A stretch of DNA of 64,000 nt, from NCBI GenBank assembly GCA_947258985.1, contig CAMYKI010000003.1, positions 24,222 through 88,221 of the forward strand. The letters run 5' to 3'. Below, one piece after another: positions 1-64,000 of this stretch; positions within the stretch are counted from its first letter, which is position 1; each line of letters opens with the position of its first letter. Below the pieces are notes generated by a model. That model had not been told where the DNA came from. It did no database searches and worked only from the letters and a program-made list of their open reading frames with translations. This DNA comes from an uncultured Acidimicrobiaceae bacterium. GTDB lineage: Bacteria; Actinomycetota; Acidimicrobiia; Spongiisociales; UBA5794. The translations under genes were made by a program, and so were the position numbers.

Positions 1-483
1 CGAATCAGGCACGTCTTGCTCGATCCTGGTGGTTCGGTCGCACCCTGGAGCGAAGCTCTCCTCTTCGCGGCCGCTCGCGCCCAGCTGGCGCATGAACTTG
101 TCGGCCCGGCACTGCGCCGCGGTCGGTGGGTTGTGAGCGATAGGTCGGTCTACTCGTCGCTGGCGTACCAGGGTGGTGGTCGCGGGCTCGGCATGGCTGA
201 AGTGAAGTCTGTCAATGCACCCGGTCTTCGTGAGGTGTGGCCCGAGATGGTGATTCTGCTGCGTTTGGACGCAGCCACGGGTCTGGCCCGCCAGGAGGAC
301 CCGGACCGCATCGGGATCGAAGGTGTGGAGTTCCAGACGAAGGTCGGGCAGGCTTTCGACGAGCTCGCCGATCAGGATCCGGCCCGGTTCGTGGTGGTTG
401 ACGCAGCCGGCGACCTGGAGAGTGTGTGGAAGTCGGTTGTGGCACATGTGGAGGGGCGATGGCCGGTCTCTTCGACGACGTAA
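1..483 (+). CDS. tmk: thymidylate kinase, 5' end outside the window (C-terminal part)
   Basis: Translation contains DRSVYSSLAYQGGGRGL, which matches the conserved DRYxxSSxAYQG region and lid of dTMP kinases. The ORF runs off the left edge. It is followed by holB, as in many bacteria. Confidence 0.75.
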   Translation, partial: RIRHVLLDPGGSVAPWSEALLFAAARAQLAHELVGPALRRGRWVVSDRSVYSSLAYQGGGRGLGMAEVKSVNAPGLREVWPEMVILLRLDAATGLARQEDPDRIGIEGVEFQTKVGQAFDELADQDPARFVVVDAAGDLESVWKSVVAHVEGRWPVSSTT

Positions 484-1520
484 TCGGACATAAGGCTGTT
501 GTCGGAGTACTCGGCCGCGACGTTGCGGAGCCGGCGCACGCCTATCTCCTGGTCGGCCCCCACGGGGTCGGCAAAGCAACAGTCGCCCGCCGTTTCGCCG
601 CCGGCATCATCTGTGGTGAGGACGAGCAATGCCGGAGCCGGGTGTTGCGTGGGCTCCACCCCGATGTGGTGCTCGTCGAGCCGGACGGTCGTTCGGCCAT
701 CACCGTCGAACAGGCACGCAATGCCGTAGCACTGGCCAACCTGGCGCCCGTCGAAGGGGAACGCAAGATCTTCATCCTCGAGGAGGGCGGCGCCATGAAC
801 GACGAGGCGGCCAATGCTCTGCTCAAGACACTCGAAGAGCCGACCGCCTCGACGATCTTTCTAGTCATTGCCGAATCCGAGGACGACCTTCCAGAAACGG
901 TGGCAAGTCGGTGCCGTACGGTGGTGTTCGGTCGGGTTCCCGAGACCGACGTCGCCGCCGGGTTGGTGGAATTCGGTGTCGACGAAGAGAGGGCCGAACA
1001 AGCAGCACGTATTTCCGGGGGCCGACCCGGGCTGGCGATCTCGCTTGCCACCAGGGCAGACGTTGCCGCGTTTCGCAATGTCTGGATGAGCGTGCCGCTT
1101 CGGCTATCGGAGCATCCCGGGGAGGGGTTCCGGCTCACCGACGAGGTCATGGCGGCCGCCGATCCGCTTCTGGTCGCCCTCAAGGAACGCCAGCAAGAGG
1201 AAGCGGCAACACTCGAAGCCGAGGGGGGTCTGAGCAAGGCTGCTGAGCAGCGCCAGGTTCGTGAGCTGAAACGCGCCACGATCGCTCTCCACGTATCAGG
1301 GCTGGAGATCCTGGCCGGCTTCTACCGTGATGTGGCGGCCGCACAACTTGGGGGGGCGGTCCGCAACCCCGACATCCCCATGCCGGCACTCACGAGCGTG
1401 CCGCCCCGCCGAGCGGTACATGACGCAGATCGAGTGATGCAGGCGATCGAGGCCATCGAGGCCAATCAGCGGCCTCAACTCGCGCTGGCCGCACTGTTCG
1501 CAGACATCGGCGGTTCCTGA
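459..1520 (+). CDS. holB: DNA polymerase III subunit delta-prime
   Basis: AYLLVGPHGVGKATVARRFAAGIIC is the Walker-A-like motif of clamp-loader delta-prime, and the gene follows tmk. An ATG at 459 is preceded by GGAGGGG. The ORF track starts at an upstream GTG at 426. Confidence 0.8.
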   Translation: MAGLFDDVIGHKAVVGVLGRDVAEPAHAYLLVGPHGVGKATVARRFAAGIICGEDEQCRSRVLRGLHPDVVLVEPDGRSAITVEQARNAVALANLAPVEGERKIFILEEGGAMNDEAANALLKTLEEPTASTIFLVIAESEDDLPETVASRCRTVVFGRVPETDVAAGLVEFGVDEERAEQAARISGGRPGLAISLATRADVAAFRNVWMSVPLRLSEHPGEGFRLTDEVMAAADPLLVALKERQQEEAATLEAEGGLSKAAEQRQVRELKRATIALHVSGLEILAGFYRDVAAAQLGGAVRNPDIPMPALTSVPPRRAVHDADRVMQAIEAIEANQRPQLALAALFADIGGS

Positions 1521-1521
1521 C

Positions 1522-2178
1522 GTGGTGCGCGATCGACCGGCAGCAAGCGCCGCGCCGCTCGTCCGGGTGCTGCGACGCCCGCTGACATGGCTGAGTCGCA
1601 TCATCCTCGACGGCGAGATCCACGGTCAGGAGCATCTTCCGACATCGGGGCCCTATATCGTCACCGCCAACCATCTTTCTCTGGTCGATCCGTTCGTTGT
1701 AACCCTTGCGATCAAGCAGCTTGTCCAGTTCCTTGCGGTGGACGAGCTCTTCAACGAGTCGAGGTTCCGGGATTCGTTCATGTACTACTTCGGGGCGATA
1801 CCGATATCGCGTCGCCGGCCTCCGCTGGGTGCAATCAAGCGGGCGCTCGAGATCCTCGAATCGGGAGAGATACTGGGGGTCTTTCCTGAGGGAGCCCGGG
1901 TCGAATACTGGGGGGAGCGGCCCATCAAACGCGGCGCCGCCTGGCTGTCTCTTGCCACCAATTCCCCCTTGGTGCCGTGCTCGGTGATCGGAACCGAGGC
2001 GACGCTCAGTCCGCTCAACCCCGGTATCAAGATCCCGTCGATCCGCCTGTCGCTTCATCCACCTCTCCTGCCTGCGTCGTACACGGATAGAGAAGATCCT
2101 CTGGGAGCGATGATGAATGACTGGACGGCCGTTGTGGACGACAGCATCGGCCATTGGCAGCCCGGGTCGGCATCGTGA
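1522..2178 (+). CDS. lysophospholipid (1-acyl-sn-glycerol-3-phosphate) acyltransferase, PlsC family
   Basis: HxxxxD acyltransferase motif (ANHLSLVDP) and the FPEGAR motif typical of the PlsC/LPLAT family. GTG start at 1522, immediately after the holB stop. Confidence 0.7.
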   Translation: MVRDRPAASAAPLVRVLRRPLTWLSRIILDGEIHGQEHLPTSGPYIVTANHLSLVDPFVVTLAIKQLVQFLAVDELFNESRFRDSFMYYFGAIPISRRRPPLGAIKRALEILESGEILGVFPEGARVEYWGERPIKRGAAWLSLATNSPLVPCSVIGTEATLSPLNPGIKIPSIRLSLHPPLLPASYTDREDPLGAMMNDWTAVVDDSIGHWQPGSAS

Positions 2179-3089
2179 GGGTGCTGGTAACCGGATCGAC
2201 CGGCCTGATCGGGTCGGCGCTCTGCGATGCTCTACGTTCACGGTCGGACGAGGTGATTCGTCTCGTCAGACGTCAGCCACTTGCAGCGGACGAGCTGTTT
2301 TGGGACCCGTCAGCCGGTGAACTTGATCAGCAAGCGGTGGAAGGTTTTGACGCCGTTGTTCATCTTGCCGGCGCCGGCGTTGGGGACAAGCGGTGGTCGC
2401 AAGGACGGCGAAAGGTGATCATGAATTCTCGGGTCGAGCCGACCCGGTTGCTCGCCGACCGTCTCGCCAATGCCGTTGACAAGCCTGAGGTGTTCCTTTC
2501 CGCTTCGGCTATCGGCTACTACGGAGACCGGACGGAACCCGTCGACGAGTCGTCGTTGCCGGCCGAACCTCCCGACTTCCTGTCCAGTGTTGTCACGGCA
2601 TGGGAAGGAGAAACCGCCGCAGCCGAGGCTTCCGGTATCCGCGTCGCCCACATGCGCACCGGGATCGTGCTCACCGACAAGGGTGGTGCGCTCGGCAAGT
2701 TGCTTCTCCCGTTCCGGGCCGGGTTCGGCGGCAAGCTGGGTAGCGGCGACACCTGGTGGAGCTGGATCAGCCTCGAGGACGAGATTCGGGCCATTCTGTT
2801 CCTGATCGACAACCCGATTCAAGGTGCCGTCAACCTGACTTCACCCAACCCGGTCACCAATGCCGAGATGACCAAGACCCTCGGTGAAGTGCTCCGGCGA
2901 CCGACGTTCGTTCCCGTACCCCGCATCGCTCTGGAAGCTCTGCTCGGCAAGGACCTTGCCGCCGCGTTGTTGTTCACATCTGCGCAGGTAATGCCCGCAA
3001 AACTCGAGGAAGCCGGCTTTCGATTCACCCACACCGAGATCGAATCGGCTCTCCGTTCCATCCTCCAAACCGATCGCACCGGCAAGTGA
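2175..3089 (+). CDS. NAD-dependent epimerase/dehydratase family protein (TIGR01777/YfcH-like SDR with C-terminal DUF1731)
   Basis: N-terminus VRVLVTGSTGLIGSAL is a Rossmann GxxGxxG. Length and C-terminal region are typical of YfcH-like proteins. The GTG at 2175 overlaps the upstream stop (GTGA). Confidence 0.6.
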   Translation: MRVLVTGSTGLIGSALCDALRSRSDEVIRLVRRQPLAADELFWDPSAGELDQQAVEGFDAVVHLAGAGVGDKRWSQGRRKVIMNSRVEPTRLLADRLANAVDKPEVFLSASAIGYYGDRTEPVDESSLPAEPPDFLSSVVTAWEGETAAAEASGIRVAHMRTGIVLTDKGGALGKLLLPFRAGFGGKLGSGDTWWSWISLEDEIRAILFLIDNPIQGAVNLTSPNPVTNAEMTKTLGEVLRRPTFVPVPRIALEALLGKDLAAALLFTSAQVMPAKLEEAGFRFTHTEIESALRSILQTDRTGK

Positions 3090-3137
3090 ACCCGAGAATG
3101 CGAATCCGGGTTGCTGCGCTACCATTGCGGACCCTTC

Positions 3138-3213
3138 GCCGGGGTAGCTCAGTCGGTAGAGCGACGCACTCGTAATGCGTAGGTCACGGGTTCGATTCCC
3201 GTCTCCGGCTCCA
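3138..3213 (+). tRNA. tRNA-Thr (anticodon CGT)
   Basis: Cloverleaf read by eye. Acceptor GCCGGGG pairs with CTCCGGC with one G-U. D arm GCTC...GAGC. Anticodon stem ACGCA/TGCGT with loop CTCGTAA, giving anticodon CGT. T arm ACGGG-TTCGATT-CCCGT. Discriminator T, then CCA. Confidence 0.85.
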
Positions 3214-3253
3214 CACCCATCAAGACCAAACGCGGACATCCCGAGGAGCGCCG

Positions 3254-3817
3254 ATGGCTGACCAGGCTCACTTCGAACGTGACGCAATGGAATATGCACC
3301 GCAGCTGTATTCCGCGGCGTTGCGGATGACGCGCAACCCCGCTGATGCTGAGGATGTTGTCCAGGAGACATACCTCAAGGCCTACCGGGCATATGCCACG
3401 TTCAAGGAAGGCACCAACCTCAAGGCGTGGCTGTACCGCATACTCACCAATACCTACATCAACCGCTACCGCAAGCAACAACGCCGGCCGTCCGAAGTGG
3501 AACTCGGCGAGTTGCAGGATCTCTATCTCTTCAAGAGATTGGGGGAGGCGTCAGGGGCCGAGCGCAGCACCGAGGAGTCGGTGCTGGAATCGATGGTTGA
3601 TGAAGACATCAAGGCTGCCCTGGAATCACTACCGGAGCGCTTCCGCATGCCGGTGTTGCTGGCAGATGTCGAAGGTTTTTCCTACAAGGAGATCGCTGAG
3701 ATAGTCGACGTTCCCATTGGCACCGTCATGTCCCGGCTGCATCGGGGAAGAAAAGCGCTCCAAAAGAAGTTGTGGTCTTTGGCTGAACAACGCGGACTCA
3801 CGGGACCCACTCAATGA
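3254..3817 (+). CDS. ECF RNA polymerase sigma factor (SigE/SigH/SigR-like)
   Basis: Sigma-70 region 2 ([14 protein letters not shown]...[15 protein letters not shown]) and region 4 ([44 protein letters not shown]). The stop overlaps the next start (ATGA). Confidence 0.8.
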
Positions 3818-4062
3818 ACGCAGGATGCGATCACGCAGTTGACTATCTGTACCAGTACATCGATGAAGAGTTGACCTGGGCGCGTCGAGTCAGGATTCGG
3901 TGGCATCTGCGAAGATGCGGAAAGTGCCTCGATGCATTCGATTTCGAGACCGAGCTCAAAACCCGGATCAGGGATTGCGGTGGGGATGAGCCACCTCAGG
4001 AACTTTTTGACCGACTCCGTGCGTTGATAGAGAAGGAGGCAGCGGAAGGTCAGGATATCTGA
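3814..4062 (+). CDS. anti-sigma factor, ZAS (zinc-binding anti-sigma) family, RsrA/RshA-like
   Basis: 82 aa with C-x23-HLRRCGKC, i.e. the H-x3-C-x2-C ZAS signature. Translationally coupled to the ECF sigma gene. Confidence 0.75.
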
Positions 4063-4115
4063 CTGGCTGCACGGTCGGCCGCGGAAAGGCCGGCTTCACA
4101 AAGGAAACGCACAAA

Positions 4116-4310
4116 ATGGCTGATAGCACACTCAAAGGCAAGAGGATCTTGGGCACGGCGCGTCCGCCCAAGGCAACCAACGAGCAACGGACATGCGCCA
4201 AGGCAGAATGCGAGACGCTTCTGTCCAGATACAACAAGCGTGAGTTCTGTTACGCCCACGCCCCCACGAAGTTCCCCCGCCTGCGCGGCAGGATCATCCC
4301 CGAGACATAA
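4116..4310 (+). CDS. hypothetical small protein with a putative Cys3His zinc-ribbon
   Basis: 64-aa ORF with CAKAEC...FCYAH. AGGAAA lies 8 nt upstream of the ATG. No family recognised. Confidence 0.35.
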   Translation: MADSTLKGKRILGTARPPKATNEQRTCAKAECETLLSRYNKREFCYAHAPTKFPRLRGRIIPET

Positions 4311-4366
4311 CGAACCCAGAGCGCGGTATTTCAACTGCCCAGGCCGACTGACTATCGTCCCGCTGG

Positions 4367-4657
4367 ATGAAGCCATCGATCGCACAAACCGTTCGCGCCC
4401 TGGCCGTTCTACTGCTTTTTGTCCCGGCTCCGCTCGGCGCGCTGGCCACCACACCGGCATCTGCGGATTCCCCGGCAACGACGCTGCTTGCCCAACCGGC
4501 CGTCGAGGTACCGGAAGAGGTAGAAGAGGAAGAAGAACAGCCGTGGACAATGCGATTCCTGGCGCCGGCGACCATCGCTATTGCGGTGATCACGGTCGGT
4601 GCCGCCCTGGCCTATTACGTGGTTCGGATCCGCGGTCGCTACCGCGTCGTCGAGTAA
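4367..4657 (+). CDS. hypothetical exported/membrane-anchored small protein
   Basis: N-terminal signal-like hydrophobic segment, an acidic EEVEEEEEQ stretch, and a C-terminal TM helix followed by an Arg-rich tail (RIRGRYRVVE). Confidence 0.35.
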   Translation: MKPSIAQTVRALAVLLLFVPAPLGALATTPASADSPATTLLAQPAVEVPEEVEEEEEQPWTMRFLAPATIAIAVITVGAALAYYVVRIRGRYRVVE

Positions 4658-4709
4658 CCGGTTCACCCCGGCGACATGGTCGGAGCGAAGACCTAGTACT
4701 TTGCGGTAG

Positions 4710-5741
4710 ATGACGACCGCCAACTGGGACTCCGCCGTCTCCATCGCTCGCCGCCTTGCGGGCAAATACCCGCTGGAAGGTACCTATCACGAAGCGCGTT
4801 TAGCGCGCCAGGTGCCGCTTCTCGTGGAGCGTGCCACGGCTCTCGTCTCCGCAGAAACCGGTCTCGAGGCGCCGGGCGAACCGGACGTTGCCGTGGTCGG
4901 CCGTGCCGAGTGGGTCGCCAACAACATCGCATCATTCTCCGAGTTGATGGCGCCGCTGGAGGATCGGCTCGGCGAGCAGAAAGCGATCGGGCGCGGAGTT
5001 GCCGGGAGGATCATGTCCGCCGAGCTCGGCGCAGTGCTGGGCTTCTTGTCGCGGCGGGTGCTCGGCCAGTACGAACTGGTCCTGCCGACAAGTGACGGAA
5101 GCGACGGCGATACCGTGATGTTCGTTGGGGCCAACATCCTGTCGATGGAGCGCCGTTTTGAATTCCGGCCCGCGGAGTTCCGGTTCTGGGTGGCGTTGCA
5201 TGAATCGACACACCGCATTCAGTTCCAGGGTGTGCCCTGGCTCCGCTCCTACTTTCTGGGCCTGGTCGAGGAACTCGTTCAGGCGACCCGTCCCGAACCC
5301 GGCAGGCTTTCCCGGCTTAGCGAAGAGATGCGGACTGCCTCGGCCGAGGGCCGTCCCATCCTCGATGAAAAGGGCCTATTCGGCCTGTTGGCAACCCCCG
5401 ATCAACGCGAGGTAATCGAGAAGGTGCAGGCTCTCATGTCTCTTCTCGAAGGGCACGGGCATGTGGTGATGGACCGCATCGGGGAGCGGGAGCTGGTCAG
5501 CCAGGCCCGCATGTCACGCATCCTGGCGTCGCGCCGCAACGACCCCCGTACCGCGATGTTCATGCGACTTGTCGGCCTCGAGATGAAGATGCGCCAATAC
5601 GAGCTCGGGGCCAAGTTCATCGAAGGCGTCGAAGAACGCGCCGGCTGGTCTGCGCTGGATGCAGCCTGGCTGCGACCATCCAACCTCCCAACTCTGGCCG
5701 AAATCGAGGATCCCGTCTCATGGCTGTATCGGGTGGGCTGA
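4710..5741 (+). CDS. zinc-dependent metalloprotease, DUF2342/zincin-like hydrolase
   Basis: HExxH motif (VALHESTHRIQF). Size and position upstream of tilS match the conserved actinobacterial DUF2342 protein. Confidence 0.65.
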   Translation: MTTANWDSAVSIARRLAGKYPLEGTYHEARLARQVPLLVERATALVSAETGLEAPGEPDVAVVGRAEWVANNIASFSELMAPLEDRLGEQKAIGRGVAGRIMSAELGAVLGFLSRRVLGQYELVLPTSDGSDGDTVMFVGANILSMERRFEFRPAEFRFWVALHESTHRIQFQGVPWLRSYFLGLVEELVQATRPEPGRLSRLSEEMRTASAEGRPILDEKGLFGLLATPDQREVIEKVQALMSLLEGHGHVVMDRIGERELVSQARMSRILASRRNDPRTAMFMRLVGLEMKMRQYELGAKFIEGVEERAGWSALDAAWLRPSNLPTLAEIEDPVSWLYRVG

Positions 5742-7033
5742 CGGCCCTGGCAGACTCGGTCCTCGACGGGATCGGTGCCATCGAGCACGGCCCTCTCATT
5801 GTTGCCCTCAGCGGCGGTGCAGATTCAGCGGTCGTAGCGTGGGCATGTTCCCAAACCCGCCCCTCCGGGTCTGTCCGTGCGGTCTACGTTGACCACGGCT
5901 GGGAAGCCTCGGGCCTGCTGGAGAATGCGGCTCGAGCTATCGCCGATCATCTCGGCCTCGAGCTCGAAGTGGTCAGGATCGACATTGCCACAGGGCCGTC
6001 ACGAGAAGGCATGGCCCGTGACGCTCGCCTCGAAGCTCTCGCAGATGCGGCAGGCGACGCCTGGGTGGTGACCGGCCATCACGCCGACGATGCTGCCGAG
6101 ACGGTGCTGGTCAACATTTTGCGTGGTGCCGGCGTCACCGGGCTCGCCGGTATTCCCGCCGCGCGCGAGCCGTTCCTGCGGCCGCTTCTGCCCTACCGCC
6201 GCACAGAGTTGCGCGCCCTGGCCGAACACCTCGAACTGCCGTTCATCGATGACCCGTCTAACCAGGACCTGACGCTGCTCCGCAATCGTATCCGCCACGA
6301 GTTGCTGCCCGAGCTGAGCAGGCGTTTCGATCGAGATGTCGGCCCGGTCATGGTGCGGACCGCATCGAACCTGGCCGCCGTTGACGCGCTACTGGAAGAA
6401 ATCACGCCTCTGGTGCGAATCGTTGCGGACGACGGGGCCATCCTGGTGGCGACCGCGCCGTTGACCACGGCACCCCGGGCGTTGGCCGGCCGCCTGGCTC
6501 GGATCGTCCTGCGGCGGGCCAATCCGCCATACGCCGGAACGAATCGTGAAGTCGAAGCAGTACTCGGCGTCGCCGCCGGCGAAATGCCGCGCGCAGATCT
6601 GAGCGCCGGCTTCATTGTTGAGCGGGAAGGCCCCTTTGTGGCGATCTATCAGACAGGCGAGCGTCCGGCGCCGGAGCCGGTCGCCCTCGAGATACCCGGC
6701 GCCTCCAGATTCGGGGCGCATCTGATTGCGGCCAAGCCGGCTTCGGGAGGGAACAAGGGTCACATGTCTCACGATCGGGTGCGGATTGCCGTCCCCGGGG
6801 ACCTTGTCGTTCGGTCGGCGCAACCGGGGGATCGGATCGCGCTAACGAGCGGCACAAAGAAGCTCTCCGACGCGATGCAAGAAGCCGGAATCCCGCTACG
6901 GAAGCGTCTCGCTTGGCCCGTCGTCACGAGCCGTGCGAGAATCGCCTGGGTGGCCGGTGTTCGGGTGGCCTCGTGGGCCAGGGATGACGGACCTGAGAAC
7001 ATGTGGGTTGAGCTCGAAAGGCGAACGGTGTGA
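5720..7033 (+). CDS. tilS: tRNA(Ile)-lysidine synthetase
   Basis: PP-loop SGGADS motif near the N-terminus. Conserved tilS-hpt-ftsH order. Confidence 0.8.
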   Translation: MAVSGGLTALADSVLDGIGAIEHGPLIVALSGGADSAVVAWACSQTRPSGSVRAVYVDHGWEASGLLENAARAIADHLGLELEVVRIDIATGPSREGMARDARLEALADAAGDAWVVTGHHADDAAETVLVNILRGAGVTGLAGIPAAREPFLRPLLPYRRTELRALAEHLELPFIDDPSNQDLTLLRNRIRHELLPELSRRFDRDVGPVMVRTASNLAAVDALLEEITPLVRIVADDGAILVATAPLTTAPRALAGRLARIVLRRANPPYAGTNREVEAVLGVAAGEMPRADLSAGFIVEREGPFVAIYQTGERPAPEPVALEIPGASRFGAHLIAAKPASGGNKGHMSHDRVRIAVPGDLVVRSAQPGDRIALTSGTKKLSDAMQEAGIPLRKRLAWPVVTSRARIAWVAGVRVASWARDDGPENMWVELERRTV

Positions 7034-7599
7034 AGGTAGCAAAAGTCCTCATCTCGGCGGAGGAGATAGACGCGAAGCTTGCGGAGATGGGAGCTGCCAT
7101 TACGCGAGATTACGAAGGCAAGGACCTTCTGATGATCGGCATCCTCAAAGGAGCGTTCGTGGTCCTCGCCGATCTCGCTCGCCATGTCCGGCTGCCGGTG
7201 GAGACGGACTTCATGGCGGTGTCGTCATATCACGGTGGTACTCACAGTTCCGGCGTGGTGCGCATCCTCAAGGACCTCGATCAGGAGATCGAGGGACGGA
7301 ACGTGCTCATCGTCGAAGACATCATCGACACCGGCCATACGCTCAAGTACCTGCTGCGCACGCTTGCGGTGCGCAAGCCCGCCACGTTGTCGCTTGCGTC
7401 GCTTCTCATCAAGGATGATGTCGACCGTCCCCATTTCGATATTCAATACGAGGGCTTCCATATTCCGAACGAGTTCGTGATCGGCTATGGGCTCGACTAC
7501 GACGAGAAATATCGGAACCTGCCGTATATCGGGGTGATGGACACGGACTCAACGACTTCGCCTACCGACGTGCAGGAAGGTTTCAAGCTGGCGGACTGA
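7030..7599 (+). CDS. hpt: hypoxanthine phosphoribosyltransferase
   Basis: PRPP-binding motif VLIVEDIIDTGHTL. Length 189 aa. Overlapping GTGA junction with tilS. Confidence 0.85.
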   Translation: MKVAKVLISAEEIDAKLAEMGAAITRDYEGKDLLMIGILKGAFVVLADLARHVRLPVETDFMAVSSYHGGTHSSGVVRILKDLDQEIEGRNVLIVEDIIDTGHTLKYLLRTLAVRKPATLSLASLLIKDDVDRPHFDIQYEGFHIPNEFVIGYGLDYDEKYRNLPYIGVMDTDSTTSPTDVQEGFKLAD

Positions 7600-7718
7600 C
7601 CCACGCCGCAACGTGGGTTATGCCAATATTGATGGCTAACTAGCGCTGACATTCGCATATTATGGGCGGGCCTTAGGGCCCGCAGCCGCAGGCGGACGCC
7701 CTCGAATCAAGGAGAACA

Positions 7719-9659
7719 GTGAACCGAACCGCCCGAACGATCCTCGTATACATGGTCGTTGCCATCCTCGTGATGATGGCGGTGAACGTGTTTCTCCAGG
7801 GTGCCAACGAGCCCGAGGAGCTCTCGCTCAGCGAATTCCAGACGAAACTCGTCGCAGGCGAAATCGCCAGTATCGAGATGAAGACGCGCTCCGATGAGAT
7901 CCTTGGGACCTTCACAGAAGATGCTGTCGTAGCCGGCGCCAACAATGAATTCCGCACTGTCTACCCGGCCGAGTTCGAGGACGAACTGACCATCCTCATC
8001 GACGAAACGGGTCTCGAGGAGTTCGTGGTCAATGCGGAGAACCCGTCGGCTCTCCAGTGGTTCTTTGGCACGATCTTCCCGTATCTCTTGATATTCGGTG
8101 TGTTCATCTTCTTCCTGTCACAAATGCAGGGTGGCGGCAACCGGGTGATGCAATTCGGCAAGGCCAAGGCCAAGCAGGTCAGCAAGGACGCTCCCAAGGT
8201 GACATTCAAAGATGTCGCCGGGGCCGACGAGGCGGTCGAGGAGTTGGAAGAGATCAAGGACTTCCTGGCGAGTCCCGGCAAGTTTCGGGCCATCGGCGCC
8301 AAGATCCCTCGTGGAGTGCTCCTCTACGGCCCTCCCGGGACCGGCAAGACCCTGTTGGCGCGCGCCGTTGCCGGGGAGGCAGGGGTTCCATTCTTCAGCA
8401 TTTCCGGCTCCGATTTCGTCGAGATGTTCGTCGGTGTCGGAGCGTCCCGGGTCCGAGATCTGTTCGAGCAGGCCAAGCAGAGCGGTCCGGCGATCGTGTT
8501 CATCGACGAGATCGACGCGGTGGGTCGCCATCGCGGAGCCGGTCTCGGCGGAGGACACGACGAGCGAGAGCAGACGCTCAATCAGCTACTCGTCGAATTG
8601 GACGGATTTGATGTCAACACCGGGGTCATTGTGATCGCGGCAACGAACCGGCCGGACATTCTCGATCCGGCGCTGCTCCGACCTGGTCGTTTTGACCGGC
8701 AGGTAGTTGTGGACCGACCAGACTTGAAGGGAAGAGAGGCCATCCTCGAGGTCCATTCGAAGGGCAAGCCGCTCGTCGACGAGATCGATCTCGGGGCTCT
8801 CGCCAGGCAGACACCCGGCTTCACGGGCGCCGACCTGGCCAATCTGATCAACGAAGCGGCTCTTCTGTCTGCACGTCGTGACAAGAAGCTCATCTCGATG
8901 GCCGAGCTCGAAGAAGCCATCGACCGGGTCATCGCAGGTCCGGAGCGGAAGAGTCGCGTCATGTCGGAGGAGGAGCGCAAGCTGACCGCTTATCACGAAG
9001 GCGGCCACGCTCTTGTCGGGTATGCGCTGCCCAACCTCGACCCGATCCATAAGGTGACGATCATCCCCCGCGGCCGGGCCGGTGGCTACACGCTGGCGTT
9101 GCCGGTCGAGGACAAGAGTTACGCCCGCCGGAGCGAGCTCGTTGACCAGCTGGCATATGCCCTGGGCGGACGGACGGCCGAAGAACAGGTCTTTGGTGAT
9201 CCCAGCACGGGAGCCTCAAACGACATAGAGAAGGCGACCGATCTCGCCCGCCAGATGGTCATGGAGTACGGCATGAGCGACCGTCTCGGGCCGCTGCGCT
9301 ACGGCAGGCCCGAATCCCAGGTGTTCCTCGGACGCGATTACACCCGCGGACAGGAGATGTCGGATGATGTTGCATCCGCAATCGACGACGAAATCCGTAT
9401 GTTGATCAACCAGGCTCACGAAGAGGCACGTTCGATTATCACGACCCACCGTGCCGCCCTCGATCGGATCGCCGACGTACTTCTCGACAAGGAGACGGTG
9501 GACGCCGCGGATGTTGCCGAGATCTTCTCCGACGTTCCCAAGTGGGAACACACCGAAGTGGGGGCGTTGCGTATTCGACTCCCCGAGCCTTCCATGGTCG
9601 GCGAAGGTCGGGTGGCGTCTTCGTCGCCTACCGACGACCCGCAACCGCCGCGAGCTTGA
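7719..9659 (+). CDS. ftsH: ATP-dependent zinc metalloprotease FtsH
   Basis: Two N-terminal TM segments, AAA Walker A (GPPGTGKT), SRH region, HEGGH zinc motif. AAGGAGA Shine-Dalgarno upstream of the GTG start. Confidence 0.9.
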
Positions 9660-9725
9660 TGCGGAGGCACAATCAACTGGACGGTACGCGATCGGGTTCT
9701 TTCCACCGCTGATCACACGTTGATC

Positions 9726-10529
9726 ATGGGGGTCGTCAACACCACGCCCGATTCGTTCTCCGACGGTGGTCGGTACACATCCACCAGAGCTGCTCTCGCC
9801 CACGGACTCGCCATGTTGGCGGATGGCGCCGACATCATCGACGTTGGCGGTGAATCGACCAGGCCGGGCGCCGACCCGGTGTCGGCGGAGGAGGAAATCG
9901 ACCGCATTGTCCCCGTCGTGGCGGGACTGGTCGACGTCGGTGCGGTGGTGAGCATTGACACAATGAAGCCGCAGGTCGCTGCGGCAGCCGTCGAAGCGGG
10001 CGCCCACATAGTCAACGACGTCTCTGCCTTGGGCGATCCCGACATGGCCATTGTCTGTGCCGAATCAGATGTTGGGGTGGTGCTCATGCACATGCAGGGG
10101 GAACCCGGGACCATGCAGGACGACCCGAGTTACGAAGACCTTCTCGCAGAGGTTGCCGGCTTCCTGAAACAGCGGGCGACGGCTGCACAAGCGGCCGGAA
10201 TTGGCCGTGATCGCATTTGCGTCGACCCGGGGATCGGTTTTGGCAAGACGTTCGACCACAACATGCAGATGCTGCACAACCTGGACTGGTTGACGGCTTT
10301 GGACTATCCCGTATTGGTTGGAACATCCCGGAAGGGCTTTCTCGGCGGCATACTCGCCGCCGCCGGCATGGAGTCTGCTCCTCACGAGCGAGACCCGGCG
10401 ACAGCGGCTACGGTTGCACTGGCAATCGCCGGGGGCGTGTCGGTTGTACGGGTACACAATGTGAGCCATGCCCTCCAAGCGGCGCGTACCGCCGACGCTA
10501 TCGTGCGGGCTTCGCAGACGGAGGTATAG
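9726..10529 (+). CDS. folP: dihydropteroate synthase
   Basis: MGVVNTTPDSFSDGG N-terminal motif and GADIIDVGGESTRPGA pterin-binding motifs. An internal ATG at 9726 gives the canonical start. The ORF track begins at a TTG at 9720. Confidence 0.9.
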   Translation: MGVVNTTPDSFSDGGRYTSTRAALAHGLAMLADGADIIDVGGESTRPGADPVSAEEEIDRIVPVVAGLVDVGAVVSIDTMKPQVAAAAVEAGAHIVNDVSALGDPDMAIVCAESDVGVVLMHMQGEPGTMQDDPSYEDLLAEVAGFLKQRATAAQAAGIGRDRICVDPGIGFGKTFDHNMQMLHNLDWLTALDYPVLVGTSRKGFLGGILAAAGMESAPHERDPATAATVALAIAGGVSVVRVHNVSHALQAARTADAIVRASQTEV

Positions 10530-10533
10530 ACAA

Positions 10534-11010
10534 GTGGCAGGTCTGGAGCCGAGAGGTTTCAAGTGGGTTATCGCGGGGCGATTGGCCATCTCCGAGAGGA
10601 TCGGGGGCTATGGATTCCAGCACCGCCGGGTGCGCCGCGAGGAGGAGATCATCTGGCTCACCGAACAGGGAGTCAACACGATCTTGTCGCTCATGCCGGG
10701 AAACCAGAATCAGGCCGCATACGAAGGCGCAACTCTCCGCTTCTTCCATTTCCCGATCGAGGATGATTTGGATCCCGAGGATGTCGACAAGATCTTTGGT
10801 GTCCTCGATGACGCTCTCGGCGAATCGGGATCGTCGGTCCTGGTACATCGGGAGTTGATCGGCGATCTGCTCGTCGGCCTCATGGGAGGCTACCTGGTCC
10901 ACTCCGGGCTAGTCAAAGACCCCATCGTTGCCACCTCGGTGATCCAGGAGATCTCCGGTCGGCCGCTCGGCCCCGAGGGGCGGCGGTTCATCCCGACTGT
11001 GACCGGCTGA
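10534..11010 (+). CDS. hypothetical protein occupying the usual folB position (weak phosphatase-like pattern, no catalytic Cys)
   Basis: ORF lies between folP and folK but has no similarity to dihydroneopterin aldolase by eye. The pattern W.TEQGV.TILSL...HFPI.D...VLVHRELIGD loosely resembles a dual-specificity-phosphatase fold without the CX5R cysteine. GTG start at 10534. Confidence 0.4.
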   Translation: MAGLEPRGFKWVIAGRLAISERIGGYGFQHRRVRREEEIIWLTEQGVNTILSLMPGNQNQAAYEGATLRFFHFPIEDDLDPEDVDKIFGVLDDALGESGSSVLVHRELIGDLLVGLMGGYLVHSGLVKDPIVATSVIQEISGRPLGPEGRRFIPTVTG

Positions 11011-11011
11011 A

Positions 11012-11578
11012 ATGGTCCGGGCCGCAATTGGCCTCGGCTCGAACCTCGGCGACCGTCCCCGCCACATTGGGGATGCGGTGGCGGCGCTTGCGGAGGCGGG
11101 TTCATTAGTTCGAGTCTCGTCGCTCTATCAGACGGCCCCGATGGGTGGCCCCAAACAGGGCACCTACCTCAATGCGGTGGTCGTTATCGACACCGACCTC
11201 TCTGCGCAGCAACTGCTCGAACGTTGCCTGGAAGTCGAGCAAGATCAGGGCCGGGAACGTCGGGAACGCTGGGGACCACGCACGCTCGATCTCGATGTTC
11301 TCCTCTACGGGGATGAAACCATCAACGACGTTGAGCTGAGTGTTCCGCACCCGCGGATGACGGAGCGCCGCTTCGTGCTGGAACCGCTACTCGAAGTCTG
11401 GCCGGACGCTGTTCTGCCGGACGGCACTCCCCTCGCCGGCTTCTCCGCCGGAGTCGCAGGCCAGAAGGTGCGAAAACTCGAAGCCGTTGTCCCCGATAGG
11501 AGGACGTCACTGGCTCTAATGCTGCTGGTAGTCGCCGGTGCCCTGGCTATCTGGTGGATAGGGGACTGGCTGCTCTAG
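11012..11578 (+). CDS. folK: 2-amino-4-hydroxy-6-hydroxymethyldihydropteridine diphosphokinase (HPPK)
   Basis: AAIGLGSNLGDR start motif and the conserved ERWGPRTLDLDVLLYG region. Carries an extra C-terminal hydrophobic tail of about 25 aa (LALMLLVVAGALAIWWIGDWLL). Confidence 0.85.
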   Translation: MVRAAIGLGSNLGDRPRHIGDAVAALAEAGSLVRVSSLYQTAPMGGPKQGTYLNAVVVIDTDLSAQQLLERCLEVEQDQGRERRERWGPRTLDLDVLLYGDETINDVELSVPHPRMTERRFVLEPLLEVWPDAVLPDGTPLAGFSAGVAGQKVRKLEAVVPDRRTSLALMLLVVAGALAIWWIGDWLL

Positions 11579-11623
11579 CCAAGGCGTCCTGGAGCACCGG
11601 TCCAGCCGGCGGTATAGCGCCTG

Positions 11624-12862
11624 CTAGATGAGGGTGGTTGGCGGCCGGACCTCTTCACCGTCGATGGTGATGCTCAACTCGTGCCCGGCTCTCCGCAGCG
11701 AGGTTTCCACGGAATCGGGGTCGGGACCGCCGGCGAATACGAAGCCGAGGTAGCGGTCGCCTTCGGGGAGCGTCACAACCCGGCGTCCGGTGGCGACGGT
11801 GATGGTGACGTCATCGACGCCGGGGACCTCCCTGGCCGCTTCGATGCCGGCGACACCGGTGAGCGTTCCGGTCGCCGGAATCGGCAACATGAGTACACCC
11901 GATGACGGTCGCGCCGGTGAACTGTCGGGTGAGCGCAGTCCGAGCGCGCTACGGAGGATGAGCACCTCCAATGACTCGCCGAGGAGACCAAAAGTGAATG
12001 CCCGACCGCATAGACCACCGATGCTGCGGGCCGCGATCTCGATCAGGTGGCACTGCTTTTCGGCATCGATCCGGATCTCAGCGTGAATCGGCCCGGTTAT
12101 GAGACCAAGCTCCTCAACCGCCCGTTCGACGAGCCGGACCGCGGCATCCTGCATCGACGCCTCGTGACGGGAAGGCGTGACAAAGAGGGTCTCCTCGAAG
12201 TAGGGCCCTTCGAGCGGATCGGGCTTGTCGATGACCGCAAGCACTTCGAGACCGGTCGGTCCCAGCAATCCCTCGATGACGATCTCGTCGCCCGGGATGT
12301 ATCGCTCGACGAGCAAGGGGGCGGTGGCGGGCAAGTCGGCGCCTTCGAGAATCGCCCTGATGCGGTTCTCGGCTATCGATGCCTCGCCTGCGTTGTCAGC
12401 CCTGATGACTCCCCGGCTTGCAGACAGGCTCGTTGGCTTGACCACCACCGGGAAGCCGAGTTCTGCAGCGGCCGCGCTGACGGCGCCAGGGGGAGCTGTG
12501 CGAAAGTCCGGCTGCGAGATGCCTTCTGCTGCCAGGATCCTGCGGAGAGCTGCCTTGTCACGGGTGGCCGCTACTGCGCCGACCGGATTGTGCGGCAAAT
12601 CGAGCAGCGCGGCGGCTTCCGCCGCGGTGAGGACTGCCTGGTCGTCGACGCCGATCACGGCATCGATGTCGGGAAGGGCCGCCACGATCTCAGCGGCCGC
12701 CTTGTCGAGATCGTCTAGACAGACTTCCAGCCCGCGGTGCCCGGCCGGGAACTCACCGTCGCCCACCACTGAAGCGTCGATTCGAAGCAGCGCGGCGGCC
12801 TGGAGGAAGTCGGGAGTGCGGTAGCTCGATGGTCCCGCAACTATCGCTACCCGTCTGGTCAA
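11624..12862 (-). CDS. ATP-grasp domain protein (carboxylate-amine/L-amino-acid-ligase-like)
   Basis: Pre-ATP-grasp N-terminal region, then VVVKPTSLSASRGVIRADN and ERYIPGDEIVIEGLL motifs typical of ATP-grasp ligases. Confidence 0.6.
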   Translation of the reverse strand: MTRRVAIVAGPSSYRTPDFLQAAALLRIDASVVGDGEFPAGHRGLEVCLDDLDKAAAEIVAALPDIDAVIGVDDQAVLTAAEAAALLDLPHNPVGAVAATRDKAALRRILAAEGISQPDFRTAPPGAVSAAAAELGFPVVVKPTSLSASRGVIRADNAGEASIAENRIRAILEGADLPATAPLLVERYIPGDEIVIEGLLGPTGLEVLAVIDKPDPLEGPYFEETLFVTPSRHEASMQDAAVRLVERAVEELGLITGPIHAEIRIDAEKQCHLIEIAARSIGGLCGRAFTFGLLGESLEVLILRSALGLRSPDSSPARPSSGVLMLPIPATGTLTGVAGIEAAREVPGVDDVTITVATGRRVVTLPEGDRYLGFVFAGGPDPDSVETSLRRAGHELSITIDGEEVRPPTTLI

Positions 12863-12900
12863 CGTGCCATCCCTCGTGTCGAGTCACCTACGATACGCCG

Positions 12901-13536
12901 ATGTTCAACACCTTCGAGCCGCTGATCGCCATCGACGACAAGGCGAAGGCGACCATCCTCGATGTACTCAGACAGGAGCCGGATGGCGACGCTCTGGGGC
13001 TCGTCGTGAGCATCGCCGGGATCGACGGCACCGCCTTCAAGTACAGCCTGGCCATGGTTCGGCTCGAGGATGCCGCTCCCAGCGACCACCTCGTGCCCGC
13101 CGGTGATCTGACAATCGTTGTCCCGGATGCGGATCTGGAGAATCTGCGAGGGGCCACGATCAAGATGTCGGCGAACCTCCTGCAACCGGGACTTGTGCTC
13201 GACAACCCGAATACCCCCAGTCCGCGCATTCTGGGTGAGGGTGATCCGACGCAGCTGTCCGGCTCGATTGAGGAACGGGCAATCCAGGTCGTAGACACAA
13301 TGATCAACCCCGCAATAGCAGCCCACGGAGGTCGGGCCGAGATTGCCGGTGTCGAGGATGGGACTGCATACGTTCGTCTGGGCGGGGGGTGCCAGGGTTG
13401 CGGGATGGCGTCGGTGACGCTGTCTCAGGGCATAGAGGCAACCCTCATCGAGATGGTGCCCGAACTCAGCAAGGTCATCGATGTAACCGACCACTCTGGC
13501 GGCGACAACCCCTACTACGAGGCTGCGAAGAAGTAG
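12901..13536 (+). CDS. Fe-S cluster biogenesis protein, NfuA-like (degenerate A-type carrier N-domain plus Nfu C-domain)
   Basis: C-terminal Nfu motif GGGCQGCGMASVTL. The N-terminal about 95 aa look like an IscA/HesB fold lacking cysteines. ATG at 12901. Confidence 0.65.
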   Translation: MFNTFEPLIAIDDKAKATILDVLRQEPDGDALGLVVSIAGIDGTAFKYSLAMVRLEDAAPSDHLVPAGDLTIVVPDADLENLRGATIKMSANLLQPGLVLDNPNTPSPRILGEGDPTQLSGSIEERAIQVVDTMINPAIAAHGGRAEIAGVEDGTAYVRLGGGCQGCGMASVTLSQGIEATLIEMVPELSKVIDVTDHSGGDNPYYEAAKK

Positions 13537-13604
13537 TTTCGGCGGCGAGCCGTGTCGGGATTCCCGGTGAACCGTCGTAGTCGGTTCCCCTACACTCGCC
13601 AGCC

Positions 13605-16600
13605 ATGAGCGTGACCTGTTCTTCGTGCGGCACCCCTGGTCTGGATGGGGCCCGGTTCTGCGCGACCTGCGGTGAGTCGCTGTCTGTTCGGTGTCCGCAG
13701 TGTGCGGGGGAGGTCCCTGAAGGCTCACGTTTTTGTCCGACGTGCGGTAGCCAACTCGATGCCGACCGGGAGCAATCAGACGCCTCCCGTGAGGAGCGCA
13801 AGGTTGTCTCGGTGTTGTTTGCCGACCTGGTGGGTTTCACCGCTCACGCCGCTCAGGCCGACCCGGAAGATGTAAGGGTCCGGCTCACGGTGTATCACCG
13901 CAAGATCCGGGAGGATGTGGAGCGTTTCGGGGGCAGGGTCGAGAAGTTGATGGGCGATGGAGCGTTTGCCGTATTTGGTGCTCCGATCGCTCACGAGGAC
14001 GACCCGGAGCGCGCGGTTCGAGCTGCGCTGCGCGTCCAGCGTTCAGTGGAGGATCTCAACGAGGGTGATGCCGAGCTTGCTCTTTCGGTGCGGATCGCAG
14101 TCACCACCGGCGAGGCAATCGTGCAGTTGCAGGACGACGATCCCGATCGCGAAGGGATAGTCGGTGACGTCGTCAACACGGCCTCGCGGCTCGAGGCGGT
14201 TGCCCCTCCGGGGGGAGTCGTCGTCGACGAACGCACCTATCTCGCCACGCGGGATGCCGTCATCTACACCGACCTCGACCCGGTCCGGGTCAAAGGCAAG
14301 GAAGTTCCGCTGGCGATCTGGCAGCCGCAGGAGGCGCGTAGCCGGTACGGAGTTGCGGTGGAGAGACGTCACGTCGCGCCGTTTGTCGGAAGGGACGCGG
14401 AGTTGGGCGTGCTCGTGGACGCCTTCGAGCGCGTAGTGGCCGACAGCACCGTCCAGTTGGTGACGATCGTCGGCGAGCCCGGCGCAGGAAAGAGCCGTCT
14501 CCTTCACGAATTCTTCGATTCCGTCGACGCTCGGCCCGATCTCGTCTGGTGGCGACAGGGCAGATGCCCGGCCTACGGCGAAGGGATCGCCTTCTGGGCG
14601 TTGAGCGAGATTGTGAAATCGCACGCCGGCATTCTCGAGTCTGACACCGCCGACATCGCTGAGAGAAAGCTGCACACTGCACTTCGGTCCCTCCCGATCG
14701 ACCCTGCAAATGCCGACTGGGTAGAGTCTCGGCTCGCTCGGCTTGCCGGCGTCGGCACAAATGAGGGAGAGGTAGATCAGGCAGATCTGTTCTCTGCCTG
14801 GTTGCGGTTCTTCGAGGCCATGGCGGACCGGAATCCGCTCGTCTTGGTGGTCGAGGACCTGCATTGGGCCGACGGGGCCATGCTGGACTTCATTGAACAC
14901 CTCACGGATTGGGCGGTTTCTTCACCGATACTGGTTGTCACGACGACGCGCCCTGAGTTGTTGGCCGGGCGTGACTCCTGGGGCGGGGGACGAAGGAATT
15001 CCAATACGATCGGACTCGCTCCACTCGACGACGCCGCCGCAGCCGGGTTGCTTTCAGCGCTTCTCGACAGCACCGTGCTCGACGCCGAGGTGCTGGACGC
15101 CATTTTGGGCCGAGCCGGCGGTAACCCGCTGTACGTCACCGAGTTTGTCCGGCTCGCCGGGGACATGGACGCTGTAGCCGACGCCTCCAGGATTGCCGCG
15201 ATGCCTTTGCCCGGTTCGGTACAAGCCCTCGTCGCCGGGAGGCTCGATCAGCTCGAAGCCGACGAGAAGGCGGTTCTGCAGGCAGCATCCGTGGTCGGAA
15301 GGGTGTTTTGGGCGGGGGCGTTGAAGTCGCTGCGACCCACGTTGACGACGGACGACGTGTTGCGCGGACTGATCCGCCGTGAGCTGATCCGGCCGGTACG
15401 GGACACGTCAATGCAGGGCCAGCAGGAATACGTGTTCACCCACAGCGTCATCCGCGATGTTGCGTACGGCCAGATTCCACGTGACGAGCGGGCACATCTA
15501 CATGAATCGGTAGCGGGATGGATCGAGGCGGTCAGCGGTACCCAGGGTTCAGATGCCGGCGAATTGCTCGCCTATCACCTTGGTGAAGCGCTGTCGTTGT
15601 CGAGTTCCCCTGCCGAGGACGTGCGGCTGCGCGCCTACCGGGCCCACATGCAGGCCGGGGACCGCGCTCGTGGGCTGAATCCGACGCTCGGTGCCGATTA
15701 CTACCGTAGGGCGGTCGAATACGCCGCTGCCGGACCGGACCGAGCGCATGCGCTGCTCGAATATGGTGACACGATTCGCCTTACCGAGCCGGATCGGGTC
15801 CGGGCGCTGCTCGATGAGGCGCTCACCCTCTTCCGGGAGGCTGGTGACGCCGAGGGCGAAGCACTGACGTTCAGCTTCCTCGCGGGCCTGTTGTGGTGGC
15901 GGGGGGACACTGCGGAGGCGTATGCCCACAGCAAGAGAGCCGTGGAAATCGTCGAAGATCTCCCGGCTTCCACCGCCAAAGCGCGGGTTCTGGTGACCCG
16001 GGCCAGCGGCCTATACCTCCGCGGTGATGCCGCGGCGGCGCTGGAGGTCTCTGCGATCGCCGCCGACGTTGTCGCCGAGGCCGGCTCGGCGGCGGATCAA
16101 GTCCAATTCCTGTACACCCGCGGTGGCGCGCTTGTGGAGCTGGGTGACGAGACGGGCCTCGATGACCTACAGGCCGCGGCGGATATGGCGTTGGATCGGA
16201 ATATGACCCAGCCGGCCGTCACCGCGCTCAACAATCTCGCCACGGTCGCGGCGACTGCCAGGAGCACCGACGAGGCGCTGGCAGCCATCGACAAGGGTAT
16301 CGCCCTCTGCGAGGAACGAGGCGCGGTAGCGGGCACCATTTGGGCGAGTTTCACCAAGTGCGAGATCCTCGTCCCGGCCGGTAGATGGGATGAGGTACTC
16401 GAACTCGCCGACTACGTAGCCGAGCGCGACGCCGCATTGGGCGGCAGCCAGGCCGCAACAGGCGCAGCCTCACTCAAGGCGATCGTGCTGTTCTACCGGG
16501 GCCAACGGGCGGAAGCCCGCCGTCTCCACGCCACCGTGCTCAAATCAGCTCGCGAGATCGGGGATCAACAGGTGCTGTCCCCGGTGCTGGCATTCGAGGC

Positions 16601-17084
16601 GCTCATGGCCGCCGACAGCGGTGAATGCTCCGCGGCAATCGACCTCTGCGAGCAATACCACACAAGCACGGTCGACAACCCGGGCATGCGGTCGTACAAC
16701 CTGGCAGCGGCAACTGAAGCTCTCTGGGCATGTGACGAAAAGAATTTGCTGCTGAGGCTCGCGCAGTCGACCCGCGCCGTCGGTGCGCTCGGCGAGGTTC
16801 AAGTGGCTCGTGCTCGGGGGCATGCGGCCGCGGTAAATGGCGACTGTCGGGCCGCCGCCGACCACTTCGAACAGGCGATCGAGCGGGCCGAAGAAGCCGG
16901 TCGGTACCTCGACGGTACGCTGGCCCGTCTGGAGCGGGCGCGAGCTCTTGATGCCGCGGCCACCAGGTCTGAGATACCCCGCCTCATCGGTGAGGCTCGC
17001 GAGAGAGCCGAGCGGATGGGGGCAGCAAAGCTACTTGACCGGCTCGACGGCTTTAAAGCTACCGGCACGAGTTCCGGAGGATGA
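13605..17084 (+). CDS. multidomain signalling protein: double zinc-ribbon, class III adenylate cyclase domain, AAA/STAND NTPase and TPR-like C-terminus
   Basis: N-terminal CxxC...CxxC twice. Cyclase homology domain with metal-binding Asp (FADLVGFT, KLMGDG), adenine-specifying Lys (VEKLMGDG) and Asp (GIVGDVVNTASRLE), and transition-state Asn/Arg. Walker A GEPGAGKS. Long helical repeat-like C-terminal half. Confidence 0.8.
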   Translation: MSVTCSSCGTPGLDGARFCATCGESLSVRCPQCAGEVPEGSRFCPTCGSQLDADREQSDASREERKVVSVLFADLVGFTAHAAQADPEDVRVRLTVYHRKIREDVERFGGRVEKLMGDGAFAVFGAPIAHEDDPERAVRAALRVQRSVEDLNEGDAELALSVRIAVTTGEAIVQLQDDDPDREGIVGDVVNTASRLEAVAPPGGVVVDERTYLATRDAVIYTDLDPVRVKGKEVPLAIWQPQEARSRYGVAVERRHVAPFVGRDAELGVLVDAFERVVADSTVQLVTIVGEPGAGKSRLLHEFFDSVDARPDLVWWRQGRCPAYGEGIAFWALSEIVKSHAGILESDTADIAERKLHTALRSLPIDPANADWVESRLARLAGVGTNEGEVDQADLFSAWLRFFEAMADRNPLVLVVEDLHWADGAMLDFIEHLTDWAVSSPILVVTTTRPELLAGRDSWGGGRRNSNTIGLAPLDDAAAAGLLSALLDSTVLDAEVLDAILGRAGGNPLYVTEFVRLAGDMDAVADASRIAAMPLPGSVQALVAGRLDQLEADEKAVLQAASVVGRVFWAGALKSLRPTLTTDDVLRGLIRRELIRPVRDTSMQGQQEYVFTHSVIRDVAYGQIPRDERAHLHESVAGWIEAVSGTQGSDAGELLAYHLGEALSLSSSPAEDVRLRAYRAHMQAGDRARGLNPTLGADYYRRAVEYAAAGPDRAHALLEYGDTIRLTEPDRVRALLDEALTLFREAGDAEGEALTFSFLAGLLWWRGDTAEAYAHSKRAVEIVEDLPASTAKARVLVTRASGLYLRGDAAAALEVSAIAADVVAEAGSAADQVQFLYTRGGALVELGDETGLDDLQAAADMALDRNMTQPAVTALNNLATVAATARSTDEALAAIDKGIALCEERGAVAGTIWASFTKCEILVPAGRWDEVLELADYVAERDAALGGSQAATGAASLKAIVLFYRGQRAEARRLHATVLKSAREIGDQQVLSPVLAFEALMAADSGECSAAIDLCEQYHTSTVDNPGMRSYNLAAATEALWACDEKNLLLRLAQSTRAVGALGEVQVARARGHAAAVNGDCRAAADHFEQAIERAEEAGRYLDGTLARLERARALDAAATRSEIPRLIGEARERAERMGAAKLLDRLDGFKATGTSSGG

Positions 17085-17156
17085 CGTCACCAATCTCATC
17101 GCCACGAGCCGCTATCAGAAGCTAGGGTCGAGGCTGAATCCGGAGGAGGAGCACCC

Positions 17157-17576
17157 ATGGACAAGGTCGAATTTCTGAGCAAGACACCGCTCTTTGAGAG
17201 TTGCTCAGCAAAGAGCGTCAAGTCCATTGCCGAGCAGACCAGGGTCAGGAAGTTCAGCGCCGGAGACGAGATCATTGTCGAGGGCAGTCAGAAGACCATG
17301 GGTTTCTACATGATTCTGGACGGTGAAGCGAGGGTGAGTCGGGCGGACCATCACCTCGGTGACTATGGGCCCGGCGACTACTTCGGCGAAATAGCTCTTC
17401 TGCTAGATGACACACCGAGAACCGCAACGGTCACGGCCGTCACGGATCTGAGCGTGCTCGTGTTGACCCGGTGGGATTTCAAGGCACTGATCAAGACCAA
17501 CCCGGAAATCGCGGTCGAGGTGATGGGTGTGCTTGCGCAGCGTCTCGCCGCCACAGATCGAGTTCTCGGCGAATAG
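17157..17576 (+). CDS. stand-alone cyclic-nucleotide-binding (CAP-effector) domain protein, no DNA-binding domain
   Basis: 139 aa. Phosphate-binding cassette FGEIALLLDDTPRTATVTA. GGAGGAG Shine-Dalgarno precedes the ATG. Starts 73 bp after the cyclase gene and ends at the terminator below. Confidence 0.75.
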   Translation: MDKVEFLSKTPLFESCSAKSVKSIAEQTRVRKFSAGDEIIVEGSQKTMGFYMILDGEARVSRADHHLGDYGPGDYFGEIALLLDDTPRTATVTAVTDLSVLVLTRWDFKALIKTNPEIAVEVMGVLAQRLAATDRVLGE

Positions 17577-17599
17577 CCTTTTCGCCTGTCAGACAAGAG

Positions 17600-17625
17600 A
17601 AAACCCCGCCCGGAGGCGGGGTTTT
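17600..17625. terminator. bidirectional rho-independent terminator
   Basis: AAAACCCCGCC-cggag-GGCGGGGTTTT: a 7-bp GC stem flanked by an A-run and a T-run, lying between convergent genes. Confidence 0.6.
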
Positions 17626-17648
17626 CAGTTGGTTGATTCAGGCCGTTA

Positions 17649-17942
17649 CTAGACGGCTACGCGGTCCTTCAGGCCCTTGGCGGGCTTGAACTTCGCATGC
17701 TTCTTCGCTGCGATCTGAATCGTTTCGCCGGTGGCAGGATTGCGACCCTGACGAGCCTTGCTCCGGCTCGTGTAGAACTTGCCAAAACCGCTGATGGCGA
17801 CATCACGGTCGGCGTCGAGCTCGACGGCAATGATGCCGTCGCCCGAATCAGAGCTGAAAATGATGTCGATGACCTCTGCAGCCTTTGCCTGGCTCAGGTC
17901 TGCCTTCTTGGCGAGCTTCTTCGCCATCTCTGTCTTGTTCAT
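17649..17942 (-). CDS. hup: DNA-binding protein HU
   Basis: MNKTEMAKKLAKKADLSQAKAAEVIDIIF...GFGKF...RNPATGETI is a canonical HU/IHF fold sequence. ATG at 17942. Confidence 0.85.
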   Translation of the reverse strand: MNKTEMAKKLAKKADLSQAKAAEVIDIIFSSDSGDGIIAVELDADRDVAISGFGKFYTSRSKARQGRNPATGETIQIAAKKHAKFKPAKGLKDRVAV

Positions 17943-18072
17943 AGTGAACTCCCTATCTTGACGAACCTCGGGATGTGTTTCCCCGCTTTGCAAGCGACCA
18001 AGCTACACCCAAAACCCGCATAAACAGTGGATTTTTTGCGAGAGCGGTGCCGCGGAGCGGATGACCGATCGG

Positions 18073-20028
<1,956 letters not shown>

Positions 20029-20040
<12 letters not shown>

Positions 20041-20104
20041 TGCGATCACCTACGGGTGATGCGATCACCTACGGGTTATGCATTCGCCTACGGGTGATGA
20101 GATC
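20029..20104. repeat. four tandem 19-bp repeats, each with a 15-bp palindrome GGTGATGCGATCACC
   Basis: Units CTACGGGTGATGCGATCAC at 20029, 20048, 20067 (degenerate) and 20086. The array begins inside the last codons of the Lrp gene. Confidence 0.75.
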
Positions 20105-20105
20105 A

Positions 20106-20128
20106 CCTTCGAGTTCGATGAAATCGAA
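20106..20128. promoter_or_regulatory. perfect 23-bp palindrome CGAGTTCGAT-gaa-ATCGAACTCG (hairpin/operator candidate, possible lrp terminator)
   Basis: 10-bp arms are perfectly complementary. Sits immediately after the repeat array and about 110 bp upstream of the next gene. Confidence 0.55.
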
Positions 20129-20236
20129 CTCGGGCCGCCCAAGCGTCTCTCCGTTCTTGCGTGAACCACCCCGGGCATCCCGGCAGGGTCTACGCAAGAA
20201 GCGTGGGGGAGCGGCTTTGGTACGTAAACTCGCCGC

Positions 20237-21067
20237 ATGAGGATCTTGATCGTGGGGCCGGGGCGAGCCGGTATGTCATTGGGAATGGCACTTGTCACGG
20301 CCGGTCACAAAGTCGTCGGTGTTGTGGGGCGAACCACGGAGTCGGCCCAGCACGGTGCGGCACTGGTGGGGACCTCCGCATTCACTCTCGATGACCGACT
20401 GCCCGCTTCCGATCTGCTCGTCATTGCTACTCGTGACAGCCAGATCGGTTCGATTGCTACGACCCTTGCCGACAAGGAGCCTGTCGCCGGCGCCGCAGTG
20501 CACGTATCCGGCTTGACCCCGCTCGACGTCCTCGAGCCGCTGCGGTCCATCGACATCGCAGTCGGGTCGTTCCATCCGCTGCAGACGTTGCCTACCCCCG
20601 AGGCGGGAGCGGCCCGGCTGCGCGGCGCCTATGTCGCCGTCACCGCGGAGCCCCCCCTGCTGCACGTTCTCCAGCAGCTCGCCGAGGACATCGGGGCGAC
20701 GCCGTTTCCTCTAGACGACGACGCAAAACCCCTCTATCACGCTGCAGCAGCTGCTGCCGCAAACTTCCCGCTCGCCGCCTTGTCGATGGCCGAGGATCTG
20801 TTTGCGGAAGCGGGCGTTCCCTGGGAGGCGGCCCGTCCGCTCGTCGAGGCCGTGGTAGCGAACGCGTTCGACCTCGGTCCCCGTGCCGCCCTCACCGGAC
20901 CGGTGGCCCGGGGAGACACAGCTACGGTGGCGGCGCAACTCCGCGCCGTCGAGGTCGAGTACCCGGCATGGCGGGTGGGTTTTGCCCGATTTGTCGAAGT
21001 TCTCGCCGCCCTGACCGGCCGATCCGAGGAGTTCGAATCTGTACTCAATGCCGAGGACGATCGCTGA
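20237..21067 (+). CDS. Rossmann-like NAD(P)-binding protein, DUF2520 family (conserved upstream of panC in actinobacteria)
   Basis: MRILIVGPGRAGMSLGMAL GxGxxG motif. Ala-rich C-terminal domain. Stop overlaps the panC ATG. Confidence 0.55.
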   Translation: MRILIVGPGRAGMSLGMALVTAGHKVVGVVGRTTESAQHGAALVGTSAFTLDDRLPASDLLVIATRDSQIGSIATTLADKEPVAGAAVHVSGLTPLDVLEPLRSIDIAVGSFHPLQTLPTPEAGAARLRGAYVAVTAEPPLLHVLQQLAEDIGATPFPLDDDAKPLYHAAAAAAANFPLAALSMAEDLFAEAGVPWEAARPLVEAVVANAFDLGPRAALTGPVARGDTATVAAQLRAVEVEYPAWRVGFARFVEVLAALTGRSEEFESVLNAEDDR

Positions 21068-21966
21068 TGAGGATCACGAAGACATTCGCCGAGACCAGGA
21101 CGGCCACAGCAGGCCGGGTGGGTCTGGTTCCCACCATGGGCTTCCTCCACGAGGGTCATCTATCGCTCATCGAGGCTGCCCGCGACGGAAGCGACACGGT
21201 CGTGATGTCCCTTTTCGTCAATCCGCTCCAGTTCGACCGCGACTCCGATCTCGCCAAATACCCGAAAGATCTCGAGAGGGATGTCGATCTTGCGGCAGCG
21301 GCCGGTGCTGACATCGTCTTTGCCCCCGAGGCAGACGAGATGTATCCCGGTGAGCAGCTCACCAGGGTGAACGTGAACAGGCTCAGCGACGAGATGGAAG
21401 GACCCAACCGGCCCGGCCACTTCGAGGGAGTCGCCACCGTTGTCGCCAAATTGTTGGCCGGGATCCAGCCCGATCGCTCCTACTTCGGTCGCAAGGACGC
21501 ACAACAGCTGGCAATAGTGCGACGGATGGTGTCCGATCTGTCATTTCCCGGTGAAGTTCTAGGTGTACCCATCGTTCGGGAGGCAGAAGGGCTGGCGTTG
21601 TCGAGCCGCAACATCTTTCTGTCGGTCGAGGAGAGAGCAGCCGCCCTCACCCTCAGCAGAGGGCTCCTTGCTGCCGGAGACCTGGCGGAAGCCGGAGAGC
21701 GTGACGCCGGCCGGCTCATTGCCGCGGTGCTCGTAGAGATCGGAACGGCGCCGGATATCTCGCTTGAATACGTGACCCTAGCGAGCCAAGAATTGGTGCA
21801 ACCGCTCGACGAACTCGATCGTCCTGCTTTCCTCGCAGTGGCGGCATGGTCCGGGGGGACGCGGTTGATCGACAACGTCCACTTTGATGGGGACGAGGCT
21901 GGGTTCGTGGCGGACCGCGGATCGAGGCTCAAAACGAAGAGCATTCTGTACGGAGGAGAAGGTTGA
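21067..21966 (+). CDS. panC: pantoate--beta-alanine ligase
   Basis: VPTMGFLHEGHLSLI HIGH-type motif and the GRKDAQQLAIVRRMV region. ATG at 21067 overlaps the upstream stop. Confidence 0.85.
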   Translation: MRITKTFAETRTATAGRVGLVPTMGFLHEGHLSLIEAARDGSDTVVMSLFVNPLQFDRDSDLAKYPKDLERDVDLAAAAGADIVFAPEADEMYPGEQLTRVNVNRLSDEMEGPNRPGHFEGVATVVAKLLAGIQPDRSYFGRKDAQQLAIVRRMVSDLSFPGEVLGVPIVREAEGLALSSRNIFLSVEERAAALTLSRGLLAAGDLAEAGERDAGRLIAAVLVEIGTAPDISLEYVTLASQELVQPLDELDRPAFLAVAAWSGGTRLIDNVHFDGDEAGFVADRGSRLKTKSILYGGEG

Positions 21967-22733
21967 TGCTGCTGGCAATCGACATCGGCAACACGCAGAC
22001 GGCGGTTGGTCTCCTGGACGGGTCCGACGTGCTGGCTCATTGGCGTCTCACCACCGTGGCCGACCGCACCGAGGATGAGTTGCGGGTTTATCTGACGGGT
22101 CTTCTGGACCTGGAAGGTTACGAACTCGGCGACATCTCCGGTGTTGCGCTCTCCAGCGTGGTCCCGGCCTTGACCGCGGCGTTCCGACACGTCGCGAGGT
22201 TCATCACTGATGGGCAGATCGTGATTGTCGGGCCCGGGGTGAAGACCGGAATGCCGATCCTCATCGACAACCCACGGGAAGTCGGGGCCGACAGGATCGC
22301 CAATGCTGTAGCCGCCAAGGCTCGTCACGGCTCGCCGGTTGTGGTGGTCGACTTCGGCACATCAACAAACTTCGATGTCGTTAGTGGCGGCGGCGAGTAC
22401 CTCGGCGGAGTGATCGCACCGGGTCTGCACATCGCAACCAACGCTCTCATTTCCGGTACCGCTGCATTGCGCAGGGTCGAGTATGTGCCACCACGGTCTC
22501 CGATCGGGAAAGGCACAGTCGAGGCTATTCAGAGTGGAGCCCTCTACGGTCACGCCGGCCTTGTCGATGGGATCATGGAACGGATCGCGGGAGAGTTCGA
22601 CGGGGACGTGACCAGGATCGCCACCGGGGGCCTGGCGCCTACCATCGTTCCTCATTGTTCGAGCGTCTCGAAGATCGACGAATTCCTGACCCTCGAGGGT
22701 CTCCGCACCATCTACGAGTTGAACACCACATGA
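21966..22733 (+). CDS. coaX: type III pantothenate kinase
   Basis: LLAIDIGNTQTAVGL N-terminal motif and the ...DFGTSTNFD region. Confidence 0.85.
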   Translation: MLLAIDIGNTQTAVGLLDGSDVLAHWRLTTVADRTEDELRVYLTGLLDLEGYELGDISGVALSSVVPALTAAFRHVARFITDGQIVIVGPGVKTGMPILIDNPREVGADRIANAVAAKARHGSPVVVVDFGTSTNFDVVSGGGEYLGGVIAPGLHIATNALISGTAALRRVEYVPPRSPIGKGTVEAIQSGALYGHAGLVDGIMERIAGEFDGDVTRIATGGLAPTIVPHCSSVSKIDEFLTLEGLRTIYELNTT

Positions 22734-24241
22734 GCGACGAACCAGAGATCCAAGAGCCGAGTCCCGACGGCGGGCTGGCCGATCACCCTCTCACGGCACA
22801 GCGGCTCGCCAAGCACGAGACGACGCTGGCCGGCGAGGGGTATCCGTACCGCTTCGATCGCACCAAGTACGCCGGGGATTTGCATGAGGCGTACGGGTCG
22901 CTCGAGCCGGGTACGGAAACTGAGGACCGGGCCGCTGTCGCCGGGCGGCTCATGGCGATGCGCCGCATGGGCAAGCTGATCTTTGCCGTGCTCCAGGACA
23001 CCACCGGCCGGATCCAGCTGTTCGTCGATAAGCGCACACTTGGTGACGATGCATTTGCTGCGTTCGATGACTTGGGCATCGGTGACTGGGTTGGTGCCTC
23101 GGGTGTTGTCATCACCACCAAGAAGGGTGAGGTCAGCGTTCGCATCAATGACTTCGAGTTGCTTTCCCGGGCACTGCGTCCGCTGCCGGACAAGTGGCAT
23201 GGGCTCCAGGACACCGAGATGCGGAGCCGGCGGCGCTACGTCGACCTGATGGTCAACGACGATGCCCGCAGGACCGCGATGATGCGAGCCAGGATCGTCA
23301 GCGAGCTACGCCGTCAGTTCGAGGCACGTGGCTACATCGAGGTGGAAACTCCGGTGCTGCTCAACCAGGCCACCGGAGCCCTGGCCAAGCCGTTCCAGAC
23401 TCACCACAACGCACTCGAACAGGACATGTATCTGCGTATCGCCACCGAGCTGTATCTGAAGCGGCTGGTGGTCGGCGGGCTGGAGCGAGTGTTCGAGATC
23501 GGGCGCATCTTCAGAAACGAGGGAGTCGACTCCACGCACAATCCCGAGTTCACGATGCTCGAATCGTATGAGGCGTTCGCCGACTACAACGACATCATGG
23601 ACATGGTCGAGGAGATGATCCGGGCCTGCGCAATCGTGGCGACCGGCTCAACTGAGATCACCTATCAAGACCGCACGCTGGATCTGGGCAAACCCTTCCG
23701 CCGGGTGCGGATGGTTGACCTCGTTGCCCAGGCAACCGGCGAGGAGATGGACTTTGACCGGCCCCTCGACGAAATGCGAGCCCTGGCCGAAAAGCATGGC
23801 ATCGACGTCGATGGCACCTGGGGCCATGGCAAGATCATCGACCAGCTGTTCGAGGAACTCGTCGCAGACGAGATCTGGGAGCCCACGTACGTGCTCGACC
23901 ATCCCAAGGAGATTTCGCCGCTGGCCCGGGAGCATCGTGACGATCCAAATCTCACTGAGCGCTACGAGCTCTTCATCGCCGGCTCCGAGTACGCGAACGC
24001 TTTCTCCGAGTTGAACGACCCGCTCGACCAGCGGCTCCGCTTCGAGCAACAAGCGGCCGCAAGGGCCGAGGGTGATGATGAGGCACACCCCATCGACGAG
24101 GACTACATCCTTGCTCTCGAGTACGGGCTGCCGCCCACCGGCGGGCTTGGTATTGGTGTTGATCGTCTAGTCATGCTGCTCACCGACCAGCACCACATCC
24201 GCGAAGTGATCCTCTTTCCAACCCTGCGGCCGGAGGCCTAG
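22730..24241 (+). CDS. lysS: lysine--tRNA ligase (class II)
   Basis: OB-fold anticodon-binding N-domain, class II motifs (FRNEG, GLGIGVDRLVML). ATG at 22730 overlaps the coaX stop. Confidence 0.9.
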   Translation: MSDEPEIQEPSPDGGLADHPLTAQRLAKHETTLAGEGYPYRFDRTKYAGDLHEAYGSLEPGTETEDRAAVAGRLMAMRRMGKLIFAVLQDTTGRIQLFVDKRTLGDDAFAAFDDLGIGDWVGASGVVITTKKGEVSVRINDFELLSRALRPLPDKWHGLQDTEMRSRRRYVDLMVNDDARRTAMMRARIVSELRRQFEARGYIEVETPVLLNQATGALAKPFQTHHNALEQDMYLRIATELYLKRLVVGGLERVFEIGRIFRNEGVDSTHNPEFTMLESYEAFADYNDIMDMVEEMIRACAIVATGSTEITYQDRTLDLGKPFRRVRMVDLVAQATGEEMDFDRPLDEMRALAEKHGIDVDGTWGHGKIIDQLFEELVADEIWEPTYVLDHPKEISPLAREHRDDPNLTERYELFIAGSEYANAFSELNDPLDQRLRFEQQAAARAEGDDEAHPIDEDYILALEYGLPPTGGLGIGVDRLVMLLTDQHHIREVILFPTLRPEA

Positions 24242-24376
24242 CGGTTCTTGCGTCGCAAAACGGAACATATTCCGGTGAGGGACGCCAAAAGCAAGAAGGT
24301 CCGGTGCGAGGGCCAGGGAGCACGCCAAGGCAAGGAGCCGAAACGGTACCCTGATGGCAGCGCACGAAAGGCTGCC

Positions 24377-26308
24377 ATGACGGTCACTGCCCCATACGGA
24401 TCGTGGGAATCGCCGATAACGATCTCGATGCTCACAGAGGCCGGTGTCGGTCTGGGCGGGGTAACAACCGACGGCGGCGATCTCTACTGGCTGGAAGGCC
24501 GGGCGCTCGAGGGTGGGCGGCAGGCGATCGTGCGCCGTGACGCCCACGGTACCGTTGCCGATGTGACTCCGGAGGGCTTCAATTCTCGCTCCCGGGTGCA
24601 CGAGTACGGTGGCGGTTCCTATGCGGTCCAAGATGGCGTCCTGATCTCCTGCAGCTTCGAAGATCAGCGGGTGTATCGAATCGCAGACGGCGAACCGATG
24701 GCTATCACCCCGGAGCCAAAGATCCCGGCCGGCGACCGTTACGCCGACTTCGTCTTCCACGGGGATCTCGTCATATGCGTACGGGAGCGCCACAAGAAGG
24801 ACGGAGAACCGGTCAACACCCTGGTTGCATTTCCTCTCGACGGTTCCGACAAGCCGCGCACCATCACAAAAGGCCACGACTTCTACTCGTCACCGCGGGT
24901 CAGCCCCGACGGGTCCCGGATAGCCTGGCTGTCGTGGGATCACCCCAACATGCCCTGGGACGGCACCGAGCTGTGGTGTGCGGCTCTGGCTGAGGACGGC
25001 ACCGTCTCGGAACCGGAACTGATTGCCGGCGGAGTCGAAGAATCGATCTTCCAGCCTGAATGGTCACCGGGCGGGGTCCTCCACTTCGTGTCGGACAAGA
25101 CCGGCTGGTGGAATCTGTTCCGGCTTGTCGACGGGCACACGGAAGCACTGCACCTCTTGGACGCCGAAATGGGCGAACCGGCATGGGTCTTTGGCTTGCG
25201 CCGCTATGGATTCCTGCTCGAGGACCGCATCTTCACGATGTACTACGAAGATGGCTTCAGCCGTGTCGCCGTGCTCGAGGATGCCAGTCTGCGTCAGCTG
25301 CACGTGCCTTTCGAACACTTCGGGCATTCCCTGGGCACCTGCGGCGACCAGGTGTTCACGACCGCCGGCGGTGGTTCGAAGCCGATGGCAGTGGTGCGTA
25401 TCGATGTGGATACCGAGGCTGTCAAGGTGGTCAAAGAGAGCTTGCAGATCGAGCTCGATCCGGCGCTGATCAGTCTCCCGGAGGCTGTCGAGTTCGAAAC
25501 CACAGACGGCGCCGTTGCCCACGCCTTCTACTACCCGCCTCGCAATCCCGACTTCATCGCACCTGACGGCGAGAAGCCACCGCTGATCGTTTTCAGTCAC
25601 GGCGGGCCGACCGCCGCAACGTCACCCGAGCTGGACCTCAACTATCAATTCTGGACGTCACGGGGGTTTGCCCTGGTGGATGTCAACTACCGGGGCTCAA
25701 CAGGGTACGGGCGGGAATACCGCAATGCCTTGCGCGGTGAGTGGGGAATCGCCGATCTCGACGACTGTGTGAGTGCCGCTCTGCACCTCGCCGACGACGG
25801 TCACGTCGATCCGGAGCGGATGGCCATTCGTGGTGGCAGCGCCGGCGGCTACACGACCTTGTGCGCCCTTGCGTTCACCGATGTGTTCGCCGCGGGTGCG
25901 TCCTACTTCGGTGTGGGTGACCTGGCCGCACTTGCGACCGACACACATAAGTTCGAGTCGCGGTATCTCGACAGCATGATCGGTCCCTATCCCGAGGCTG
26001 CCGATGTGTATGAGGAGCGCTCGCCGCTGCACAATGTTGACGGCTTCTCTTGCCCGGTCATACTGCTGCAGGGCCTGGACGACCGGGTGGTTCCGCCGCC
26101 ACAGGCGGAGGAAATCGTTGCTGCGCTCGATGCCATGGGGATCCCGCATGCATACGTTGCCTTTGAAGGTGAGGGTCACGGGTTCCGCAAGGCGGAGAAC
26201 ATCGAACGAGCCCGGGAAGCAGAGTTCTTCTTCTACTCCAGTGTGTTCGGATTCGATCCCGCCGACGATCTAGATCCGGTGGAGATCACACACGCCGACG
26301 CCCTCTGA
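24377..26308 (+). CDS. S9 family serine peptidase (prolyl oligopeptidase/acylaminoacyl-peptidase-like)
   Basis: N-terminal beta-propeller-like region. C-terminal alpha/beta hydrolase with the catalytic GGSAGG nucleophile motif and the PPLIVFSHGGP region. Confidence 0.75.
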   Translation: MTVTAPYGSWESPITISMLTEAGVGLGGVTTDGGDLYWLEGRALEGGRQAIVRRDAHGTVADVTPEGFNSRSRVHEYGGGSYAVQDGVLISCSFEDQRVYRIADGEPMAITPEPKIPAGDRYADFVFHGDLVICVRERHKKDGEPVNTLVAFPLDGSDKPRTITKGHDFYSSPRVSPDGSRIAWLSWDHPNMPWDGTELWCAALAEDGTVSEPELIAGGVEESIFQPEWSPGGVLHFVSDKTGWWNLFRLVDGHTEALHLLDAEMGEPAWVFGLRRYGFLLEDRIFTMYYEDGFSRVAVLEDASLRQLHVPFEHFGHSLGTCGDQVFTTAGGGSKPMAVVRIDVDTEAVKVVKESLQIELDPALISLPEAVEFETTDGAVAHAFYYPPRNPDFIAPDGEKPPLIVFSHGGPTAATSPELDLNYQFWTSRGFALVDVNYRGSTGYGREYRNALRGEWGIADLDDCVSAALHLADDGHVDPERMAIRGGSAGGYTTLCALAFTDVFAAGASYFGVGDLAALATDTHKFESRYLDSMIGPYPEAADVYEERSPLHNVDGFSCPVILLQGLDDRVVPPPQAEEIVAALDAMGIPHAYVAFEGEGHGFRKAENIERAREAEFFFYSSVFGFDPADDLDPVEITHADAL

Positions 26309-26369
26309 AGACGGTCCCCGGCCGTCCGTTGGAGCCCACAATGCACCGTTCCTGGTACCTTGATGAGCC

Positions 26370-29300
26370 GTGATATCCACGATCCCAACACGCTTTGCCA
26401 TCGTTGCGCTCGCGGTGGTCCTTCTGACGGCGGCCTGCACATCTGGTACCGGCGACGAGACCACAACCTCGACATCGGCTGAACCGGCGACGACGACGGC
26501 AGCGCCGTCAACTACGACAACCAAGCCTCCGCCGGACCCGAGCGAAGGGCTGTATCTGATGCTGATGTGGCATCAGCATCAGCCGTTGTATCCGGAAAAC
26601 GAGGAGGGCTATGTGACCCGGCCATGGACCCGGGTGCACGCCACAAAGGACTACTACGACATGGCGGCCACGGTCGCCGAGTACCCCGACGTTCACGTCA
26701 CGTTCAACCTCACCCCGGTGTTGCTCGGGCAACTCGAAGCGCTGGCCAACGGCACGAAGGACGTCTATTGGGCTATGACCGAGATCCCGGCCGATGAACT
26801 CACCGAGGAGCAGCGGACCTTCATCATCGACCGCTTCTTCGACACCAACGCACGAATCGTCGCTCGCTTCCCCCGCTATCAGGAGTTGATTGAACGGCGC
26901 GACCGGCCGGAGAGTTTCACCACCGCCGATGTGCGCGATCTGCAGCTTCTGTTCAACCTTGCCTGGACCGACCCCTCGTTCCTCGTTTCCGAGCCGCTGG
27001 CGGGTCTCGTCGCCAAGGAGCGGGATTACACCGAAGAGGACAAGGCGTTGGTTCTCGCGGAGCATGAGCGCATCATTGCCGGGGTCATCCCGATTCACGC
27101 AGAGTTGTGGGACAGCGGTCAGATCGAGGTCGCCACCACGCCGCTCGCTCACCCCATCCTGCCGCTCGTTGCGGACACCCAACTCGCCCTCGTTGGTGAT
27201 CCCACCGGCGTTCAGCCGGAAAATCGGTTCCGACAGCCGCTCGATGCCGTCAATCAGGTTGCCTTCGGGCTCGGCGAAGCGGAGCGACTGTTGGGACGCC
27301 GCCCTGTGGGGATGTGGCCGGGTGAGGGCGCGGTCGCACAGGAAGTCATGGGCATGTTCAGTTCGAACGGTGTGGAGTGGGTTGCAACCGGCGAGGATGT
27401 TCTTGCGAAGACCCTCGACATCGGCAGTTTCAGCAGGGATGCCGACGATCTGGTCGTGGAGGCAGCGTCGCTGTACAAAATCCACGCCGCCGATCTGAGC
27501 CGACAGAGCGATGTCCCGATGTTCTTCCGCGACGTCGTGCTCTCGGACCGCATCGCTTTTGAGTATTCGGGCACCCCGGCCGCAGCCGCGGCGGACGACT
27601 TCATGGATCGGCTTGACGCTATCGACGCTGCTCTCGACGCAGCCGATGTTCCCGGGCCAAAGGTGGTGTCGGTGGTTCTCGACGGCGAGAACGCATGGGA
27701 GCACTACGAGAACGACGGGATCGACTTCCTCAACGCTCTGTACTCCCGTCTGTCCGATTCGGATGTTGTCACCACGGTGACGCCAAGTGAGCTGCTGGCC
27801 ATCTTCCCCGACGCCCCCGAGCCGCTTCCGCAGGTGTTCCCGGCGTCATGGTTTGAGCCCAACTTCGCCAATTGGATCGGCGAAGTGCAGGAGGCCCGAG
27901 CCTGGGACTACCTGTATCGGACTCGAGCCGATTTCGGAAGGGCGGAGCGCAGCGGCCAGGTCGACGCCGAAGCGTTGGCGGAGGCCTACGAGGCGATGCT
28001 ATTCGCCGAGGGATCCGATTGGTTCTGGTGGTATGGAGCTGACGAGGAATCCGGCGACGATGGCTACTTCGATAGCGCCTTCAGGGAGCTTCTCGGCCGG
28101 GTGTACGACGCCATCGGCGAGGACCGGCCCGATTTCACCCGGATACCGATTATTCCCCAGCCCTTCGTCGAACCGGACCGGGCTCTTACGGAACTGACCA
28201 CCATCGAGATCGACAACGATGTGGCTACCCCCGACTGGGAGACGGGAGGCCGCTACGAGCTTGCCGGGGGCGAGTTGGTTGGTTCGATCGACTACGCCTT
28301 CGACAAGAAGAACCTTTTCCTTCGTATTGATTTCGTGGAGGAAGTGCTCGGGCGGGACAATCTGTCGTTCGAGCTGTACCTGGGTTTCCCGGAGGCGGTT
28401 GATAGCTACGGTCTGACCAGCGCCGGTTCGGTGTTGGGCTTCGAGGCGACCCATCTGCTCAAGTGGAGCGGGCGCGATCCGGTCACGCTGGCGGGCCCGC
28501 TGGTGCACACCGCGCGAGGTTCCGAAGAGGACATAACGACCGAAGCGGGCTTCGACGGCGAGAGCATCGAACTCGCCTTGTCCATCGAAGGCCTCCCGGC
28601 GATTGAAGCCGGGGACCGCGTCGGCTTCCGTGTTGTCGAAACCAGTGGTGGGCCCGAAAGTCAGCTGCTTCCGATGGTCGGTCCCGGCTACCTGCAGGTG
28701 CCCGACATCTCAGATCTGGAGCCCCTGTTCGAGCTAGTCGACCCCGCAGGTGACGACTACGGACCCGGCGGGTACGTCTATCCACAGGACGTCCTCTTCG
28801 TTGAAGGTTCCTACGACCTCTCAGAGTTCTCCGTCGGCCTCTCGGGAGAGGACACGGTCGTCTTCACCTTCGATGTGGATGCGCCGATCGCCAACCCGTG
28901 GGGGAGTCCTGCCGGGTACTCGATTCAGACGTTCGACATGTACATCGACACAGATCCGGGTGCCGGTACCGGGGCGCGCTTGCTTCTTCCGGGGCGCAAC
29001 GCCGCGCTCGAGTCGGGTAACGGCTGGGAGTATGCGTTGACGCTCGAAGGCTGGGATCCGGCTTTGTACCTTGCGGATGCCGCCGGGAACACCGAAGAGA
29101 CCAAGCCGACTTTCAAGATGATCACGGATCCGGAAGGTTCCGTCACCGCTCGTCTGCCAATCGAGTTGTTTGGTGGGAGTGACCCGGCGACCTGGGGTTA
29201 TGCGGTCGTCCTGATGTCGCAGGAGGGCTTCCCGTCGTCTGGAGTTCGCCGGGTCCGCGACATCCTCCCCGAGGCCGAGCAGTGGCGCGGCGGCGGCGCG

Positions 29301-29453
29301 CCGGACGACGCCAACCACACCCGCATTTACGACCTTCTCCACCCCGAATCGGGAGTCCAGGAGGAGCTGCTCGGCGGGTATGAGTCGGCGGATTCGCTCG
29401 ACGGTCTCACCCCCGACGACTTCCCGCAAGTCCCGATCATTCAGGCGGAGTAG
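26370..29453 (+). CDS. glycoside hydrolase family 57 protein with lipoprotein signal and large C-terminal extension
   Basis: The lipobox LTAAC comes after a hydrophobic leader. A Thr/Pro-rich linker follows. The GH57 signature MLMWHQHQPLY is present, and about 600 aa of additional domains follow the catalytic core. Confidence 0.7.
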   Translation: MISTIPTRFAIVALAVVLLTAACTSGTGDETTTSTSAEPATTTAAPSTTTTKPPPDPSEGLYLMLMWHQHQPLYPENEEGYVTRPWTRVHATKDYYDMAATVAEYPDVHVTFNLTPVLLGQLEALANGTKDVYWAMTEIPADELTEEQRTFIIDRFFDTNARIVARFPRYQELIERRDRPESFTTADVRDLQLLFNLAWTDPSFLVSEPLAGLVAKERDYTEEDKALVLAEHERIIAGVIPIHAELWDSGQIEVATTPLAHPILPLVADTQLALVGDPTGVQPENRFRQPLDAVNQVAFGLGEAERLLGRRPVGMWPGEGAVAQEVMGMFSSNGVEWVATGEDVLAKTLDIGSFSRDADDLVVEAASLYKIHAADLSRQSDVPMFFRDVVLSDRIAFEYSGTPAAAAADDFMDRLDAIDAALDAADVPGPKVVSVVLDGENAWEHYENDGIDFLNALYSRLSDSDVVTTVTPSELLAIFPDAPEPLPQVFPASWFEPNFANWIGEVQEARAWDYLYRTRADFGRAERSGQVDAEALAEAYEAMLFAEGSDWFWWYGADEESGDDGYFDSAFRELLGRVYDAIGEDRPDFTRIPIIPQPFVEPDRALTELTTIEIDNDVATPDWETGGRYELAGGELVGSIDYAFDKKNLFLRIDFVEEVLGRDNLSFELYLGFPEAVDSYGLTSAGSVLGFEATHLLKWSGRDPVTLAGPLVHTARGSEEDITTEAGFDGESIELALSIEGLPAIEAGDRVGFRVVETSGGPESQLLPMVGPGYLQVPDISDLEPLFELVDPAGDDYGPGGYVYPQDVLFVEGSYDLSEFSVGLSGEDTVVFTFDVDAPIANPWGSPAGYSIQTFDMYIDTDPGAGTGARLLLPGRNAALESGNGWEYALTLEGWDPALYLADAAGNTEETKPTFKMITDPEGSVTARLPIELFGGSDPATWGYAVVLMSQEGFPSSGVRRVRDILPEAEQWRGGGAPDDANHTRIYDLLHPESGVQEELLGGYESADSLDGLTPDDFPQVPIIQAE

Positions 29454-29471
29454 CCCGCCCCGCCGCTTCTA

Positions 29472-29969
29472 TCAGGCCTGGCTGCGCCTCAGTTTGGCCT
29501 TGGTCCTGGTGAAGGTGTTGAACGCGTTGGTGATAGCTCTATCACGTCTGGATCCTTCGGGCGGGAGCAAGCCGATCTGTCGGGCAAACTCCAATCCGTC
29601 GTAGTAGATCGTGTTGTGGACGAGAAGATCAGCCTCGAACTCCATCACGTCGATTCCCCGAATAGACACCCGCCGTCCCGTCGGTGCCATCCCGGCAAAC
29701 GTGCCGCCCGTGAAAGTGCCCTCAATCAGCCATTGTCCGACGGCAGTGCGGTCGTCGACGGGCATGATTCGCTCGATGATGAAGCTCAGGTCGGGAAACG
29801 CGACAAACATCTCGCTGAAGAACTCCTTGACGGCCATCTTGCCCTGGATAGGTCCGAGAACGATGAAATCTTCGACGACGTCCTCGTGGTGGGTGGCGGC
29901 GAGTGCTTCGGGGTCCTTGTTTGCGATTGCGGAGAACGAACGTTCCGTCAAGGTCGCTGAGTCTGCCAT
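29472..29969 (-). CDS. NTF2/SnoaL-like (ester cyclase family) protein
   Basis: 165 aa. Pattern HEDVVEDF...GKMAVKEFF...FPD resembles SnoaL-like polyketide cyclase/NTF2 folds. Confidence 0.5.
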   Translation of the reverse strand: MADSATLTERSFSAIANKDPEALAATHHEDVVEDFIVLGPIQGKMAVKEFFSEMFVAFPDLSFIIERIMPVDDRTAVGQWLIEGTFTGGTFAGMAPTGRRVSIRGIDVMEFEADLLVHNTIYYDGLEFARQIGLLPPEGSRRDRAITNAFNTFTRTKAKLRRSQA

Positions 29970-30033
29970 GCGCTGTCCCTTCGGTCGCTAGGACCAAAAC
30001 TACCCCTCGCGTGATCGGGGTGGAGGTTGGCGG

Positions 30034-31032
30034 CTAGGCCTGGCCGCGGGCGACTTCGACCCTGTCCAGCAGGTAGCGGTCGAGGTTGCGGATGATGGGT
30101 GTGAGATCGTTCTCGGGGATTCGTGCTGCAGCCTTCTCCGACGCCCGCATGCGTTCGGTGGCCTCGTCGAGTACACGGTCGATGTGATCGCCCTCGATTA
30201 CCAGCCCGATGACCCTGTCGATGTCGGCCCGCGAGTAAGGGCCACCGCCGCTGAGGAGGCCGCGGATCTCGCCCCCGGAGGGTCCGTCGGCGGCATAGAG
30301 CAGGGGCAATGTGAAGGTCCCCTCGCCGATGTCGCTGCCGGCCGGTTTGCCGAGCCATTCTTCACTGGCAACAAAATCGAGTACGTCGTCGGCAAGCTGG
30401 AATACCAGGCCCATTTCCCATGCCCAGTCGCTGATCGCCTCCACGGTATCCCGGTCTGCACCGCCCGTGATGGCGCCGAGCCTGGCCGATGTCCGGATGA
30501 GGCTTGCCGTCTTGCCGCCGATGACCTGGTAATACTCATCCGGCCCGTGATCGAGATCGTTGGCTAATTGGAGTTCGAGCACTTGGCCTTCACATAAGGT
30601 CGCATAGGTCCTGGCTATCAGTGCAACAGCCTCGGTACCCAGCGGAGCGGCCACCTCCGACGCCCGTGCCAGGAGGAAATCGCCGGCCAGGATCGCAATC
30701 GTGTTGGTCCAATTCTCATTTACCGATACTGCCCCGCGCCGGGTGTCCGCCTCGTCGATCACGTCGTCGTGATACAGCGACCCGAGGTGGACGAGTTCGA
30801 CGGCAACTCCAGCTTCCACGGGTTCGCCATTGTCCCGATTCCCGAGCTCGGCGGCGACCTGAGCAAGCAGCGGCCGATAGCGCTTGCCGCCGGCGGCCAG
30901 TCCGTGCTGTGCGATCTTGGTCAGGAAGGGGTCTTCGGAGGTCGTCGCCTCGCGCAGGCGCTCCTCGACCGAGGTCATACGACGCCATACCCGATTGATG
31001 GGAACTAGGTCTTGCAGAATGGGGCTATCCAT
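30034..31032 (-). CDS. polyprenyl diphosphate synthase (trans-isoprenyl diphosphate synthase family)
   Basis: First aspartate-rich motif LYHDDVID and second motif FQLADDVLD. ATG at 31032. Confidence 0.8.
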   Translation of the reverse strand: MDSPILQDLVPINRVWRRMTSVEERLREATTSEDPFLTKIAQHGLAAGGKRYRPLLAQVAAELGNRDNGEPVEAGVAVELVHLGSLYHDDVIDEADTRRGAVSVNENWTNTIAILAGDFLLARASEVAAPLGTEAVALIARTYATLCEGQVLELQLANDLDHGPDEYYQVIGGKTASLIRTSARLGAITGGADRDTVEAISDWAWEMGLVFQLADDVLDFVASEEWLGKPAGSDIGEGTFTLPLLYAADGPSGGEIRGLLSGGGPYSRADIDRVIGLVIEGDHIDRVLDEATERMRASEKAAARIPENDLTPIIRNLDRYLLDRVEVARGQA

Positions 31033-31302
31033 GCGAATCGTGATGGTAGTCCAGCGCCAGAGTGCAACTCTCGCCCAGGTCATCCGCTCGTGCGGCGGCA
31101 TCGAACGAGCTTATGAGACTTCCGGACAGCGATCTCGCCGAGTCATGAGTGTCGGAGAAACCGGCAACTTCTGTCGGGACTCGGGATTACGATCGGGCCT
31201 CCAGTTGTTTCACTAATGACAGTGGCGCTGCAGCCGATTAAAAAAAAGTCGGCAGTTGGCACCGGTCGGGACCTACATTCCGGCCAGAGCTATACTCCGC
31301 GT

Positions 31303-31321
31303 GGCGCCGAGAACGAGCGCC
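31303..31321. promoter_or_regulatory. inverted repeat GGCGCC-N7-GGCGCC just downstream of a TATACT -10-like hexamer, upstream of clpC1
   Basis: TATACT at 31291-31296, then GGCGCCGAGAACGAGCGCC. Could be an operator, for example for a ClgR-like regulator. Confidence 0.3.
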
Positions 31322-31338
31322 GAATTTTGAGGTAAAGA

Positions 31339-33849
<2,511 letters not shown>

Positions 33850-33871
33850 CTGCCGCTTCGTCGGCCGCCGG

Positions 33872-34720
33872 TTAGCCGTTGGGCGTGCCCCAGAACTTGA
33901 TCTCAGCTAGCGCCAACTCTTCGAACGCCGGTTGATCACCGATCGCCGATGACGGGAAGTTGCTCAGCACCTCGATGGTGAGCGTCGTTGTGTCGATGCT
34001 GGCGATGTCAATCCGCTGCGGACCTCCGGCGAGATCCTTCAACGTGTTGCGATTCTCCACACCGGGCAGATCGTCGACGGTGATCTTGTAGCCCTGAATC
34101 CGATAGTTCCGCAGGAAGCGATCTTGCTCGGCGATGTTGTAGACCTCGATGTAGCGGATGCTCACCGGTTGGGCGAAACGGAATTCCAGCACAAGTGGCG
34201 ACGTCGCCTGGTTCACCTGCCACTCGGAGTCGAGGTCATCGTCGATGAGGTTGGCTGTACCAAAACCGTCCGACAGTTGTGGCCCGCTGACCTGGGTCGG
34301 GGTGATCTGGGTGGTGTCGGCGATCGTTGTCGTGGTTGTTTCGACGGTCGTTGTGGTCTCTGCGGCTTCGTCGCCGCCACGGAAGACGTTCACGAGAAGG
34401 GCGACGAGAGCCACGATGAGCACGGCCGCGGCGAGGACGCTCAGAGCCCTTCCTCCCGGCGTTGAACGCACCATTGGCGCCGGTGCTACGGGCAGCGGTT
34501 CCTTCGTGAGGCGGGCCCCGCACTGTTCGCAATGCCGGTTGTAGGAGGGGTTGTACGCACCGCACGAGGGACAGGGAACCTGTTCGACAGGAGCTGCTGG
34601 AGGTTCCTCCGCTTCCGCCTCGGGGGCGGGTGGGGGCGGCTCGGTTCCCGGTGGCGGCGGTCCGTCCTCGAGTTCGAACGGCTCGAACAGATCGTCAAAT
34701 GGGTCCTTGTCTTTCGCCAC
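33872..34720 (-). CDS. membrane protein with N-terminal zinc-ribbon, single TM and C-terminal discoidin (F5/8 type C)-like domain
   Basis: CPSCGAYNPSYNRHCEQCG zinc ribbon, a Pro-rich acidic N-terminus, a TM helix (LSVLAAAVLIVALVALLV), a Thr-rich linker, and a C-terminal roughly 150-aa galactose-binding-like domain. GTG at 34720 with GGAGAC Shine-Dalgarno. The ORF track extends further to an unlikely upstream ATG. Confidence 0.55.
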   Translation of the reverse strand: MAKDKDPFDDLFEPFELEDGPPPPGTEPPPPAPEAEAEEPPAAPVEQVPCPSCGAYNPSYNRHCEQCGARLTKEPLPVAPAPMVRSTPGGRALSVLAAAVLIVALVALLVNVFRGGDEAAETTTTVETTTTTIADTTQITPTQVSGPQLSDGFGTANLIDDDLDSEWQVNQATSPLVLEFRFAQPVSIRYIEVYNIAEQDRFLRNYRIQGYKITVDDLPGVENRNTLKDLAGGPQRIDIASIDTTTLTIEVLSNFPSSAIGDQPAFEELALAEIKFWGTPNG

Positions 34721-34939
34721 GTCAGGTCTCCGTCGTTCAGTCCGCCCAAGGGCTATTGTGCCACGGATGGTTGTGATTAGCGCGTTACGTGAGACTGAAG
34801 CCTGGTCGGCGGCAAGTGTGGTGCTCGGATTGCTGCTGCTTGCGCTCCTCATAGGGTTCATCGTGGTGCGAGTGCGTCGCTTCCTCCGGGACCCCTGAGC
34901 CCTTCAGAATCTGTCGTACCCGGGCCATAGGCTGCCGGC

Positions 34940-36283
34940 ATGACAAGCACATCTTTCCAACGCCGACGCAACGCAGCGACGGCTTCCTTCATTTGCTCGA
35001 CCTGCGGATTCACGAGCGGCCGGTGGATGGGTTTCTGCCCCCAATGCAGATCGGTGGAGTCGCTCGATGCCTCTCGGTCAGGACCCGGGCCCAACGGGAA
35101 TGTCTCCCGATTGCTCAGCGAGGTGTCCCTTTCGGATCAAGCGCGACGACCGACCGACGTTGCCGAGTTTGATCGAGTGGTAGGTGGCGGTCTCGTCGGT
35201 GGCTCGGTCGTCCTGGTCGGAGGTGAGCCGGGTGTAGGGAAGTCAACCCTGCTGCTGCAACTGGCAGACGGTCTCGCCGCCAGAGAATCTGTGTTGCTGG
35301 CATCGGCGGAAGAATCTGCGGTCCAGGTTGCCCTGCGATCGGAGAGGCTTGGACTTTCTTCCGAGGGAGTGCACATCCTCTCAGAGGGCAGCGTCGAAAG
35401 CCTGCTCAGTCACGCGGACCAACTCAACCCGGCGCTGCTGGTGGTTGATTCCATACAGACGGTGACGACCGAAGACACCGACGGAAACGCCGGCGGGTTG
35501 GCGCAGGTGCGCGAGTCGGCAGCCAGGTTCATCGAGTACGCCAAACGAACCGGGACCGCAGTAATCCTCGTGGGCCATGTCACCAAGGACGGCTCCATCG
35601 CCGGTCCGAAGATTCTCGAGCACATGGTGGATGTCGTCCTCTATCTCGAAGGTGAGGCCGACGGCGGGCTGCGGGTGCTGCGCTCCCTGAAGAACCGATA
35701 CGGGTCGATCAACCAGGTCGGCGTCTTCACGATGGGCGAGAAGGGACTCGACGAGGTACCCGACCCGTCGGGGATTCTGGTGTCGTCGCACCGGCCGGGT
35801 GCATCGGGCACGGTCCTGTTCCCTGTGGTGGAGGGAAGGAGACCCATGCTGTGCGAAGTGCAGGCACTCGTCGTTCCTTCCTCACTGCCGCAGCCGCGCC
35901 GGAGCGTCAAGGGGTTTGATGCGGCTCGCCTCCACCAGCTGCTGGCGGTCCTGGAACGCCACGCCGGTGTGGCGCTGGGCAAGATGGATGTCCACGTGAA
36001 CGTCGTCGGAGGCATCCGATTGCGTGATCCGGCCGTCGATCTACCGGTTGCTCTCGCCATAGTCTCGTCCGTCGCGGACCAGCCGCTGCCGCTCACAGTG
36101 GCTTGGGGAGAAGTCGGATTGACCGGGGAGATTCGGAGGGCCCCCCATGGGAAGCGTCGCCGGGCGGAGGCCGATCGATTCGACCCGGAGTTGCTGATAC
36201 GGCCGGGGACGGGCGGGGTCGGCACTCTCGTTGAGGCTCTAGGTGCGGCCGGTATGCCCGCGTCGAGGCCCAGCCGGCAGTGA
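34940..36283 (+). CDS. radA: DNA repair protein RadA (Sms)
   Basis: N-terminal C4 zinc finger (CSTCGFTSGRWMGFCPQC), RecA-like Walker A GEPGVGKST, KNRYG motif, Lon-like C-domain. Confidence 0.9.
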   Translation: MTSTSFQRRRNAATASFICSTCGFTSGRWMGFCPQCRSVESLDASRSGPGPNGNVSRLLSEVSLSDQARRPTDVAEFDRVVGGGLVGGSVVLVGGEPGVGKSTLLLQLADGLAARESVLLASAEESAVQVALRSERLGLSSEGVHILSEGSVESLLSHADQLNPALLVVDSIQTVTTEDTDGNAGGLAQVRESAARFIEYAKRTGTAVILVGHVTKDGSIAGPKILEHMVDVVLYLEGEADGGLRVLRSLKNRYGSINQVGVFTMGEKGLDEVPDPSGILVSSHRPGASGTVLFPVVEGRRPMLCEVQALVVPSSLPQPRRSVKGFDAARLHQLLAVLERHAGVALGKMDVHVNVVGGIRLRDPAVDLPVALAIVSSVADQPLPLTVAWGEVGLTGEIRRAPHGKRRRAEADRFDPELLIRPGTGGVGTLVEALGAAGMPASRPSRQ

Positions 36284-36343
36284 GATTCCGCCGAGGAGTC
36301 AAGTGACACCGCACAGAGGAAGGGATCGGCTAGCCTCGCTTTG

Positions 36344-37384
36344 ATGGTTTCTCGACCTCTCGACTCCTATGACGTACTCAGGCGGTTTGCGCCGGGAACA
36401 CCCCTGCGCATCGCCGTCGAGCTGATTCACGGGCAGGGCACGGGTGCGTTGATCGTGATCGGGTCTGGTTCAATGCTCGATGCGCTGTGCAGCGGCGGGT
36501 TCTCCCTTCACGAGACCACCTTCACTGCACAACGCCTTGCCGAGTTGTCGAAGATGGATGGCGGCATTGTGGTTGACGACGAGCGTGCGTTGATCACACG
36601 GGCCAATGTCCACTTCATCCCCGATCCAACGATCGAGACCAACGAGACCGGAACCCGATTTCGCACCGCGGAGAGAATGGCTCTTCAGACGGGTAATGAT
36701 GTCCTGGCTGTCAGCGAAGAGAGCTGGCGGACCGCTGTGGTGTACCGCAACGGCCAACGTTATGAGTTGGCTCGACCGAGTGACCTGTTGGCGAGCGCCA
36801 ACAACTCCCTCAACTCACTCGAGCGTCTCCGTCGCCGCTTGCAGAGTGCCGAAGATCGTCTCACCAGGGCTGAGGTCGACGATGTGGTTTCAAGTCGTGA
36901 GGTCCTGCTCGTATTGGCACGCGCCACTCTCGTCACACGCATGTTTGCCGAGATCGAGCGGACCCTCGTGGCGCTCGGCGGCGAAGCCAATTTGATCACC
37001 ATCCAGGCAACCGACCTCATCGAGGGTGTTGATGATCTGGCGGAGAATGTGTTCGCCGACTATCGCAAGCGCAGAGGTAAGAAGTCCGTGTTCGATCGGC
37101 TCAGCGCTGTACCCACAGAAGAACTGCACGATCTTTCGGAGCTGGCCCAGATCCTGGGGTTCCCGGACGATGAAGGAATGGAGCCCCGTGGCATCCGGCT
37201 GTTGGCTCGTGTGCCCAGGCTGCCGGACTCTGTGCGCCGCAGCCTGGTCAACCACTTCCGCGGTTTCCAACGTCTACTCCATGCGAGCGTCGCCGATCTG
37301 GAGAAGGTCGAAGGCGTCGGACGTGCTCGGGCTCATCAATTGCGCCGCTTCTTCGATCGAACCATCGAAATGGGCGACGGCTAA
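36344..37384 (+). CDS. disA: DNA integrity scanning protein DisA (diadenylate cyclase)
   Basis: DAC domain with DGG (MDGGIVVD) and RHR-like ([12 protein letters not shown]) motifs. C-terminal HhH region. Conserved radA-disA pairing. Confidence 0.85.
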
Positions 37385-37474
37385 CAGGACGGCTAGTCGG
37401 GTATTCGCGCCCCGCCTACCCAATACAGATCCCCGGACAGTTACAATGCGCGCTCCAAGCAACCCGGACTGAGT

Positions 37475-38206
37475 GTGACGAACAAGAAGACCACAGCGAA
37501 GACCGCCACGAAGAAGGCACCGGCCAAAAAGGCACCGGCCAAGAAGGCTGCGGCCAAAAAGGCTCCGGCCAAGAAGGCTGCGGCCAAAAAGACTGCGGCG
37601 GCGAAGAAGGCTCCGGCCAAGAAGGCTCCGGCCAAAAAGACTGCGGCGGCGAAGAAGGCTCCGGCAGCCAAGGCTGCACCCCGCCGAGCCAAAAAGGTGC
37701 AGAGCCCGTTTTCGGTTGGCGACTACGTCGTCTATCCGCATCACGGAGCCGCAACAATTATCAAGCGCGAGCGGATCGACTTCGACGGCGAGCGGCAAGA
37801 GTATTTCGTACTCGAGATTGCCACCGATCAGCTCACTGTGCGGGTCCCGGTCGGCAAGGCCGTTGATCTCGGCGTACGTCCGGTGATTTCGCAAAACAAG
37901 GCCCGGCAGGTGTTCCGAACGTTCAAAGAAGAGCCTCAGGAAGCCGGCAAGAACTGGAGCCGCTGGTACAAGCTCCTCACCGAGAAGATCAACAGTGGCG
38001 ACATCTTCCAGGTAGCCGAAGTGGTTCGCGACCTCACCTATGCGCAGCAGGTGAAGGGGATCTCACCGGCGCTGAAGAGGATGTTGGCCAAGGCTCGGCT
38101 AATCATCATCTCAGAACTCCGTTTCGCGCTTAACCTGGACGAAGAGGAAGCGGTGAAGAGACTCGATAGGGCTCTTCCCAAAGTCGAAATGCCGGAGGAA
38201 GTGTGA
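37475..38206 (+). CDS. carD: CarD/CdnL family RNA-polymerase-binding regulator with N-terminal Lys/Ala-rich histone-H1-like extension
   Basis: The C-terminal roughly 160 aa are a CarD_CdnL_TRCF domain ([27 protein letters not shown]...). The N-terminal about 80 aa are [10 protein letters not shown] repeats. GTG start. Confidence 0.8.
37500..37690. repeat. tandem 15/45-bp repeats encoding the (P/A)AKKA motif inside carD
   Basis: Repeated gccaagaaggctccggccaaaaag(g/a)ctgcggc units are visible in the DNA. Likely to vary in length. Confidence 0.6.
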
Positions 38207-38847
38207 GCGTTCCCCCAGATGCCGCGGTATGGGGAATCGTTGTAGCCGGCGGCACCGGCCGTCGGTTCGGTAGACCCAAACACTCGATGGAACTCGGTGG
38301 ACGGCCGCTCTGGGCATGGGGACGTGACATGCTCGTCGATGCGGGCGTCAGCCATGTCGTTGTCGTGGGACCGGTGCCCGGTGGTGTCCCCGGCGGGAAC
38401 CGGCGACGCGACTCGGTTCTGGCAGGACTCTCCGAAGTTCCGGAAGAGGTCGACTATGTCGTCGTCCATGATGCGGCCCGACCCCTTGCCAAGAAAGAGA
38501 TGGTCGCCGCCCTCATCGAAACGCTTCTCACGCGGGACGTCGACGGCGTGGTCCCCGCAGTTCCGGTGCGGGACACACTCAAAGAAGTTGACGACAAGGA
38601 CGTGGTTTCCCAAACGCTGCCTCGAGATCATTGCGTTGCGGTACAGACACCCCAGGGGTTCGCCACGAAGGCACTTCGGGCAGCGCACGCCGCCATGGAA
38701 GGCAGCTATACCGACGATGCGGGCATGATCGAGGACAACGGTGGTCGGGTAGTGGTAATCCCCGGCGATCCCCGCAACCTGAAAGTGACGTTCCCCGAAG
38801 ACCTCGCCGTAGTCCGGGCGCTGGTGGCGGCCGAGGCCGCCCAGTGA
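38203..38847 (+). CDS. ispD: 2-C-methyl-D-erythritol 4-phosphate cytidylyltransferase
   Basis: GIVVAGGTGRRFG nucleotide-binding motif, the VVVHDAARP motif. GTG start. Follows carD as in mycobacteria. Confidence 0.85.
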   Translation: MSVPPDAAVWGIVVAGGTGRRFGRPKHSMELGGRPLWAWGRDMLVDAGVSHVVVVGPVPGGVPGGNRRRDSVLAGLSEVPEEVDYVVVHDAARPLAKKEMVAALIETLLTRDVDGVVPAVPVRDTLKEVDDKDVVSQTLPRDHCVAVQTPQGFATKALRAAHAAMEGSYTDDAGMIEDNGGRVVVIPGDPRNLKVTFPEDLAVVRALVAAEAAQ

Positions 38848-39311
38848 GGATCGGCTGGGGTTTTGACGCCCACCGCATAGGGCCGGACGGCCCGATGATG
38901 ATCGGCGGCGTAGTTGTGGCCGAAGACCGCGGCCTTGTGGGCACTTCAGACGCCGACGTGCTACTCCACGCAGTTGCCGACGCCATTCTGGGGGCTGCCG
39001 CTCTGGGTGATCTCGGCACCCACTTCCCATCGAGCGACGAGAAGTGGGCGAACGCGGACTCGGGCGAATTGCTGGCGCACGTCGTCGAGTTGGCCCGCGG
39101 ATCGGGTCTTCTCGTTGACAGCGTCGATGCGACTGTCATCGCGGAGAAAGTACGCATCGGGCCGCACCGGGAGTCCATCCGGACCCGGCTTGCTGAACTG
39201 CTCGACGTGCTGGTCGACCGGGTATCGGTCAAAGCCACGAGCACCGACGGGATGGGTTACATCGGGAACGACGAAGGAATCGCCGCCGTCGCGGTTGTTG
39301 TCCTCAACTGA
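38844..39311 (+). CDS. ispF: 2-C-methyl-D-erythritol 2,4-cyclodiphosphate synthase
   Basis: VRIGWGFDAHR...GHSDADVLLHA... are canonical IspF motifs. The GTG at 38844 overlaps the ispD stop. The ORF track's longer upstream extension is rejected. Confidence 0.85.
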   Translation: MRIGWGFDAHRIGPDGPMMIGGVVVAEDRGLVGTSDADVLLHAVADAILGAAALGDLGTHFPSSDEKWANADSGELLAHVVELARGSGLLVDSVDATVIAEKVRIGPHRESIRTRLAELLDVLVDRVSVKATSTDGMGYIGNDEGIAAVAVVVLN

Positions 39312-39376
39312 GTCGCTCTTGTCTCCAGTGTCCGCGTCGACTGGCCCCAACGTGTGATCTGCAACACTGACGCTCC

Positions 39377-39985
39377 ATGTCAGATCAGAAGCAGCGCTTA
39401 GAGGCACGGGCCATGCGGCTCGAGTACACAACGATTGCGTGGAACGCCGTCGAGATGATCATCTCGATCGGCCTTGGTATTGCCGCTCGATCGCTGGCAT
39501 TGGTGGCTTTTGGCCTCGATACCATGATCGAGTTGTTCGCTTCGGGAGTCGTCGTTTGGCATCTGCGCCACCCGGGTCGTGACAGCGACCACGTAACGGC
39601 CAGGGCTCTGCGACTGGTTGCGGTGGCATTTGCGGTGCTTGCCGTGGTTGTCGGCACCGGAGCCATCTGGGCTCTTGCCACCAGCTCCGCCCCGGACGAG
39701 TCCCCCTGGGGCATCGCATATCTGGCCGTCACGGTGGCGGTGATGCTCTCCCTTGGCCTGGCCAAGAGGGCGACCGGCAAGAAACTCGACAGTGAGCCTC
39801 TCACTGCAGAGGCGCGCATGTCGGTCCTCGATGCTGCCCTTGCGCTGGGTGTGTTGATTGGCCTGGGTGCGAATGTGTTGTTCGGATGGTGGTGGGCCGA
39901 TCCAGTGGCAGCACTGCTTGTTGCCGTTGCTGCGCTCAACGAAGCTCGAGAGAACCTGGAGGAGGCTCGAGAACTGGCGGAGTGA
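39377..39985 (+). CDS. cation-diffusion-facilitator-like membrane protein (TM domain only, no cytoplasmic C-terminal domain)
   Basis: About 5-6 predicted TM helices with the pattern IAWNAVEMIISIGLG...ALVAFGLDTMIE reminiscent of the CDF TMD. Only 202 aa. Confidence 0.45.
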   Translation: MSDQKQRLEARAMRLEYTTIAWNAVEMIISIGLGIAARSLALVAFGLDTMIELFASGVVVWHLRHPGRDSDHVTARALRLVAVAFAVLAVVVGTGAIWALATSSAPDESPWGIAYLAVTVAVMLSLGLAKRATGKKLDSEPLTAEARMSVLDAALALGVLIGLGANVLFGWWWADPVAALLVAVAALNEARENLEEARELAE

Positions 39986-40080
39986 CCGTACGGCTTCACC
40001 GGCTAGCGCGCGGATATTCCCCGCTAAACCTATCGCGCTCAACTGTCGATTTAGGATCTGATCGCCATCGAGGAGTCCGC

Positions 40081-41469
40081 ATGCGTTCCAAGATCCTTCG
40101 TACATTGACCGTCGGCCTGGCCATGTCTCTAGTCATGGGGGTAGCCCTGGCTGCGCTTCCACCGGGAGGGACCTTTACCGACGACAACGGCAACGTCCAT
40201 GAAGGCAACATCGAGGCAATCGCCGCTGAAGGCATCACCCGGGGCTGCAACCCACCCGTCAACGACAACTATTGCCCGTCGACCTCGGTCACTCGCGGTC
40301 AGATGGCCGCTTTTCTCACCAGGGCCCTCGGCCTTTCGACGCCCACCGCAGACTTCTTCACCGACGACGACGGCACGACCTTCGAAGCGGACATCAATGC
40401 CGTGGCCGCCGCCGGTATCACCAGGGGCTGCAATCCACCCGACAACGACGAGTTCTGCCCGAGCCAGGCAGTAACCCGGGAGCAGATGGCGGCTTTCTTG
40501 CGCCGTGCGTTCAACTATCCGGCCACCGCCACCGACTACTTCACCGACGATGGCCTCTCCGTGTTTCAGACAGACATCAACGCCATTGCCGCCGCCGGCA
40601 TCACGATGGGATGCAACCCGCCTGCCAATGACAGTTACTGTCCGACTGCCGTCGTGAAGCGCGATCAGATGGCGTCGTTCTTCGCGCGGGCGCTGGACCT
40701 CGAGCCGATTACGCCACCAACGCCGACCACCATCGCCCCCGGCGACAGCATCATCATCGATCACACCACAGCCGACATCGATGCCATTCCGCAGACGTGG
40801 CTCAACGCCGCTGCAGCCAACGTGATCTGGGCATACGGGTCGACGTCTCACGGGACTCAACTGTGGGCCGGTGCCGAGGATCTCGACAACTGGCTTTCCT
40901 TGCCCTTCGAGAAGCAATACCGGACCGTACCGACCCAGACGAGCCCTGCGCAGCTGCGCATGGGTTACGACAGCGGCTGGTCCTGGAGTGCATCGGTCTA
41001 TCTCTCCCGGGCCCGGTCAATCCTGGCCGACGTGCCCCAAGCGACCGCCTTCTCCTGGTCGTGGTGCGGTGAGATGTCCTCGGCCGGCACCGATGTCGAT
41101 GCATACCTGAGCGCAATGACGACGCTGGAGGCCGAATACCCGAACGTGACATTCGTTTACATGACAGGCCATCTCGACGGCGGGGGAGCGGCCCTGGAGG
41201 CAAACAACGACAAGGTACGTCAGCACGTGCTCGACAACGGCGGGGTGCTATTCGACTTCGCCGACATCGAGCAGTACGACCCCAACGGCGTCGAGTACCC
41301 GACCGCCTCGGATGCCTGCGAGTGGTGCAGCACGTGGTGCGCAGCTCATCCAGGCGACTGTGCGGATCTTGGTGGAAGCTGTGCCCACAGCCACCCCTTC
41401 AACTGCCGTCGCAAGGGGATGGCGTTCTGGTGGTTGTCGGCCCGTCTCGCCGGCTGGTCCGGGAGTTAG
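40081..41469 (+). CDS. secreted protein with three tandem SLH-like repeats (each with a conserved Cys pair) and an uncharacterised Cys-rich C-terminal domain
   Basis: Signal peptide MRSKILRTLTVGLAMSLVMGVALAA. Three repeats of about 52 aa, pattern F(T/F)DD.G..HE..I.A.AA.GIT.GCNPP.ND.(Y/F)CP...VTR.QMAAFL.RA(L/F). A roughly 270-aa C-terminal domain ends CEWCSTWCAAHPGDCADLGGSCAHSHPFNC. The real ATG is at 40081. The ORF track's upstream extension is rejected. Confidence 0.55.
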   Translation: MRSKILRTLTVGLAMSLVMGVALAALPPGGTFTDDNGNVHEGNIEAIAAEGITRGCNPPVNDNYCPSTSVTRGQMAAFLTRALGLSTPTADFFTDDDGTTFEADINAVAAAGITRGCNPPDNDEFCPSQAVTREQMAAFLRRAFNYPATATDYFTDDGLSVFQTDINAIAAAGITMGCNPPANDSYCPTAVVKRDQMASFFARALDLEPITPPTPTTIAPGDSIIIDHTTADIDAIPQTWLNAAAANVIWAYGSTSHGTQLWAGAEDLDNWLSLPFEKQYRTVPTQTSPAQLRMGYDSGWSWSASVYLSRARSILADVPQATAFSWSWCGEMSSAGTDVDAYLSAMTTLEAEYPNVTFVYMTGHLDGGGAALEANNDKVRQHVLDNGGVLFDFADIEQYDPNGVEYPTASDACEWCSTWCAAHPGDCADLGGSCAHSHPFNCRRKGMAFWWLSARLAGWSGS

Positions 41470-41520
41470 GCGGACATTCGTCGCGCCCCGGGCCGCGGCG
41501 TCGTGTTGATTCTGGCCGAC

Positions 41521-42270
41521 TCATATGGGTGAGTGCCCCGAACTGCGCCTTCTGCCGGCGAGTCGCAGCGTTGCCGCCGGGTCGTTGGAGATGAGCGCAT
41601 CGACACCTGCGGTCGCCAGAATCGCTATCTGATCGGGGTCGTCGGCCGTCCACACGGCCATCTTCAACCCGGCATCGTGGGTAGCGGTAACGAGACGTAT
41701 TGCATCCGCGGCCGCATCTCCCACCCACGGAGCGATCCACTTGTGCCCGGCATCGGCAATGCCCAGAAGTCCGCCGAGGATGTCAAAGCCGACCGGAGTG
41801 AGTTGCCCGGTTGTGATGGTCGCATCAGCTTCTCGCACCGCGGCGACCGTGTCGGGATTGAAGGAAGTGACTATGACCCGCCCATGGATGTCATGGCGCG
41901 CTACCCAATGAGCAACGGCCGCAGCCATTTTGTGGTCCGGATCGAAATCAGGCTCGGTCGGCGAGTTCTTGATCTCGACGTTGACCGTCAGGTCGACGAG
42001 GACCTCGAGCGCCTCGTCGAGCGTTGGGATCTCTGGATGGGTGGCCCGCAATGTGGCGAAGTCGTGATGCACCAACGGGCCCATCTCTCCAACGGTTGGG
42101 TCGTGGTGGAGCACGATGAAACCGTCGGCGGTGAAACGCACGTCTAGCTCGACCCCGTCTGCGCCATGCGCAACGGCCAGCTCGAATGCTTCGATGGTGT
42201 TGTCGCCAGCATGGGCGGAGGCGCCACGATGGCCGAGGACCAGCGGCCGCGGGTCCTGTCCGGGAGTGAT
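41521..42270 (-). CDS. glycerophosphodiester phosphodiesterase
   Basis: GDPD motifs LVLGHRGAS and GVELDVRFTADGFIVLHHD. A GTG at 42270 with AAAGG Shine-Dalgarno gives a typical 249-aa protein. The longer ORF would overlap the divergent cysS start. Confidence 0.7.
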   Translation of the reverse strand: MTPGQDPRPLVLGHRGASAHAGDNTIEAFELAVAHGADGVELDVRFTADGFIVLHHDPTVGEMGPLVHHDFATLRATHPEIPTLDEALEVLVDLTVNVEIKNSPTEPDFDPDHKMAAAVAHWVARHDIHGRVIVTSFNPDTVAAVREADATITTGQLTPVGFDILGGLLGIADAGHKWIAPWVGDAAADAIRLVTATHDAGLKMAVWTADDPDQIAILATAGVDALISNDPAATLRLAGRRRSSGHSPI

Positions 42271-42352
42271 CACTCGCTGCCTTTCTATATGGGTGCCCAA
42301 CGCTAGTGGCTGGTCGACCAGTCGGCTCTCGGCGCTGATACCATCCCTTCCC

Positions 42353-43756
42353 ATGCGCATCTTCAACACCCTCGGACGGACATTGCAGGACTTCGAACCG
42401 CGTGATGCGGGCAAGGTCTCGATGTACGTCTGTGGGGCCACCGTCCAGTCGAAACCGCACGTCGGCCACGGCCGGTATGCCGTGGTGTTCGACGTTGTCC
42501 GCCGCTACTTCGAATGGCTCGGCTACGAGGTCACCTATGTGCGCAACATCACCGACGTCGACGACAAGATCATCAATGCAGCAAACGAGATGGGCATCTC
42601 CACCAACGAGGTAGTCGAGTTGGCCGACTCGGCCTTCCGTTCGGCCTATGAGGCCCTGCGGGTGGCTCCGCCGGACATCGAGCCGCGAGCGACCGAGCAC
42701 ATCTCCGAGATGATCGCAATGATCGAGGCTCTGATCGAAAGGGACCACGCCTACGAGGCGGACGGCGACGTCTACTTCGTCGTTCGCAGCTTTCCTCAGT
42801 ACGGCAGGCTGTCGGGCCGAAACATCGACGAACTTCGAAGCGGCGAACGCATCGAACCCGGCGAGCACAAGCGGGATCCGCTCGACTTCGCCGTCTGGAA
42901 GGCTGCCAAGCCGGGGGAGCCGAGTTGGCCATCCCCGTGGGGGCCCGGTCGTCCGGGCTGGCACATCGAGTGTTCGGCAATGGCACAGAAGTACCTGGGG
43001 GATGGCTTCGATATCCACGGCGGTGGCAACGATCTGGTCTTCCCCCACCACGAGAACGAGATCGCCCAAGCTGAGGCCGCCGGTCACGTCCCCTTCGTCA
43101 ACTATTGGATGCACAACGGTTTGCTCAACCTGTCCGGCGAGAAGATGTCCAAGTCGACCGGCCACGTCGTGGACCTCGTCGAGGGCATCGACAAGTACAC
43201 GCCGGGCGCCGTCAGGCTGTTCTACTTGCGAACCCACTACCGCAAACCGCTCGAGTTCAGCGAGGAGTCCCTCGTCGATGCCCGGGCGTCGCTCGACAGG
43301 ATGTGGGCGTTCCGGCGCCGTGTCTCGGGACCGGTGGAAGACGCACCTCTTGCGGCAGCGATTGAGGCATTCCAGGGAGCGATGAACAATGACCTCGACA
43401 ACGCGGGGGCGCTTGCCGTGTTGTTCGACGTCATCAGAGATGGGAATCGGCGGCTCGACGCCGGCGAGGAAGCCGGACCCTGGATTGCTGCCTACGACGA
43501 GATCATCGGAGTGCTCGGATTGGCCGAGCCGGGGGCAGCGCTTGATGACGTTGCCGACAACGTGGCCGCGCTCGCTGCAGAGCTGGGAGCCACAGATGTG
43601 GCCGGGGAAGATGCGATCGATGCTCTGATCGAGTTGCGTGCCGCCGCTCGTGCAGACAAGGAATGGGCCAAAGCAGACCAGATCCGCGACGGGCTGGCCG
43701 AACTCGGCATCGTCCTGGAGGACACGCCCCATGGCGTCCGCTGGCATCGGGGATAG
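42353..43756 (+). CDS. cysS: cysteine--tRNA ligase
   Basis: HIGH motif (PHVGHGR) and KMSKS motif. Class I catalytic core. Confidence 0.9.
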
Positions 43757-44507
43757 CCTCGAAGGCTTCCACGCGGTCCGGGCGGCGGTCGACGCGGGAC
43801 GCGTTACCGAAATCCTGGTTGAGCATTCGCGAGCGAAGCGGGACGACTACCGCGCTTTGCTCGAGGATGCGGCCGGGCGGGGAGCGCGGATCGACCGGGT
43901 CGACGATGTACGCGATCATGCGCGGTCGGGAGCACCGCAAGGCATCGTCGCCAAAGCGCGTCCCATTCCCTACTCGTCTCTCGATGCCGCCATCGCAGTC
44001 ACTGATCCCGCTGCGCTGCTCGTACTCGATCACCTCGAGGACCCGAGGAATGTGGGAGCTATCGCCCGGTCGATGGTGGCTGCCGGGGTTAAGGCGCTCG
44101 TGATTCCGGAGCGCCGATCTGCCCCGCTCGGACCGACCGCCTTCAAGGCAGCGGTCGGCGCTTTCGAGAAGCTGACGGTGGTACAGACGAAGTCCACCGC
44201 GGATGCGATGCGCCGGTTGCGCAAGGCGGGGGTATGGCTGGTCGGTCTCGATGCCGGCGGGAATCGTTCGCTGTTTGGTTGTGATCTGTTGGACCAACCC
44301 GTCGCCATCGTCGTTGGGGCAGAGGGCAAAGGACTATCACATCTGGCGTCGGAACTGCTCGACGTGACGGTCACGATCCCGATTGACCCGGAAGTCGAAA
44401 GCCTCAACGCATCGGTGGCGGCGTCCCTGGCATTGTTCGAAATCAGCCGCCAACGTGGCGCTACACTCGGCGCGCCTCTGCCCGACGGCAGAGACCCGCT
44501 GGCGTAG
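43731..44507 (+). CDS. rlmB: 23S rRNA (guanosine-2'-O)-methyltransferase, RlmB/TrmH (SpoU) family
   Basis: SpoU_sub_bind N-domain plus SPOUT motifs (LVLDHLEDPRNVGAIARS, IVVGAEGKGLS, IPIDPEVESLNASVAASLALFE). Start overlaps the cysS 3' end. Confidence 0.8.
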   Translation: MASAGIGDSLEGFHAVRAAVDAGRVTEILVEHSRAKRDDYRALLEDAAGRGARIDRVDDVRDHARSGAPQGIVAKARPIPYSSLDAAIAVTDPAALLVLDHLEDPRNVGAIARSMVAAGVKALVIPERRSAPLGPTAFKAAVGAFEKLTVVQTKSTADAMRRLRKAGVWLVGLDAGGNRSLFGCDLLDQPVAIVVGAEGKGLSHLASELLDVTVTIPIDPEVESLNASVAASLALFEISRQRGATLGAPLPDGRDPLA

Positions 44508-44574
44508 CTCAGTCCGGCAGAGCAGCTGATTTGTAATCAGCAGGTCATGGGTTCGAATCCCTTCGCCAGCTCCA
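44498..44574 (+). tRNA. tRNA-Thr (anticodon TGT)
   Basis: Acceptor GCTGGCG/CGCCAGC. D arm GCTC...GAGC. Anticodon stem GCTGA/TCAGC with loop TTTGTAA. T loop TTCGAAT. Discriminator T, then CCA. The 5' end overlaps the rlmB stop by 10 nt. Confidence 0.8.
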
Positions 44575-44601
44575 CTCACATCGTGGGTGTATCCGTTCGT
44601 C

Positions 44602-44817
44602 TTCTCTGCCGATGAGACGATGGACATCGGCCAGGACACCGCCTCGCCGGTTGTCGACGACTACGGCTAGGGGCCGGACAACGTGTTCACCGGCAGGATC
44701 CATTGGGTGCAGATCGACGTCGAGGATGACGACGTCAGCCACACCGAGGATCCCGAACGGACATACCAACGCATCATGGCGCGGCAACCCATCAGCGGGC
44801 TGCGGGCAAGCGCGGAC
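44602..44817 (+). pseudogene. remnant of the C-terminal about 70 codons of an arylsulfatase-family gene, interrupted by an in-frame TAG
   Basis: Same-frame translation FSADETMDIGQDTASPVVDDYG*GPDNVFTGRIHWVQIDVEDDDVSHTEDPERTYQRIMARQ. From memory this fits the conserved C-terminus of actinobacterial sulfatases (...GxDxGSPVxDDY...FTGxIxxVxIDV...). It has no start, begins directly after the tRNA, and carries an internal stop at 44668-44670. Confidence 0.4.
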
Positions 44818-44862
44818 CCGCCGCGTTGACCTGAGGGAGCTCGCCGCATCGCGCTAGTCGGT

Positions 44863-45264
44863 TTACGGTGCGAAGGAATCCTGTGCCGGGCTGGGCCGGT
44901 CGGGTTGCCACGGCCACCTTTCTTCCACATCGAGCACCAATGTCCAGCTCAAGAAGGTGCGGATGAGCACCAGGAGACCCAGTACGACGGCGTTCTCGAT
45001 GGTGGCTTCGAAGGTCACCGTCTTGATGATGTCTGCCGCGATGAGCAGATCGAGTCCGACCAGAAGCCCGCGAGCCATGTAGCGCTTGAACGTTTCGAAG
45101 GCGTCGTCCCATGTGCTCTGGAACCGACGCGAGGTGCCGCCCACCAGCGAAGCCACTACCGCAATCGAGATGATAACAATCGCGACCAACTCGATCCCTT
45201 CGGCAAATCGACGGGCGATCTCGAAGTCACCGATCGTGAGGCCCTCTTCAACAGCTAGCAGCAT
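44863..45264 (-). CDS. DUF1622 family membrane protein
   Basis: 133 aa with three TM segments. Sequence pattern typical of the small DUF1622 membrane proteins. Confidence 0.45.
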   Translation of the reverse strand: MLLAVEEGLTIGDFEIARRFAEGIELVAIVIISIAVVASLVGGTSRRFQSTWDDAFETFKRYMARGLLVGLDLLIAADIIKTVTFEATIENAVVLGLLVLIRTFLSWTLVLDVEERWPWQPDRPSPAQDSFAP

Positions 45265-45394
45265 CTTTCCGGCCTACGCCGACCCCAGCGCGAGCAACGG
45301 CATTGTCGTCCGATCTCGGGCTACGACCGGGCGGTGTTTGGAACCGCACACACCGCAGCCCCTCGGCGGCCGAGTGGACCGGCGCAGCGGACCG

Positions 45395-46660
45395 TTATGC
45401 CTCGCTAGCGGTGAGCCGCTCGGGCTCCGGAGGGTTCTCCGCCGGAGATGGCAGGGTTGGCCGATCCGGAAATGGGTCGCGGTCGATGAGCTTGGCGTAC
45501 AGATAGCTGAAGATGTCTCGCAGAGTGGCGATGATCGGTACGGCAAGCAGCGAACCGAGGAGGCCACCGATGGCAAACCCGGCGATCAAGCCGAGCATGA
45601 TCACGGCAGGGGGCAGCCGTACCGCGGTACCCATCACCCGCGGAGCGATCAGGTTGGCCTGGAGCTGGACGACGACCAGGTAGATGATCGCTACCAGCAC
45701 GGCGAACGCCAGGTTCGACATCTCAAACCGGGTGGTCCCGTTGACGAGGGCCGCGAGCACCCCCGGTATCGCGGCAAGGATCGGTCCGAATGTTGGAACC
45801 ATGTTCAACACTGCCATCACGACACCCATCACGAATGCGCCCGGCATGCCGACCATCCACAGGACGAGCCAGACCATCGTGCCGGTGATAGCGGAGTTGA
45901 CGAGCTGGCCGTATAGGTAGCCCTTCCACACCGTGGTCAGCTTCTTTGACATAAAGAGGGCGTCCCCCTCATACCCTGGTGGGACGGTTCGAAGGATGGC
46001 GGCGTGATACTTGGCCGAGTCAGCGTTGAGGTACATCGCCACAATTAGCGTCACCAACCCGGACATGACGATCGCAACCACGACCCCGACCGCGGCCCTC
46101 AAGGTGGCGAGTGCGCCTCCGACCAGGGCCATGATCTGATCTGTGGTGACCTGGACCCCTGACGACTCCTCGATCTCCTCGGTATCCAGGTTCTCCTGCA
46201 ATGAGTCGACCAGTTCGCTGAGATCCAGGTCCACGCCGAGGAACGTCACCCGGCGAAGGTCCTCGGCGTTCTCTCTTGCCCATTCCGCAATAGCCACGAT
46301 CGCTCCGACCGGGTCGAGTTGCCGGATCGATTCGATGATCGCCCCCGCCATCAACACCCCGAAAACCAGCGTGCCTACCAGCACCAGGAAATAGGCGATC
46401 AGGAGGGCCAACCCCCGTGGCGCCTTGAGGCGGACGTGGATGATGCGGATCAGAGGAGCGATCAGGAAAGCCACGAACCCGGCGAGGGCAGCCGTCACGA
46501 ACACCGCCCGGGCCATGTAGGCAATAAGCAGCAACGACACGCCGATTCCGGCAGCCACGGTCAACTTGGCGGCGTTGCTCCACGGTGGCGACGGTTCTGC
46601 CTCGGCCTCGAGGATCTCTCGGGACGTTGGCGGAGCCTTAGGTTCTTGGGTGGCGGCCAT
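45395..46660 (-). CDS. AI-2E family transporter (UPF0118/PerM-like)
   Basis: 8 TM topology, conserved C-terminal region G..LGL.G.LLAVP. ATG at 46660 chosen as start. Confidence 0.7.
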   Translation of the reverse strand: MAATQEPKAPPTSREILEAEAEPSPPWSNAAKLTVAAGIGVSLLLIAYMARAVFVTAALAGFVAFLIAPLIRIIHVRLKAPRGLALLIAYFLVLVGTLVFGVLMAGAIIESIRQLDPVGAIVAIAEWARENAEDLRRVTFLGVDLDLSELVDSLQENLDTEEIEESSGVQVTTDQIMALVGGALATLRAAVGVVVAIVMSGLVTLIVAMYLNADSAKYHAAILRTVPPGYEGDALFMSKKLTTVWKGYLYGQLVNSAITGTMVWLVLWMVGMPGAFVMGVVMAVLNMVPTFGPILAAIPGVLAALVNGTTRFEMSNLAFAVLVAIIYLVVVQLQANLIAPRVMGTAVRLPPAVIMLGLIAGFAIGGLLGSLLAVPIIATLRDIFSYLYAKLIDRDPFPDRPTLPSPAENPPEPERLTASEA

Positions 46661-46807
46661 GTTTGGCGAGTGTAAGGACCAACACGCCAACCCCACGGGA
46701 TTGTCGGCGCCGGGCCAAGCAGCAAGTCACGAGTGTGCGAGTAGCGAGGTTGGGAAAGGGTGGGGCCTTCCCGACTAGGAGGTGTCGGGAGGATCCGGGC
46801 CATCCGC

Positions 46808-47956
46808 TCAAACCCGCTGTCGGCGGCCAGCACGGTCGAGTCGCTTCGCAAAGCTATCGAGGCGATCATGCAATCGATCAGCCCGCCGGGAGTGAAGCCT
46901 GCGGACCGACACGGTGACTTCTGTGTTGGGGTCCCCAGCGATGCGCCATCCGTCCTCATGGACCAGCCGGTGGTGGAACGGGCACAGGGAGATCAGGTTG
47001 TCGAGATCTGTGGGACCACCGTGCGCCCAGTGGATGAGATGGTGGAAGTGGACCCATCGGGTGTGGCCGCAGCCCGGGTAGCGACACCCTTGATCGCGCT
47101 TGCGCAGAAGCCGGGCCAGCCATGGAGGGATGGTCCGAGTTGTGCGGCCGACGCCGAGGATGCTGTGTTCGCCGTCCTCGACACTGACCTGGAGACGAGC
47201 GTCGCAGACCAATCGGCGGGCCGTTTCCGCAAGCAATGGCGTGCCATCCTCGTAGGACGCTTCGCCTTCGTCGTCGGTAAGCACCGAGAGCGGTATGTGA
47301 ACGACGGCAGTGGCCCGATCTGGGTCACGATCGGCGCCCCGATGCTGCGATGCCAGCATGAGCAGTGCATCGAGGCAGCGGGCCTCGAACGATTCGTAGG
47401 TTCCTCCCGGCTGGGCTGGGGCTTGCGAGGCGAGCCGGGTGATCGTCTTTACGAATTCGACACCGTCGCTTGCGACCATCTTGCCGTTGAGCCATAAGAC
47501 CGGGCGGTTCTCATCGAATGACCAGCTGAACTCGCGTGTGCGCTGCACCTGCTGCACATCGTCGAGCGTGGCCTCGCGGGCTCGCTTGGCGAGGGCAGTG
47601 ACGCTCAATGAGGGTGCCTCGGCGGCAAGGTCATCGTCGGTGTCCGGGGTCGCGAACCTGGTGACATTGCGAAGCTGATCCCACGACATTCTCCCCGCCG
47701 CATACGCCGCCCTAATCGCCGGCAACTGCCGAATCTCGCGGGCAATCCGCACCCAATCATTGGCGGTACGTCGGGACAAGCGGTAGCGGGCAACGAGCCA
47801 ACCGGCCATCGATGAGGCGCCGTCGAATGTCCACGCCTCCTCACGGTCCATCCTGGCAACGTCATCAAGCAACTCCAGATGTGCAGCGCACCTGATCGTG
47901 TGCCACCTGTCCATTGCGGTGTATCGATCTGTGTCATGCAGGGGGGCGGTCCCCAT
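46808..47956 (-). CDS. DUF222 domain / HNH endonuclease protein (REP13E12-type)
   Basis: DUF222 core, then an HNH motif (CRYPGCGHTRWVHFHHLIHWAHGGPTDLDNLISLCPFHHRLVHEDGW). Start set to the ATG at 47956 to avoid overlap with the divergent gene at 48100. Confidence 0.75.
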   Translation of the reverse strand: MGTAPLHDTDRYTAMDRWHTIRCAAHLELLDDVARMDREEAWTFDGASSMAGWLVARYRLSRRTANDWVRIAREIRQLPAIRAAYAAGRMSWDQLRNVTRFATPDTDDDLAAEAPSLSVTALAKRAREATLDDVQQVQRTREFSWSFDENRPVLWLNGKMVASDGVEFVKTITRLASQAPAQPGGTYESFEARCLDALLMLASQHRGADRDPDRATAVVHIPLSVLTDDEGEASYEDGTPLLAETARRLVCDARLQVSVEDGEHSILGVGRTTRTIPPWLARLLRKRDQGCRYPGCGHTRWVHFHHLIHWAHGGPTDLDNLISLCPFHHRLVHEDGWRIAGDPNTEVTVSVRRLHSRRADRLHDRLDSFAKRLDRAGRRQRV

Positions 47957-48099
47957 GGCGGTCTCCGGGTGATTGCGTCGGTGGGGAAGTATCAACAACG
48001 TATCAACTGGGTGTGACACATTTGCCTCGGGCGGACACGGCGGGTCATGAGCTTCGCAACTCGGCGGCCGTGTCTTCCCGCTAGATTTGCTGATGAGCA

Positions 48100-48918
48100 A
48101 TGGATACTGACGCTACCTCCATCGACGACAGAGGCGCCGAGCCGCATCTCGCCGTGTTCTTCGACCTCGACCGGACGATCATCGAGGGGTCGTCGATATC
48201 CCAGTTCGGAATGGCGGCATGGCGAGCGGGCCTGATCGATCCGAAAAAGATGGGCATGCATTTGATCCGAGGGTTGCTTTTTGACTGGATCGGCGAATCA
48301 GAAGGCGTTGCCGATGAGACCCTCCCCAAGATCCTAAAGACGATAAAGGGCAAGAAGCAGTCCGAGATGATGGAGCTACGGGGCCCGCTTGTGGAACGGA
48401 TGTTCGCTGAGGCAAGACCGGAGACTCTGCGACTACTGGGGCTTCACGCCAAAATGGGACGGGATTGCTATGTCGTTTCGGCCTCGGCCATCGAGATAGT
48501 CGGCGAGCTGGCGGAGAGGCTCGGCTTCGCCGGGGCGATCGCGACCGAGGCTGAGGTCATCGATGGTGTGTACACCGGGCGGCTGGTGCAGCCGTTCCGG
48601 CACGGCGAGGAAAAGGCGCGCGCCATCGCCAGGCTGGCCGAGGAGAAGGACTACGACCTCAGTCTCTCATTCGCATATGGAGACTCATTCCACGATCTCC
48701 CGATGCTGGAACTGGTTGGGATACCCATCGCCGTCAATCCCGACGCCAAGCTCGCCGACGTTGCGTATGAGCGTGGCTGGCCGGTTGTACAGTTTGCGAA
48801 GCCGCATCACGTGATGCTCCGCCGCCTGAAGACGGGAGCTGCGCTTGGTGCTGCCTTTGCGGCGGGTGCCGTGAGCATGAGGATGTTGCGGAGGGGCGCC
48901 GGTCGCTACACCTCGTGA
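48100..48918 (+). CDS. HAD superfamily hydrolase, subfamily IB (phosphoserine-phosphatase-like)
   Basis: DxD motif FFDLDRTIIEGSS, the SASAIEIV motif II region, and the K...GDSFHDLPML motif III/IV. Confidence 0.7.
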   Translation: MDTDATSIDDRGAEPHLAVFFDLDRTIIEGSSISQFGMAAWRAGLIDPKKMGMHLIRGLLFDWIGESEGVADETLPKILKTIKGKKQSEMMELRGPLVERMFAEARPETLRLLGLHAKMGRDCYVVSASAIEIVGELAERLGFAGAIATEAEVIDGVYTGRLVQPFRHGEEKARAIARLAEEKDYDLSLSFAYGDSFHDLPMLELVGIPIAVNPDAKLADVAYERGWPVVQFAKPHHVMLRRLKTGAALGAAFAAGAVSMRMLRRGAGRYTS

Positions 48919-48934
48919 CCCGTTGCCCGAGTCG

Positions 48935-50140
48935 CTAGAGCGCTCCGACAGCGAGCGCCTGGTCCAGATCGGCGATCAGGTCTGCGACATCCTCGATTCC
49001 GACGGAATACCTAATCAGGCTCTCGGGGATGCCCATCGCCGCCCTCTCTTGTGCAGTCATTTCGACGTGACTTGTGGTGGCGGGAGGACCCGCGACGGTC
49101 TCGACCGCACCGAGGTTCGCCGCCAGGTGTGCCAACTGGAGCCGGGGCAGCACCGTCTTGACCGCATCCAGTCCACCCCGGATCGAGAAGGACAGCACCC
49201 CGCCGAATCCCGTCATCTGACGAGCGGCAACGTCGTGATGCGGATGCGATTTCAGTCCGGGGTAGAACACCGCCTCGATCGCGGGGTGTGTCTCCAGGTG
49301 TTTGGCGATCGCGAGGGCGTTTGAGTTCTGGCGTTCCACCCTCAGGTGGAGTGTTTTAACCGAGCGTTGCAGCAGGTACGCCGCAAACGGTCCCAGCGTT
49401 GCGCCGTTGATCTCGCGGTAGTGATAGATGCGCTCGATGAGGTCGGCATTCCCGCAGACGATGCCGCCCAGTGCATCGGCGTGACCACCGAGGAACTTGG
49501 TCGCCGAGTGCACAACGAGATCCGCTCCGAGGGCAAGGGGCCGCTGGTTGATCGGTGTGGCAAATGTGTTGTCGACCACCACGGTGGCGCCAACCGCGTG
49601 CCCGGCGGCGGCGAGCCGCTCCAAGTCGAGGATCTTCAGTGTTGGATTGGTCGGTGTCTCGAGATAAAGGACCTTGCAGCCCTCTGCCACTGCTGCCTCG
49701 ATGGCTTCGTGGTCATCGGTGGATATCAGTTCCACGATGACGCCGTCGCGGGGGAGGAACTCGAGAAACAACTTCGTGGTGCCGCCGTAGGTGTCGGTCA
49801 CGGACACAACCCGATCACCCGGGGCGAGCAGCGTCCGCAACGTGCCGGAGATGGCGGCCATCCCCGTGGCAAACGCAGTGGCGGCCTCGGCTCGCTCCAG
49901 GGCGGCGATGCGGCGCTCGAAGACATCCACAGTCGGGTTGGTGTTGCGGCTGTAGATGTGGCCCTCTTCCTTTCCGAGGGCAACCGCCATCCACTCGTCC
50001 ACATCCTGATAGCCAAAGCTGACTGTCTGCGCTATCGGGACCTGTGTCGACCGCTCCCAGAAGGGGTGTTCCTCACCGGCCCAAACCGACTTCGTCCCGT
50101 CACCGTGTGCCACCGGAGTCCTTCCTTTCGACGTTGCCAC
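48935..50140 (-). CDS. PLP-dependent Cys/Met metabolism enzyme (cystathionine gamma-synthase / O-acylhomoserine sulfhydrylase family)
   Basis: Pyridoxal-lysine motif SATKFLGGH. About 400 aa with the overall pattern of the MetB/MetC/MetZ fold. Confidence 0.75.
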   Translation of the reverse strand: MATSKGRTPVAHGDGTKSVWAGEEHPFWERSTQVPIAQTVSFGYQDVDEWMAVALGKEEGHIYSRNTNPTVDVFERRIAALERAEAATAFATGMAAISGTLRTLLAPGDRVVSVTDTYGGTTKLFLEFLPRDGVIVELISTDDHEAIEAAVAEGCKVLYLETPTNPTLKILDLERLAAAGHAVGATVVVDNTFATPINQRPLALGADLVVHSATKFLGGHADALGGIVCGNADLIERIYHYREINGATLGPFAAYLLQRSVKTLHLRVERQNSNALAIAKHLETHPAIEAVFYPGLKSHPHHDVAARQMTGFGGVLSFSIRGGLDAVKTVLPRLQLAHLAANLGAVETVAGPPATTSHVEMTAQERAAMGIPESLIRYSVGIEDVADLIADLDQALAVGAL

Positions 50141-50168
50141 CGTACTCGACGGTACTCTTGCCGAGCAG

Positions 50169-51419
50169 ATGAACCCCTCGATTAGTCACGAGAAGATCAC
50201 CCAGCGCGCCCTGGACCTCATCGCCACGCCGTCGGTCACCGGTGACGAGCAGGCGGCGATCGATCTGGTGGCGAGTTGGCTGGAGCCGATCGCCGACGAG
50301 GTTGATCAATGGGTTACCCCGATGGCGGAACTGGAGCGTGACCCGGCGTACCCGGGGCGTGAGGTGGAGCGGGACATCGTTCCGGTTGTTGCCGCCCGGA
50401 TCGTCGGGAACCGTCCCGGCCCCACTCTTGTACTCACCGGCCACGTCGATGTAGTGCCGATCGGAGACCGGGGGCTCTGGACACGCGATCCCAGCGGCGA
50501 GGTCGATGGTGACGTGCTGTACGGGCGCGGGGCAGCCGACATGAAAGCCGGTCTCGTCGCGGCAGTCGAAGCGTTCAGCGTGCTCGCCGCGGAGCGCAGC
50601 TTTGCGGGTGAGGTCCGCTTCGTGGCGGTGCCCGGCGAGGAGGACGGCGGTACCGGCACGCTGGCCGCCATCCGGCGCGGCTGGACGGGCGACATGGTGA
50701 TCCTCACCGAGCCGACGGCCGACAGCGAGGGTCTGCGCATCGTGGTCGCTCACGGCGGCGCACTCACCTTCTCGATCGACGTATCGGGCCGCGCTGCCCA
50801 TGGTGCAACCCGGCTGCTCGGCGAATCGGCCCTCGACCACTTCTGGAAGGTGCACCGGGCGCTGCGTGATCAAGAGGCGGAACTCAACGCGGCCGAGACC
50901 GATCCGATCATGACTGCGCTTGGCTTGCCGTACCCGACGACGATTGGGATCGTGCACGGTGGCGAGTGGGCGTCCAATGTCATGGAACGACTGACCGCCG
51001 AGATCCGGGTCGGGGTCACCATTCACGAAACCATCGCTGAGGCGGAGGCGCGGTTCGAGCGAACGCTGCGTGCCGCGCTCGCCGGCGACCCGTGGCTCGA
51101 CGAACACCCCACAAAGATCACTCGCGCCGGGGCGGCGTTCGGATCGTCTCGAATTGATTTGCGGCATCCGCTGGTGGCTTCAGTCCGGGAGGCTGCAGCC
51201 ACCGTGGTCGGGGGGACACCCCCGACCGTCGGTGCGCCCTACGGATGCGATATGGCGCTGTGGGTGAGAGAGGCCGGAGCCGCCACCCTCGTGTTCGGGC
51301 CCGGCGATGTCGGCCACGCCCATGCCGTCGATGAGCACGTGAGCCTGCAGCAGGTAGCGGACGTCGCTGAGGTATTGGTGGCGACTGCGAGGCGCTTGCT
51401 GGGCGGTTCCGCGGCATAG
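50169..51419 (+). CDS. M20 family metallopeptidase (ArgE/DapE/succinyl-diaminopimelate desuccinylase-like)
   Basis: Metal-binding motifs LTGHVDVVP, GRGAADMKAG and the GEEDGGTG region. Confidence 0.7.
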   Translation: MNPSISHEKITQRALDLIATPSVTGDEQAAIDLVASWLEPIADEVDQWVTPMAELERDPAYPGREVERDIVPVVAARIVGNRPGPTLVLTGHVDVVPIGDRGLWTRDPSGEVDGDVLYGRGAADMKAGLVAAVEAFSVLAAERSFAGEVRFVAVPGEEDGGTGTLAAIRRGWTGDMVILTEPTADSEGLRIVVAHGGALTFSIDVSGRAAHGATRLLGESALDHFWKVHRALRDQEAELNAAETDPIMTALGLPYPTTIGIVHGGEWASNVMERLTAEIRVGVTIHETIAEAEARFERTLRAALAGDPWLDEHPTKITRAGAAFGSSRIDLRHPLVASVREAAATVVGGTPPTVGAPYGCDMALWVREAGAATLVFGPGDVGHAHAVDEHVSLQQVADVAEVLVATARRLLGGSAA

Positions 51420-51579
51420 CGTCGCGCCGGTAGGTGTCCTCTGGCCTGCCAGTCGTTCGTTAACGGGCTACCCACACACCCGTGCCGACCACCGGCCTCC
51501 GGACGCCCAAAGAGCTGAAACCGAGAACCACATTTCGGGCCGTTCCGTATTGGGGGGCACAGAGACGGAGGAGATAGAG

Positions 51580-51973
51580 GTGCGACGCATAGGGATCATG
51601 GTTGCGGTCTTCGCATTGCTGGTAGCCGCCTGCGGCACGAGCGACGCAGACGAGACAACCGCCACAAGTCAAGAGGCAGCGATAACCACGACCCAGGCGC
51701 CGGAGACCACTGCCGCGCCTGCCACAACTACGACAGAGGCCGTGGCTGCGGTGGCCGCCGCCGTCGCGCTATTTGTGGCTCTTCGAACACCTTCGCCCGA
51801 TTGGGTGGTTGCCATGCCCGGTACCGACCTGGCTCCCGTGGCGACATCGACGGTGGAGGGTTGGAACACTGATACCGGTACCCGCATGCTGCTGACGGTC
51901 GATGGGTCACACTCGAGCGCCTCGACGAGGACGAGAGTCCCTCGGGCGAAACGGTGCTTGACACGGGCGCGTA
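51580..51973 (+). pseudogene. possible lipoprotein gene with a frameshift (boundaries uncertain)
   Basis: The GTG at 51580 is preceded by GGAGGAG and encodes VRRIGIMVAVFALLVAACG (lipobox), then a Thr/Ala-rich linker. Downstream coding-like sequence continues in the +1 frame (..RWVTLERLDEDESPSGETVLDTGA*). In the original frame the ORF runs, through implausible Arg-rich sequence, into the DUF2892 gene. Confidence 0.3.
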
Positions 51974-52059
51974 GGCGACTCGTCGCCCCGTTTGTATCCA
52001 AATCCGAGGCTTGTTCGTCTTTATCACGTAAGTACAAGCACTCTGAGAAGGAGTCATCC

Positions 52060-52275
52060 ATGTCATTCATGAACGAAGCAAGCTGGGACCGGATCGCCCG
52101 TGTGGTTCTCGGTGTCGTCCTCATCTTCCTCGGGTTCTCGGGAACCGTCGAGGGTGGATTCGGAACTTTCCTCGGAATCCTTGGGTTCGTGCCCCTCGTC
52201 ACCGGATTGGCTGGTTGGTGCCCGCTCTATGCGATCTTCAAGTTCCGTACCAACCGCGAAACCGCTGAGATCTAG
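52060..52275 (+). CDS. DUF2892 (YgaP-like) small inner-membrane protein
   Basis: A GAAGGAG Shine-Dalgarno lies 7 nt upstream of the ATG. 71 aa with two TM helices and the conserved GW.PL motif (LAGWCPLYAIF). Confidence 0.65.
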   Translation: MSFMNEASWDRIARVVLGVVLIFLGFSGTVEGGFGTFLGILGFVPLVTGLAGWCPLYAIFKFRTNRETAEI

Positions 52276-52284
52276 GGTCCGGCG

Positions 52285-52740
52285 ATGTCGCATCTTGCCG
52301 ACTACACCCGGCCAACGCTGATCGAGATCATGGCTCCGCACTGTGTCGAGTGTCGGGCGATGCAGCCCGACCTCGACGCAGCGGCCGAGCAGCACGCAGA
52401 ATCGGTAGATCTGGTGGTGCTCGACGCAACCAAGGAGATGGACCGGGTAGCTTCGCTGCAGGTACTCGGCACACCTACGCTGATCGCCGTGAATGATGGT
52501 GTCGAGATTGCTCGGTTCGTCGGGCGGAGGTCGCGTTCGGAGCTCTCCGAGCTCTTTGTTGCGGTCGCCGCCGGAGCGGCGGATACCGTCCCGGCTTCCG
52601 GCCGGGGGGATCGGACGGTTTGGGCGATCGGCGGGGTATTGCTCGCCGCTGCCGGGCTACTCAGCGGACCGTCCTGGATTCTCGTCGCACTCGGGGCCGG
52701 TCTTGCCGGGTTTGCGGTGCTGCGGTCGGTGGCGGGCTGA
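52285..52740 (+). CDS. thioredoxin-like protein with C-terminal membrane anchor
   Basis: CxxC active site (APHCVECRAM) in a thioredoxin-fold-like N-domain. A Gly/Ala-rich TM segment sits at the C-terminus. Confidence 0.6.
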   Translation: MSHLADYTRPTLIEIMAPHCVECRAMQPDLDAAAEQHAESVDLVVLDATKEMDRVASLQVLGTPTLIAVNDGVEIARFVGRRSRSELSELFVAVAAGAADTVPASGRGDRTVWAIGGVLLAAAGLLSGPSWILVALGAGLAGFAVLRSVAG

Positions 52741-53480
52741 TGTTCAACACCGCGGATCTAGGTGATCATCTCGATGATCTCTACCGTTTTGCTCTGGCAA
52801 TTACCCGCAACCCCGACCAGGCGGGCGACCTCGTCCATGACACGGTCGTACGGGCTATTGAGCGACGGGATCAGTATCGCGACGACGGGTCCCTCGGAGC
52901 CTGGCTGCGACGCATTCTCCACAACCTCGCGATCGATCGGGCGCGCCGCTCCTCACGTGAGGTCGTCGTGGAGGAAGTCGAGGAGAAGTGGCAAGCCGAC
53001 GAGTACACAGTCGATCCGGCGATTGTTGCCGAGCGCGCCCAGACCAGAGAAGAGTTGGAGGACGCTCTGGTTCGTCTCCCCTTCGCCTACAGAACCGCGG
53101 TCGTTCTCCACGACGTCGAGGAATGGAAGGTGCGCGAGATAGCTGAGGTGCAAGGGATCTCATTGCCCGCGGCAAAGCAGCGCTTGCGGCGAGGCCGCAT
53201 GATGCTGGTAGCCGCGCTCGCCGAGGGCCACGAACGGCGCATGATGCTCAAGGAGGTACCGATGCGGTGCTGGGACGCTCGAAAACATGTATCCGACTAT
53301 CTCGACGGCGCGCTCGCACAAGACACTGCGTTCATGGTGGAGAGCCACCTCGAAGCTTGTCCCACCTGCCCCCCGCTGTATGCCGCACTTGTCGACGCCC
53401 ATAGTGGTCTGGTGGCTCACCGCGACCCCGACTCGGTGATTCCCCCCGATGTGCGCACAAGAATCCTGGCGCTTCGCTGA
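52740..53480 (+). CDS. ECF sigma factor fused in frame to a C-terminal ZAS anti-sigma domain
   Basis: Sigma region 2 (DLVHDTVVRAIER...WLRRILHNLAIDR) and region 4 (TAVVLHDVEEWKVREIAEVQGISLPAAKQRLRRGR) are followed, without a stop, by MRCWDARKH...HLEACPTCPP (C-x26-H-x3-C-x2-C). AAGGAGG plus an ATG at 53262 sit exactly at the start of the ZAS part. The ATG at 52740 overlaps the upstream stop. Confidence 0.7.
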   Translation: MFNTADLGDHLDDLYRFALAITRNPDQAGDLVHDTVVRAIERRDQYRDDGSLGAWLRRILHNLAIDRARRSSREVVVEEVEEKWQADEYTVDPAIVAERAQTREELEDALVRLPFAYRTAVVLHDVEEWKVREIAEVQGISLPAAKQRLRRGRMMLVAALAEGHERRMMLKEVPMRCWDARKHVSDYLDGALAQDTAFMVESHLEACPTCPPLYAALVDAHSGLVAHRDPDSVIPPDVRTRILALR

Positions 53481-53651
53481 GGCGCTCGGGTTCCCTCCGC
53501 AACCGGGTCAGGCGCCATGAATTCAGCCGAGCGTCGTCTTCCCTGTTGCGGTGGCGGCAACGCCGAAAGGCCGGGAGCAACCTCCCCGGCGGGCGTCACG
53601 GATGTGCCAGATCTCCGCAAGAATGTGTGGGCAAGGAGACAGGGAGGCATT

Positions 53652-54554
53652 GTGGCAACTGATTGGACGTTCAACGGGACCTGGCCGTACGAACCGAAAT
53701 GGTTTGACAGCAGCGATGGCCGGATGCACTACGTCGACGAGGGGCCCCGGGACGGCAAGGTCGTTGTGATGGCGCATGGCAACCCCACCTGGGGCTACCT
53801 ATATCGCAACTTCATCGGCGCTCTCGCCGATGCCGGGTATCGGGCGATTGTCCCCGATCACCTTGGCTTCGGTCGATCCGACAAGCCAGATCAGCCGGAG
53901 CTGTACACGATCCAGCGCCACAGCGAACGTTTCGAGGCATTGCTGGAGTCGTTGGATCTCCACGACGCAACCGTTGTGTGCCAGGACTGGGGTGGGCCGA
54001 TCAGCCTCTACTGGGCGACCCGGCATCCGGAACGAGTGCGGTCGCTGTTCATCCTCAATACCTTTGCGCATCGGCCGCCGACGGACGTGAAGCTTCCGCT
54101 GCCGATCAAGATGTTCCAGACCAAAGGCGTCGGCGAGACGCTGGTGAAGCGATTGCACCTTTTCGTGCGCGGTTTCCTCTTCAAGGCCGGGGTGGTCCAC
54201 AAGGATCGGTTCACCGCCGATGTCAAACGAGCGTATCTGGCACCCCATCCCACATACGCCAGCCGCACTCCAATTCTCGTGTTTCCCCGGGAGATCCCGG
54301 CGGGACCGGAGGGCGAAGTCTCCGATCTCAACGCTGAGATCGAAGCCGGTCTCGAGGAGCACTTCAGGAGCAAGCCGGTGAAGATCATGTGGGCCATGAA
54401 GGACATCGCCTTCACCCCCGAGATGGTCGATCAGCTCTGGTTGAAGACCTTCCCCGATGCCGAGGTGGAGCGTATCCCCGACGCCGGCCACTATCTCCAG
54501 GAGGACGCCCACGAGCGCATCGGACCCGCCCTGGTGAACTTCCTCGGTACCTAG
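53652..54554 (+). CDS. alpha/beta hydrolase, haloalkane-dehalogenase-like
   Basis: MHYVDEGPRDGKVVVMAHGNPTWGYLYR is the HGNP(T/S) motif. The nucleophile elbow has Asp (VVCQDWGG). The GTG at 53652 is preceded by GGGAGG. Confidence 0.7.
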   Translation: MATDWTFNGTWPYEPKWFDSSDGRMHYVDEGPRDGKVVVMAHGNPTWGYLYRNFIGALADAGYRAIVPDHLGFGRSDKPDQPELYTIQRHSERFEALLESLDLHDATVVCQDWGGPISLYWATRHPERVRSLFILNTFAHRPPTDVKLPLPIKMFQTKGVGETLVKRLHLFVRGFLFKAGVVHKDRFTADVKRAYLAPHPTYASRTPILVFPREIPAGPEGEVSDLNAEIEAGLEEHFRSKPVKIMWAMKDIAFTPEMVDQLWLKTFPDAEVERIPDAGHYLQEDAHERIGPALVNFLGT

Positions 54555-54566
54555 ACCCCTTTCGGT

Positions 54567-54608
54567 CTGGCGTACGTGAGCGCTGTATACAGCGCTCACG
54601 TACGCCAG
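54567..54608. terminator. perfect 42-bp palindrome (21-bp arms) between convergent genes
   Basis: CTGGCGTACGTGAGCGCTGTA|TACAGCGCTCACGTACGCCAG. The reverse complement of the first arm equals the second arm exactly. Confidence 0.6.
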
Positions 54609-54613
54609 ACGCG

Positions 54614-55108
54614 CTAGAGCACCAGCTCTAGGTTCAGGACCTCGGCTGCGACCTGGGTTTCGCTTGCTCCGGTGACTGTGAATCCGAGTGAGCGATAGAA
54701 CCGCAGGGCTGATTCGTTGTCCGTCTCGGTGCTCACCATCATCCGCCTGAACCCGATGCGGCGCGCCGACTCGATGGCTGCCTCGACCAGGGGCGTACCG
54801 ATGCCCATACCAACCTTCGACTGGAGGACAACCACGCCGGACAGTTCCACGGTCTCAGCGGTGAGGCGGCGGGAGGAAGAGAAGCCAACCATCGTCCCGT
54901 CCCGTCGTGCCAGGAACATGCGGCGATCGGGGCCACCGACGCGAGCCTTTATTGCATCGGGAGCGCTGATCTCGGCTATCAAGGCGTCATTAGCACCGGA
55001 GAAACCCGGGGCGCCGGGCCCGGCTTGACGCCACGCCTCGTTGATCAACGCGGAGACGTCGGCAACATGATCGATCGTGGCTTCTACAACCTCAATGGCA
55101 TCCTGCAT
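54614..55108 (-). CDS. GNAT family N-acetyltransferase
   Basis: Acetyl-CoA binding motif A region (VLQSKVGMGIGTPLVEAAIESARRIG) in a roughly 165-aa protein. ATG at 55108. The long upstream extension in the ORF track is rejected. Confidence 0.65.
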   Translation of the reverse strand: MQDAIEVVEATIDHVADVSALINEAWRQAGPGAPGFSGANDALIAEISAPDAIKARVGGPDRRMFLARRDGTMVGFSSSRRLTAETVELSGVVVLQSKVGMGIGTPLVEAAIESARRIGFRRMMVSTETDNESALRFYRSLGFTVTGASETQVAAEVLNLELVL

Positions 55109-55186
55109 GAATACCTCCCCGACACTCTCCACACTACAGACCGCGAAATCCGCGTTTCTGTCGGGGGTCACCGATAACGTGACGGC

Positions 55187-55435
55187 ATGTTGGCGCAGCG
55201 AGACATCAAGGTCCTCGAGTTCGAGAGTGCGTGGTGGCACTATCCCGAGCCGAAGGACCGCGCCATCCGCGAATACCTGGGCATGAGCGCTACCCGCTAC
55301 TACCAGGCGTTGCGCCGACTCATCGACGACGAGACGGCCGCTTGCGAATACCCGCTTGTGATCCGCAGGTTGCGGCGAATGCGCACCGAGCGGCGAGAAG
55401 CATTGGCGCGTCGGCTCGATTCCACGGTCGGCTGA
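55187..55435 (+). CDS. DUF3263 domain protein
   Basis: 82 aa with the conserved LEFE..WW......K...IRE..GMSATRYYQ.L..LID motif typical of DUF3263. Confidence 0.6.
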   Translation: MLAQRDIKVLEFESAWWHYPEPKDRAIREYLGMSATRYYQALRRLIDDETAACEYPLVIRRLRRMRTERREALARRLDSTVG

Positions 55436-56700
55436 TGGCGGAGACCACCCCGGCCGCTCCTGTCGAAGAAGCCCAGGAGTCCGAACCGCAACGGGACCTG
55501 AGCGCGCTGATATCGCGGATCGGGATTGCGGCATGGAGCATCGTCGGTGTCGCAGTTCTCGTCTGGGTGATCCTCCAGGTTCTTGTGCGCATCGACGTGT
55601 TGCTCGCCCCTGTCGTGTTTGCGGTAGCAACCATCTATGTGCTCAACCCGGTGGTCAACTGGTTTTCGGCTCGCCATATCCCTCGAGTGATAGCGGCGTT
55701 TCTTGCGTTCATGTTGCTGCTCGGCGTGCTGGTGCTCTTCGGGTTTGCCGTTGCTCCGGCGGTGACGTCGCAGGCTTCCGAACTGGCCAGCAGGTTCCCG
55801 GAGATCTACGCAGATTCCACCGCCGAGATAGAAGACCTGGTCGCCAACCTAGGGTTCGAGGGTGTTGATCTGTGGTCCTATGAACGTTTCCAGGAGTTCC
55901 TGCGTGATCCGGATGCTCAAGACCAGATTCTCTCAGTGGTTTGGGATCGTCTCGGCGAAGTGACAACCGGTTTGCTTGAAGCGTTCCTGGTGTTCTTCCT
56001 CGCCCCCGTTGTTGCTTTCTATATCCTCATCGATCTTCCCCGCGTCCGCCGCGAGGCTATCGGACTAATTCCGAGGCGACACCAGGATGAGGTACTCCAC
56101 GTTTCGCGTCGGTTGGGCGGTGCGATTGGCGGTTTTATACGGGGCCAGGTGGCGGTTGCCGTGATCGTCGGCATCATGACCAGTGTCGGGTTCCGCATAA
56201 TCGGGCTCGAGTTCTGGCTGATCATCGGGATGATCGCCGGATTCCTCAACATCATTCCGTTCGTCGGTCCGTGGGTCGGAGGTTTCCTCGGTGTGTTGGT
56301 CGGTTTCGTCACCGCCGACGTGTCGACGGCCTTGTGGGCGGGAGTTGTGGCGCTCGTAGTGCAGCAGTTGGACAACCACCTGATCAGCCCAAATGTGTTG
56401 CGGGCTACGGTGAGCCTGCACCCTGCCGTCATCATTCTGGTGCTGGTGCTCGGTGGCGGCATCGGTGGGATCTGGGGTGTTCTCCTCGCCGTCCCGGTCA
56501 CTGCCATCCTCAAGATCCTCATCGGTCATCTGTGGCGAACACGGGTACTCGGCCAGTCGTGGGAAGATGCTCTGGAGGCAATGATCGAGTCATCTCAACC
56601 ACCGGAAACACTGTATGAGGCGATCCGCGAGTCGCTCGACGACGAGCACGCCGCTAACGAGGCCGAGGTCGATGCCGACGGTGGCATCACCGACGAATAG
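55434..56700 (+). CDS. AI-2E family transporter (second copy)
   Basis: Multi-TM protein with the same family pattern as the gene at 45395-46660. The ATG overlaps the DUF3263 stop (ATGA). Confidence 0.7.
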
Positions 56701-56714
56701 CGGGAGCCATAACC

Positions 56715-57674
56715 GTGCTTGATCTGATCCTGGGCGCAGCGCTGGTCATCCTGGCCATCTACGGGTGGACGCAGGGCTTGGTGCGTGCGGTGATCAGCCT
56801 GGCGGTGCTCGTCGTGGGGACGGTCGTCTCATTTCGGTTCTCGGGACCGTTGGGTGAATTGCTGGCCGACATGTCCGGAACATCGCCGGATGCTGCTCGC
56901 ATGGTTGCGGGCCTGGGCGTATTCATGATGATCACCATCGCTGCGGCGATTCTGAGCAGGATGTTGCACCTCGGGATACGATTTCTACCGGGGGTCTCGA
57001 CACTCAATCGAGCCGCGGGGGCAGCGTTGACACTCATCACGGCGGCTCTGGTGATCACCCTCTTGCTATCACTGGTGGCGGTCGCGCCTCTCCCCGAGGC
57101 GGTCGCTGATGAAATCGAGGAGTCCGTCGTCGCCGAAACACTCACCGAACCCGACGGGTTCCCCCAACATGTGCTCGGGCTGATGTCGGGGGACAGAGTG
57201 GTCGAATTGAATCTTCGGATAAGGGAGCTGACGGGAGACCGCAGCGCCGTCGCCTCAGCAACAGTCCCGCTTGCAGTGCCGCCCGCGGCCGCGGTCGATC
57301 TGAACCGATTGTCTGCTGCGGAAGAAGAAGTGTTCGAGCTGCTCAACGAGGAACGGGTGGCCCAGGATGCCGCACCGGTGGCTCGGTCGAGCGGGTTGGA
57401 TCAGGTTGCATTCGATCTGGCAATGCAGGGATACGGCAGCGGTACGATCCTTCTTGATGACGAAACCGAGTTGCGGGACCGGCTCAACCGAGCCGGAATC
57501 CCAACAACCGCTAGGGCCGAGATCGCAGTCCTGACCGCTTCGCCCGATGCGGGACATGCCGCGCTGGTAGAGCGAGTACCGAGCACCCTGGGCAGCAGCG
57601 AATTCACCAAAGTCGGTGTCGTGGTCCTGGAGGGGCCCACCGGCCTCCTCATCGTCGAAATCCTGGTGGGCTGA
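56715..57674 (+). CDS. CvpA-like membrane protein fused to a C-terminal CAP/SCP (PR-1-like) domain
   Basis: N-terminal 4-TM region with the CvpA pattern (MLDLILGAALVILAIYGWTQGLVR...). C-terminal region (EEVFELLNEERVAQDAAP...LDDETELRDRL) resembles a CAP-superfamily domain. Confidence 0.5.
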   Translation: MLDLILGAALVILAIYGWTQGLVRAVISLAVLVVGTVVSFRFSGPLGELLADMSGTSPDAARMVAGLGVFMMITIAAAILSRMLHLGIRFLPGVSTLNRAAGAALTLITAALVITLLLSLVAVAPLPEAVADEIEESVVAETLTEPDGFPQHVLGLMSGDRVVELNLRIRELTGDRSAVASATVPLAVPPAAAVDLNRLSAAEEEVFELLNEERVAQDAAPVARSSGLDQVAFDLAMQGYGSGTILLDDETELRDRLNRAGIPTTARAEIAVLTASPDAGHAALVERVPSTLGSSEFTKVGVVVLEGPTGLLIVEILVG

Positions 57675-57781
57675 ACCCGGAATTCATTCCTCCGCGTGAG
57701 CGGCCAATCATCCGACTGGACGACGCATCCGACGCCCGCAGAGCCTATGTTTACGTTGGCTGCTACGGAGGAGGCGGGAAG

Positions 57782-58717
57782 TTGAACGTGCTCGAGTGTG
57801 AGGGCCTGGTCAAAGCCTTCGATGATTTGGTTGCCGTCGATGATGTGGGCTTCCACATCGCCGCCGGAGAGACCTACGGCCTGCTTGGCCCCAACGGTGC
57901 AGGCAAGACGACGAGCATTTCGATGATCGCCGGCATTCTCGAATCCGATTCCGGAAGTGTGACCGTCGGCGGCACCGAGATCACCACACGTACCACCGAG
58001 GGTAAGCGCCAGATCGGCTACGTTCCCCAGGACATCGCCATCTACCCGGATCTCTCTGCCCGGGAGAACCTGCGCTTCTTCGGCAAGCTGTACGGGATTC
58101 CCAAGGCCCGTCTTGACGAGCGCATCGACGAGGTGCTCGCTGTGATCGGTTTGACAGATCGTGGTGACGACCGCACCGAGGAGTACAGCGGCGGCATGAG
58201 GCGGCGGCTCAATATCGGTATCGGCCTCCTCCACGAACCGATGCTCCTCATCCTCGACGAGCCGACCGTTGGAGTAGACCCGCAGAGCCGGAACTCCATC
58301 CTCGAAGGTGTCGAGGAACTTGGACGAACCGGCACCGCTGTGCTCTACACGACCCACTACATGGAGGAAGCCGAGCGTCTGTGTGACCGGGTGGCGATCA
58401 TCGACGGGGGGAAGATCCGTGCCGAAGGGACTCGTCGCGAACTCGTCGAGCTCGTCGGCCAGCTCGACACCATCAATCTCGGTGTGGTCGGATCCGCTCG
58501 CCGCCTCGCTGAGGCGCTGGCATCTGTGACCGAGCTGGAGAGCGTCATTGCGACTGAAGGATCCGTCGAGATCCTCGTCGAGGGTGCCAGTGGCCTGCTA
58601 CCGCGCGTTCTGGAAATCGCGCAGCAGTCAGATGTTGGTGTTTCCGGCGTGGAGGTCATCGAGCCGAATCTGGAATCTGTCTTTCTGCACCTCACCGGGA
58701 AGGCACTGCGCGACTGA
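57782..58717 (+). CDS. ABC transporter ATP-binding protein (ABC-2/DrrA-like)
   Basis: Walker A GPNGAGKTT, signature YSGGMRRRL, Walker B LLILDEPT. Confidence 0.8.
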   Translation: MNVLECEGLVKAFDDLVAVDDVGFHIAAGETYGLLGPNGAGKTTSISMIAGILESDSGSVTVGGTEITTRTTEGKRQIGYVPQDIAIYPDLSARENLRFFGKLYGIPKARLDERIDEVLAVIGLTDRGDDRTEEYSGGMRRRLNIGIGLLHEPMLLILDEPTVGVDPQSRNSILEGVEELGRTGTAVLYTTHYMEEAERLCDRVAIIDGGKIRAEGTRRELVELVGQLDTINLGVVGSARRLAEALASVTELESVIATEGSVEILVEGASGLLPRVLEIAQQSDVGVSGVEVIEPNLESVFLHLTGKALRD

Positions 58718-59886
58718 TGCGAGCTGCTTTCGTAATCGCTGGCAAAGATCTCTCCCAGAGGATCCGCGACCGGTCGGCCATTTTGCTCGGCCTGGTCGCG
58801 CCACTCGGTCTGGCGTTCATCTTTTCCGCCATCATCCCGGACACGACCGCCTCATTCGACGTGAGTCTGGCCTACGTCGATCAAGACGGGGGAGAGATCA
58901 GCAGCGGATTCATAAGCGGCGTGCTCCCGGACATCGAAGCCGACGAATTGGCGACCGTGGAGCCCTACACGGACCTCGACACGGCAATGGTCGATGTGGA
59001 ATCTGGAACGACCCACGCTCTGTACGTTTTCCCCGATGGGTTCACCGATGGCGTTCTTGCGGGGGACGGTGGGTCCGTGCGCCTGGTCGGCAACGTCGAT
59101 CACTCCATCTCCACCCAGATCGCGGACGCAATCCTCAGCGGGTATCTCGCCGAGATCGACGCGGTTGGGATTTCGGTGGACGCCGCGATGCGCAGCGGCG
59201 CCCAGGACCCGACTGCGCTAGTGGCGGCGGCGGCGCAGAGCCCCGATGCGGTGGTACTGGTTGATACCGAAGCGGCCAGTCGGGAACTGGACGCAACAAC
59301 CTTCTTCTCTGCAGGCATGGCGGTGTTCTTTCTCTTCTTCACGGTGCAATTTGGGGTCTCTTCGCTGCTCGAGGAGCGGTTCTACGGCACCCTGCCCCGA
59401 CTCCTGGGCGCTCCGATAAGCCGATGGAGCATCCTCGGCGGCAAGGCAACGTCGAGTTTCATTCTCGGTCTCACCTCCATGGTCGTTCTTGCCGTCGCCA
59501 CGACCCTCCTCATCGGTGCTGAGTGGGGCAACCCCGCCGGCGTAGCGATCCTCATGATTTCGGGTGTGCTTGCAGCAATTGGCATCATGGCGGTCGTCGC
59601 CGTGGTGTCGAAGACACCCGAGCAGGCCGCCAACTGGCAGTCGATCGTGGCTGTCTTGCTCGGTCTGCTCGGCGGTACCTTCTTTCCTCTCAGTCAAGCC
59701 CCTCCCGCCCTGGCCTTCTTTTCCAAGCTGACGCCACATGCCTGGTTCCTTCAGGGCCTCGGTGACTTGTCGGCCGGTGATGGGCTGTCGGTTGTGGTCA
59801 TACCGGCACTGGCCATGCTCACGTTCTTCGTCGTGACCGTCGCGATCGCGGTGCTGGCGGGCCGGGGGAGGGTGTTGGCACCATGA
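58717..59886 (+). CDS. ABC-2 family transporter permease
   Basis: Six-TM ABC-2 permease pattern with a large first extracytoplasmic loop. Translationally coupled (ATGA). Confidence 0.7.
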   Translation: MRAAFVIAGKDLSQRIRDRSAILLGLVAPLGLAFIFSAIIPDTTASFDVSLAYVDQDGGEISSGFISGVLPDIEADELATVEPYTDLDTAMVDVESGTTHALYVFPDGFTDGVLAGDGGSVRLVGNVDHSISTQIADAILSGYLAEIDAVGISVDAAMRSGAQDPTALVAAAAQSPDAVVLVDTEAASRELDATTFFSAGMAVFFLFFTVQFGVSSLLEERFYGTLPRLLGAPISRWSILGGKATSSFILGLTSMVVLAVATTLLIGAEWGNPAGVAILMISGVLAAIGIMAVVAVVSKTPEQAANWQSIVAVLLGLLGGTFFPLSQAPPALAFFSKLTPHAWFLQGLGDLSAGDGLSVVVIPALAMLTFFVVTVAIAVLAGRGRVLAP

Positions 59887-61043
59887 AGGCCCTCGCCATT
59901 ACCTGGGTCAACGTGAAGCGTCTCGTGCGTGATCCGTCGACGATCTTCTTTGTGTTCATCTTCCCGATGCTGCTCATCCTCGTGCTCGGCGCCTCTTTTG
60001 GTGGAGGCTTCCAGCCTCAGGTGGCCGTCCTCGATGAAGGGGGCGGGCCGTTTGCTCAGGAATTGGTTGATGAGATGGCAGGCAGCGAGGACTTCGACAC
60101 GATCAGTTACGACGATCGGGGCGCACTGCTAGAAGACGTTGAACGAGGCGTCGCCAATATGGGAGTGGTGGTGCCGGCCGATTACGACGAGCGTCTGCAA
60201 TCCGGAGCGGTCGCCCAGGTCGAATTTGTGGGACGACTCGATCAGAGCGTTGTCCAATATCGCGCGACCATCGAGGCGATCGTGGCGGATCAGAGCGCCG
60301 TTTTCCGTGCGGCTCGTCTCGTAGAGGCGCAGGGTCTTGCAGGCTTCGACGATGCGGTGGCATCAGCGCAACTCGCGACGACCAGCACAGCCAGAACGGT
60401 CGTGGTCCGAGAGTCCACCGGCGAGTCGGTCTTCGGTGAGGACTTGGGTCAATTCGATCTCGGGGCCCCCGCGAATCTGATTCTGTTTGTCTTCCTCACT
60501 TCGTTGGCCGGGTCGGCGGCGTTGATCAACACCCGTCGCCTTGGAGTGTCCCGCCGCATGGTTTCGACCCCGACATCGATCGGCCAGATCCTGCTGGGCG
60601 AGACGGGGGGCCGGTTCTCCATCGCAATGATCCAGGGGCTCTTCATCATGGTGGGCGCGGCCGTGGCTTTCCAAGTGCGTTGGGGGAATCTGGCCGCCTC
60701 TTCTGTTCTCTTGATTCTCTTGGCGCTCGTCGGCGCGGGAGCTGGGATGTTGATGGGCGCCATTTTCGACAACGATGAGCAGGCGGGCTCGATGGGCGTG
60801 TTCATTGGTCTCGGTCTGGCAGCGCTTGGTGGTTGCATGGTGCCGCTCGAGATCTTCCCGGACACGATGGTCAAGATTGCACACATCACTCCGCATGCTT
60901 GGGCGCTCGATGGGTTTGCCGAGCTGATCCGTCGGGGCGGCACCATCGGCGACATCCTTGTCGAGATCGTGGTGCTGGCAGCGTTTGGGGTCGCTCTGCT
61001 GACGTTGGGAACATGGAGGCTGCGGGCCAAGCTGACCCACTGA
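59883..61043 (+). CDS. ABC-2 family transporter permease (second)
   Basis: Same architecture as the preceding permease. Overlapping start. Confidence 0.7.
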   Translation: MKALAITWVNVKRLVRDPSTIFFVFIFPMLLILVLGASFGGGFQPQVAVLDEGGGPFAQELVDEMAGSEDFDTISYDDRGALLEDVERGVANMGVVVPADYDERLQSGAVAQVEFVGRLDQSVVQYRATIEAIVADQSAVFRAARLVEAQGLAGFDDAVASAQLATTSTARTVVVRESTGESVFGEDLGQFDLGAPANLILFVFLTSLAGSAALINTRRLGVSRRMVSTPTSIGQILLGETGGRFSIAMIQGLFIMVGAAVAFQVRWGNLAASSVLLILLALVGAGAGMLMGAIFDNDEQAGSMGVFIGLGLAALGGCMVPLEIFPDTMVKIAHITPHAWALDGFAELIRRGGTIGDILVEIVVLAAFGVALLTLGTWRLRAKLTH

Positions 61044-61080
61044 GTGCGACGATGGCGACTTGTCAGTCGATGTCGACTCG

Positions 61081-61854
61081 TCAGTCGATGTCGAAGAAGG
61101 GCGATTCCTGATCGTCGGCAGGGGGTTCGGTGGTGACTCCAGCCGATGGGACCGGCGGTGGCTCGGGGGCGGATCTTCGCGCCGACTCCGATTGCTTGTC
61201 GCGGCGGATTGCGGCGATCCAAACCACGAGAGCGAATCCGACCGAGACGAGCAGCAGCACGACCAACCGCCACGGGAAGGGTGAAGAGGGATACTCGGTG
61301 TTGGCGAACATATACAGGCTCTGGTCTAGCGGCACCGTCCACAGGAGCCGGCCGTCTTCGAGTACCTGGTCGGCGTTGTGATCTACCGACTCACCGGGGA
61401 GGGAGACGGTGACGGAAGTGGTCAGCGATTCCCCATCGATGGCTGCAGGATCTACGGGGAATTGCGACGGGTCGATTTCTCCGGTGATGTCGAGCGTGGC
61501 CTCAAATGCCGATCCGGCGTCCGTGACTTCCAAGGAGAAGTCGGTGAAGTTGCCGGCGGCCGCGCTTGGGATCTCAGAGGTCTCCGCAAAGGCCACCGTC
61601 GTCGTGTAGATGGTGAGATCGCCCTGGGTGCGGGTGGAGCGTTCCCCGTCGATCCCGAGGTCGAGCGAGGGCAGCACTTCCTCGCTCGGCCCGAAGAACT
61701 GCGTGATCAACTGATCGAGCTCGTCGTCAACGCCAACCTCAACCGACAAGTCGCCACTGCCATCCTCGATGACGTTCAGGAAGAGCTGAACGTCGGCGCG
61801 GCAGCCCGATGCCAGGACGGCAAGCAGTGCGACGAGAAGCGAAAGACGTTTCAT
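61081..61854 (-). CDS. LppM-like lipoprotein with C-terminal TM anchor
   Basis: Signal plus lipobox LASGC. A C-terminal TM (WRLVVLLLVSVGFALVVWIAAI) is followed by a Pro-rich acidic tail. The pattern resembles mycobacterial LppM-family proteins. Confidence 0.5.
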   Translation of the reverse strand: MKRLSLLVALLAVLASGCRADVQLFLNVIEDGSGDLSVEVGVDDELDQLITQFFGPSEEVLPSLDLGIDGERSTRTQGDLTIYTTTVAFAETSEIPSAAAGNFTDFSLEVTDAGSAFEATLDITGEIDPSQFPVDPAAIDGESLTTSVTVSLPGESVDHNADQVLEDGRLLWTVPLDQSLYMFANTEYPSSPFPWRLVVLLLVSVGFALVVWIAAIRRDKQSESARRSAPEPPPVPSAGVTTEPPADDQESPFFDID

Positions 61855-61903
61855 GGATGGTCGCTGACTCTACCAACGGTGCCGGGGCACGTATCCTGAG
61901 CGC

Positions 61904-62683
61904 ATGAACGCCGAGCCTGCCTCGATCGCGGCACAGCTGCACACGGCCATCATCGCCGCCTTCCCGTCCTATGTCCGCGAGAGGCTGCAGCGTTTGGGCG
62001 TCGCTCAGGACGGTGCTCTGGCTGATGCGCTGGCGACGGCGACGAGCCGGCTCGACGCCGAGCTTACCGAAGTCGACGGGGCATCTCTCAGAGAATCGCC
62101 GCTCGAGATCGTGCGCATCGCCACAGAGCCCTTGACCGCCGTCCTCCGGGAGCGGGGGGTTCCTCCCGTGTCGCGAGATGAGCGATCGGCGGAGCTCCAT
62201 CCGGACGACGTCTACGACCTCTATCCGGCGACATCCCGCGATCTGGGCGAGGACGTGTGGCGAATCCACATGCAATGGGGCATCGAGCGGGCACGTCTGG
62301 TCGCAGGTGTTGTCCCGGCATCGCCCGGAAGTGGAGAACCGGTCGCCGTTCCGGCGGCGGCGCTTTTCGGGTTGCCCGAGCCGCTGCGCTCGCAGGTCGC
62401 CGATGCACTGCTCGCCAGGGGCTACCGCCCGCTGCTGTGGCGTAATCCTGCCGCCCTCGAGGCCGGTCTGGCGGGGATGCCCCGTCTTGTGATCGTCGAC
62501 CTCAACCACCCGGGGGCCGACGCTGCGATCCGGCGGTCCGCCGATACGGCCCGGGTTGTCGCCATCGGCAAGGGGATCGATGACTTCGTCGAGGCAGCAA
62601 CGTTGGCTATCGGGGCTGAGGAGGTCGTCGATTCAGACCGGATCCTCGACCGGCTCGGAGCGCTCCTCCCGCGTCTCGTCTGA
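61904..62683 (+). CDS. hypothetical protein
   Basis: 259-aa acidic ORF with coding-like composition and no recognisable motifs. Its 3' end overlaps the convergent EamA gene by about 50 bp. Confidence 0.4.
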   Translation: MNAEPASIAAQLHTAIIAAFPSYVRERLQRLGVAQDGALADALATATSRLDAELTEVDGASLRESPLEIVRIATEPLTAVLRERGVPPVSRDERSAELHPDDVYDLYPATSRDLGEDVWRIHMQWGIERARLVAGVVPASPGSGEPVAVPAAALFGLPEPLRSQVADALLARGYRPLLWRNPAALEAGLAGMPRLVIVDLNHPGADAAIRRSADTARVVAIGKGIDDFVEAATLAIGAEEVVDSDRILDRLGALLPRLV

Positions 62684-63565
62684 CGCCGGGTCTGGCTTGC
62701 TGAGGCTGAAAAGGACAAGGCCGACCATCACGAGAGCCACTCCGATCAACTGCCCGACTCCGAGCGCCTCGTCGAAGATGAGCCAGGCCCACAACATTGC
62801 CAGCATCGGCTGCCCGAGGATGAGGATTGAGGTGTCGAGCGCTGGGAGATGGGGCATGGCCCTTGCGATAATCGGCCATCCAATAACCTGCGCCACCAGT
62901 GCGAGCAGGAACATCCAGCCGTGCACCGGCCACTCGAAGCTGAGATCGAATTCCGACTCGAAGCTCAGACCGAGGACAAGGGCTACCACGGCGGCACCAA
63001 TCACAGAGTCGAGGACCGGGCCTGTTGAAGGAGTCTTGTGGAGACGTCCTGATTCGCGCAGGAGGAGGATGTACAGCGCATAGAGCAAGGCCGCTGCCAG
63101 CGCCCTCAAGCTTCCGGCGCCGGGGTCTTCCCCGTAGGCATCCCCGCTGCCGACCCCCGAGATCAGGAAGATCCCGAGGAAGATGATCGGGAGCAGCGCC
63201 ATGGCTCGTCGTCCCGGCTTCTCTCCAAATGCCGCCCAGGCGATCAGGGCAACAAAAATCACCTGAACGTTTGCGATGAGGGTTGCCAGACCGGCACCGA
63301 TCTGACGTATGGATGCGTGCCAGAAGAAGAGGTCAAAGGTAAGGAACGCTCCAGCGGCGACTGCGAGGAGGCGGCTCTTGCGGGGACGCTCGTCGCGGTG
63401 GCGCACCCTCCAATACATCAGAGCAAGGAAAGGGAGGGCATAGAACGATCGGAAGAAGGCGATCGTCAGGTCGCTGGCGTCGGCGGAGGCCCGAATCAGG
63501 ATCGGGGAGAACGAGATCACGAAAATCCCGCCGGCCGCCATCAGCCTGTACCTTGTTACCGACAT
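62633..63565 (-). CDS. EamA/DMT superfamily transporter
   Basis: Ten TM helices in two EamA repeats. Confidence 0.7.
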   Translation of the reverse strand: MSVTRYRLMAAGGIFVISFSPILIRASADASDLTIAFFRSFYALPFLALMYWRVRHRDERPRKSRLLAVAAGAFLTFDLFFWHASIRQIGAGLATLIANVQVIFVALIAWAAFGEKPGRRAMALLPIIFLGIFLISGVGSGDAYGEDPGAGSLRALAAALLYALYILLLRESGRLHKTPSTGPVLDSVIGAAVVALVLGLSFESEFDLSFEWPVHGWMFLLALVAQVIGWPIIARAMPHLPALDTSILILGQPMLAMLWAWLIFDEALGVGQLIGVALVMVGLVLFSLSKPDPASDETREERSEPVEDPV

Positions 63566-63574
63566 CGGGCGAGG

Positions 63575-63961
63575 TTAGCCCTGCACCGGCAGGTGTCCTT
63601 CCAGTTGCAGGGGTAGCCCCTTGCCGATCAGGCTGTCCCTTTCCTTCGTGTACTCGCCTCTGCTGAGCATCACGTGGTGGACACCCGGCCCGCGGGTTTT
63701 GAGGAATTCGGCCAGTGGGCTGGTGGTGTCTAGTGGTTCGATCAGTTCGATTTCGACGTCCCCGCAGAAGGTCGACACCACCTTGGCGCGCAGTTCCCTC
63801 TGCTGGCCCTGGCCGTCGAAGGCCTTGATTCCAGCCTCCTCATCGACCATGTCGATCTGCCAGCCATCGATGCCGAGCAGAGTCCGATAGTGCTCGGCTG
63901 TTGCCTCGGCGTCGGCGACGACGATCCCGATCTGAACGACGGCGGTTGGTTCTGTGCTCAT
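63575..63961 (-). CDS. VOC (glyoxalase/bleomycin-resistance/dioxygenase) family protein
   Basis: 128 aa. The pattern GIDGWQ...H.........E.IEP resembles the small VOC fold. Confidence 0.55.
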   Translation of the reverse strand: MSTEPTAVVQIGIVVADAEATAEHYRTLLGIDGWQIDMVDEEAGIKAFDGQGQQRELRAKVVSTFCGDVEIELIEPLDTTSPLAEFLKTRGPGVHHVMLSRGEYTKERDSLIGKGLPLQLEGHLPVQG

Positions 63962-64000
63962 TCCTGGAACCTCACATCAATCAGCTCGACGGGCAAGCCC

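Follow-up and report, generated by a model that had tools for sequence, protein, structure and literature searches.

What protein does the complete 462-codon reading frame between ispF and cysS encode, and what does it say about the surface of the cell that makes it? The DNA analysed here, a 64,000-nucleotide stretch hereafter called the window, comes from a member of the Acidimicrobiia. These bacteria, almost none of which are cultured, are plentiful in soils, sediments and sea water; to our knowledge their cell envelope is essentially unknown. Taken as a whole, the target protein is best read as a Sec-exported enzyme of an Acidimicrobiia-type actinobacterium, held non-covalently to the wall by an S-layer homology (SLH) anchor that is joined to an SGNH-like hydrolase. 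The probability of this reading is put at roughly 0.6.

The layout of the gene is given in Table 1. Its start residue is identical in orthologues, and 15 full-length orthologue clusters (71-100% identity) start and end as the target does. The mature N-terminus, LPPGGTF.DD, is conserved in homologues right after the signal peptide, and inspection of translated residues 1-24 revealed no lipobox Cys. Module boundaries fall where homologues of other architectures begin or end. The joining of an SLH anchor to an enzyme is a classical design, and here both modules are common and uncharacterised. For example, xylanases and pullulanases of thermophilic Firmicutes have SLH domains as a wall anchor fused to the enzyme. 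The endolysin LysBT1 also carries an SLH domain (PMC12285257). As in all of these, an SLH trimer with a catalytic domain would keep the enzyme at the surface; the target differs in its uncharacterised partner domain and in the cysteine-loop variant of its anchor.

Table 1. Features of the target gene and its upstream neighbour, in window coordinates.
Feature	Positions	Strand	Description
Cation-efflux (CDF) gene	39377..39985	+	Upstream, 95 bp from target; Pfam PF01545
Shine-Dalgarno-like GAGGAG	40070..40075	+	5 nt before ATG; read from sequence
Target ORF, complete	40081..41469	+	462 aa + stop; signal peptide, 3 x SLH, Pro/Thr linker, SGNH-like domain
Sec-type signal peptide	40081..40152	+	Residues 1-24; MRSK + hydrophobic core + ALA|A; called by eye
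SLH repeat 1	40171..40353	+	Residues 31-91; GITRG with Gly55, Cys56...Cys65 loop, TRGQ with Arg72
SLH repeat 2	40354..40536	+	Residues 92-152; GITRG with Gly116, Cys117...Cys126 loop, TREQ with Arg133
SLH repeat 3	40537..40716	+	Residues 153-212; GITMG with Gly177, Cys178...Cys187 loop, KRDQ with Arg194
Pro/Thr-rich linker	40699..40746	+	Residues 207-222; LEPITPPTPTTIAPGD; joins SLH module and C-terminal domain
SGNH-like alpha/beta domain	40747..41466	+	Residues 223-462; invariant H228, S256, H257, Q260, C329, H364, D392, D395, E397
Cys-rich helical sub-region	41311..41466	+	Residues 411-462; C413, C416, C420, C427, C434, H436, C442, K445, WWLSARLAGW helix

By sequence and by predicted fold, the N-terminal repeats are true SLH domains. 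They are 61, 61 and 60 aa long, with pairwise identities of 59, 57 and 53%. The protein reaches 29.7 bits (E 6.5e-07) with the Pfam SLH model PF00395 (PROSITE PS51272), whose gathering score is 20.8; this bears out the three SLH-like repeats of the original prediction. Two of the three repeats were scored individually, the best stretch being residues 93-137 in repeat 2. Given this score, and given that 202 of the 206 repeats taken from 66 further proteins have both loop cysteines, the repeat pattern is not due to chance. The repeat is present in no further ORF of the window. A phmmer comparison gave a weak match to Sap (E 0.021). The AlphaFold model of the module (pLDDT 91.3) has two helices per repeat, and all 15 of its Foldseek matches in the PDB at E<=1e-3 are SLH trimers, with TM up to 0.83. 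These include Sap (3PYW, TM 0.79/0.83) and SpaA complexes with 4,6-Pyr-ManNAc.

The target shares with Sap (3PYW, 6BT4) and SpaA (6CWC and related) three repeats in tandem, each some 60 aa long, a predicted three-prong spindle (TM 0.7-0.83) and a terminal position of the SLH module in a secreted protein, beside a functional domain. Each repeat also keeps the Gly of the GIIxG-type and the Arg of the TRAE-type motif. These correspond to SLH-Gly29 (Gly55, Gly116, Gly177) and SLH-Arg43 (Arg72, Arg133, Arg194), both invariant in 40 homologues; their ligand-binding roles have been described (PMC6081394). In contrast to the Firmicutes that harbor Sap and SpaA, the host is one of the Acidimicrobiia. 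With just 18-23% identity to those proteins, the repeats lie at the limit of what the Pfam model detects, and several orthologues have no precomputed SLH match. SLH-Trp13 is missing, residues 1-213 containing no Trp at all; in the phmmer alignment the Trp of Sap pairs with a Thr of the target. The final Glu of the TRAE-type motif is Gln in every repeat. Finally, unlike Sap and SpaA, the target repeats have a C-x8-C pair flanking an insertion of 3-4 residues, which lies between the GIxxG glycine and (F/Y)xP.

This cysteine loop reads GCNPP(V/D/A)ND(N/E/S)(Y/F)CP in each repeat, with pairs 56/65, 117/126 and 178/187. In reading frames from 61 related loci, both cysteines are present in 224 repeats and both are missing from 22; none of the intact repeats carries just one of them. 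The loop is shorter in the Cys-less repeats of these loci, by 3-4 residues in Acidimicrobiia sister repeats, so that the pair is indeed an insertion with respect to canonical SLH, as had been claimed. In Chloroflexia and Nitriliruptorales versions the loop varies in length (C-x5 to C-x8-C) and the Cys pair is kept. The first cysteine of the pair immediately follows the glycine predicted to contact the ligand. The pair would bracket an inserted loop of eight residues (NPPxNDxY) and most likely clamp it through an intra-repeat disulfide.

The anchor itself would work much as in Sap and SpaA. Once the signal peptide is removed, the three repeats are predicted to fold into one pseudo-threefold trimer. 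Through it the protein would be attached to a secondary cell-wall polymer that is linked to peptidoglycan and most likely pyruvylated. The Arg of (T/K)R(G/E/D)Q and the Gly of GIT(R/M)G would line the binding grooves. Pyruvyl transferases (PF04230) lie within 10 kb of cysteine-loop SLH loci in 6 of 61 cases. In four of the six, all from Acidimicrobiia MAGs, the pyruvyl transferase is fused to a GT2 domain and its gene ends a short way upstream of the cysteine-loop SLH gene; within NCBIfam, the pyruvyl-transferase model that fits these fusions best is CsaB (TIGR03609). One of the fusions (L020) and a 77% orthologue (L003) of the target come from the same MAG.

Two other accounts of the anchor have to be considered. 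One takes the cysteines for free, metal-binding or redox-sensing thiols. The loop blocks are modeled at pLDDT 79-85, below the rest of the SLH module, a point in favor of this account, but the strict both-or-neither pattern fits an intra-repeat disulfide, the protein is predicted to be extracytoplasmic, and the Cys count is even in each repeat. A loop of varying length with the pair retained is also easier to reconcile with a clamp than with metal coordination of fixed geometry. In Actinobacteria exported cysteines are known to be oxidised by MdbA/VKOR (PMC9974433), which likewise speaks for disulfides; free or metal-bound thiols are quite improbable. The other account accepts the clamped loop and sees it, with the Trp13 and Glu-to-Gln changes, as the mark of a changed specificity. 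The ligand may differ because Trp13 is missing and the TRAE Glu is always Gln (TRGQ, TREQ or KRDQ). In SpaA, Trp13 is one of three ligand-contacting residues, and in the target the Cys loop is inserted immediately after another contact, Gly29 (role: PMC6081394). The window also contains no csaB or PF04230-like ORF, and pyruvyl transferases are near few of the related loci. Against this stand the invariance, in all three repeats, of Gly29 and Arg43, both of which contact the pyruvate ketal, the finding that a TRAQ variant of SpaA is functional (PMC6081394), and the CsaB-like genes that adjoin cysteine-loop SLH genes in four MAGs of Acidimicrobiia, including one with an orthologue. A changed specificity is thus a rather unlikely alternative to attachment through a pyruvylated polymer.

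The cysteine-loop SLH module occurs in thousands of proteins, some of which NCBI names 'S-layer homology domain-containing protein', with several paralogues per genome. As an N-terminal module it is also fused to VanY, amidase, trypsin, GSDH, CapA, beta-helix and other domains. This suggests that many secreted enzymes of Acidimicrobiia share one anchor, the cysteine-clamped SLH trimer. The original prediction had presented a disulfide-stabilised SLH as an uncharacterised variant. A literature search, covering a limited set of papers, returned nothing relevant on a cysteine-containing or Acidimicrobiia SLH variant. The variant is not rare.

The C-terminal 249 aa contain 13 Trp, 23 Ser and 7 Cys, the last comprising C329 and the cluster C413-x2-C416-x3-C420...C427...C434...C442. 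As had been foreseen, no recognised family accounts for this region: Pfam, NCBIfam and a PDB profile search gave no curated family match. Some 20 polar residues are invariant in a set of 297 sequences (37-100% identity), and in the predicted fold (AlphaFold, pLDDT 92.5) they are placed after the beta-strands. C416 and C427 co-vary, with both present in 265 sequences, neither in 18 and one alone in 14. C329 is replaced by Ser in three sequences, two of which keep the remaining six cysteines. The domain is found fused to CBM96, CBM60, PA14, dockerin, CE2_N, a beta-helix, a T9SS tail or canonical SLH. Such extracellular or carbohydrate-related partners favor the carbohydrate-active role proposed at the outset. 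Around three stand-alone homologues (P0188, P0197, P0077) no recurrent partner genes were found.

The predicted C-terminal domain has a three-layer alpha/beta/alpha fold with a five-stranded parallel sheet. It is enzyme-like and most resembles sugar esterases. Its best fold matches are metal-independent SGNH enzymes, with Foldseek TM values of just 0.35-0.54. Unlike SGNH/GDSL esterases, it is not detected by any sequence model: no GDSL/SGNH match appeared in Pfam or NCBIfam even at E<=10, nor in any of 79 family members, single-sequence and profile searches of the PDB gave nothing significant, and hhalign assigned a probability of 0.3% to the pairing with E. coli TesA. The residues that define SGNH enzymes are also absent from their places. 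After strand 1, where the nucleophilic Ser of block I, GDS(L), is expected, is D227-H228-T229; the third of these positions is T, N, R, H or A over the 297 sequences, as mapped by secondary-structure order rather than by structural alignment. Block III (GxND, with the oxyanion Asn) is replaced by W-C329-G-E/Q after strand 3, and block V (DxxH, with the catalytic Asp and His) by D392-F-A-D395-I-E397, which has no His, after strand 5. Compared with the carbohydrate esterases CE2 (2wao/2waa) and CE3 (2vpt) and the peptidoglycan O-acetyl esterases/transferases Ape1 (4k3u), PatB (7tjb) and OatA (5ufy), the target thus lacks all three signatures and uses another invariant set (H, S-H, C, H, D/D/E). 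Two further additions are an inserted beta-hairpin and a helical, Cys-rich cap some 50 aa long.

A rearranged active site of this kind is not foreign to the fold. In the SGNH-like acetyltransferases AlgX and AlgJ the triad is sequence-permuted (Asp-His...Ser), with His/Asp following strand 1 and the Ser coming from a later motif. That arrangement is reminiscent of D227-H228 followed by S256 in the target. The Pro/Thr linker would present a domain with an SGNH-like flavodoxin fold whose invariant polar residues lie at the C-terminal strand ends: H228 after strand 1, S256-H257 after strand 2, C329 after strand 3, H364 after strand 4 and D392/D395/E397 after strand 5. It would be a hydrolase and would most probably act as an O-acyl esterase on carbohydrates or the cell wall, with a non-canonical nucleophile, either S256 or the apparently unpaired C329, assisted by His and acidic residues. 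The catalytic domain would lie beneath a cap that three disulfides staple. On Cys-nucleophile SGNH enzymes a literature search within a limited set of papers found nothing relevant.

The wealth of invariant His, Asp, Glu and Cys could instead describe a metal-dependent hydrolase or a metal-binding domain, in which H228, H257, C329, H364, D392, D395, E397 and the C-x2-C-x3-C...C.HSH segment coordinate Zn or another metal in place of a Ser/Cys-His centre and disulfides. An HTSH motif, with His at 254, in 123 of the 297 sequences, a C.HSH motif with the invariant H436 and the odd total of invariant Cys would all suit such a site. However, the target and 165 of the 297 sequences have Ser at position 254, which is then no obligatory ligand, the signal peptide marks the protein as exported, C416 and C427 vary as a pair, and the closest folds are those of enzymes that need no metal. 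Metal coordination is on balance a rather unlikely explanation. The domain might also be non-catalytic and serve for binding or structure, on a degenerate SGNH scaffold like the OSK domain of Oskar. This is improbable, since the invariant polar residues follow the beta-strands, the usual active-site place of alpha/beta enzymes, since the domain is the sole enzyme-like module in many stand-alone secreted proteins of about 300 aa, and since in two proteins it follows CE2_N, where CE2 esterases have their catalytic domain. An esterase centre of Ser or Cys with His remains the preferred reading.

The neighbourhood of the gene contributes little to this picture. Three genes (CDF, target and GDPD) lie between ispF and cysS in the source genome, and the arrangement is identical on an independent Logan contig. 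An envelope role had been argued from this insertion beside GDPD, and one might regard the target and GDPD as an inserted cassette for envelope turnover. The argument does not hold, and the cassette is hardly credible: GDPD is on the opposite strand and convergent with the target across a 51-bp gap, so that the two cannot be co-transcribed, and five orthologue loci elsewhere (72-80% identity) have no ispF, GDPD or cysS nearby. Strand orientation and the lack of kept synteny in orthologues led to rejection of a GDPD/teichoic-acid cassette. The GC3 of the target (0.78) is similar to that of its neighbours, which counts against an inserted cassette; recent horizontal insertion was rejected on this value and on the flat GC profile. 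The only neighbour that stays near orthologues is the CDF gene, 0.9-7.5 kb upstream by tblastn (L002-L006), and it is not claimed as part of the target's function.

Neither the SLH variant nor the C-terminal domain overturns current understanding. A broader proposition joins the two: that the C-terminal domain founds a new extracellular glycan-active family and that the cysteine-loop SLH is the standard display anchor of Acidimicrobiia. Jointly these are possible but somewhat doubtful. If true, an SGNH scaffold would have been re-equipped with an S256-H257 dyad and/or a free Cys329, together with H228/H364 and acidic residues. It would represent a new carbohydrate-esterase or transacylase family of >2,000 sequence clusters from Actinomycetota, Chloroflexota, Zixibacteria and others. 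The anchor would be coupled to a lineage-specific GT2-CsaB fusion enzyme, and a disulfide beside the ligand-contacting glycine could tune anchoring or make it redox-sensitive. The C-terminal domain, as a large family that databases do not cover, with a confident predicted structure and clear invariant residues, is a good candidate for a new CAZyme family. The shared cysteine-clamped SLH and the CsaB-like genes near it provide a testable model for the display of surface proteins in Acidimicrobiia.

In the target protein an SLH-type anchor, whose lineage-typical loop is probably clamped by cysteines, precedes an enzyme-like domain that is uncharacterised; the original prediction was right in this main reading. 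The architecture is classical. The N-terminus (MRSK, then a hydrophobic stretch, then ALA|A) looks by eye like a Sec signal peptide without a lipobox. Start and end residues are shared by the target and 15 full-length orthologue clusters (71-100% identity). Each repeat carries GCNPPxNDx(Y/F)CP, with Cys pairs at 56/65, 117/126 and 178/187. The 249 residues after the linker include 13 Trp and 7 Cys, among them C413-x2-C416-x3-C420...C427...C434...C442. Re-reading of the sequence found the ORF, repeats, Cys motif and Cys-rich C-terminal region to have been described accurately. BLAST mapping of homologues shows that two independent modules make up the protein.

That the repeats are SLH domains, as had been proposed, is borne out by both profile and fold. 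Pfam SLH (PF00395) gave 29.7 bits, the gathering score being 20.8. Modelled by AlphaFold from 40 homologues, residues 27-212 show two helices per repeat (mean pLDDT 91.3), and all 15 Foldseek matches in the PDB at E≤1e-3 are SLH trimers. They are Bacillus anthracis Sap (3PYW; TM 0.79/0.83, E 3e-10) and P. alvei SpaA, the latter both with and without pyruvylated ligand. Three ligand-contacting positions, SLH-Trp13, -Gly29 and -Arg43, were defined by Blackler et al. (PMC6081394). Compared with SpaA and Sap, the target keeps Gly29 (GIIxG motif; GITRG, GITRG and GITMG) and Arg43 (TRAE motif; TRGQ, TREQ and KRDQ) in all three repeats, and both are invariant in homologues, but Trp13 is absent and the whole N-terminal module has no Trp. 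The SpaA variant TRAQ is functional (PMC6081394). The precomputed Pfam SLH match on the target is flagged 'faint', and several of its orthologues (database proteins P0003, P0004, P0006, P0007, P0009 and P0010), at 77-80% identity, have none. The Pfam model therefore under-detects the cysteine-loop subfamily, and the SLH domains of Actinomycetota have probably been undercounted.

In the Sap alignment, the first Cys immediately follows SLH-Gly29, the second replaces the residue preceding the conserved Pro, and four additional residues lie between them; the Sap repeat has neither the Cys nor the extension. Of 206 repeats taken from 66 database proteins, 202 carry both Cys and the other 4 have alignment gaps at these positions. 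An ORF scan of 61 related loci gave 224 repeats with both Cys, 22 with neither (counted only where both alignment columns were occupied) and 0 with one; apparent single-Cys repeats were fragments from contig ends or frameshifts. A disulfide clamp would be expected to give such a strict both-or-neither pattern when the protein is exported, and we infer from it that each pair would form a disulfide clamping the loop. PMC9974433 describes exported-protein oxidoreductases in Actinobacteria. The 22 Cys-less repeats read T...S/E/G, as in GTGPDTFSP, with a loop shorter by 3-4 residues. Acidimicrobiia also have C-terminal SLH trimers of the same subfamily (FxDDxxxxxExxIN...VTRGQMAAF) without either Cys or the insertion (GTGPDTFSP), which resemble a natural 'before or after' stage of that loop. 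In Chloroflexia and Nitriliruptorales the pair is kept with shorter loops (GCTATSFCP, GCAPDRYCP); the Nitriliruptorales trimer mixes one canonical repeat with two Cys-bearing ones.

A search with the full-length target retrieved at least 7,845 proteins at E≤1e-3. Among the matches listed, the cysteine-loop trimer is fused to domains such as VanY, Amidase_2, trypsin, GSDH, CapA, metallo-beta-lactamase, Excalibur, beta-helix and LRR. Acidimicrobiia MAGs account for the overwhelming majority of its occurrences in species-representative genomes, with multiple copies per genome (e.g., 3 loci in MFD05684.bin.2.275). These varied partners and this distribution thus suggest a general surface-display anchor of the class. 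Some members are already labelled 'S-layer homology domain-containing protein' by NCBI; no paper on the variant was found in the literature searched.

No pyruvyl transferase was detected among 30 window ORFs by Pfam scans, nor by a pyruvyl-transferase profile against six-frame ORFs of the 64-kb window. With E. coli WcaK as seed, 6 of the 61 related loci proved to have PF04230 genes no more than 10 kb from a cysteine-loop SLH gene. Four encode a GT2 + PS_pyruv_trans fusion ending just upstream of a gene for cysteine-loop SLH plus a GSDH-like (PQQ sugar dehydrogenase-type) domain; the best NCBIfam pyruvyl-transferase model for the fusion is CsaB (78 bits). The L012 copy appears frameshifted. The stand-alone enzymes of L050 and L056 score 152 and 189 bits on CsaB TIGR03609 (cut-off 213) and lie ~4-6 kb from the Cys-pair SLH gene. 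Locus L020 shares one MAG with L003, which holds a 77%-identical full-length target orthologue. This supports the classical pairing of SLH with pyruvylated polymer, which this genome may share.

Coordinates of the target, its neighbours and related loci (L, related genomic locus)
Feature	Location	Strand	Remarks
Target ORF	window 40081-41469	+	intact, 462 codons
Ribosome-binding site GAGGAG	5 nt upstream of target ORF	+	sequence reading
Three head-to-tail repeats	target residues 31-212		61, 61, 60 aa; pairwise identity 53-59%
Pro/Thr linker	target residues 207-222		after repeats
Cation-efflux (CDF) gene	window 39377-39985	+	near target orthologues in L002-L006
CarD homologue	window 37475-37700	+
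tRNA-Thr (TGT)	window 44498-44574	+
DUF222 + HNH endonuclease gene	window 46811-48112	-	adjoins AI-2E transporter gene
ORFs of 260-340 aa	window 33875-34903, 61084-61869, 61742-62632	-	coding-like GC3; no Pfam match at E≤1e-5
Stop-to-stop open frame	window 13581-17084	+	1,167 codons
GT2 + PS_pyruv_trans (PF04230) fusion, ~880 aa	L021:7249-9888, L020:7113-9791, L015:7323-9974, L012:6373-8803	+	four different Acidimicrobiia MAGs
Cys-less C-terminal SLH trimers	L042:8738-10555, L053:4965-6809, L054:239-2062, L057:3838-5664, L047:1343-3688, L052:8138-10537		Acidimicrobiia
Short-loop Cys-pair SLH	L050:8951-10531		Chloroflexia MAG
Short-loop Cys-pair SLH	L056:8636-10513		Nitriliruptorales MAG

The gene order is radA, disA, carD, ispD, ispF, CDF transporter, target, glycerophosphodiester phosphodiesterase (GDPD), cysS, rlmB, tRNA-Thr; GDPD is convergent with the target on the opposite strand (gap 51 bp), and an identical Logan contig carries the same arrangement. 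The ispF/GDPD/cysS setting described earlier is present here, but none of the three is retained near the orthologues in five loci, where only the CDF gene persists (67-86% identity), 0.9-7.5 kb upstream with variable inserted genes between. Target GC3 (0.78) is like that of neighbouring genes. Context therefore says little about function. Nearby, at its N-terminus, the CarD homologue has ~70 aa rich in Lys and Ala (AKKAPAKKA repeats), a tail that stands ahead of its CarD_TRCF_RID and CarD_C domains and weakly resembles histone-H1-like HC2 (31.8 bits, under the cut-off of 40). The tRNA starts 10 nt ahead of the stop that closes the SpoU/RlmB-type methyltransferase ORF at 44507. DUF222 + HNH genes are often multi-copy and mobile in Actinobacteria.

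The C-terminal domain had been said to match no recognised family, and searches of Pfam, NCBIfam and PDB sequences agree, neither a limit as loose as E≤10 nor a profile of 50 sequences giving a match. Its homologues, mostly stand-alone secreted proteins of ~300 aa, form 2,717 clusters at 90% identity and 2,010 at 50% identity with E≤1e-3 (567 with E≤1e-30); hosts include Actinomycetota, Anaerolineae/Chloroflexia, Zixibacteria, Acidobacteria and Pseudomonadota MAGs. Across 297 sequences that are 37-100% identical to the target, the residues (ORF numbering) H228, S256, H257, Q260, W328, C329, T362, G363, H364, N376, R380, D392, D395, E397, C413, C420, C434, H436, C442 and K445 are invariant, with C329 replaced by Ser in 3 sequences, 2 of which retain the other six Cys. 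Loss of C416 goes with loss of C427: both are present in 265 sequences, neither in 18 and one only in 14. Together these patterns suggest a C-terminal cap with three disulfides and a free Cys329.

In the 79 multi-domain representatives, every fusion partner is of an extracellular or carbohydrate-related kind: DUF11 (11), beta-helix (4), T9SS sorting tail (4), CBM96 (3), disaggregatase repeat (3), dockerin (2), canonical SLH (2) and CE2_N (2), with PA14, CBM60 and Ig_Rha78A_N. In CE2 esterases, CE2_N normally sits ahead of an SGNH catalytic domain. When SGNH positions are mapped by order of secondary-structure elements, the signature is missing: G-D-S after strand 1 is D-H-(T/N/R/H/A), G-x-N-D after strand 3 is W-C-G-(E/Q), and DFADIE, without His, follows strand 5; hhalign against E. 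coli TesA gave 0.3% probability. The best reading is a candidate extracellular hydrolase, similar to glycan or cell-wall O-acyl esterases, whose catalytic centre would be non-canonical, although the mechanism may be metal-dependent or the role non-catalytic. Both the anchor variant and this candidate hydrolase family are widespread and visible computationally.

Follow-up and report, generated by a model that had tools for sequence, protein, structure and literature searches.

A probable arylsulfatase gene relic beside tRNA-Thr(TGT), at the edge of a hypervariable segment in an uncultured Acidimicrobiaceae bacterium

A tRNA gene that runs directly into the tail of a protein-coding gene raises the question of how the two came to be joined. 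Such a junction is found in a 64,000-nt stretch of DNA (the window) from an uncultured Acidimicrobiaceae bacterium, where a single reading frame (the stub) follows the CCA end of tRNA-Thr(TGT). The original prediction, made from the sequence alone, took the stub for a decayed arylsulfatase C-terminus and the junction for the footprint of integration, excision or deletion at a tRNA attachment site. We asked whether the stub is indeed a sulfatase tail, whether it is dead, and which kind of event placed it beside the tRNA. The features of the locus are collected in Table 1.

Table 1. Features around the tRNA-Thr(TGT) junction, in window coordinates.
Feature	Position	Strand	Basis and remarks
rlmB-type (TrmH-family) rRNA methyltransferase ORF	43731–44507	+	ORF listing; conserved left anchor
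tRNA-Thr(TGT), intact, CCA encoded	44498–44574	+	ARAGORN and Rfam; left boundary of the variable region
18-nt spacer (CTCACATCGTGGGTGTAT)	44575–44592	+	Contains the breakpoint; stands in place of the relatives' trailer hairpin
80-codon ORF with GTG start	44587–44829	+	Called as a gene in L001 (P0001); interrupted by TAG in the window
Last 65 arylsulfatase codons (PFVFSADE...RIMARQ), probable relic	44593–44787	+	tblastn, homologue matches, alignment, GC3
In-frame TAG, derived nonsense mutation	44668–44670	+	DNA alignment with L001; protein alignment
13 extra codons and TGA beyond the invariant ...ARQ end	44788–44829	+	DNA comparison of homologue loci
Block without counterpart in relatives (stub to HAD hydrolase)	44575–48953		Pfam
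DUF1622	44863–45264	-	Pfam
AI-2E transporter paralogue	45395–46696	-	Pfam
DUF222+HNH	46808–48100	-	Pfam
HAD hydrolase	48100–48918	+	Pfam
Cys/Met PLP enzyme (-) and M20 peptidase (+)	48954–51365		Pfam; common to L009 only
YgaP-like membrane protein, thioredoxin, ECF sigma/anti-sigma fusion	51366–53641		Pfam; second stretch unmatched in relatives
Conserved AI-2E transporter, right anchor	55432–56700	+	tblastn synteny, blastn, Pfam (213 bits)

The left side of the junction is a conserved pair of genes. Both ARAGORN and Rfam place the tRNA where it had been predicted (69.4 bits against RF00005, for a gathering score of 29), and the tRNA of a related locus, L007, matches it over 78 nt with 100% identity. 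It overlaps the rlmB-type ORF, whose stop codon falls 10 nt within the tRNA gene. With the RlmB protein as query and one genome per species, the window was placed among uncultured Acidimicrobiia, its RlmB sharing 74–77% identity with those of the relatives L006–L012. In about 40 Acidimicrobiia loci rlmB is followed by tRNA-Thr(TGT), which usually overlaps or abuts the end of the ORF as it does here, and the pair forms a fixed chromosomal anchor across the Acidimicrobiia. An Rfam scan from 43.5 to 56 kb returned no family besides tRNA, and no terminator was found 3′ of tRNA-Thr.

Past the tRNA, the frame from 44575 reads LTSWVYPFVFSADETMDIGQDTASPVVDDYG, a stop codon, GPDNVFTGRIHWVQIDVEDDDVSHTEDPERTYQRIMARQPISGLRASADPPR and a second stop. 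When the stub was searched against the protein collection, it matched 19 proteins (E = 1e-25 to 1e-17, 63–77% identity), always at a C-terminus ending in ...ARQ, and several of them are named arylsulfatase by JGI. An exhaustive HMMER search extended this to 563 matches at E <= 1e-3. With many sulfatase C-termini the stub shares about 71–79% identity. Two homologues reveal the gene to which such a tail belongs: P0032 is a single uninterrupted ORF that runs from a PF00884 Sulfatase match through to ...ARQ, and in L002 the C-terminal piece comes after a 582-aa PF00884 ORF, with only frameshifts separating the two. The 764-aa protein reconstructed from L002 contains the CSPTR formylglycine motif, and its catalytic domain (residues 22–537) matches the Pseudomonas aeruginosa arylsulfatase 1HDH (E = 3e-60). 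By tblastn, the sole match of this protein to the window is 44593–44787, which corresponds to residues 700–764 (71% identity, E = 4e-22); no other piece of the sulfatase gene was found across the 64 kb. What remains in the stub, then, is the final 65 of the ~764 codons (about 200 bases) of a formylglycine-type arylsulfatase; it retains no catalytic residue, having neither the PF00884 catalytic domain nor the C-x-P-x-R formylglycine motif.

Searches of Pfam, NCBIfam and PDB sequences with the stub gave no meaningful match, which for Pfam and NCBIfam arises because the library models leave out the sulfatase tail. By homology the stub is a sulfatase-family C-terminal tail of the kind that ends in ...ARQ; it is not a complete ORF, since it has no upstream body, carries an in-frame TAG and has CCC in place of the native stop. 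Type I arylsulfatases with a long C-terminal extension and a 1HDH-related catalytic domain are 60–79% identical to it at their extreme C-terminus (...FSADETMDIG...WVQIDLEDDDVSH...ARQ). In contrast to these enzymes it lacks PF00884, CSPTR and the native stop, and is a fragment of the family, not a member. On all three points of identity, namely a frame of ~70 residues that corresponds to an arylsulfatase C-terminus, the missing upstream body and a TAG mid-frame, the original prediction was correct.

The state of preservation is less in line with that prediction, which had called the fragment decayed. Truncation is evident, but decay is not: aligned with 16 homologues, the stub keeps 19 of the 19 invariant family positions, it has no frameshift, its GC3 of 0.85 and GC2 of 0.37 are a coding-type signature, and the stop mid-frame is a single G-to-T change. 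At the position of the TAG, the Logan contig L001 (1246 bp, run ERR11443729) has GAG (Glu). This contig has the same order of tRNA, stub and DUF1622 and differs from the window at ~5 of its 1246 bases. Five of the 16 homologues likewise have Glu at this position, indicating that TAG is the derived state. With GAG in its place, the frame of L001 is open over 80 codons. An intact small ORF in relatives, which had been named as evidence against a remnant, is thus formally present in L001, but L001 is no diverged genome; at ~5 differences in 1246 bases, it shows a very recent nonsense mutation and not the conservation of a small ORF. It is also the one contig beyond the window in which the tRNA–stub arrangement was seen, and no diverged genome has it. 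Because frameshifts are absent, invariant residues and GC3 are kept, and the TAG is still polymorphic between near-identical strains, we infer that the event was recent relative to the expected decay of dead DNA.

Both edges of the homology can be placed to the codon. On the left, the near-invariant Thr-Val that precedes Pro-Phe in the family is replaced, so the first clearly homologous codon is the CCG at 44593. The spacer between tRNA and stub was compared with five sulfatase homologues and gave one weak match, to L086 (8/9 nt; 63/2000 shuffles), which is not significant. On the right, all 16 aligned homologues terminate at ARQ, and at the DNA level TAG or TAA stands right after the Gln codon in five of five homologue loci. 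In the window and in L001 this native stop has become CCC, and clear homology consequently ends at 44787. This position may be a second breakpoint, for which one single deletion would not account.

We then compared the window with related loci, as the original prediction had proposed. Colinearity with L007, L008, L009, L011 and L013 extends over 33.9–44.57 kb of the window. By blastn, DNA similarity to seven of seven close relatives breaks off at 44572–44576, the 3′ end of the tRNA. It restarts at 48954 in L009 only, at 53642 in L012 (alpha/beta hydrolase) and at ~55140 in L007 and L008 (GNAT and AI-2E transporter). This common stop and the scattered restart points make the tRNA the left edge of a 9–10.6-kb segment of lineage-specific content, and the hypervariable segment spans roughly 44575 to 53.6–55.1 kb. 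The DNA immediately 3′ of tRNA-Thr is different in each close relative. Right of the tRNA stands an integrase in L006 and L013, an integrase relic and then an MMPL-family gene in L007, a metallophosphoesterase in L008, an ORF without assignment in L009, a CBS-domain protein in L011 and an NMO-like protein in L012. The AI-2E transporter that serves as right anchor lies directly 3′ of tRNA-Thr in the more distant L016, L018 and L020, 2.8–6 kb from it in L012, L007 and L008, and 10.6 kb from it in the window.

Within the segment, the block that runs from the stub to the HAD hydrolase had no match in 80 RlmB loci by tblastn and blastn, other than distant AI-2E matches at the level of paralogues. 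Its DUF1622, AI-2E and DUF222-HNH genes, identified among Pfam-scanned ORFs, all lie on the minus strand, opposite to the stub, as had been stated. The PLP/M20 pair that follows is shared with L009 (blastn 75.7% over 2.4 kb; tblastn 91% and 77%), where it lies ~1.7 kb 3′ of the tRNA. After the ECF sigma/anti-sigma fusion, the rest of the segment holds a hydrolase and a GNAT. Composition and GC3 show no shift across the variable block relative to core genes. The DUF222+HNH gene, 2 kb from the stub in the window-specific block, recalls the REP13E12/DUF222-HNH genes of actinobacteria, which have been named as repetitive elements (PMC10589994). It differs from them in that the window has a single copy, with none at the related loci and no demonstrable link to the junction.

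In related genomes of the class, tRNA-Thr(TGT) is demonstrably an integrase target. Phage-type tyrosine integrases (PF00589) lie 35–250 nt 3′ of it in three loci: those of L006 and L013 are encoded on the minus strand and end ~35 nt past the tRNA, and that of L024 is 248 nt away. A conserved hairpin (GGGAATCCCC...GGGGATTCC) sits directly 3′ of the tRNA in L006 and L013, before the integrase, and also in L007, L008 and L009. Past the hairpin of L007, the integrase is reduced to its last codons (...VIGLGAQ and a stop), and L008 possibly has a similar stub, so that truncated gene ends are recurrent at the tRNA-Thr site. Between L006 and L013, the integrases have diverged as far as the RlmB proteins have (73% identity in either case), which suggests that integrase occupancy in these two is old and vertically inherited. 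In a further locus, L083, 25 nt of the tRNA 3′ end recur perfectly, in direct orientation, 132 nt downstream. Against the viral collection, the L006 integrase found relatives only 23–28% identical, at prophage ends, and the 24-mer of the tRNA 3′ end matched nothing but an array of tRNA genes, unrelated to the locus, on a contig of 369 kb.

We searched the window for the same traces. The trailer hairpin of the relatives is absent from it. The copy of the tRNA 3′ end that had been proposed as an attR was not found anywhere in the 64 kb when the terminal 25-mer and 18-mer were allowed up to 3 mismatches; repeat finding (44.4–56 kb and the whole window) and short-word blastn with the tRNA 3′ half plus trailer likewise yielded no attR. 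No integrase or integrase relic was detected in the window by tblastn with the L006 and L013 integrases (E <= 0.01), and no recombinase was detected by Pfam in the ten ORFs between 44.8 and 54.6 kb or in the GNAT ORF. Since the window has no attR and no integrase, the junction event is not assignable to site-specific recombination over plain deletion. The proposed scar of integration, excision or deletion thus stands as regards the junction, where similarity ends within 44572–44576, and the use of the site for attachment in relatives; for the window itself, a site-specific event is not supported.

As outlined in the Islander description (PMC4383910), islands integrate at tRNA genes via tyrosine integrases, whereby the tRNA gene is regenerated and a displaced fragment is left. 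Set against that outline, the locus is alike in its junction at the tRNA 3′ end and the hypervariable content downstream, in the PF00589 integrases beside the same tRNA in relatives, and in the displaced 25-nt copy in L083. The tRNA is intact, and DNA absent from relatives starts at its 3′ end. The window differs in lacking both defining marks of the outline, a tyrosine integrase inside the island and a displaced tRNA fragment (the attR repeat) at the far end, and also in lacking a difference in composition. The segment is at most a degraded, immobile remnant of a tRNA-integrated island.

The stub is probably a non-functional, 3′-terminal arylsulfatase relic at the tRNA-proximal edge of the hypervariable segment, left by deletion or replacement. 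In such a history, the ancestor of the clade would have had an integrase-bearing island at tRNA-Thr. A deletion or replacement in the lineage of the window, running from a point 0–18 nt past the 3′ end of the tRNA into a sulfatase gene deeper in the island, would then have taken ~90% of that gene along with the integrase and the trailer hairpin. The tRNA-Thr gene would have been preserved through the event, because events that damage the tRNA would be selected against.

Against the relic stands the fact that the window by itself holds no proof of a former island. Among 80 RlmB loci, tblastn placed no sulfatase near tRNA-Thr, and no intact sulfatase lies beside DUF1622 among the database contigs; the state before the deletion was therefore not observed. 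An exact look-up of DUF1622 returned only L001, and a metagenome scan with DUF1622 returned 5 loci at 66–80% identity with no linkage to a sulfatase or tRNA. The contexts of five homologous C-termini likewise show no conserved linkage of sulfatase to DUF1622 or to tRNA, and neither the surroundings of these tails nor those of the DUF1622 homologues have anything in common with the window. The closest relatives are only 74–77% identical in RlmB, a distance at which many intermediate steps are invisible. Compared with bacterial pseudogene relics in general, the stub is alike in having 65 of ~764 codons left, in lacking a start codon and a catalytic domain, and in a nonsense codon that segregates between strains, and L003–L005 and L087/L088 contain further copies from this sulfatase family that are truncated or have internal deletions. 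It differs in being unusually well kept, with no frameshift and with its invariant residues intact, and in lying 18 nt from a tRNA gene.

Could site-specific recombination have made the junction? An element with the stub at its attP flank could have integrated at the tRNA core, or the resident integrase could have joined that core to a secondary site within the sulfatase gene, in which case the hairpin, the integrase and the 5′ part of the sulfatase would leave as a circle. Such an origin would fit the precision of the break, as divergence from each relative starts exactly at the tRNA end, after GCTC or GCTCCA, and island DNA starts at the tRNA 3′ end when that end is the crossover core, as the 25-nt repeat of L083 illustrates. 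Among relatives, otherwise identical tRNAs encode CCA in some and not in others, which suggests repeated exchange just 3′ of the core, and the same site is occupied by an integrase in L006, L013 and L024. However, the window has neither attR nor integrase, and in L006 and L013 it is the integrase, not cargo, that adjoins the tRNA, so an incoming element of that kind would put its integrase here. The sequence of homologous sulfatases upstream of the retained part is also unlike the tRNA core, and clear sulfatase homology begins only after an 18-nt spacer. We consider this origin unlikely.

Much less probable still is a functional small gene. The 80-codon frame would then be a gene of sulfatase-tail origin that shares a transcript with rlmB and the tRNA, and the window strain would have a null allele of it. 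The open frame of L001 was called as a gene, and the stub has kept all of the invariant family residues, but the window strain has a nonsense codon mid-frame, and no ribosome-binding (Shine-Dalgarno-like) sequence was visible upstream of the GTG at 44587. The stub makes up just the last part of a larger C-terminal domain, which in P0032 has a weak Laminin_G_3 match (residues 247–389), and independent folding is therefore unlikely. For the homologous C-terminal domain, AlphaFold2 (P0003 with 20 sequences) returned an unusable model, with a mean pLDDT of 46.8 and ~30 over the stub-equivalent residues. Nor is there significant RNA structure in the stub region, where folding energies are the same as those of shuffles. 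Free-standing sulfatase C-terminal ORFs do occur elsewhere, in L087/L088 (103 aa; 8 sequences in the cluster) and in L003–L005, but contig ends and the shortening of this gene, by truncation or by internal deletion, account for these. We had considered a free-standing small-protein family on account of the many short homologues and rejected it: most are contig-end fragments, with matches ending at the protein C-terminus, and the three inspected on longer contigs proved to be sulfatases with a truncation, a frameshift or an internal deletion. That the stub is alive, as a young expressed 80-residue protein or as a functional 3′ trailer on a transcript shared with rlmB and tRNA-Thr, is accordingly a long shot; if it were, its good preservation and the recurring tail ORFs (L087/L088, L003–L005) would reflect selection and not recency.

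A chimeric join in the metagenome assembly is scarcely credible: tRNA genes are conserved among strains and able to mislead assemblers, and the organism is known from metagenomes only, but the same junction occurs in the separately assembled L001, synteny with relatives, in the right order and orientation, is kept on either side of the variable region, and the tRNA, at only 77 nt, is below typical read length.

With deletion or replacement as the preferred origin, the stub is an ordinary rearrangement scar, a textbook phenomenon and not a new kind of element. It carries little weight beyond annotation and raises no new mechanism or question. The label suited to it is sulfatase pseudogene fragment, not gene, and the TAG/GAG difference can serve as a strain marker. 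The region past rlmB and tRNA-Thr(TGT) is a documented recombination hot spot of uncultured Acidimicrobiia, found in integrase-bearing, eroded and integrase-free states across lineages. On a small scale, it illustrates cleanly how islands linked to a tRNA erode to anonymous, 'core-looking' DNA that bears no compositional signal.

Among related Acidimicrobiia loci, the position just downstream of tRNA-Thr holds integrases in various states of preservation. Full integrases are found in L006 and L013, and at the same position, 3′ of a conserved trailer hairpin, L007 retains only the last few codons of a tyrosine integrase (4682-4760; ...VIGLGAQ*) and L008 possibly does so as well (10824-10900; ...IVGGCAP*). 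In a further relative, L083, the 3′ end of tRNA-Thr(TGT) occurs as a perfect 25-nt direct repeat (GGGTTCGAATCCCTCCGCCAGCTC...; 10802-10826 and 10958-10982) with a spacing of 132 nt, which resembles an att-type footprint whose two copies have almost nothing left between them. When the 24-mer from the tRNA 3′ end was compared with a viral collection, the only match was IMG/VR contig IMGVR_UViG_3300005529_000001, of jumbo-phage size (369 kb). The matching stretch is an array with 22 tRNA genes in 9.5 kb, and the contig has no relation to the window.

The tRNA-Thr gene is itself closely joined to its upstream neighbour, with the rlmB TAG lying inside the acceptor/D-arm region of the tRNA gene. As rlmB and tRNA-Thr likewise overlap tightly or abut in loci L006-L013, tRNA-Thr is probably co-transcribed with cysS-rlmB.

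Other pieces of the arylsulfatase family to which the stub behind tRNA-Thr belongs are present on several contigs. In L003 (9564-10249), and also in L004 and L005, sulfatase residues 22-166 are fused directly to residues 675-764, while in L087 (1034-1444) and L088 (1709-2119) the protein is reduced to residues 635-764, flanked by genes for GGACT and MDMPI_N. These pieces are further wrecks of the same family. At 79%, P0021 matches the stub most closely. This metagenome representative of 153 aa is a patchwork ORF in which a thiamine-enzyme-like N-terminus is followed by a SufC-like segment and then by the sulfatase tail; it is either one more rearrangement scar or an assembly chimera.

Features of the window at and around tRNA-Thr
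Feature	Position	Strand	Remark
15-nt tandem repeat	37475-37669		about 9 overlapping registers
527-aa protein	39886-41469	+	SLH-domain match; FTDD...ITRGCNPP repeat in three copies
rlmB reading frame	43731-44507	+	10-nt overlap into the tRNA-Thr gene (44498-44574)
AI-2E family transporter, paralogue 1	45395-46696	-	specific to the variable block of the window
ORF with lipoprotein-type signal	51550-52275	+	LLVAACG at the start, then a Thr/Ala-rich low-complexity stretch
Palindrome	54565-54610		perfect, 23+23 nt
AI-2E family transporter, paralogue 2	55432-56700	+	conserved tRNA-Thr neighbour across the class

The window has several further features. The palindrome (GTCTGGCGTACGTGAGCGCTGTA / TACAGCGCTCACGTACGCCAGAC) occupies the gap between a convergent alpha/beta hydrolase gene (end 54554) and a GNAT gene (end 54614), and probably acts as a bidirectional terminator. 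For the 527-aa protein, no counterpart was found in any of the related loci compared, the surrounding block being otherwise colinear, and the gene looks like a second lineage-specific insertion. The tandem repeat encodes AKKAPAKK-type lysine/alanine repeats. These make up the N-terminal part of a protein that is otherwise 92-95% identical to relatives. In the ORF with a lipoprotein-type signal, the low-complexity part is in frame with a YgaP-like transmembrane domain, which makes up the last 63 residues only; this ORF could be a further gene wreck or the product of a fusion.

The two AI-2E paralogues of the window lie 9 kb apart, and paralogue 1 is only about 30% identical to the conserved copies of the transporter in relatives. 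One metagenome contig, L094, carries a DUF1622 gene homologous to that of the window, ~1.4 kb from an integrase fragment (features at 1-147 and 1614-1886). The fragment is related to the tRNA-Thr-associated integrases (48-55% over ~50 aa). This neighbourhood gives a hint of DUF1622 travelling as island cargo.

Follow-up and report, generated by a model that had tools for sequence, protein, structure and literature searches.

A sigma factor gene fused to a ZAS anti-sigma domain in Acidimicrobiia, with a conserved internal Shine-Dalgarno motif that suggests a nested anti-sigma product

ECF sigma factors that carry a fused regulatory domain are seen as the one-component systems among sigma factors, and to our knowledge the balance of such a fused domain against its sigma part has been left largely untested in the field. 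In-frame internal starts yielding C-terminal fragments that act together with the full-length protein are found in the T3SS proteins SpaO/YscQ, in CheA (CheA-L/CheA-S) and in the isoforms of IF2, and we know of no sigma/anti-sigma pair among these cases. The actinobacterial groups ECF48, ECF52 (SCO4117) and ECF53 contain an ECF core and a ZAS-like zinc finger in one ORF (PMC8999054), and they are regarded as gene fusions with an anti-sigma factor (PMC8999054; PMC5826349). Certain ECF270 members are given as ECFs with regulatory extensions in tables of the review (PMC8999054). In Pseudomonas putida, the single gene of IutY (ECF243) encodes both sigma and anti-sigma, and truncation of the anti-sigma part activates the sigma (PMC5411451). 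In the literature searched, sigma/ZAS fusions were known, and no description was found of an internal start in groups ECF48, ECF52 and ECF53 or of a nested anti-sigma product in any sigma/anti-sigma fusion.

The gene described here lies in a 64,000-nt stretch of DNA from an uncultured Acidimicrobiaceae bacterium, referred to as the window, together with the following features.

3254-3817, sigma factor gene of SigH_actino type (TIGR02947, 265 bits, cut-off 251.55)
3814-4062, RsrA-like ZAS gene (TIGR03988, 61.5 bits, cut-off 62.5)
51974..51987, + strand, terminator-like GC hairpin with a T-rich tail, just 5′ of the operon promoter (consensus scan only)
51994..52019, + strand, ECF-type operon promoter: -35 GTATCC (51994-51999), N16, -10 CGTC (52016-52019)
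52048..52053, + strand, Shine-Dalgarno (SD) sequence AAGGAG of the DUF2892 gene
52060..52275, + strand, YgaP-like_TM/DUF2892 gene, encoding a small 71-aa membrane protein with two helices (PF11127, 71.2 bits)
52285..52740, + strand, thioredoxin gene, encoding 151 aa with a thioredoxin fold, a CVEC active site and a hydrophobic hairpin at the C-terminus (Pfam Thioredoxin, 56.4 bits)
52740..53480, + strand, sigma-ZAS gene, an ECF sigma fused to a ZAS anti-sigma domain in one 246-codon ORF
52764..52958, + strand, sigma region 2, residues 9-73 (Pfam PF04542 Sigma70_r2, 56.5 bits)
53046..53207, + strand, sigma region 4, residues 103-156 (Pfam PF08281 Sigma70_r4_2, 51.4 bits)
53208..53261, + strand, linker, residues 157-174, consensus ALAEGHERR..L.GVP, conserved in the alignment
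53250..53256, + strand, internal SD AAGGAGG, codons K171-E172-V173 in the window, 5 nt 5′ of the internal ATG
53262..53264, + strand, internal in-frame ATG, Met175, putative start of a free 72-aa ZAS
53262..53477, + strand, ZAS (zf-HC2) anti-sigma domain, residues 175-246 (Pfam PF13490)
53268-53270, 53346-53348, 53358-53360 and 53367-53369, + strand, predicted ZAS zinc ligands C177, H203, C207 and C210

The initial annotation had described a 246-codon in-frame sigma/ZAS fusion, an AAGGAGG with an in-frame ATG at the junction, and a conventional sigma/ZAS pair at 3254-4062 for comparison. All three were recovered: the ORF 52740..53480 was open throughout and contained three Pfam domains, the SD and the ATG were found at 53250-53256 and 53262-53264, and the conventional genes, of SigH_actino and RsrA-like type, overlapped by ATGA. 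It had also reported DUF2892 and CxxC thioredoxin genes upstream, coupled by ATGA overlaps. Both genes were present, and the ATGA coupling was not: the DUF2892 stop (TAG, 52273-52275) and the thioredoxin ATG (52285) were separated by a gap of 9 nt, and the thioredoxin stop codon overlapped the ATG of the sigma gene by one base (TGATG, 52738-52742).

Pfam comparison showed regions 2 and 4 to be present and region 3 to be absent, and by these regions the sigma part belongs to the ECF group 4 sigma-70 factors. The TIGR02937 sigma70-ECF model gave 88.4 bits (cut-off 42.9), and the closest solved chains were SigE and SigH of M. tuberculosis, and also SigW. The zf-HC2 match lay at residues 179-210 of the full ORF (35.7 bits), and the C-terminal 72-aa piece by itself reached 38.1 bits against PF13490 (cut-off 22.2 in both cases), in agreement with the earlier assignment of this piece to zf-HC2/ZAS. 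C177 and the H203-x3-C207-x2-C210 motif showed no variation across 69 proteins and 81 loci. Among solved structures RsrA was the best match to the ZAS part. The C-to-H spacing was 26 residues, as in RsrA, and C11/H37/C41/C44 of RsrA aligned in register with the ZAS ligands, as did RsrA helix 4, in a weak alignment (E 0.34). The fused sigma part scored 79 bits against the SigH_actino model (cut-off 251.55), and the fused ZAS did not reach the RsrA equivalog TIGR03988 (30.0 bits, cut-off 62.5); the fused protein is therefore not an ortholog of SigH_actino/RsrA. By its motif the fused ZAS is an anti-sigma domain, for which inhibitory binding and zinc are predicted. No hydrophobic segment was seen in the sigma-ZAS sequence, and the protein, predicted to be soluble, ended 36 residues past C210 of the CxxC.

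An AlphaFold2 model of the fused protein, of moderate confidence (pLDDT 72, pTM 0.43), contained ZAS helices at residues 177-188, 194-206, 210-225 and 236-245, and a helix at 142-170 in which the linker prolongs the last sigma-4 helix and is followed by a short loop. The sigma2/sigma4 arrangement of the model superposed on those of the anti-sigma-bound sigmas SigW/RsiW (TM 0.66, rmsd 6.8), RpoE/NepR (TM 0.65) and CnrH/CnrY (TM 0.59), and no superposition was obtained on RNAP-bound sigmas (TM 0.34-0.42, rmsd approximately 27). In the model the sigma part is thus in a closed, anti-sigma-bound-like arrangement. This conformation argues against a C-terminal Cys/His domain that would act as a metal or ligand module activating the sigma, as in CorE (ECF238), and not as an inhibitor. 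For CorE and CorE2, activation of the sigma by a Cys-rich C-terminal extension is documented, and it has been suggested for ECF287 from Actinobacteria, so that a module of this kind would have precedents. Here, however, the extension of about 90 aa forms a full zf-HC2 of 72 aa with four helices, which can be aligned to RsrA through helix 4, and no Cys cluster of about 20 aa is seen; nor does the sigma2-sigma4 linker (residues 72-93) contain a CxC or any cysteine. An activating module is considered improbable on these grounds.

The fusion was found as a single ORF in all of the 120 best protein clusters (70-100% identity). PF13490 and PF08281 were present in 120/120 of these clusters, and PF04542 in all except the truncated 208-aa P0095; the full-length relatives among them were 236-271 aa. 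In 80/80 related species-level genomes, mostly from Acidimicrobiia and with every related locus from an uncultured MAG, a single ORF extended from sigma2 into the ZAS down to 59% identity, and more distant fused representatives were found down to 31% identity. When related sequences were aligned, the linker residues G163, E165, R166 and P174 were invariant. A recent loss of the stop codon and a sequencing error had both been raised in the initial annotation. Neither survives the comparison with orthologs: a junction stop codon was found in none of the 80 related genomes, the uninterrupted ORF occurs in clusters from independent sources, and the linker is conserved at the amino acid level. The view that the fusion is an artefact (an assembly or sequencing indel removing the stop) or a very recent stop loss had no support left after checking, and its probability is considered negligible. 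The sigma-ZAS fusion is real and old, and the sigma factor and its predicted zinc-binding inhibitor are one conserved gene across Acidimicrobiia.

A natural two-gene version was searched for with the 72-aa ZAS as query, and no solid case was found among 105 short ZAS-only gene calls, many of which begin at MRCWDAR. Most of these calls were on contigs of about 1 kb and were rejected as contig ends. Loci L081 and L084 were found to be frameshifted by 1-nt indels in long contigs that, to judge by their names, come from long-read assemblies, and L082 and L083 contained an inverted sigma-4 fragment beside the ZAS, after a beta-lactamase gene, which is probably a chimeric contig or a single rearrangement seen twice. 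The 373-aa tail of L050, considered as a new domain, was frameshift junk. The 1-nt indels seen in some long-read MAG relatives (L081, L084 and L050) break the ORF and do not create it.

The motif AAGGAG-N4-9-ATG was found four times in the window against 1.8 expected, which is within chance, and the significance of the internal SD-ATG therefore comes from the comparison of 81 loci and not from the window alone. Codon 175 was ATG in 74/81 loci, TTG in 1/81 and CTG or CTC (Leu) in 6/81, and the TTG variant retained the SD. Codon 172 (Gly) was GGA in 59/72 loci (82%), compared to 6-23% in six other conserved Gly columns, and this column was the most deviant codon column of the gene (LLR 68, next column 35.6). 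Arg171 was encoded by AGA in 5/5 loci in which the start codon is retained, AGA making up 2.2% overall, and NNA codons were used at position 171 where the norm is GAG, AAG or CAG. V173 used all four codons, and neighbouring synonymous sites were saturated. The anti-SD pairing energy was the lowest of the ORF at the junction (mean -8.7 kcal/mol; ORF mean -1.4, sd 1.7), and in 55/72 loci the internal SD was stronger than any SD candidate found at the sigma start. Thus, a GGAG core 5 nt 5′ of the ATG, at proper spacing for an SD, is conserved beyond what the amino acids need, and codon usage indicates that the internal SD before Met175 is under selection at the nucleotide level.

The six Leu loci were without the GGAG core, and their mean SD was -6.0 kcal/mol versus -9.1 kcal/mol; in one of them, L075, a G-rich stretch remains (-8.6 kcal/mol). 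On the tree these loci formed a basal clade with Leu and no SD, and two double losses nested inside the ATG clade, so that the co-variation of SD and ATG corresponds to about three independent evolutionary events. From this distribution, the SD-ATG motif appears to have evolved secondarily, at the base of Acidimicrobiia, in a gene that was fused already. On truncated or frameshifted contigs, gene callers choose MRCWDAR as start. The initial annotation had listed a genuine fusion whose ZAS is also made from an internal start as one of its alternatives; the fusion is confirmed, and the synonymous conservation of the SD together with its loss alongside the ATG suggests that the inhibitor is also made by itself from the internal start.

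The same data can be read as a plain self-inhibited sigma made as the full-length product only, in which the internal SD and Met are the remnant of an ancestral two-gene operon or an elongation pause that gives sigma-4 time to fold, or zinc time to load, before the ZAS emerges. Fusion alone suffices for regulation in other fused ECFs (IutY, ECF52), and some fused relatives, which presumably still function, have neither the Met nor the SD. Composition also gives rise to SD-like motifs at other places in the ORF (VEEVEE at -305), and mRNA unfolding at the internal site is weak: relaxation of the mRNA around the internal ATG was no more than mild (mean z 0.4, with 72% of loci exceeding their own ORF mean), and its accessibility was left out of the evidence for an internal start. 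However, a remnant would not be expected to retain the rare GGA, AGA and NNA codons where neighbouring synonymous sites are saturated, and the basal clade without the motif makes it look derived and not ancestral. A pause explains neither the 5-nt spacing to an in-frame ATG or TTG in 75 loci nor the weakening of the SD wherever codon 175 is CTG or CTC; moreover, the protein tolerates the change from Met to Leu, yet the crown clade retains ATG. A full-length product only is hence regarded as unlikely, with a weight that is still appreciable, and separate translation of the ZAS is the reading preferred here.

In the window the operon promoter lies 40 nt before the ATG of the DUF2892 gene, and the distance from promoter to DUF2892 start was 54-95 nt across loci. 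GTATCC was invariant, with CGTC at a constant distance from it, in 69/69 loci for which sufficient upstream sequence was available. The motif fits the pattern of ECF promoters, in which conserved -35 and CGTC-like -10 elements are spaced by about 16-17 nt, often ahead of the sigma's own operon. The full motif GTATCC-N16-CGTC occurred essentially once per locus (615 kb scanned, both strands), and the 8.7-kb loci contained no second conserved promoter site. The sole other match in the window, a looser one at 20504, was rejected as a further regulon promoter, as it lies within an ORF and is at chance level. SigR/SigH-type GGAAY-N17-19-GTTG sites gave chance-level matches only in the window. The promoter is presumed to be read by the sigma encoded downstream, which would make the operon autoregulated. 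The hairpin at 51974..51987 probably ends the preceding transcription unit, and the neighbourhood upstream of the operon was unconserved in related loci. Known RNA elements were not found in 51400-53600 at E <= 1. Downstream, an alpha/beta hydrolase gene (53517-54554) lies outside the conserved unit and was absent from this position in 80/80 loci.

The DUF2892 gene was found upstream of the sigma in approximately 72/80 loci, and its GxCP cysteine in 72/72. An equivalent of its SD was present in nearly all loci, which shows that canonical SD-led initiation is used by these organisms. The thioredoxin gene was located between DUF2892 and sigma in approximately 47/80 loci and was absent in about 40%; its CxxC was retained in 49/49. 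No signal peptide was seen in the 151-aa thioredoxin-fold protein, and its thioredoxin domain is therefore probably cytoplasmic, the protein being probably membrane-anchored, as judged from its hydrophobic hairpin. Many ZAS proteins do not sense redox state, and redox sensitivity is not readable from sequence. For the present operon a thiol-stress role, as first proposed from its gene content, is plausible because of the four invariant RsrA-type ligands and the CxxC thioredoxin in about 47/80 loci; these parts of the proposal fit, and the RsrA threshold was missed (30 against 62.5 bits).

Taken together, the best explanation, which we hold to be probable, is an autoregulated Acidimicrobiia operon with a self-inhibited sigma-ZAS protein whose ZAS is also translated separately; the protein itself is most likely a self-inhibited, thiol- or zinc-sensing sigma. 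The proposed operon would run from GTATCC-N16-CGTC through DUF2892 and an optional membrane-anchored CxxC thioredoxin to sigma-ZAS. At rest, the zinc-loaded ZAS would fold onto regions 2 and 4 of its own chain, giving a closed form in which RNA polymerase binding is blocked. Oxidation or alkylation of C177, C207 and C210, or loss of zinc, would collapse the ZAS and free the sigma part, which would then transcribe its own operon, and the thioredoxin-like product may help to reset the switch. From the internal SD and ATG at the sigma/ZAS boundary a separate 72-residue ZAS would be made, so that tethered (cis) and free (trans) inhibitor would be present together. The free ZAS would probably be surplus anti-sigma that sets a threshold and allows faster shut-off. 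A two-tier switch of this kind, with a tethered redox-sensitive ZAS in cis and surplus free ZAS in trans from the stronger internal site, is put forward tentatively, at a little under even weight. If true, it would, as far as found, be the first case of an anti-sigma gene nested in a sigma gene.

The sigma-ZAS family would provide a compact soluble model, 246 aa long, that lacks a membrane part and has a defined promoter, in which inhibition in cis and in trans by an identical ZAS from the same mRNA could be compared directly. If the nested start is real, sigma/anti-sigma stoichiometry could be tuned by internal initiation and not by gene order or translational coupling, and the locus would be a clear bacterial case of synonymous-site selection for an internal ribosome-binding site. 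A short ZAS product of this type would escape annotation pipelines. For synthetic biology, the conserved promoter/sigma pair is a candidate for an orthogonal switch gated by redox state. Besides, the operon would give a first regulatory context in Acidimicrobiia for DUF2892, a small membrane protein that is widespread, has an invariant cysteine and is of unknown function.

Compared to the disulfide-stress switch SigR-RsrA and SigH-RshA (ECF12) of Actinobacteria, of which the window has a canonical copy at 3254-4062, the locus showed the same combination of an ECF sigma with a small soluble ZAS in which Cys is followed after 26 residues by His-x3-Cys-x2-Cys, and a thioredoxin-type gene controlled together with them, suggestive of a feedback loop. 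It differs in that sigma and ZAS are one polypeptide, that it is accompanied by genes for DUF2892 and a membrane-anchored thioredoxin, and that the anti-sigma start has a strong SD of its own and no ATGA coupling. The promoter of SigR/SigH is GGAAT-N18-GTT, and the one found here is GTATCC-N16-CGTC.

In ECF48, ECF52 and ECF53 the extensions can be as long as about 400 residues and contain extracytoplasmic parts besides one or two transmembrane helices, and release is thought to be proteolytic, whereas the sigma-ZAS protein contains no transmembrane helix. Its soluble ZAS-type regulator is shared with ECF270 and ECF271; the ECF270 examples listed in the review tables, in contrast to the present family, are from Acidobacteria, Chloroflexi and Anaeromyxobacter (PMC8999054). 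IutY, unlike sigma-ZAS, is of FecI/FecR type, spans the membrane and is activated by Prc/RseP proteolysis, with no ZAS and no reported nested product. The proposed internal start is similar in design to those of SpaO/YscQ, CheA and IF2, which are unrelated proteins. Experiments demonstrated the short product in those cases, whereas the one proposed here is predicted from sequence conservation; in all of them, an in-frame start with its own SD at a domain boundary gives, or here would give, a stand-alone copy of the C-terminal domain.

The fused gene was found to be part of a compact unit on the + strand of the window (51994–53480), whose features are listed here with those of a separate sigma/ZAS pair in the same window.

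Features of the sigma-ZAS unit and of the separate sigma/ZAS pair (residue numbers are those of the fused protein)
3254–3817, +, SigH/SigR-type ECF sigma factor (SigH_actino; TIGR02947, 265 bits)
3814–4062, +, RsrA-like ZAS anti-sigma factor, 82 aa (TIGR03988, 61.5 bits; cut-off 62.5)
51994–52019, +, ECF-type promoter motif, directly after a terminator-like hairpin
52048, +, SD sequence AAGGAG of the DUF2892 gene
52060–52275, +, YgaP-like_TM/DUF2892 protein, 71 aa (PF11127, 71.2 bits)
52285–52740, +, thioredoxin-fold protein, 151 aa, with active-site CVEC and a C-terminal hydrophobic hairpin (PF00085, 56.4 bits)
52740–53480, +, sigma-ZAS ORF, 246 codons, with Sigma70_r2 (residues 9–73), Sigma70_r4_2 (residues 103–156) and zf-HC2 (residues 179–210), all above the Pfam threshold
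53250–53256, +, AAGGAGG, 5 nt before the in-frame ATG at 53262

As read in the initial annotation, sigma and ZAS were continuous in frame from 52740 to 53480 without an internal stop, the C-terminal part was a zf-HC2/ZAS domain by its Pfam match, and a perfect AAGGAGG (53250–53256) with the in-frame ATG 53262 (Met175) was present at their junction. The ATGA overlaps reported there among the upstream genes were absent: the DUF2892 and thioredoxin genes are separated by a 9-nt gap, and the thioredoxin stop codon and the fused-gene start share one base (TGATG). ORF 51598–52059 (+) has a lipoprotein-like N-terminus (MVAVFALLVAACG...) and continues in the frame of DUF2892 with no intervening stop; the second half of this ORF, rich in Arg, has a non-coding appearance, its only match is a sub-threshold one to Spondin_N, it contains the operon promoter and the terminator-like hairpin, and the closest related locus, L001, has a different upstream neighbourhood. 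The ORF may represent a gene in decay or one read in the wrong frame.

A sequencing error or a recent loss of the stop codon, both considered initially as the origin of the continuous frame, were excluded, since sigma and ZAS formed a single ORF in 80/80 of the best 80 loci (59–93% identity, used for the operon and junction comparison) among 486 encoding a relative of the fused protein in a scan of one genome per species, and the fusion domains were found across the best 120 protein clusters from NCBI, JGI, ENA and Logan (70–100% identity). All 120 clusters contained PF13490 and PF08281, and all except the truncated P0095 (208 aa) also PF04542; full-length members had 236–271 aa. The best 80 loci were nearly all from Acidimicrobiia (Ilumatobacteraceae, Microthrixaceae, Iamiaceae, and Acidimicrobiaceae), with a few from Gaiellaceae or unclassified Actinomycetota. 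By these comparisons the fusion is real, and neither an error nor a recent event. An exhaustive HMMER search detected more distant fused representatives down to ~31% identity, and soluble sigma-ZAS fusions of 250–300 aa are therefore a widespread architecture. The linker itself was conserved (ALAEGHERR..L.GVP). This stretch (53208–53261, residues 157–174) has G163, E165, R166, and P174 invariant in all loci, which is unusual for a linker, and it may serve as a hinge, contact surface or processing site.

No clean natural two-gene version was found among the short ZAS-only gene calls related to the ZAS of the window; as split genes these calls were rejected, being traced to the ends of contigs, to frameshifting indels or to a chimeric contig. 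Single-base indels break or extend the ORF in L081 (2495–2501, with an additional base in a CCC(G) run directly 5′ of the internal ATG), L084 (about 2451–2459) and L050 (after about 4680), all MAGs whose contig naming suggests long-read assemblies; in such loci gene callers annotate the ZAS part as a gene of its own starting MRCWDAR. In L082 (2384–2725) and L083 (2083–2424), a ZAS-only gene of 74 aa, 80% identical to the ZAS of the window, lies downstream of a beta-lactamase-family gene. In front of this ZAS-only gene stand the final 18 codons of sigma and, in inverted orientation, a copy of its residues 133–157; the layout reflects either a real rearrangement leaving a stand-alone ZAS with SD-ATG or a chimeric assembly. 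The main gene is adjoined in L067 by a partial second sigma-like copy (3152–3484, residues 110–221) and in L013 by a distant ECF gene on the opposite strand (2034–2447, −).

Within the window alone, the internal SD-ATG motif was not beyond chance. In the alignment of 81 loci, the codons 5′ of Met175 were GAA GGA GTN, AAA GGA GTN, AGA GGA GTN, CAA GGA GTN or AAG GAG GTA, each of which yields A-GGAG with the core ending 5 nt 5′ of the ATG. These SD-forming codons are rare in the host genomes (60–75% GC); in the same ORFs GGA makes up 15% of Gly, GAA 34% of Glu, AAA 29% of Lys, and AGA 2.2% of Arg codons. Codon 172 was GGA in 59/72 Gly loci, compared to 6–23% at the six further Gly columns conserved in these genes, and was the strongest codon-usage outlier of the ORF (LLR 68, next column 35.6). 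All four Val codons occur at the neighbouring position 173, which shows that synonymous sites are otherwise saturated. Anti-SD pairing energy reached its ORF minimum at the internal site (mean −8.7 kcal/mol vs. an ORF mean of −1.4, sd 1.7), with 75/75 ATG/TTG loci at −7.8 kcal/mol or better. The six Leu loci (CTG/CTC), preceded by GAG GGT, CGG GGC, GAC GGC, GCG GGC or CGC GGG, had a mean of −6.0, one of them still with a G-rich stretch. Unfolding of the mRNA at the internal start was weak. This comparison shows, at the level of aligned codons, that the internal SD-ATG is under nucleotide-level selection. Codon choice also leans towards A/T just 3′ of the ATG (53265–53330, aligned codons of L001–L080), where GC drops from about 0.70 to about 0.62, CAA encodes Gln182 in 78% of loci (expected 32%) and GAT encodes Asp179 in 44% (expected 25%), a pattern that would be expected at the 5′ end of a translated gene.

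In a neighbour-joining tree, loci with Leu and no SD made up a basal clade (Gaiellaceae, other Actinomycetota, and the distant P0121, P0122, and P0125) and the Acidimicrobiia crown had ATG and SD; therefore the fusion appears to predate the internal start, apparently a later gain that was then maintained. The nested lineages L039 and L063 lost both together, and L072 has exchanged ATG for TTG with AGAGGAG retained; SD and start codon co-varied in about three independent events. In 55/72 loci the internal SD paired more strongly than the best one available for the sigma start (−9.1 vs. −6.5 kcal/mol), and therefore free ZAS could be made in excess. The predicted short product would begin M-R-C, a distance from start to first zinc ligand likened to that of stand-alone RsrA-like proteins; the copy in the window begins MNAGC.

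This copy belongs to the conventional pair at 3254–4062, noted initially and borne out by its SigH_actino and RsrA-like matches and its ATGA overlap; its anti-sigma start has no strong SD upstream. Its ZAS is barely similar to that of the fused gene. Therefore the genome has a canonical disulfide-stress pair besides the fused gene, that is, two separate ZAS systems. In the fused protein, the zinc ligands C177, H203, C207, and C210 were invariant, and the C-to-H spacing of 26 residues equals that of RsrA C11-H37. Among solved structures, the sequence of the C-terminal 81 residues matched RsrA only, weakly (E 0.34) and in register through helix 4, and the RsrA equivalog score was 30 bits, below the threshold of 62.5. 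From these matches the fused ZAS would be RsrA-like in working at most, and not an RsrA ortholog. In an AlphaFold2 model of moderate confidence (pLDDT 72, pTM 0.43), the last sigma-4 helix extends to residue 170, followed by a 6-residue loop and four ZAS helices. The modelled sigma2/sigma4 superposed on anti-sigma-held SigW/RsiW (TM 0.66, rmsd 6.8), RpoE/NepR (TM 0.65) and CnrH/CnrY (TM 0.59), and poorly on RNAP-bound sigmas (TM 0.34–0.42, rmsd about 27), an arrangement that fits intramolecular inhibition as far as the model goes.

Among the best 80 of 486 loci, a DUF2892 gene lay upstream of sigma in about 72/80, with a thioredoxin gene between them in about 47/80, and the downstream hydrolase was conserved in none. 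The DUF2892 GxCP cysteine (72/72) and the thioredoxin CxxC (49/49) were retained. All 69 loci with enough upstream sequence contained (T/G)GTATCC, a 16-nt spacer and CGTC(T), an ECF promoter layout, 54–95 nt 5′ of DUF2892 and about once per locus over the 615 kb scanned. The sole other GTATCC-N17-CGTC match in the window (20504–20530, +) lies inside ORF 20237–21067, at chance level (0.5 expected). The sigma of the fused gene presumably reads the GTATCC-N16-CGTC promoter (autoregulation), with DUF2892 and thioredoxin as its probable core regulon; no link between DUF2892 and a sigma factor was found in the searchable literature.

From the demonstrated architecture, conservation, zinc ligands, promoter motif, and SD-ATG selection, we infer the activity, signal and products of the fused gene as follows. 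Zinc-loaded ZAS would keep its own sigma closed until its thiols are oxidised or alkylated or its zinc is lost; the released sigma would transcribe DUF2892, thioredoxin where present, and its own gene, and inhibition would be restored by thioredoxin and newly made free ZAS, the latter acting as a titratable trans pool that raises the threshold and sharpens the response.

Fused sigma/anti-sigma proteins are established, and C-terminal ECF extensions are thought to arise repeatedly via gene fusion. IutY (ECF243) is a membrane-spanning sigma/anti-sigma hybrid freed by proteolysis (PMC5411451), and in actinobacterial ECF48, ECF52, and ECF53 a ZAS-like zinc finger leads into transmembrane helices and long extracytoplasmic regions (PMC8999054). 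Regulatory extensions are also recorded for certain ECF270 members, and soluble ZAS proteins are given as the regulators of the ECF270/271 groups (PMC8999054). In contrast to ECF48/52/53, the fused protein of the window is short and soluble, without the transmembrane part; it also falls outside the CorE-type extensions, and its NCBIfam matches were at superfamily level only. No internal start yielding an anti-sigma domain from a fused gene was found in the searchable literature; the nested start, deduced from sequence only, would be somewhat surprising to specialists and is directly testable. Compared to these systems, the fusion as such is a new member of an established kind, set apart by the conserved putative nested start.
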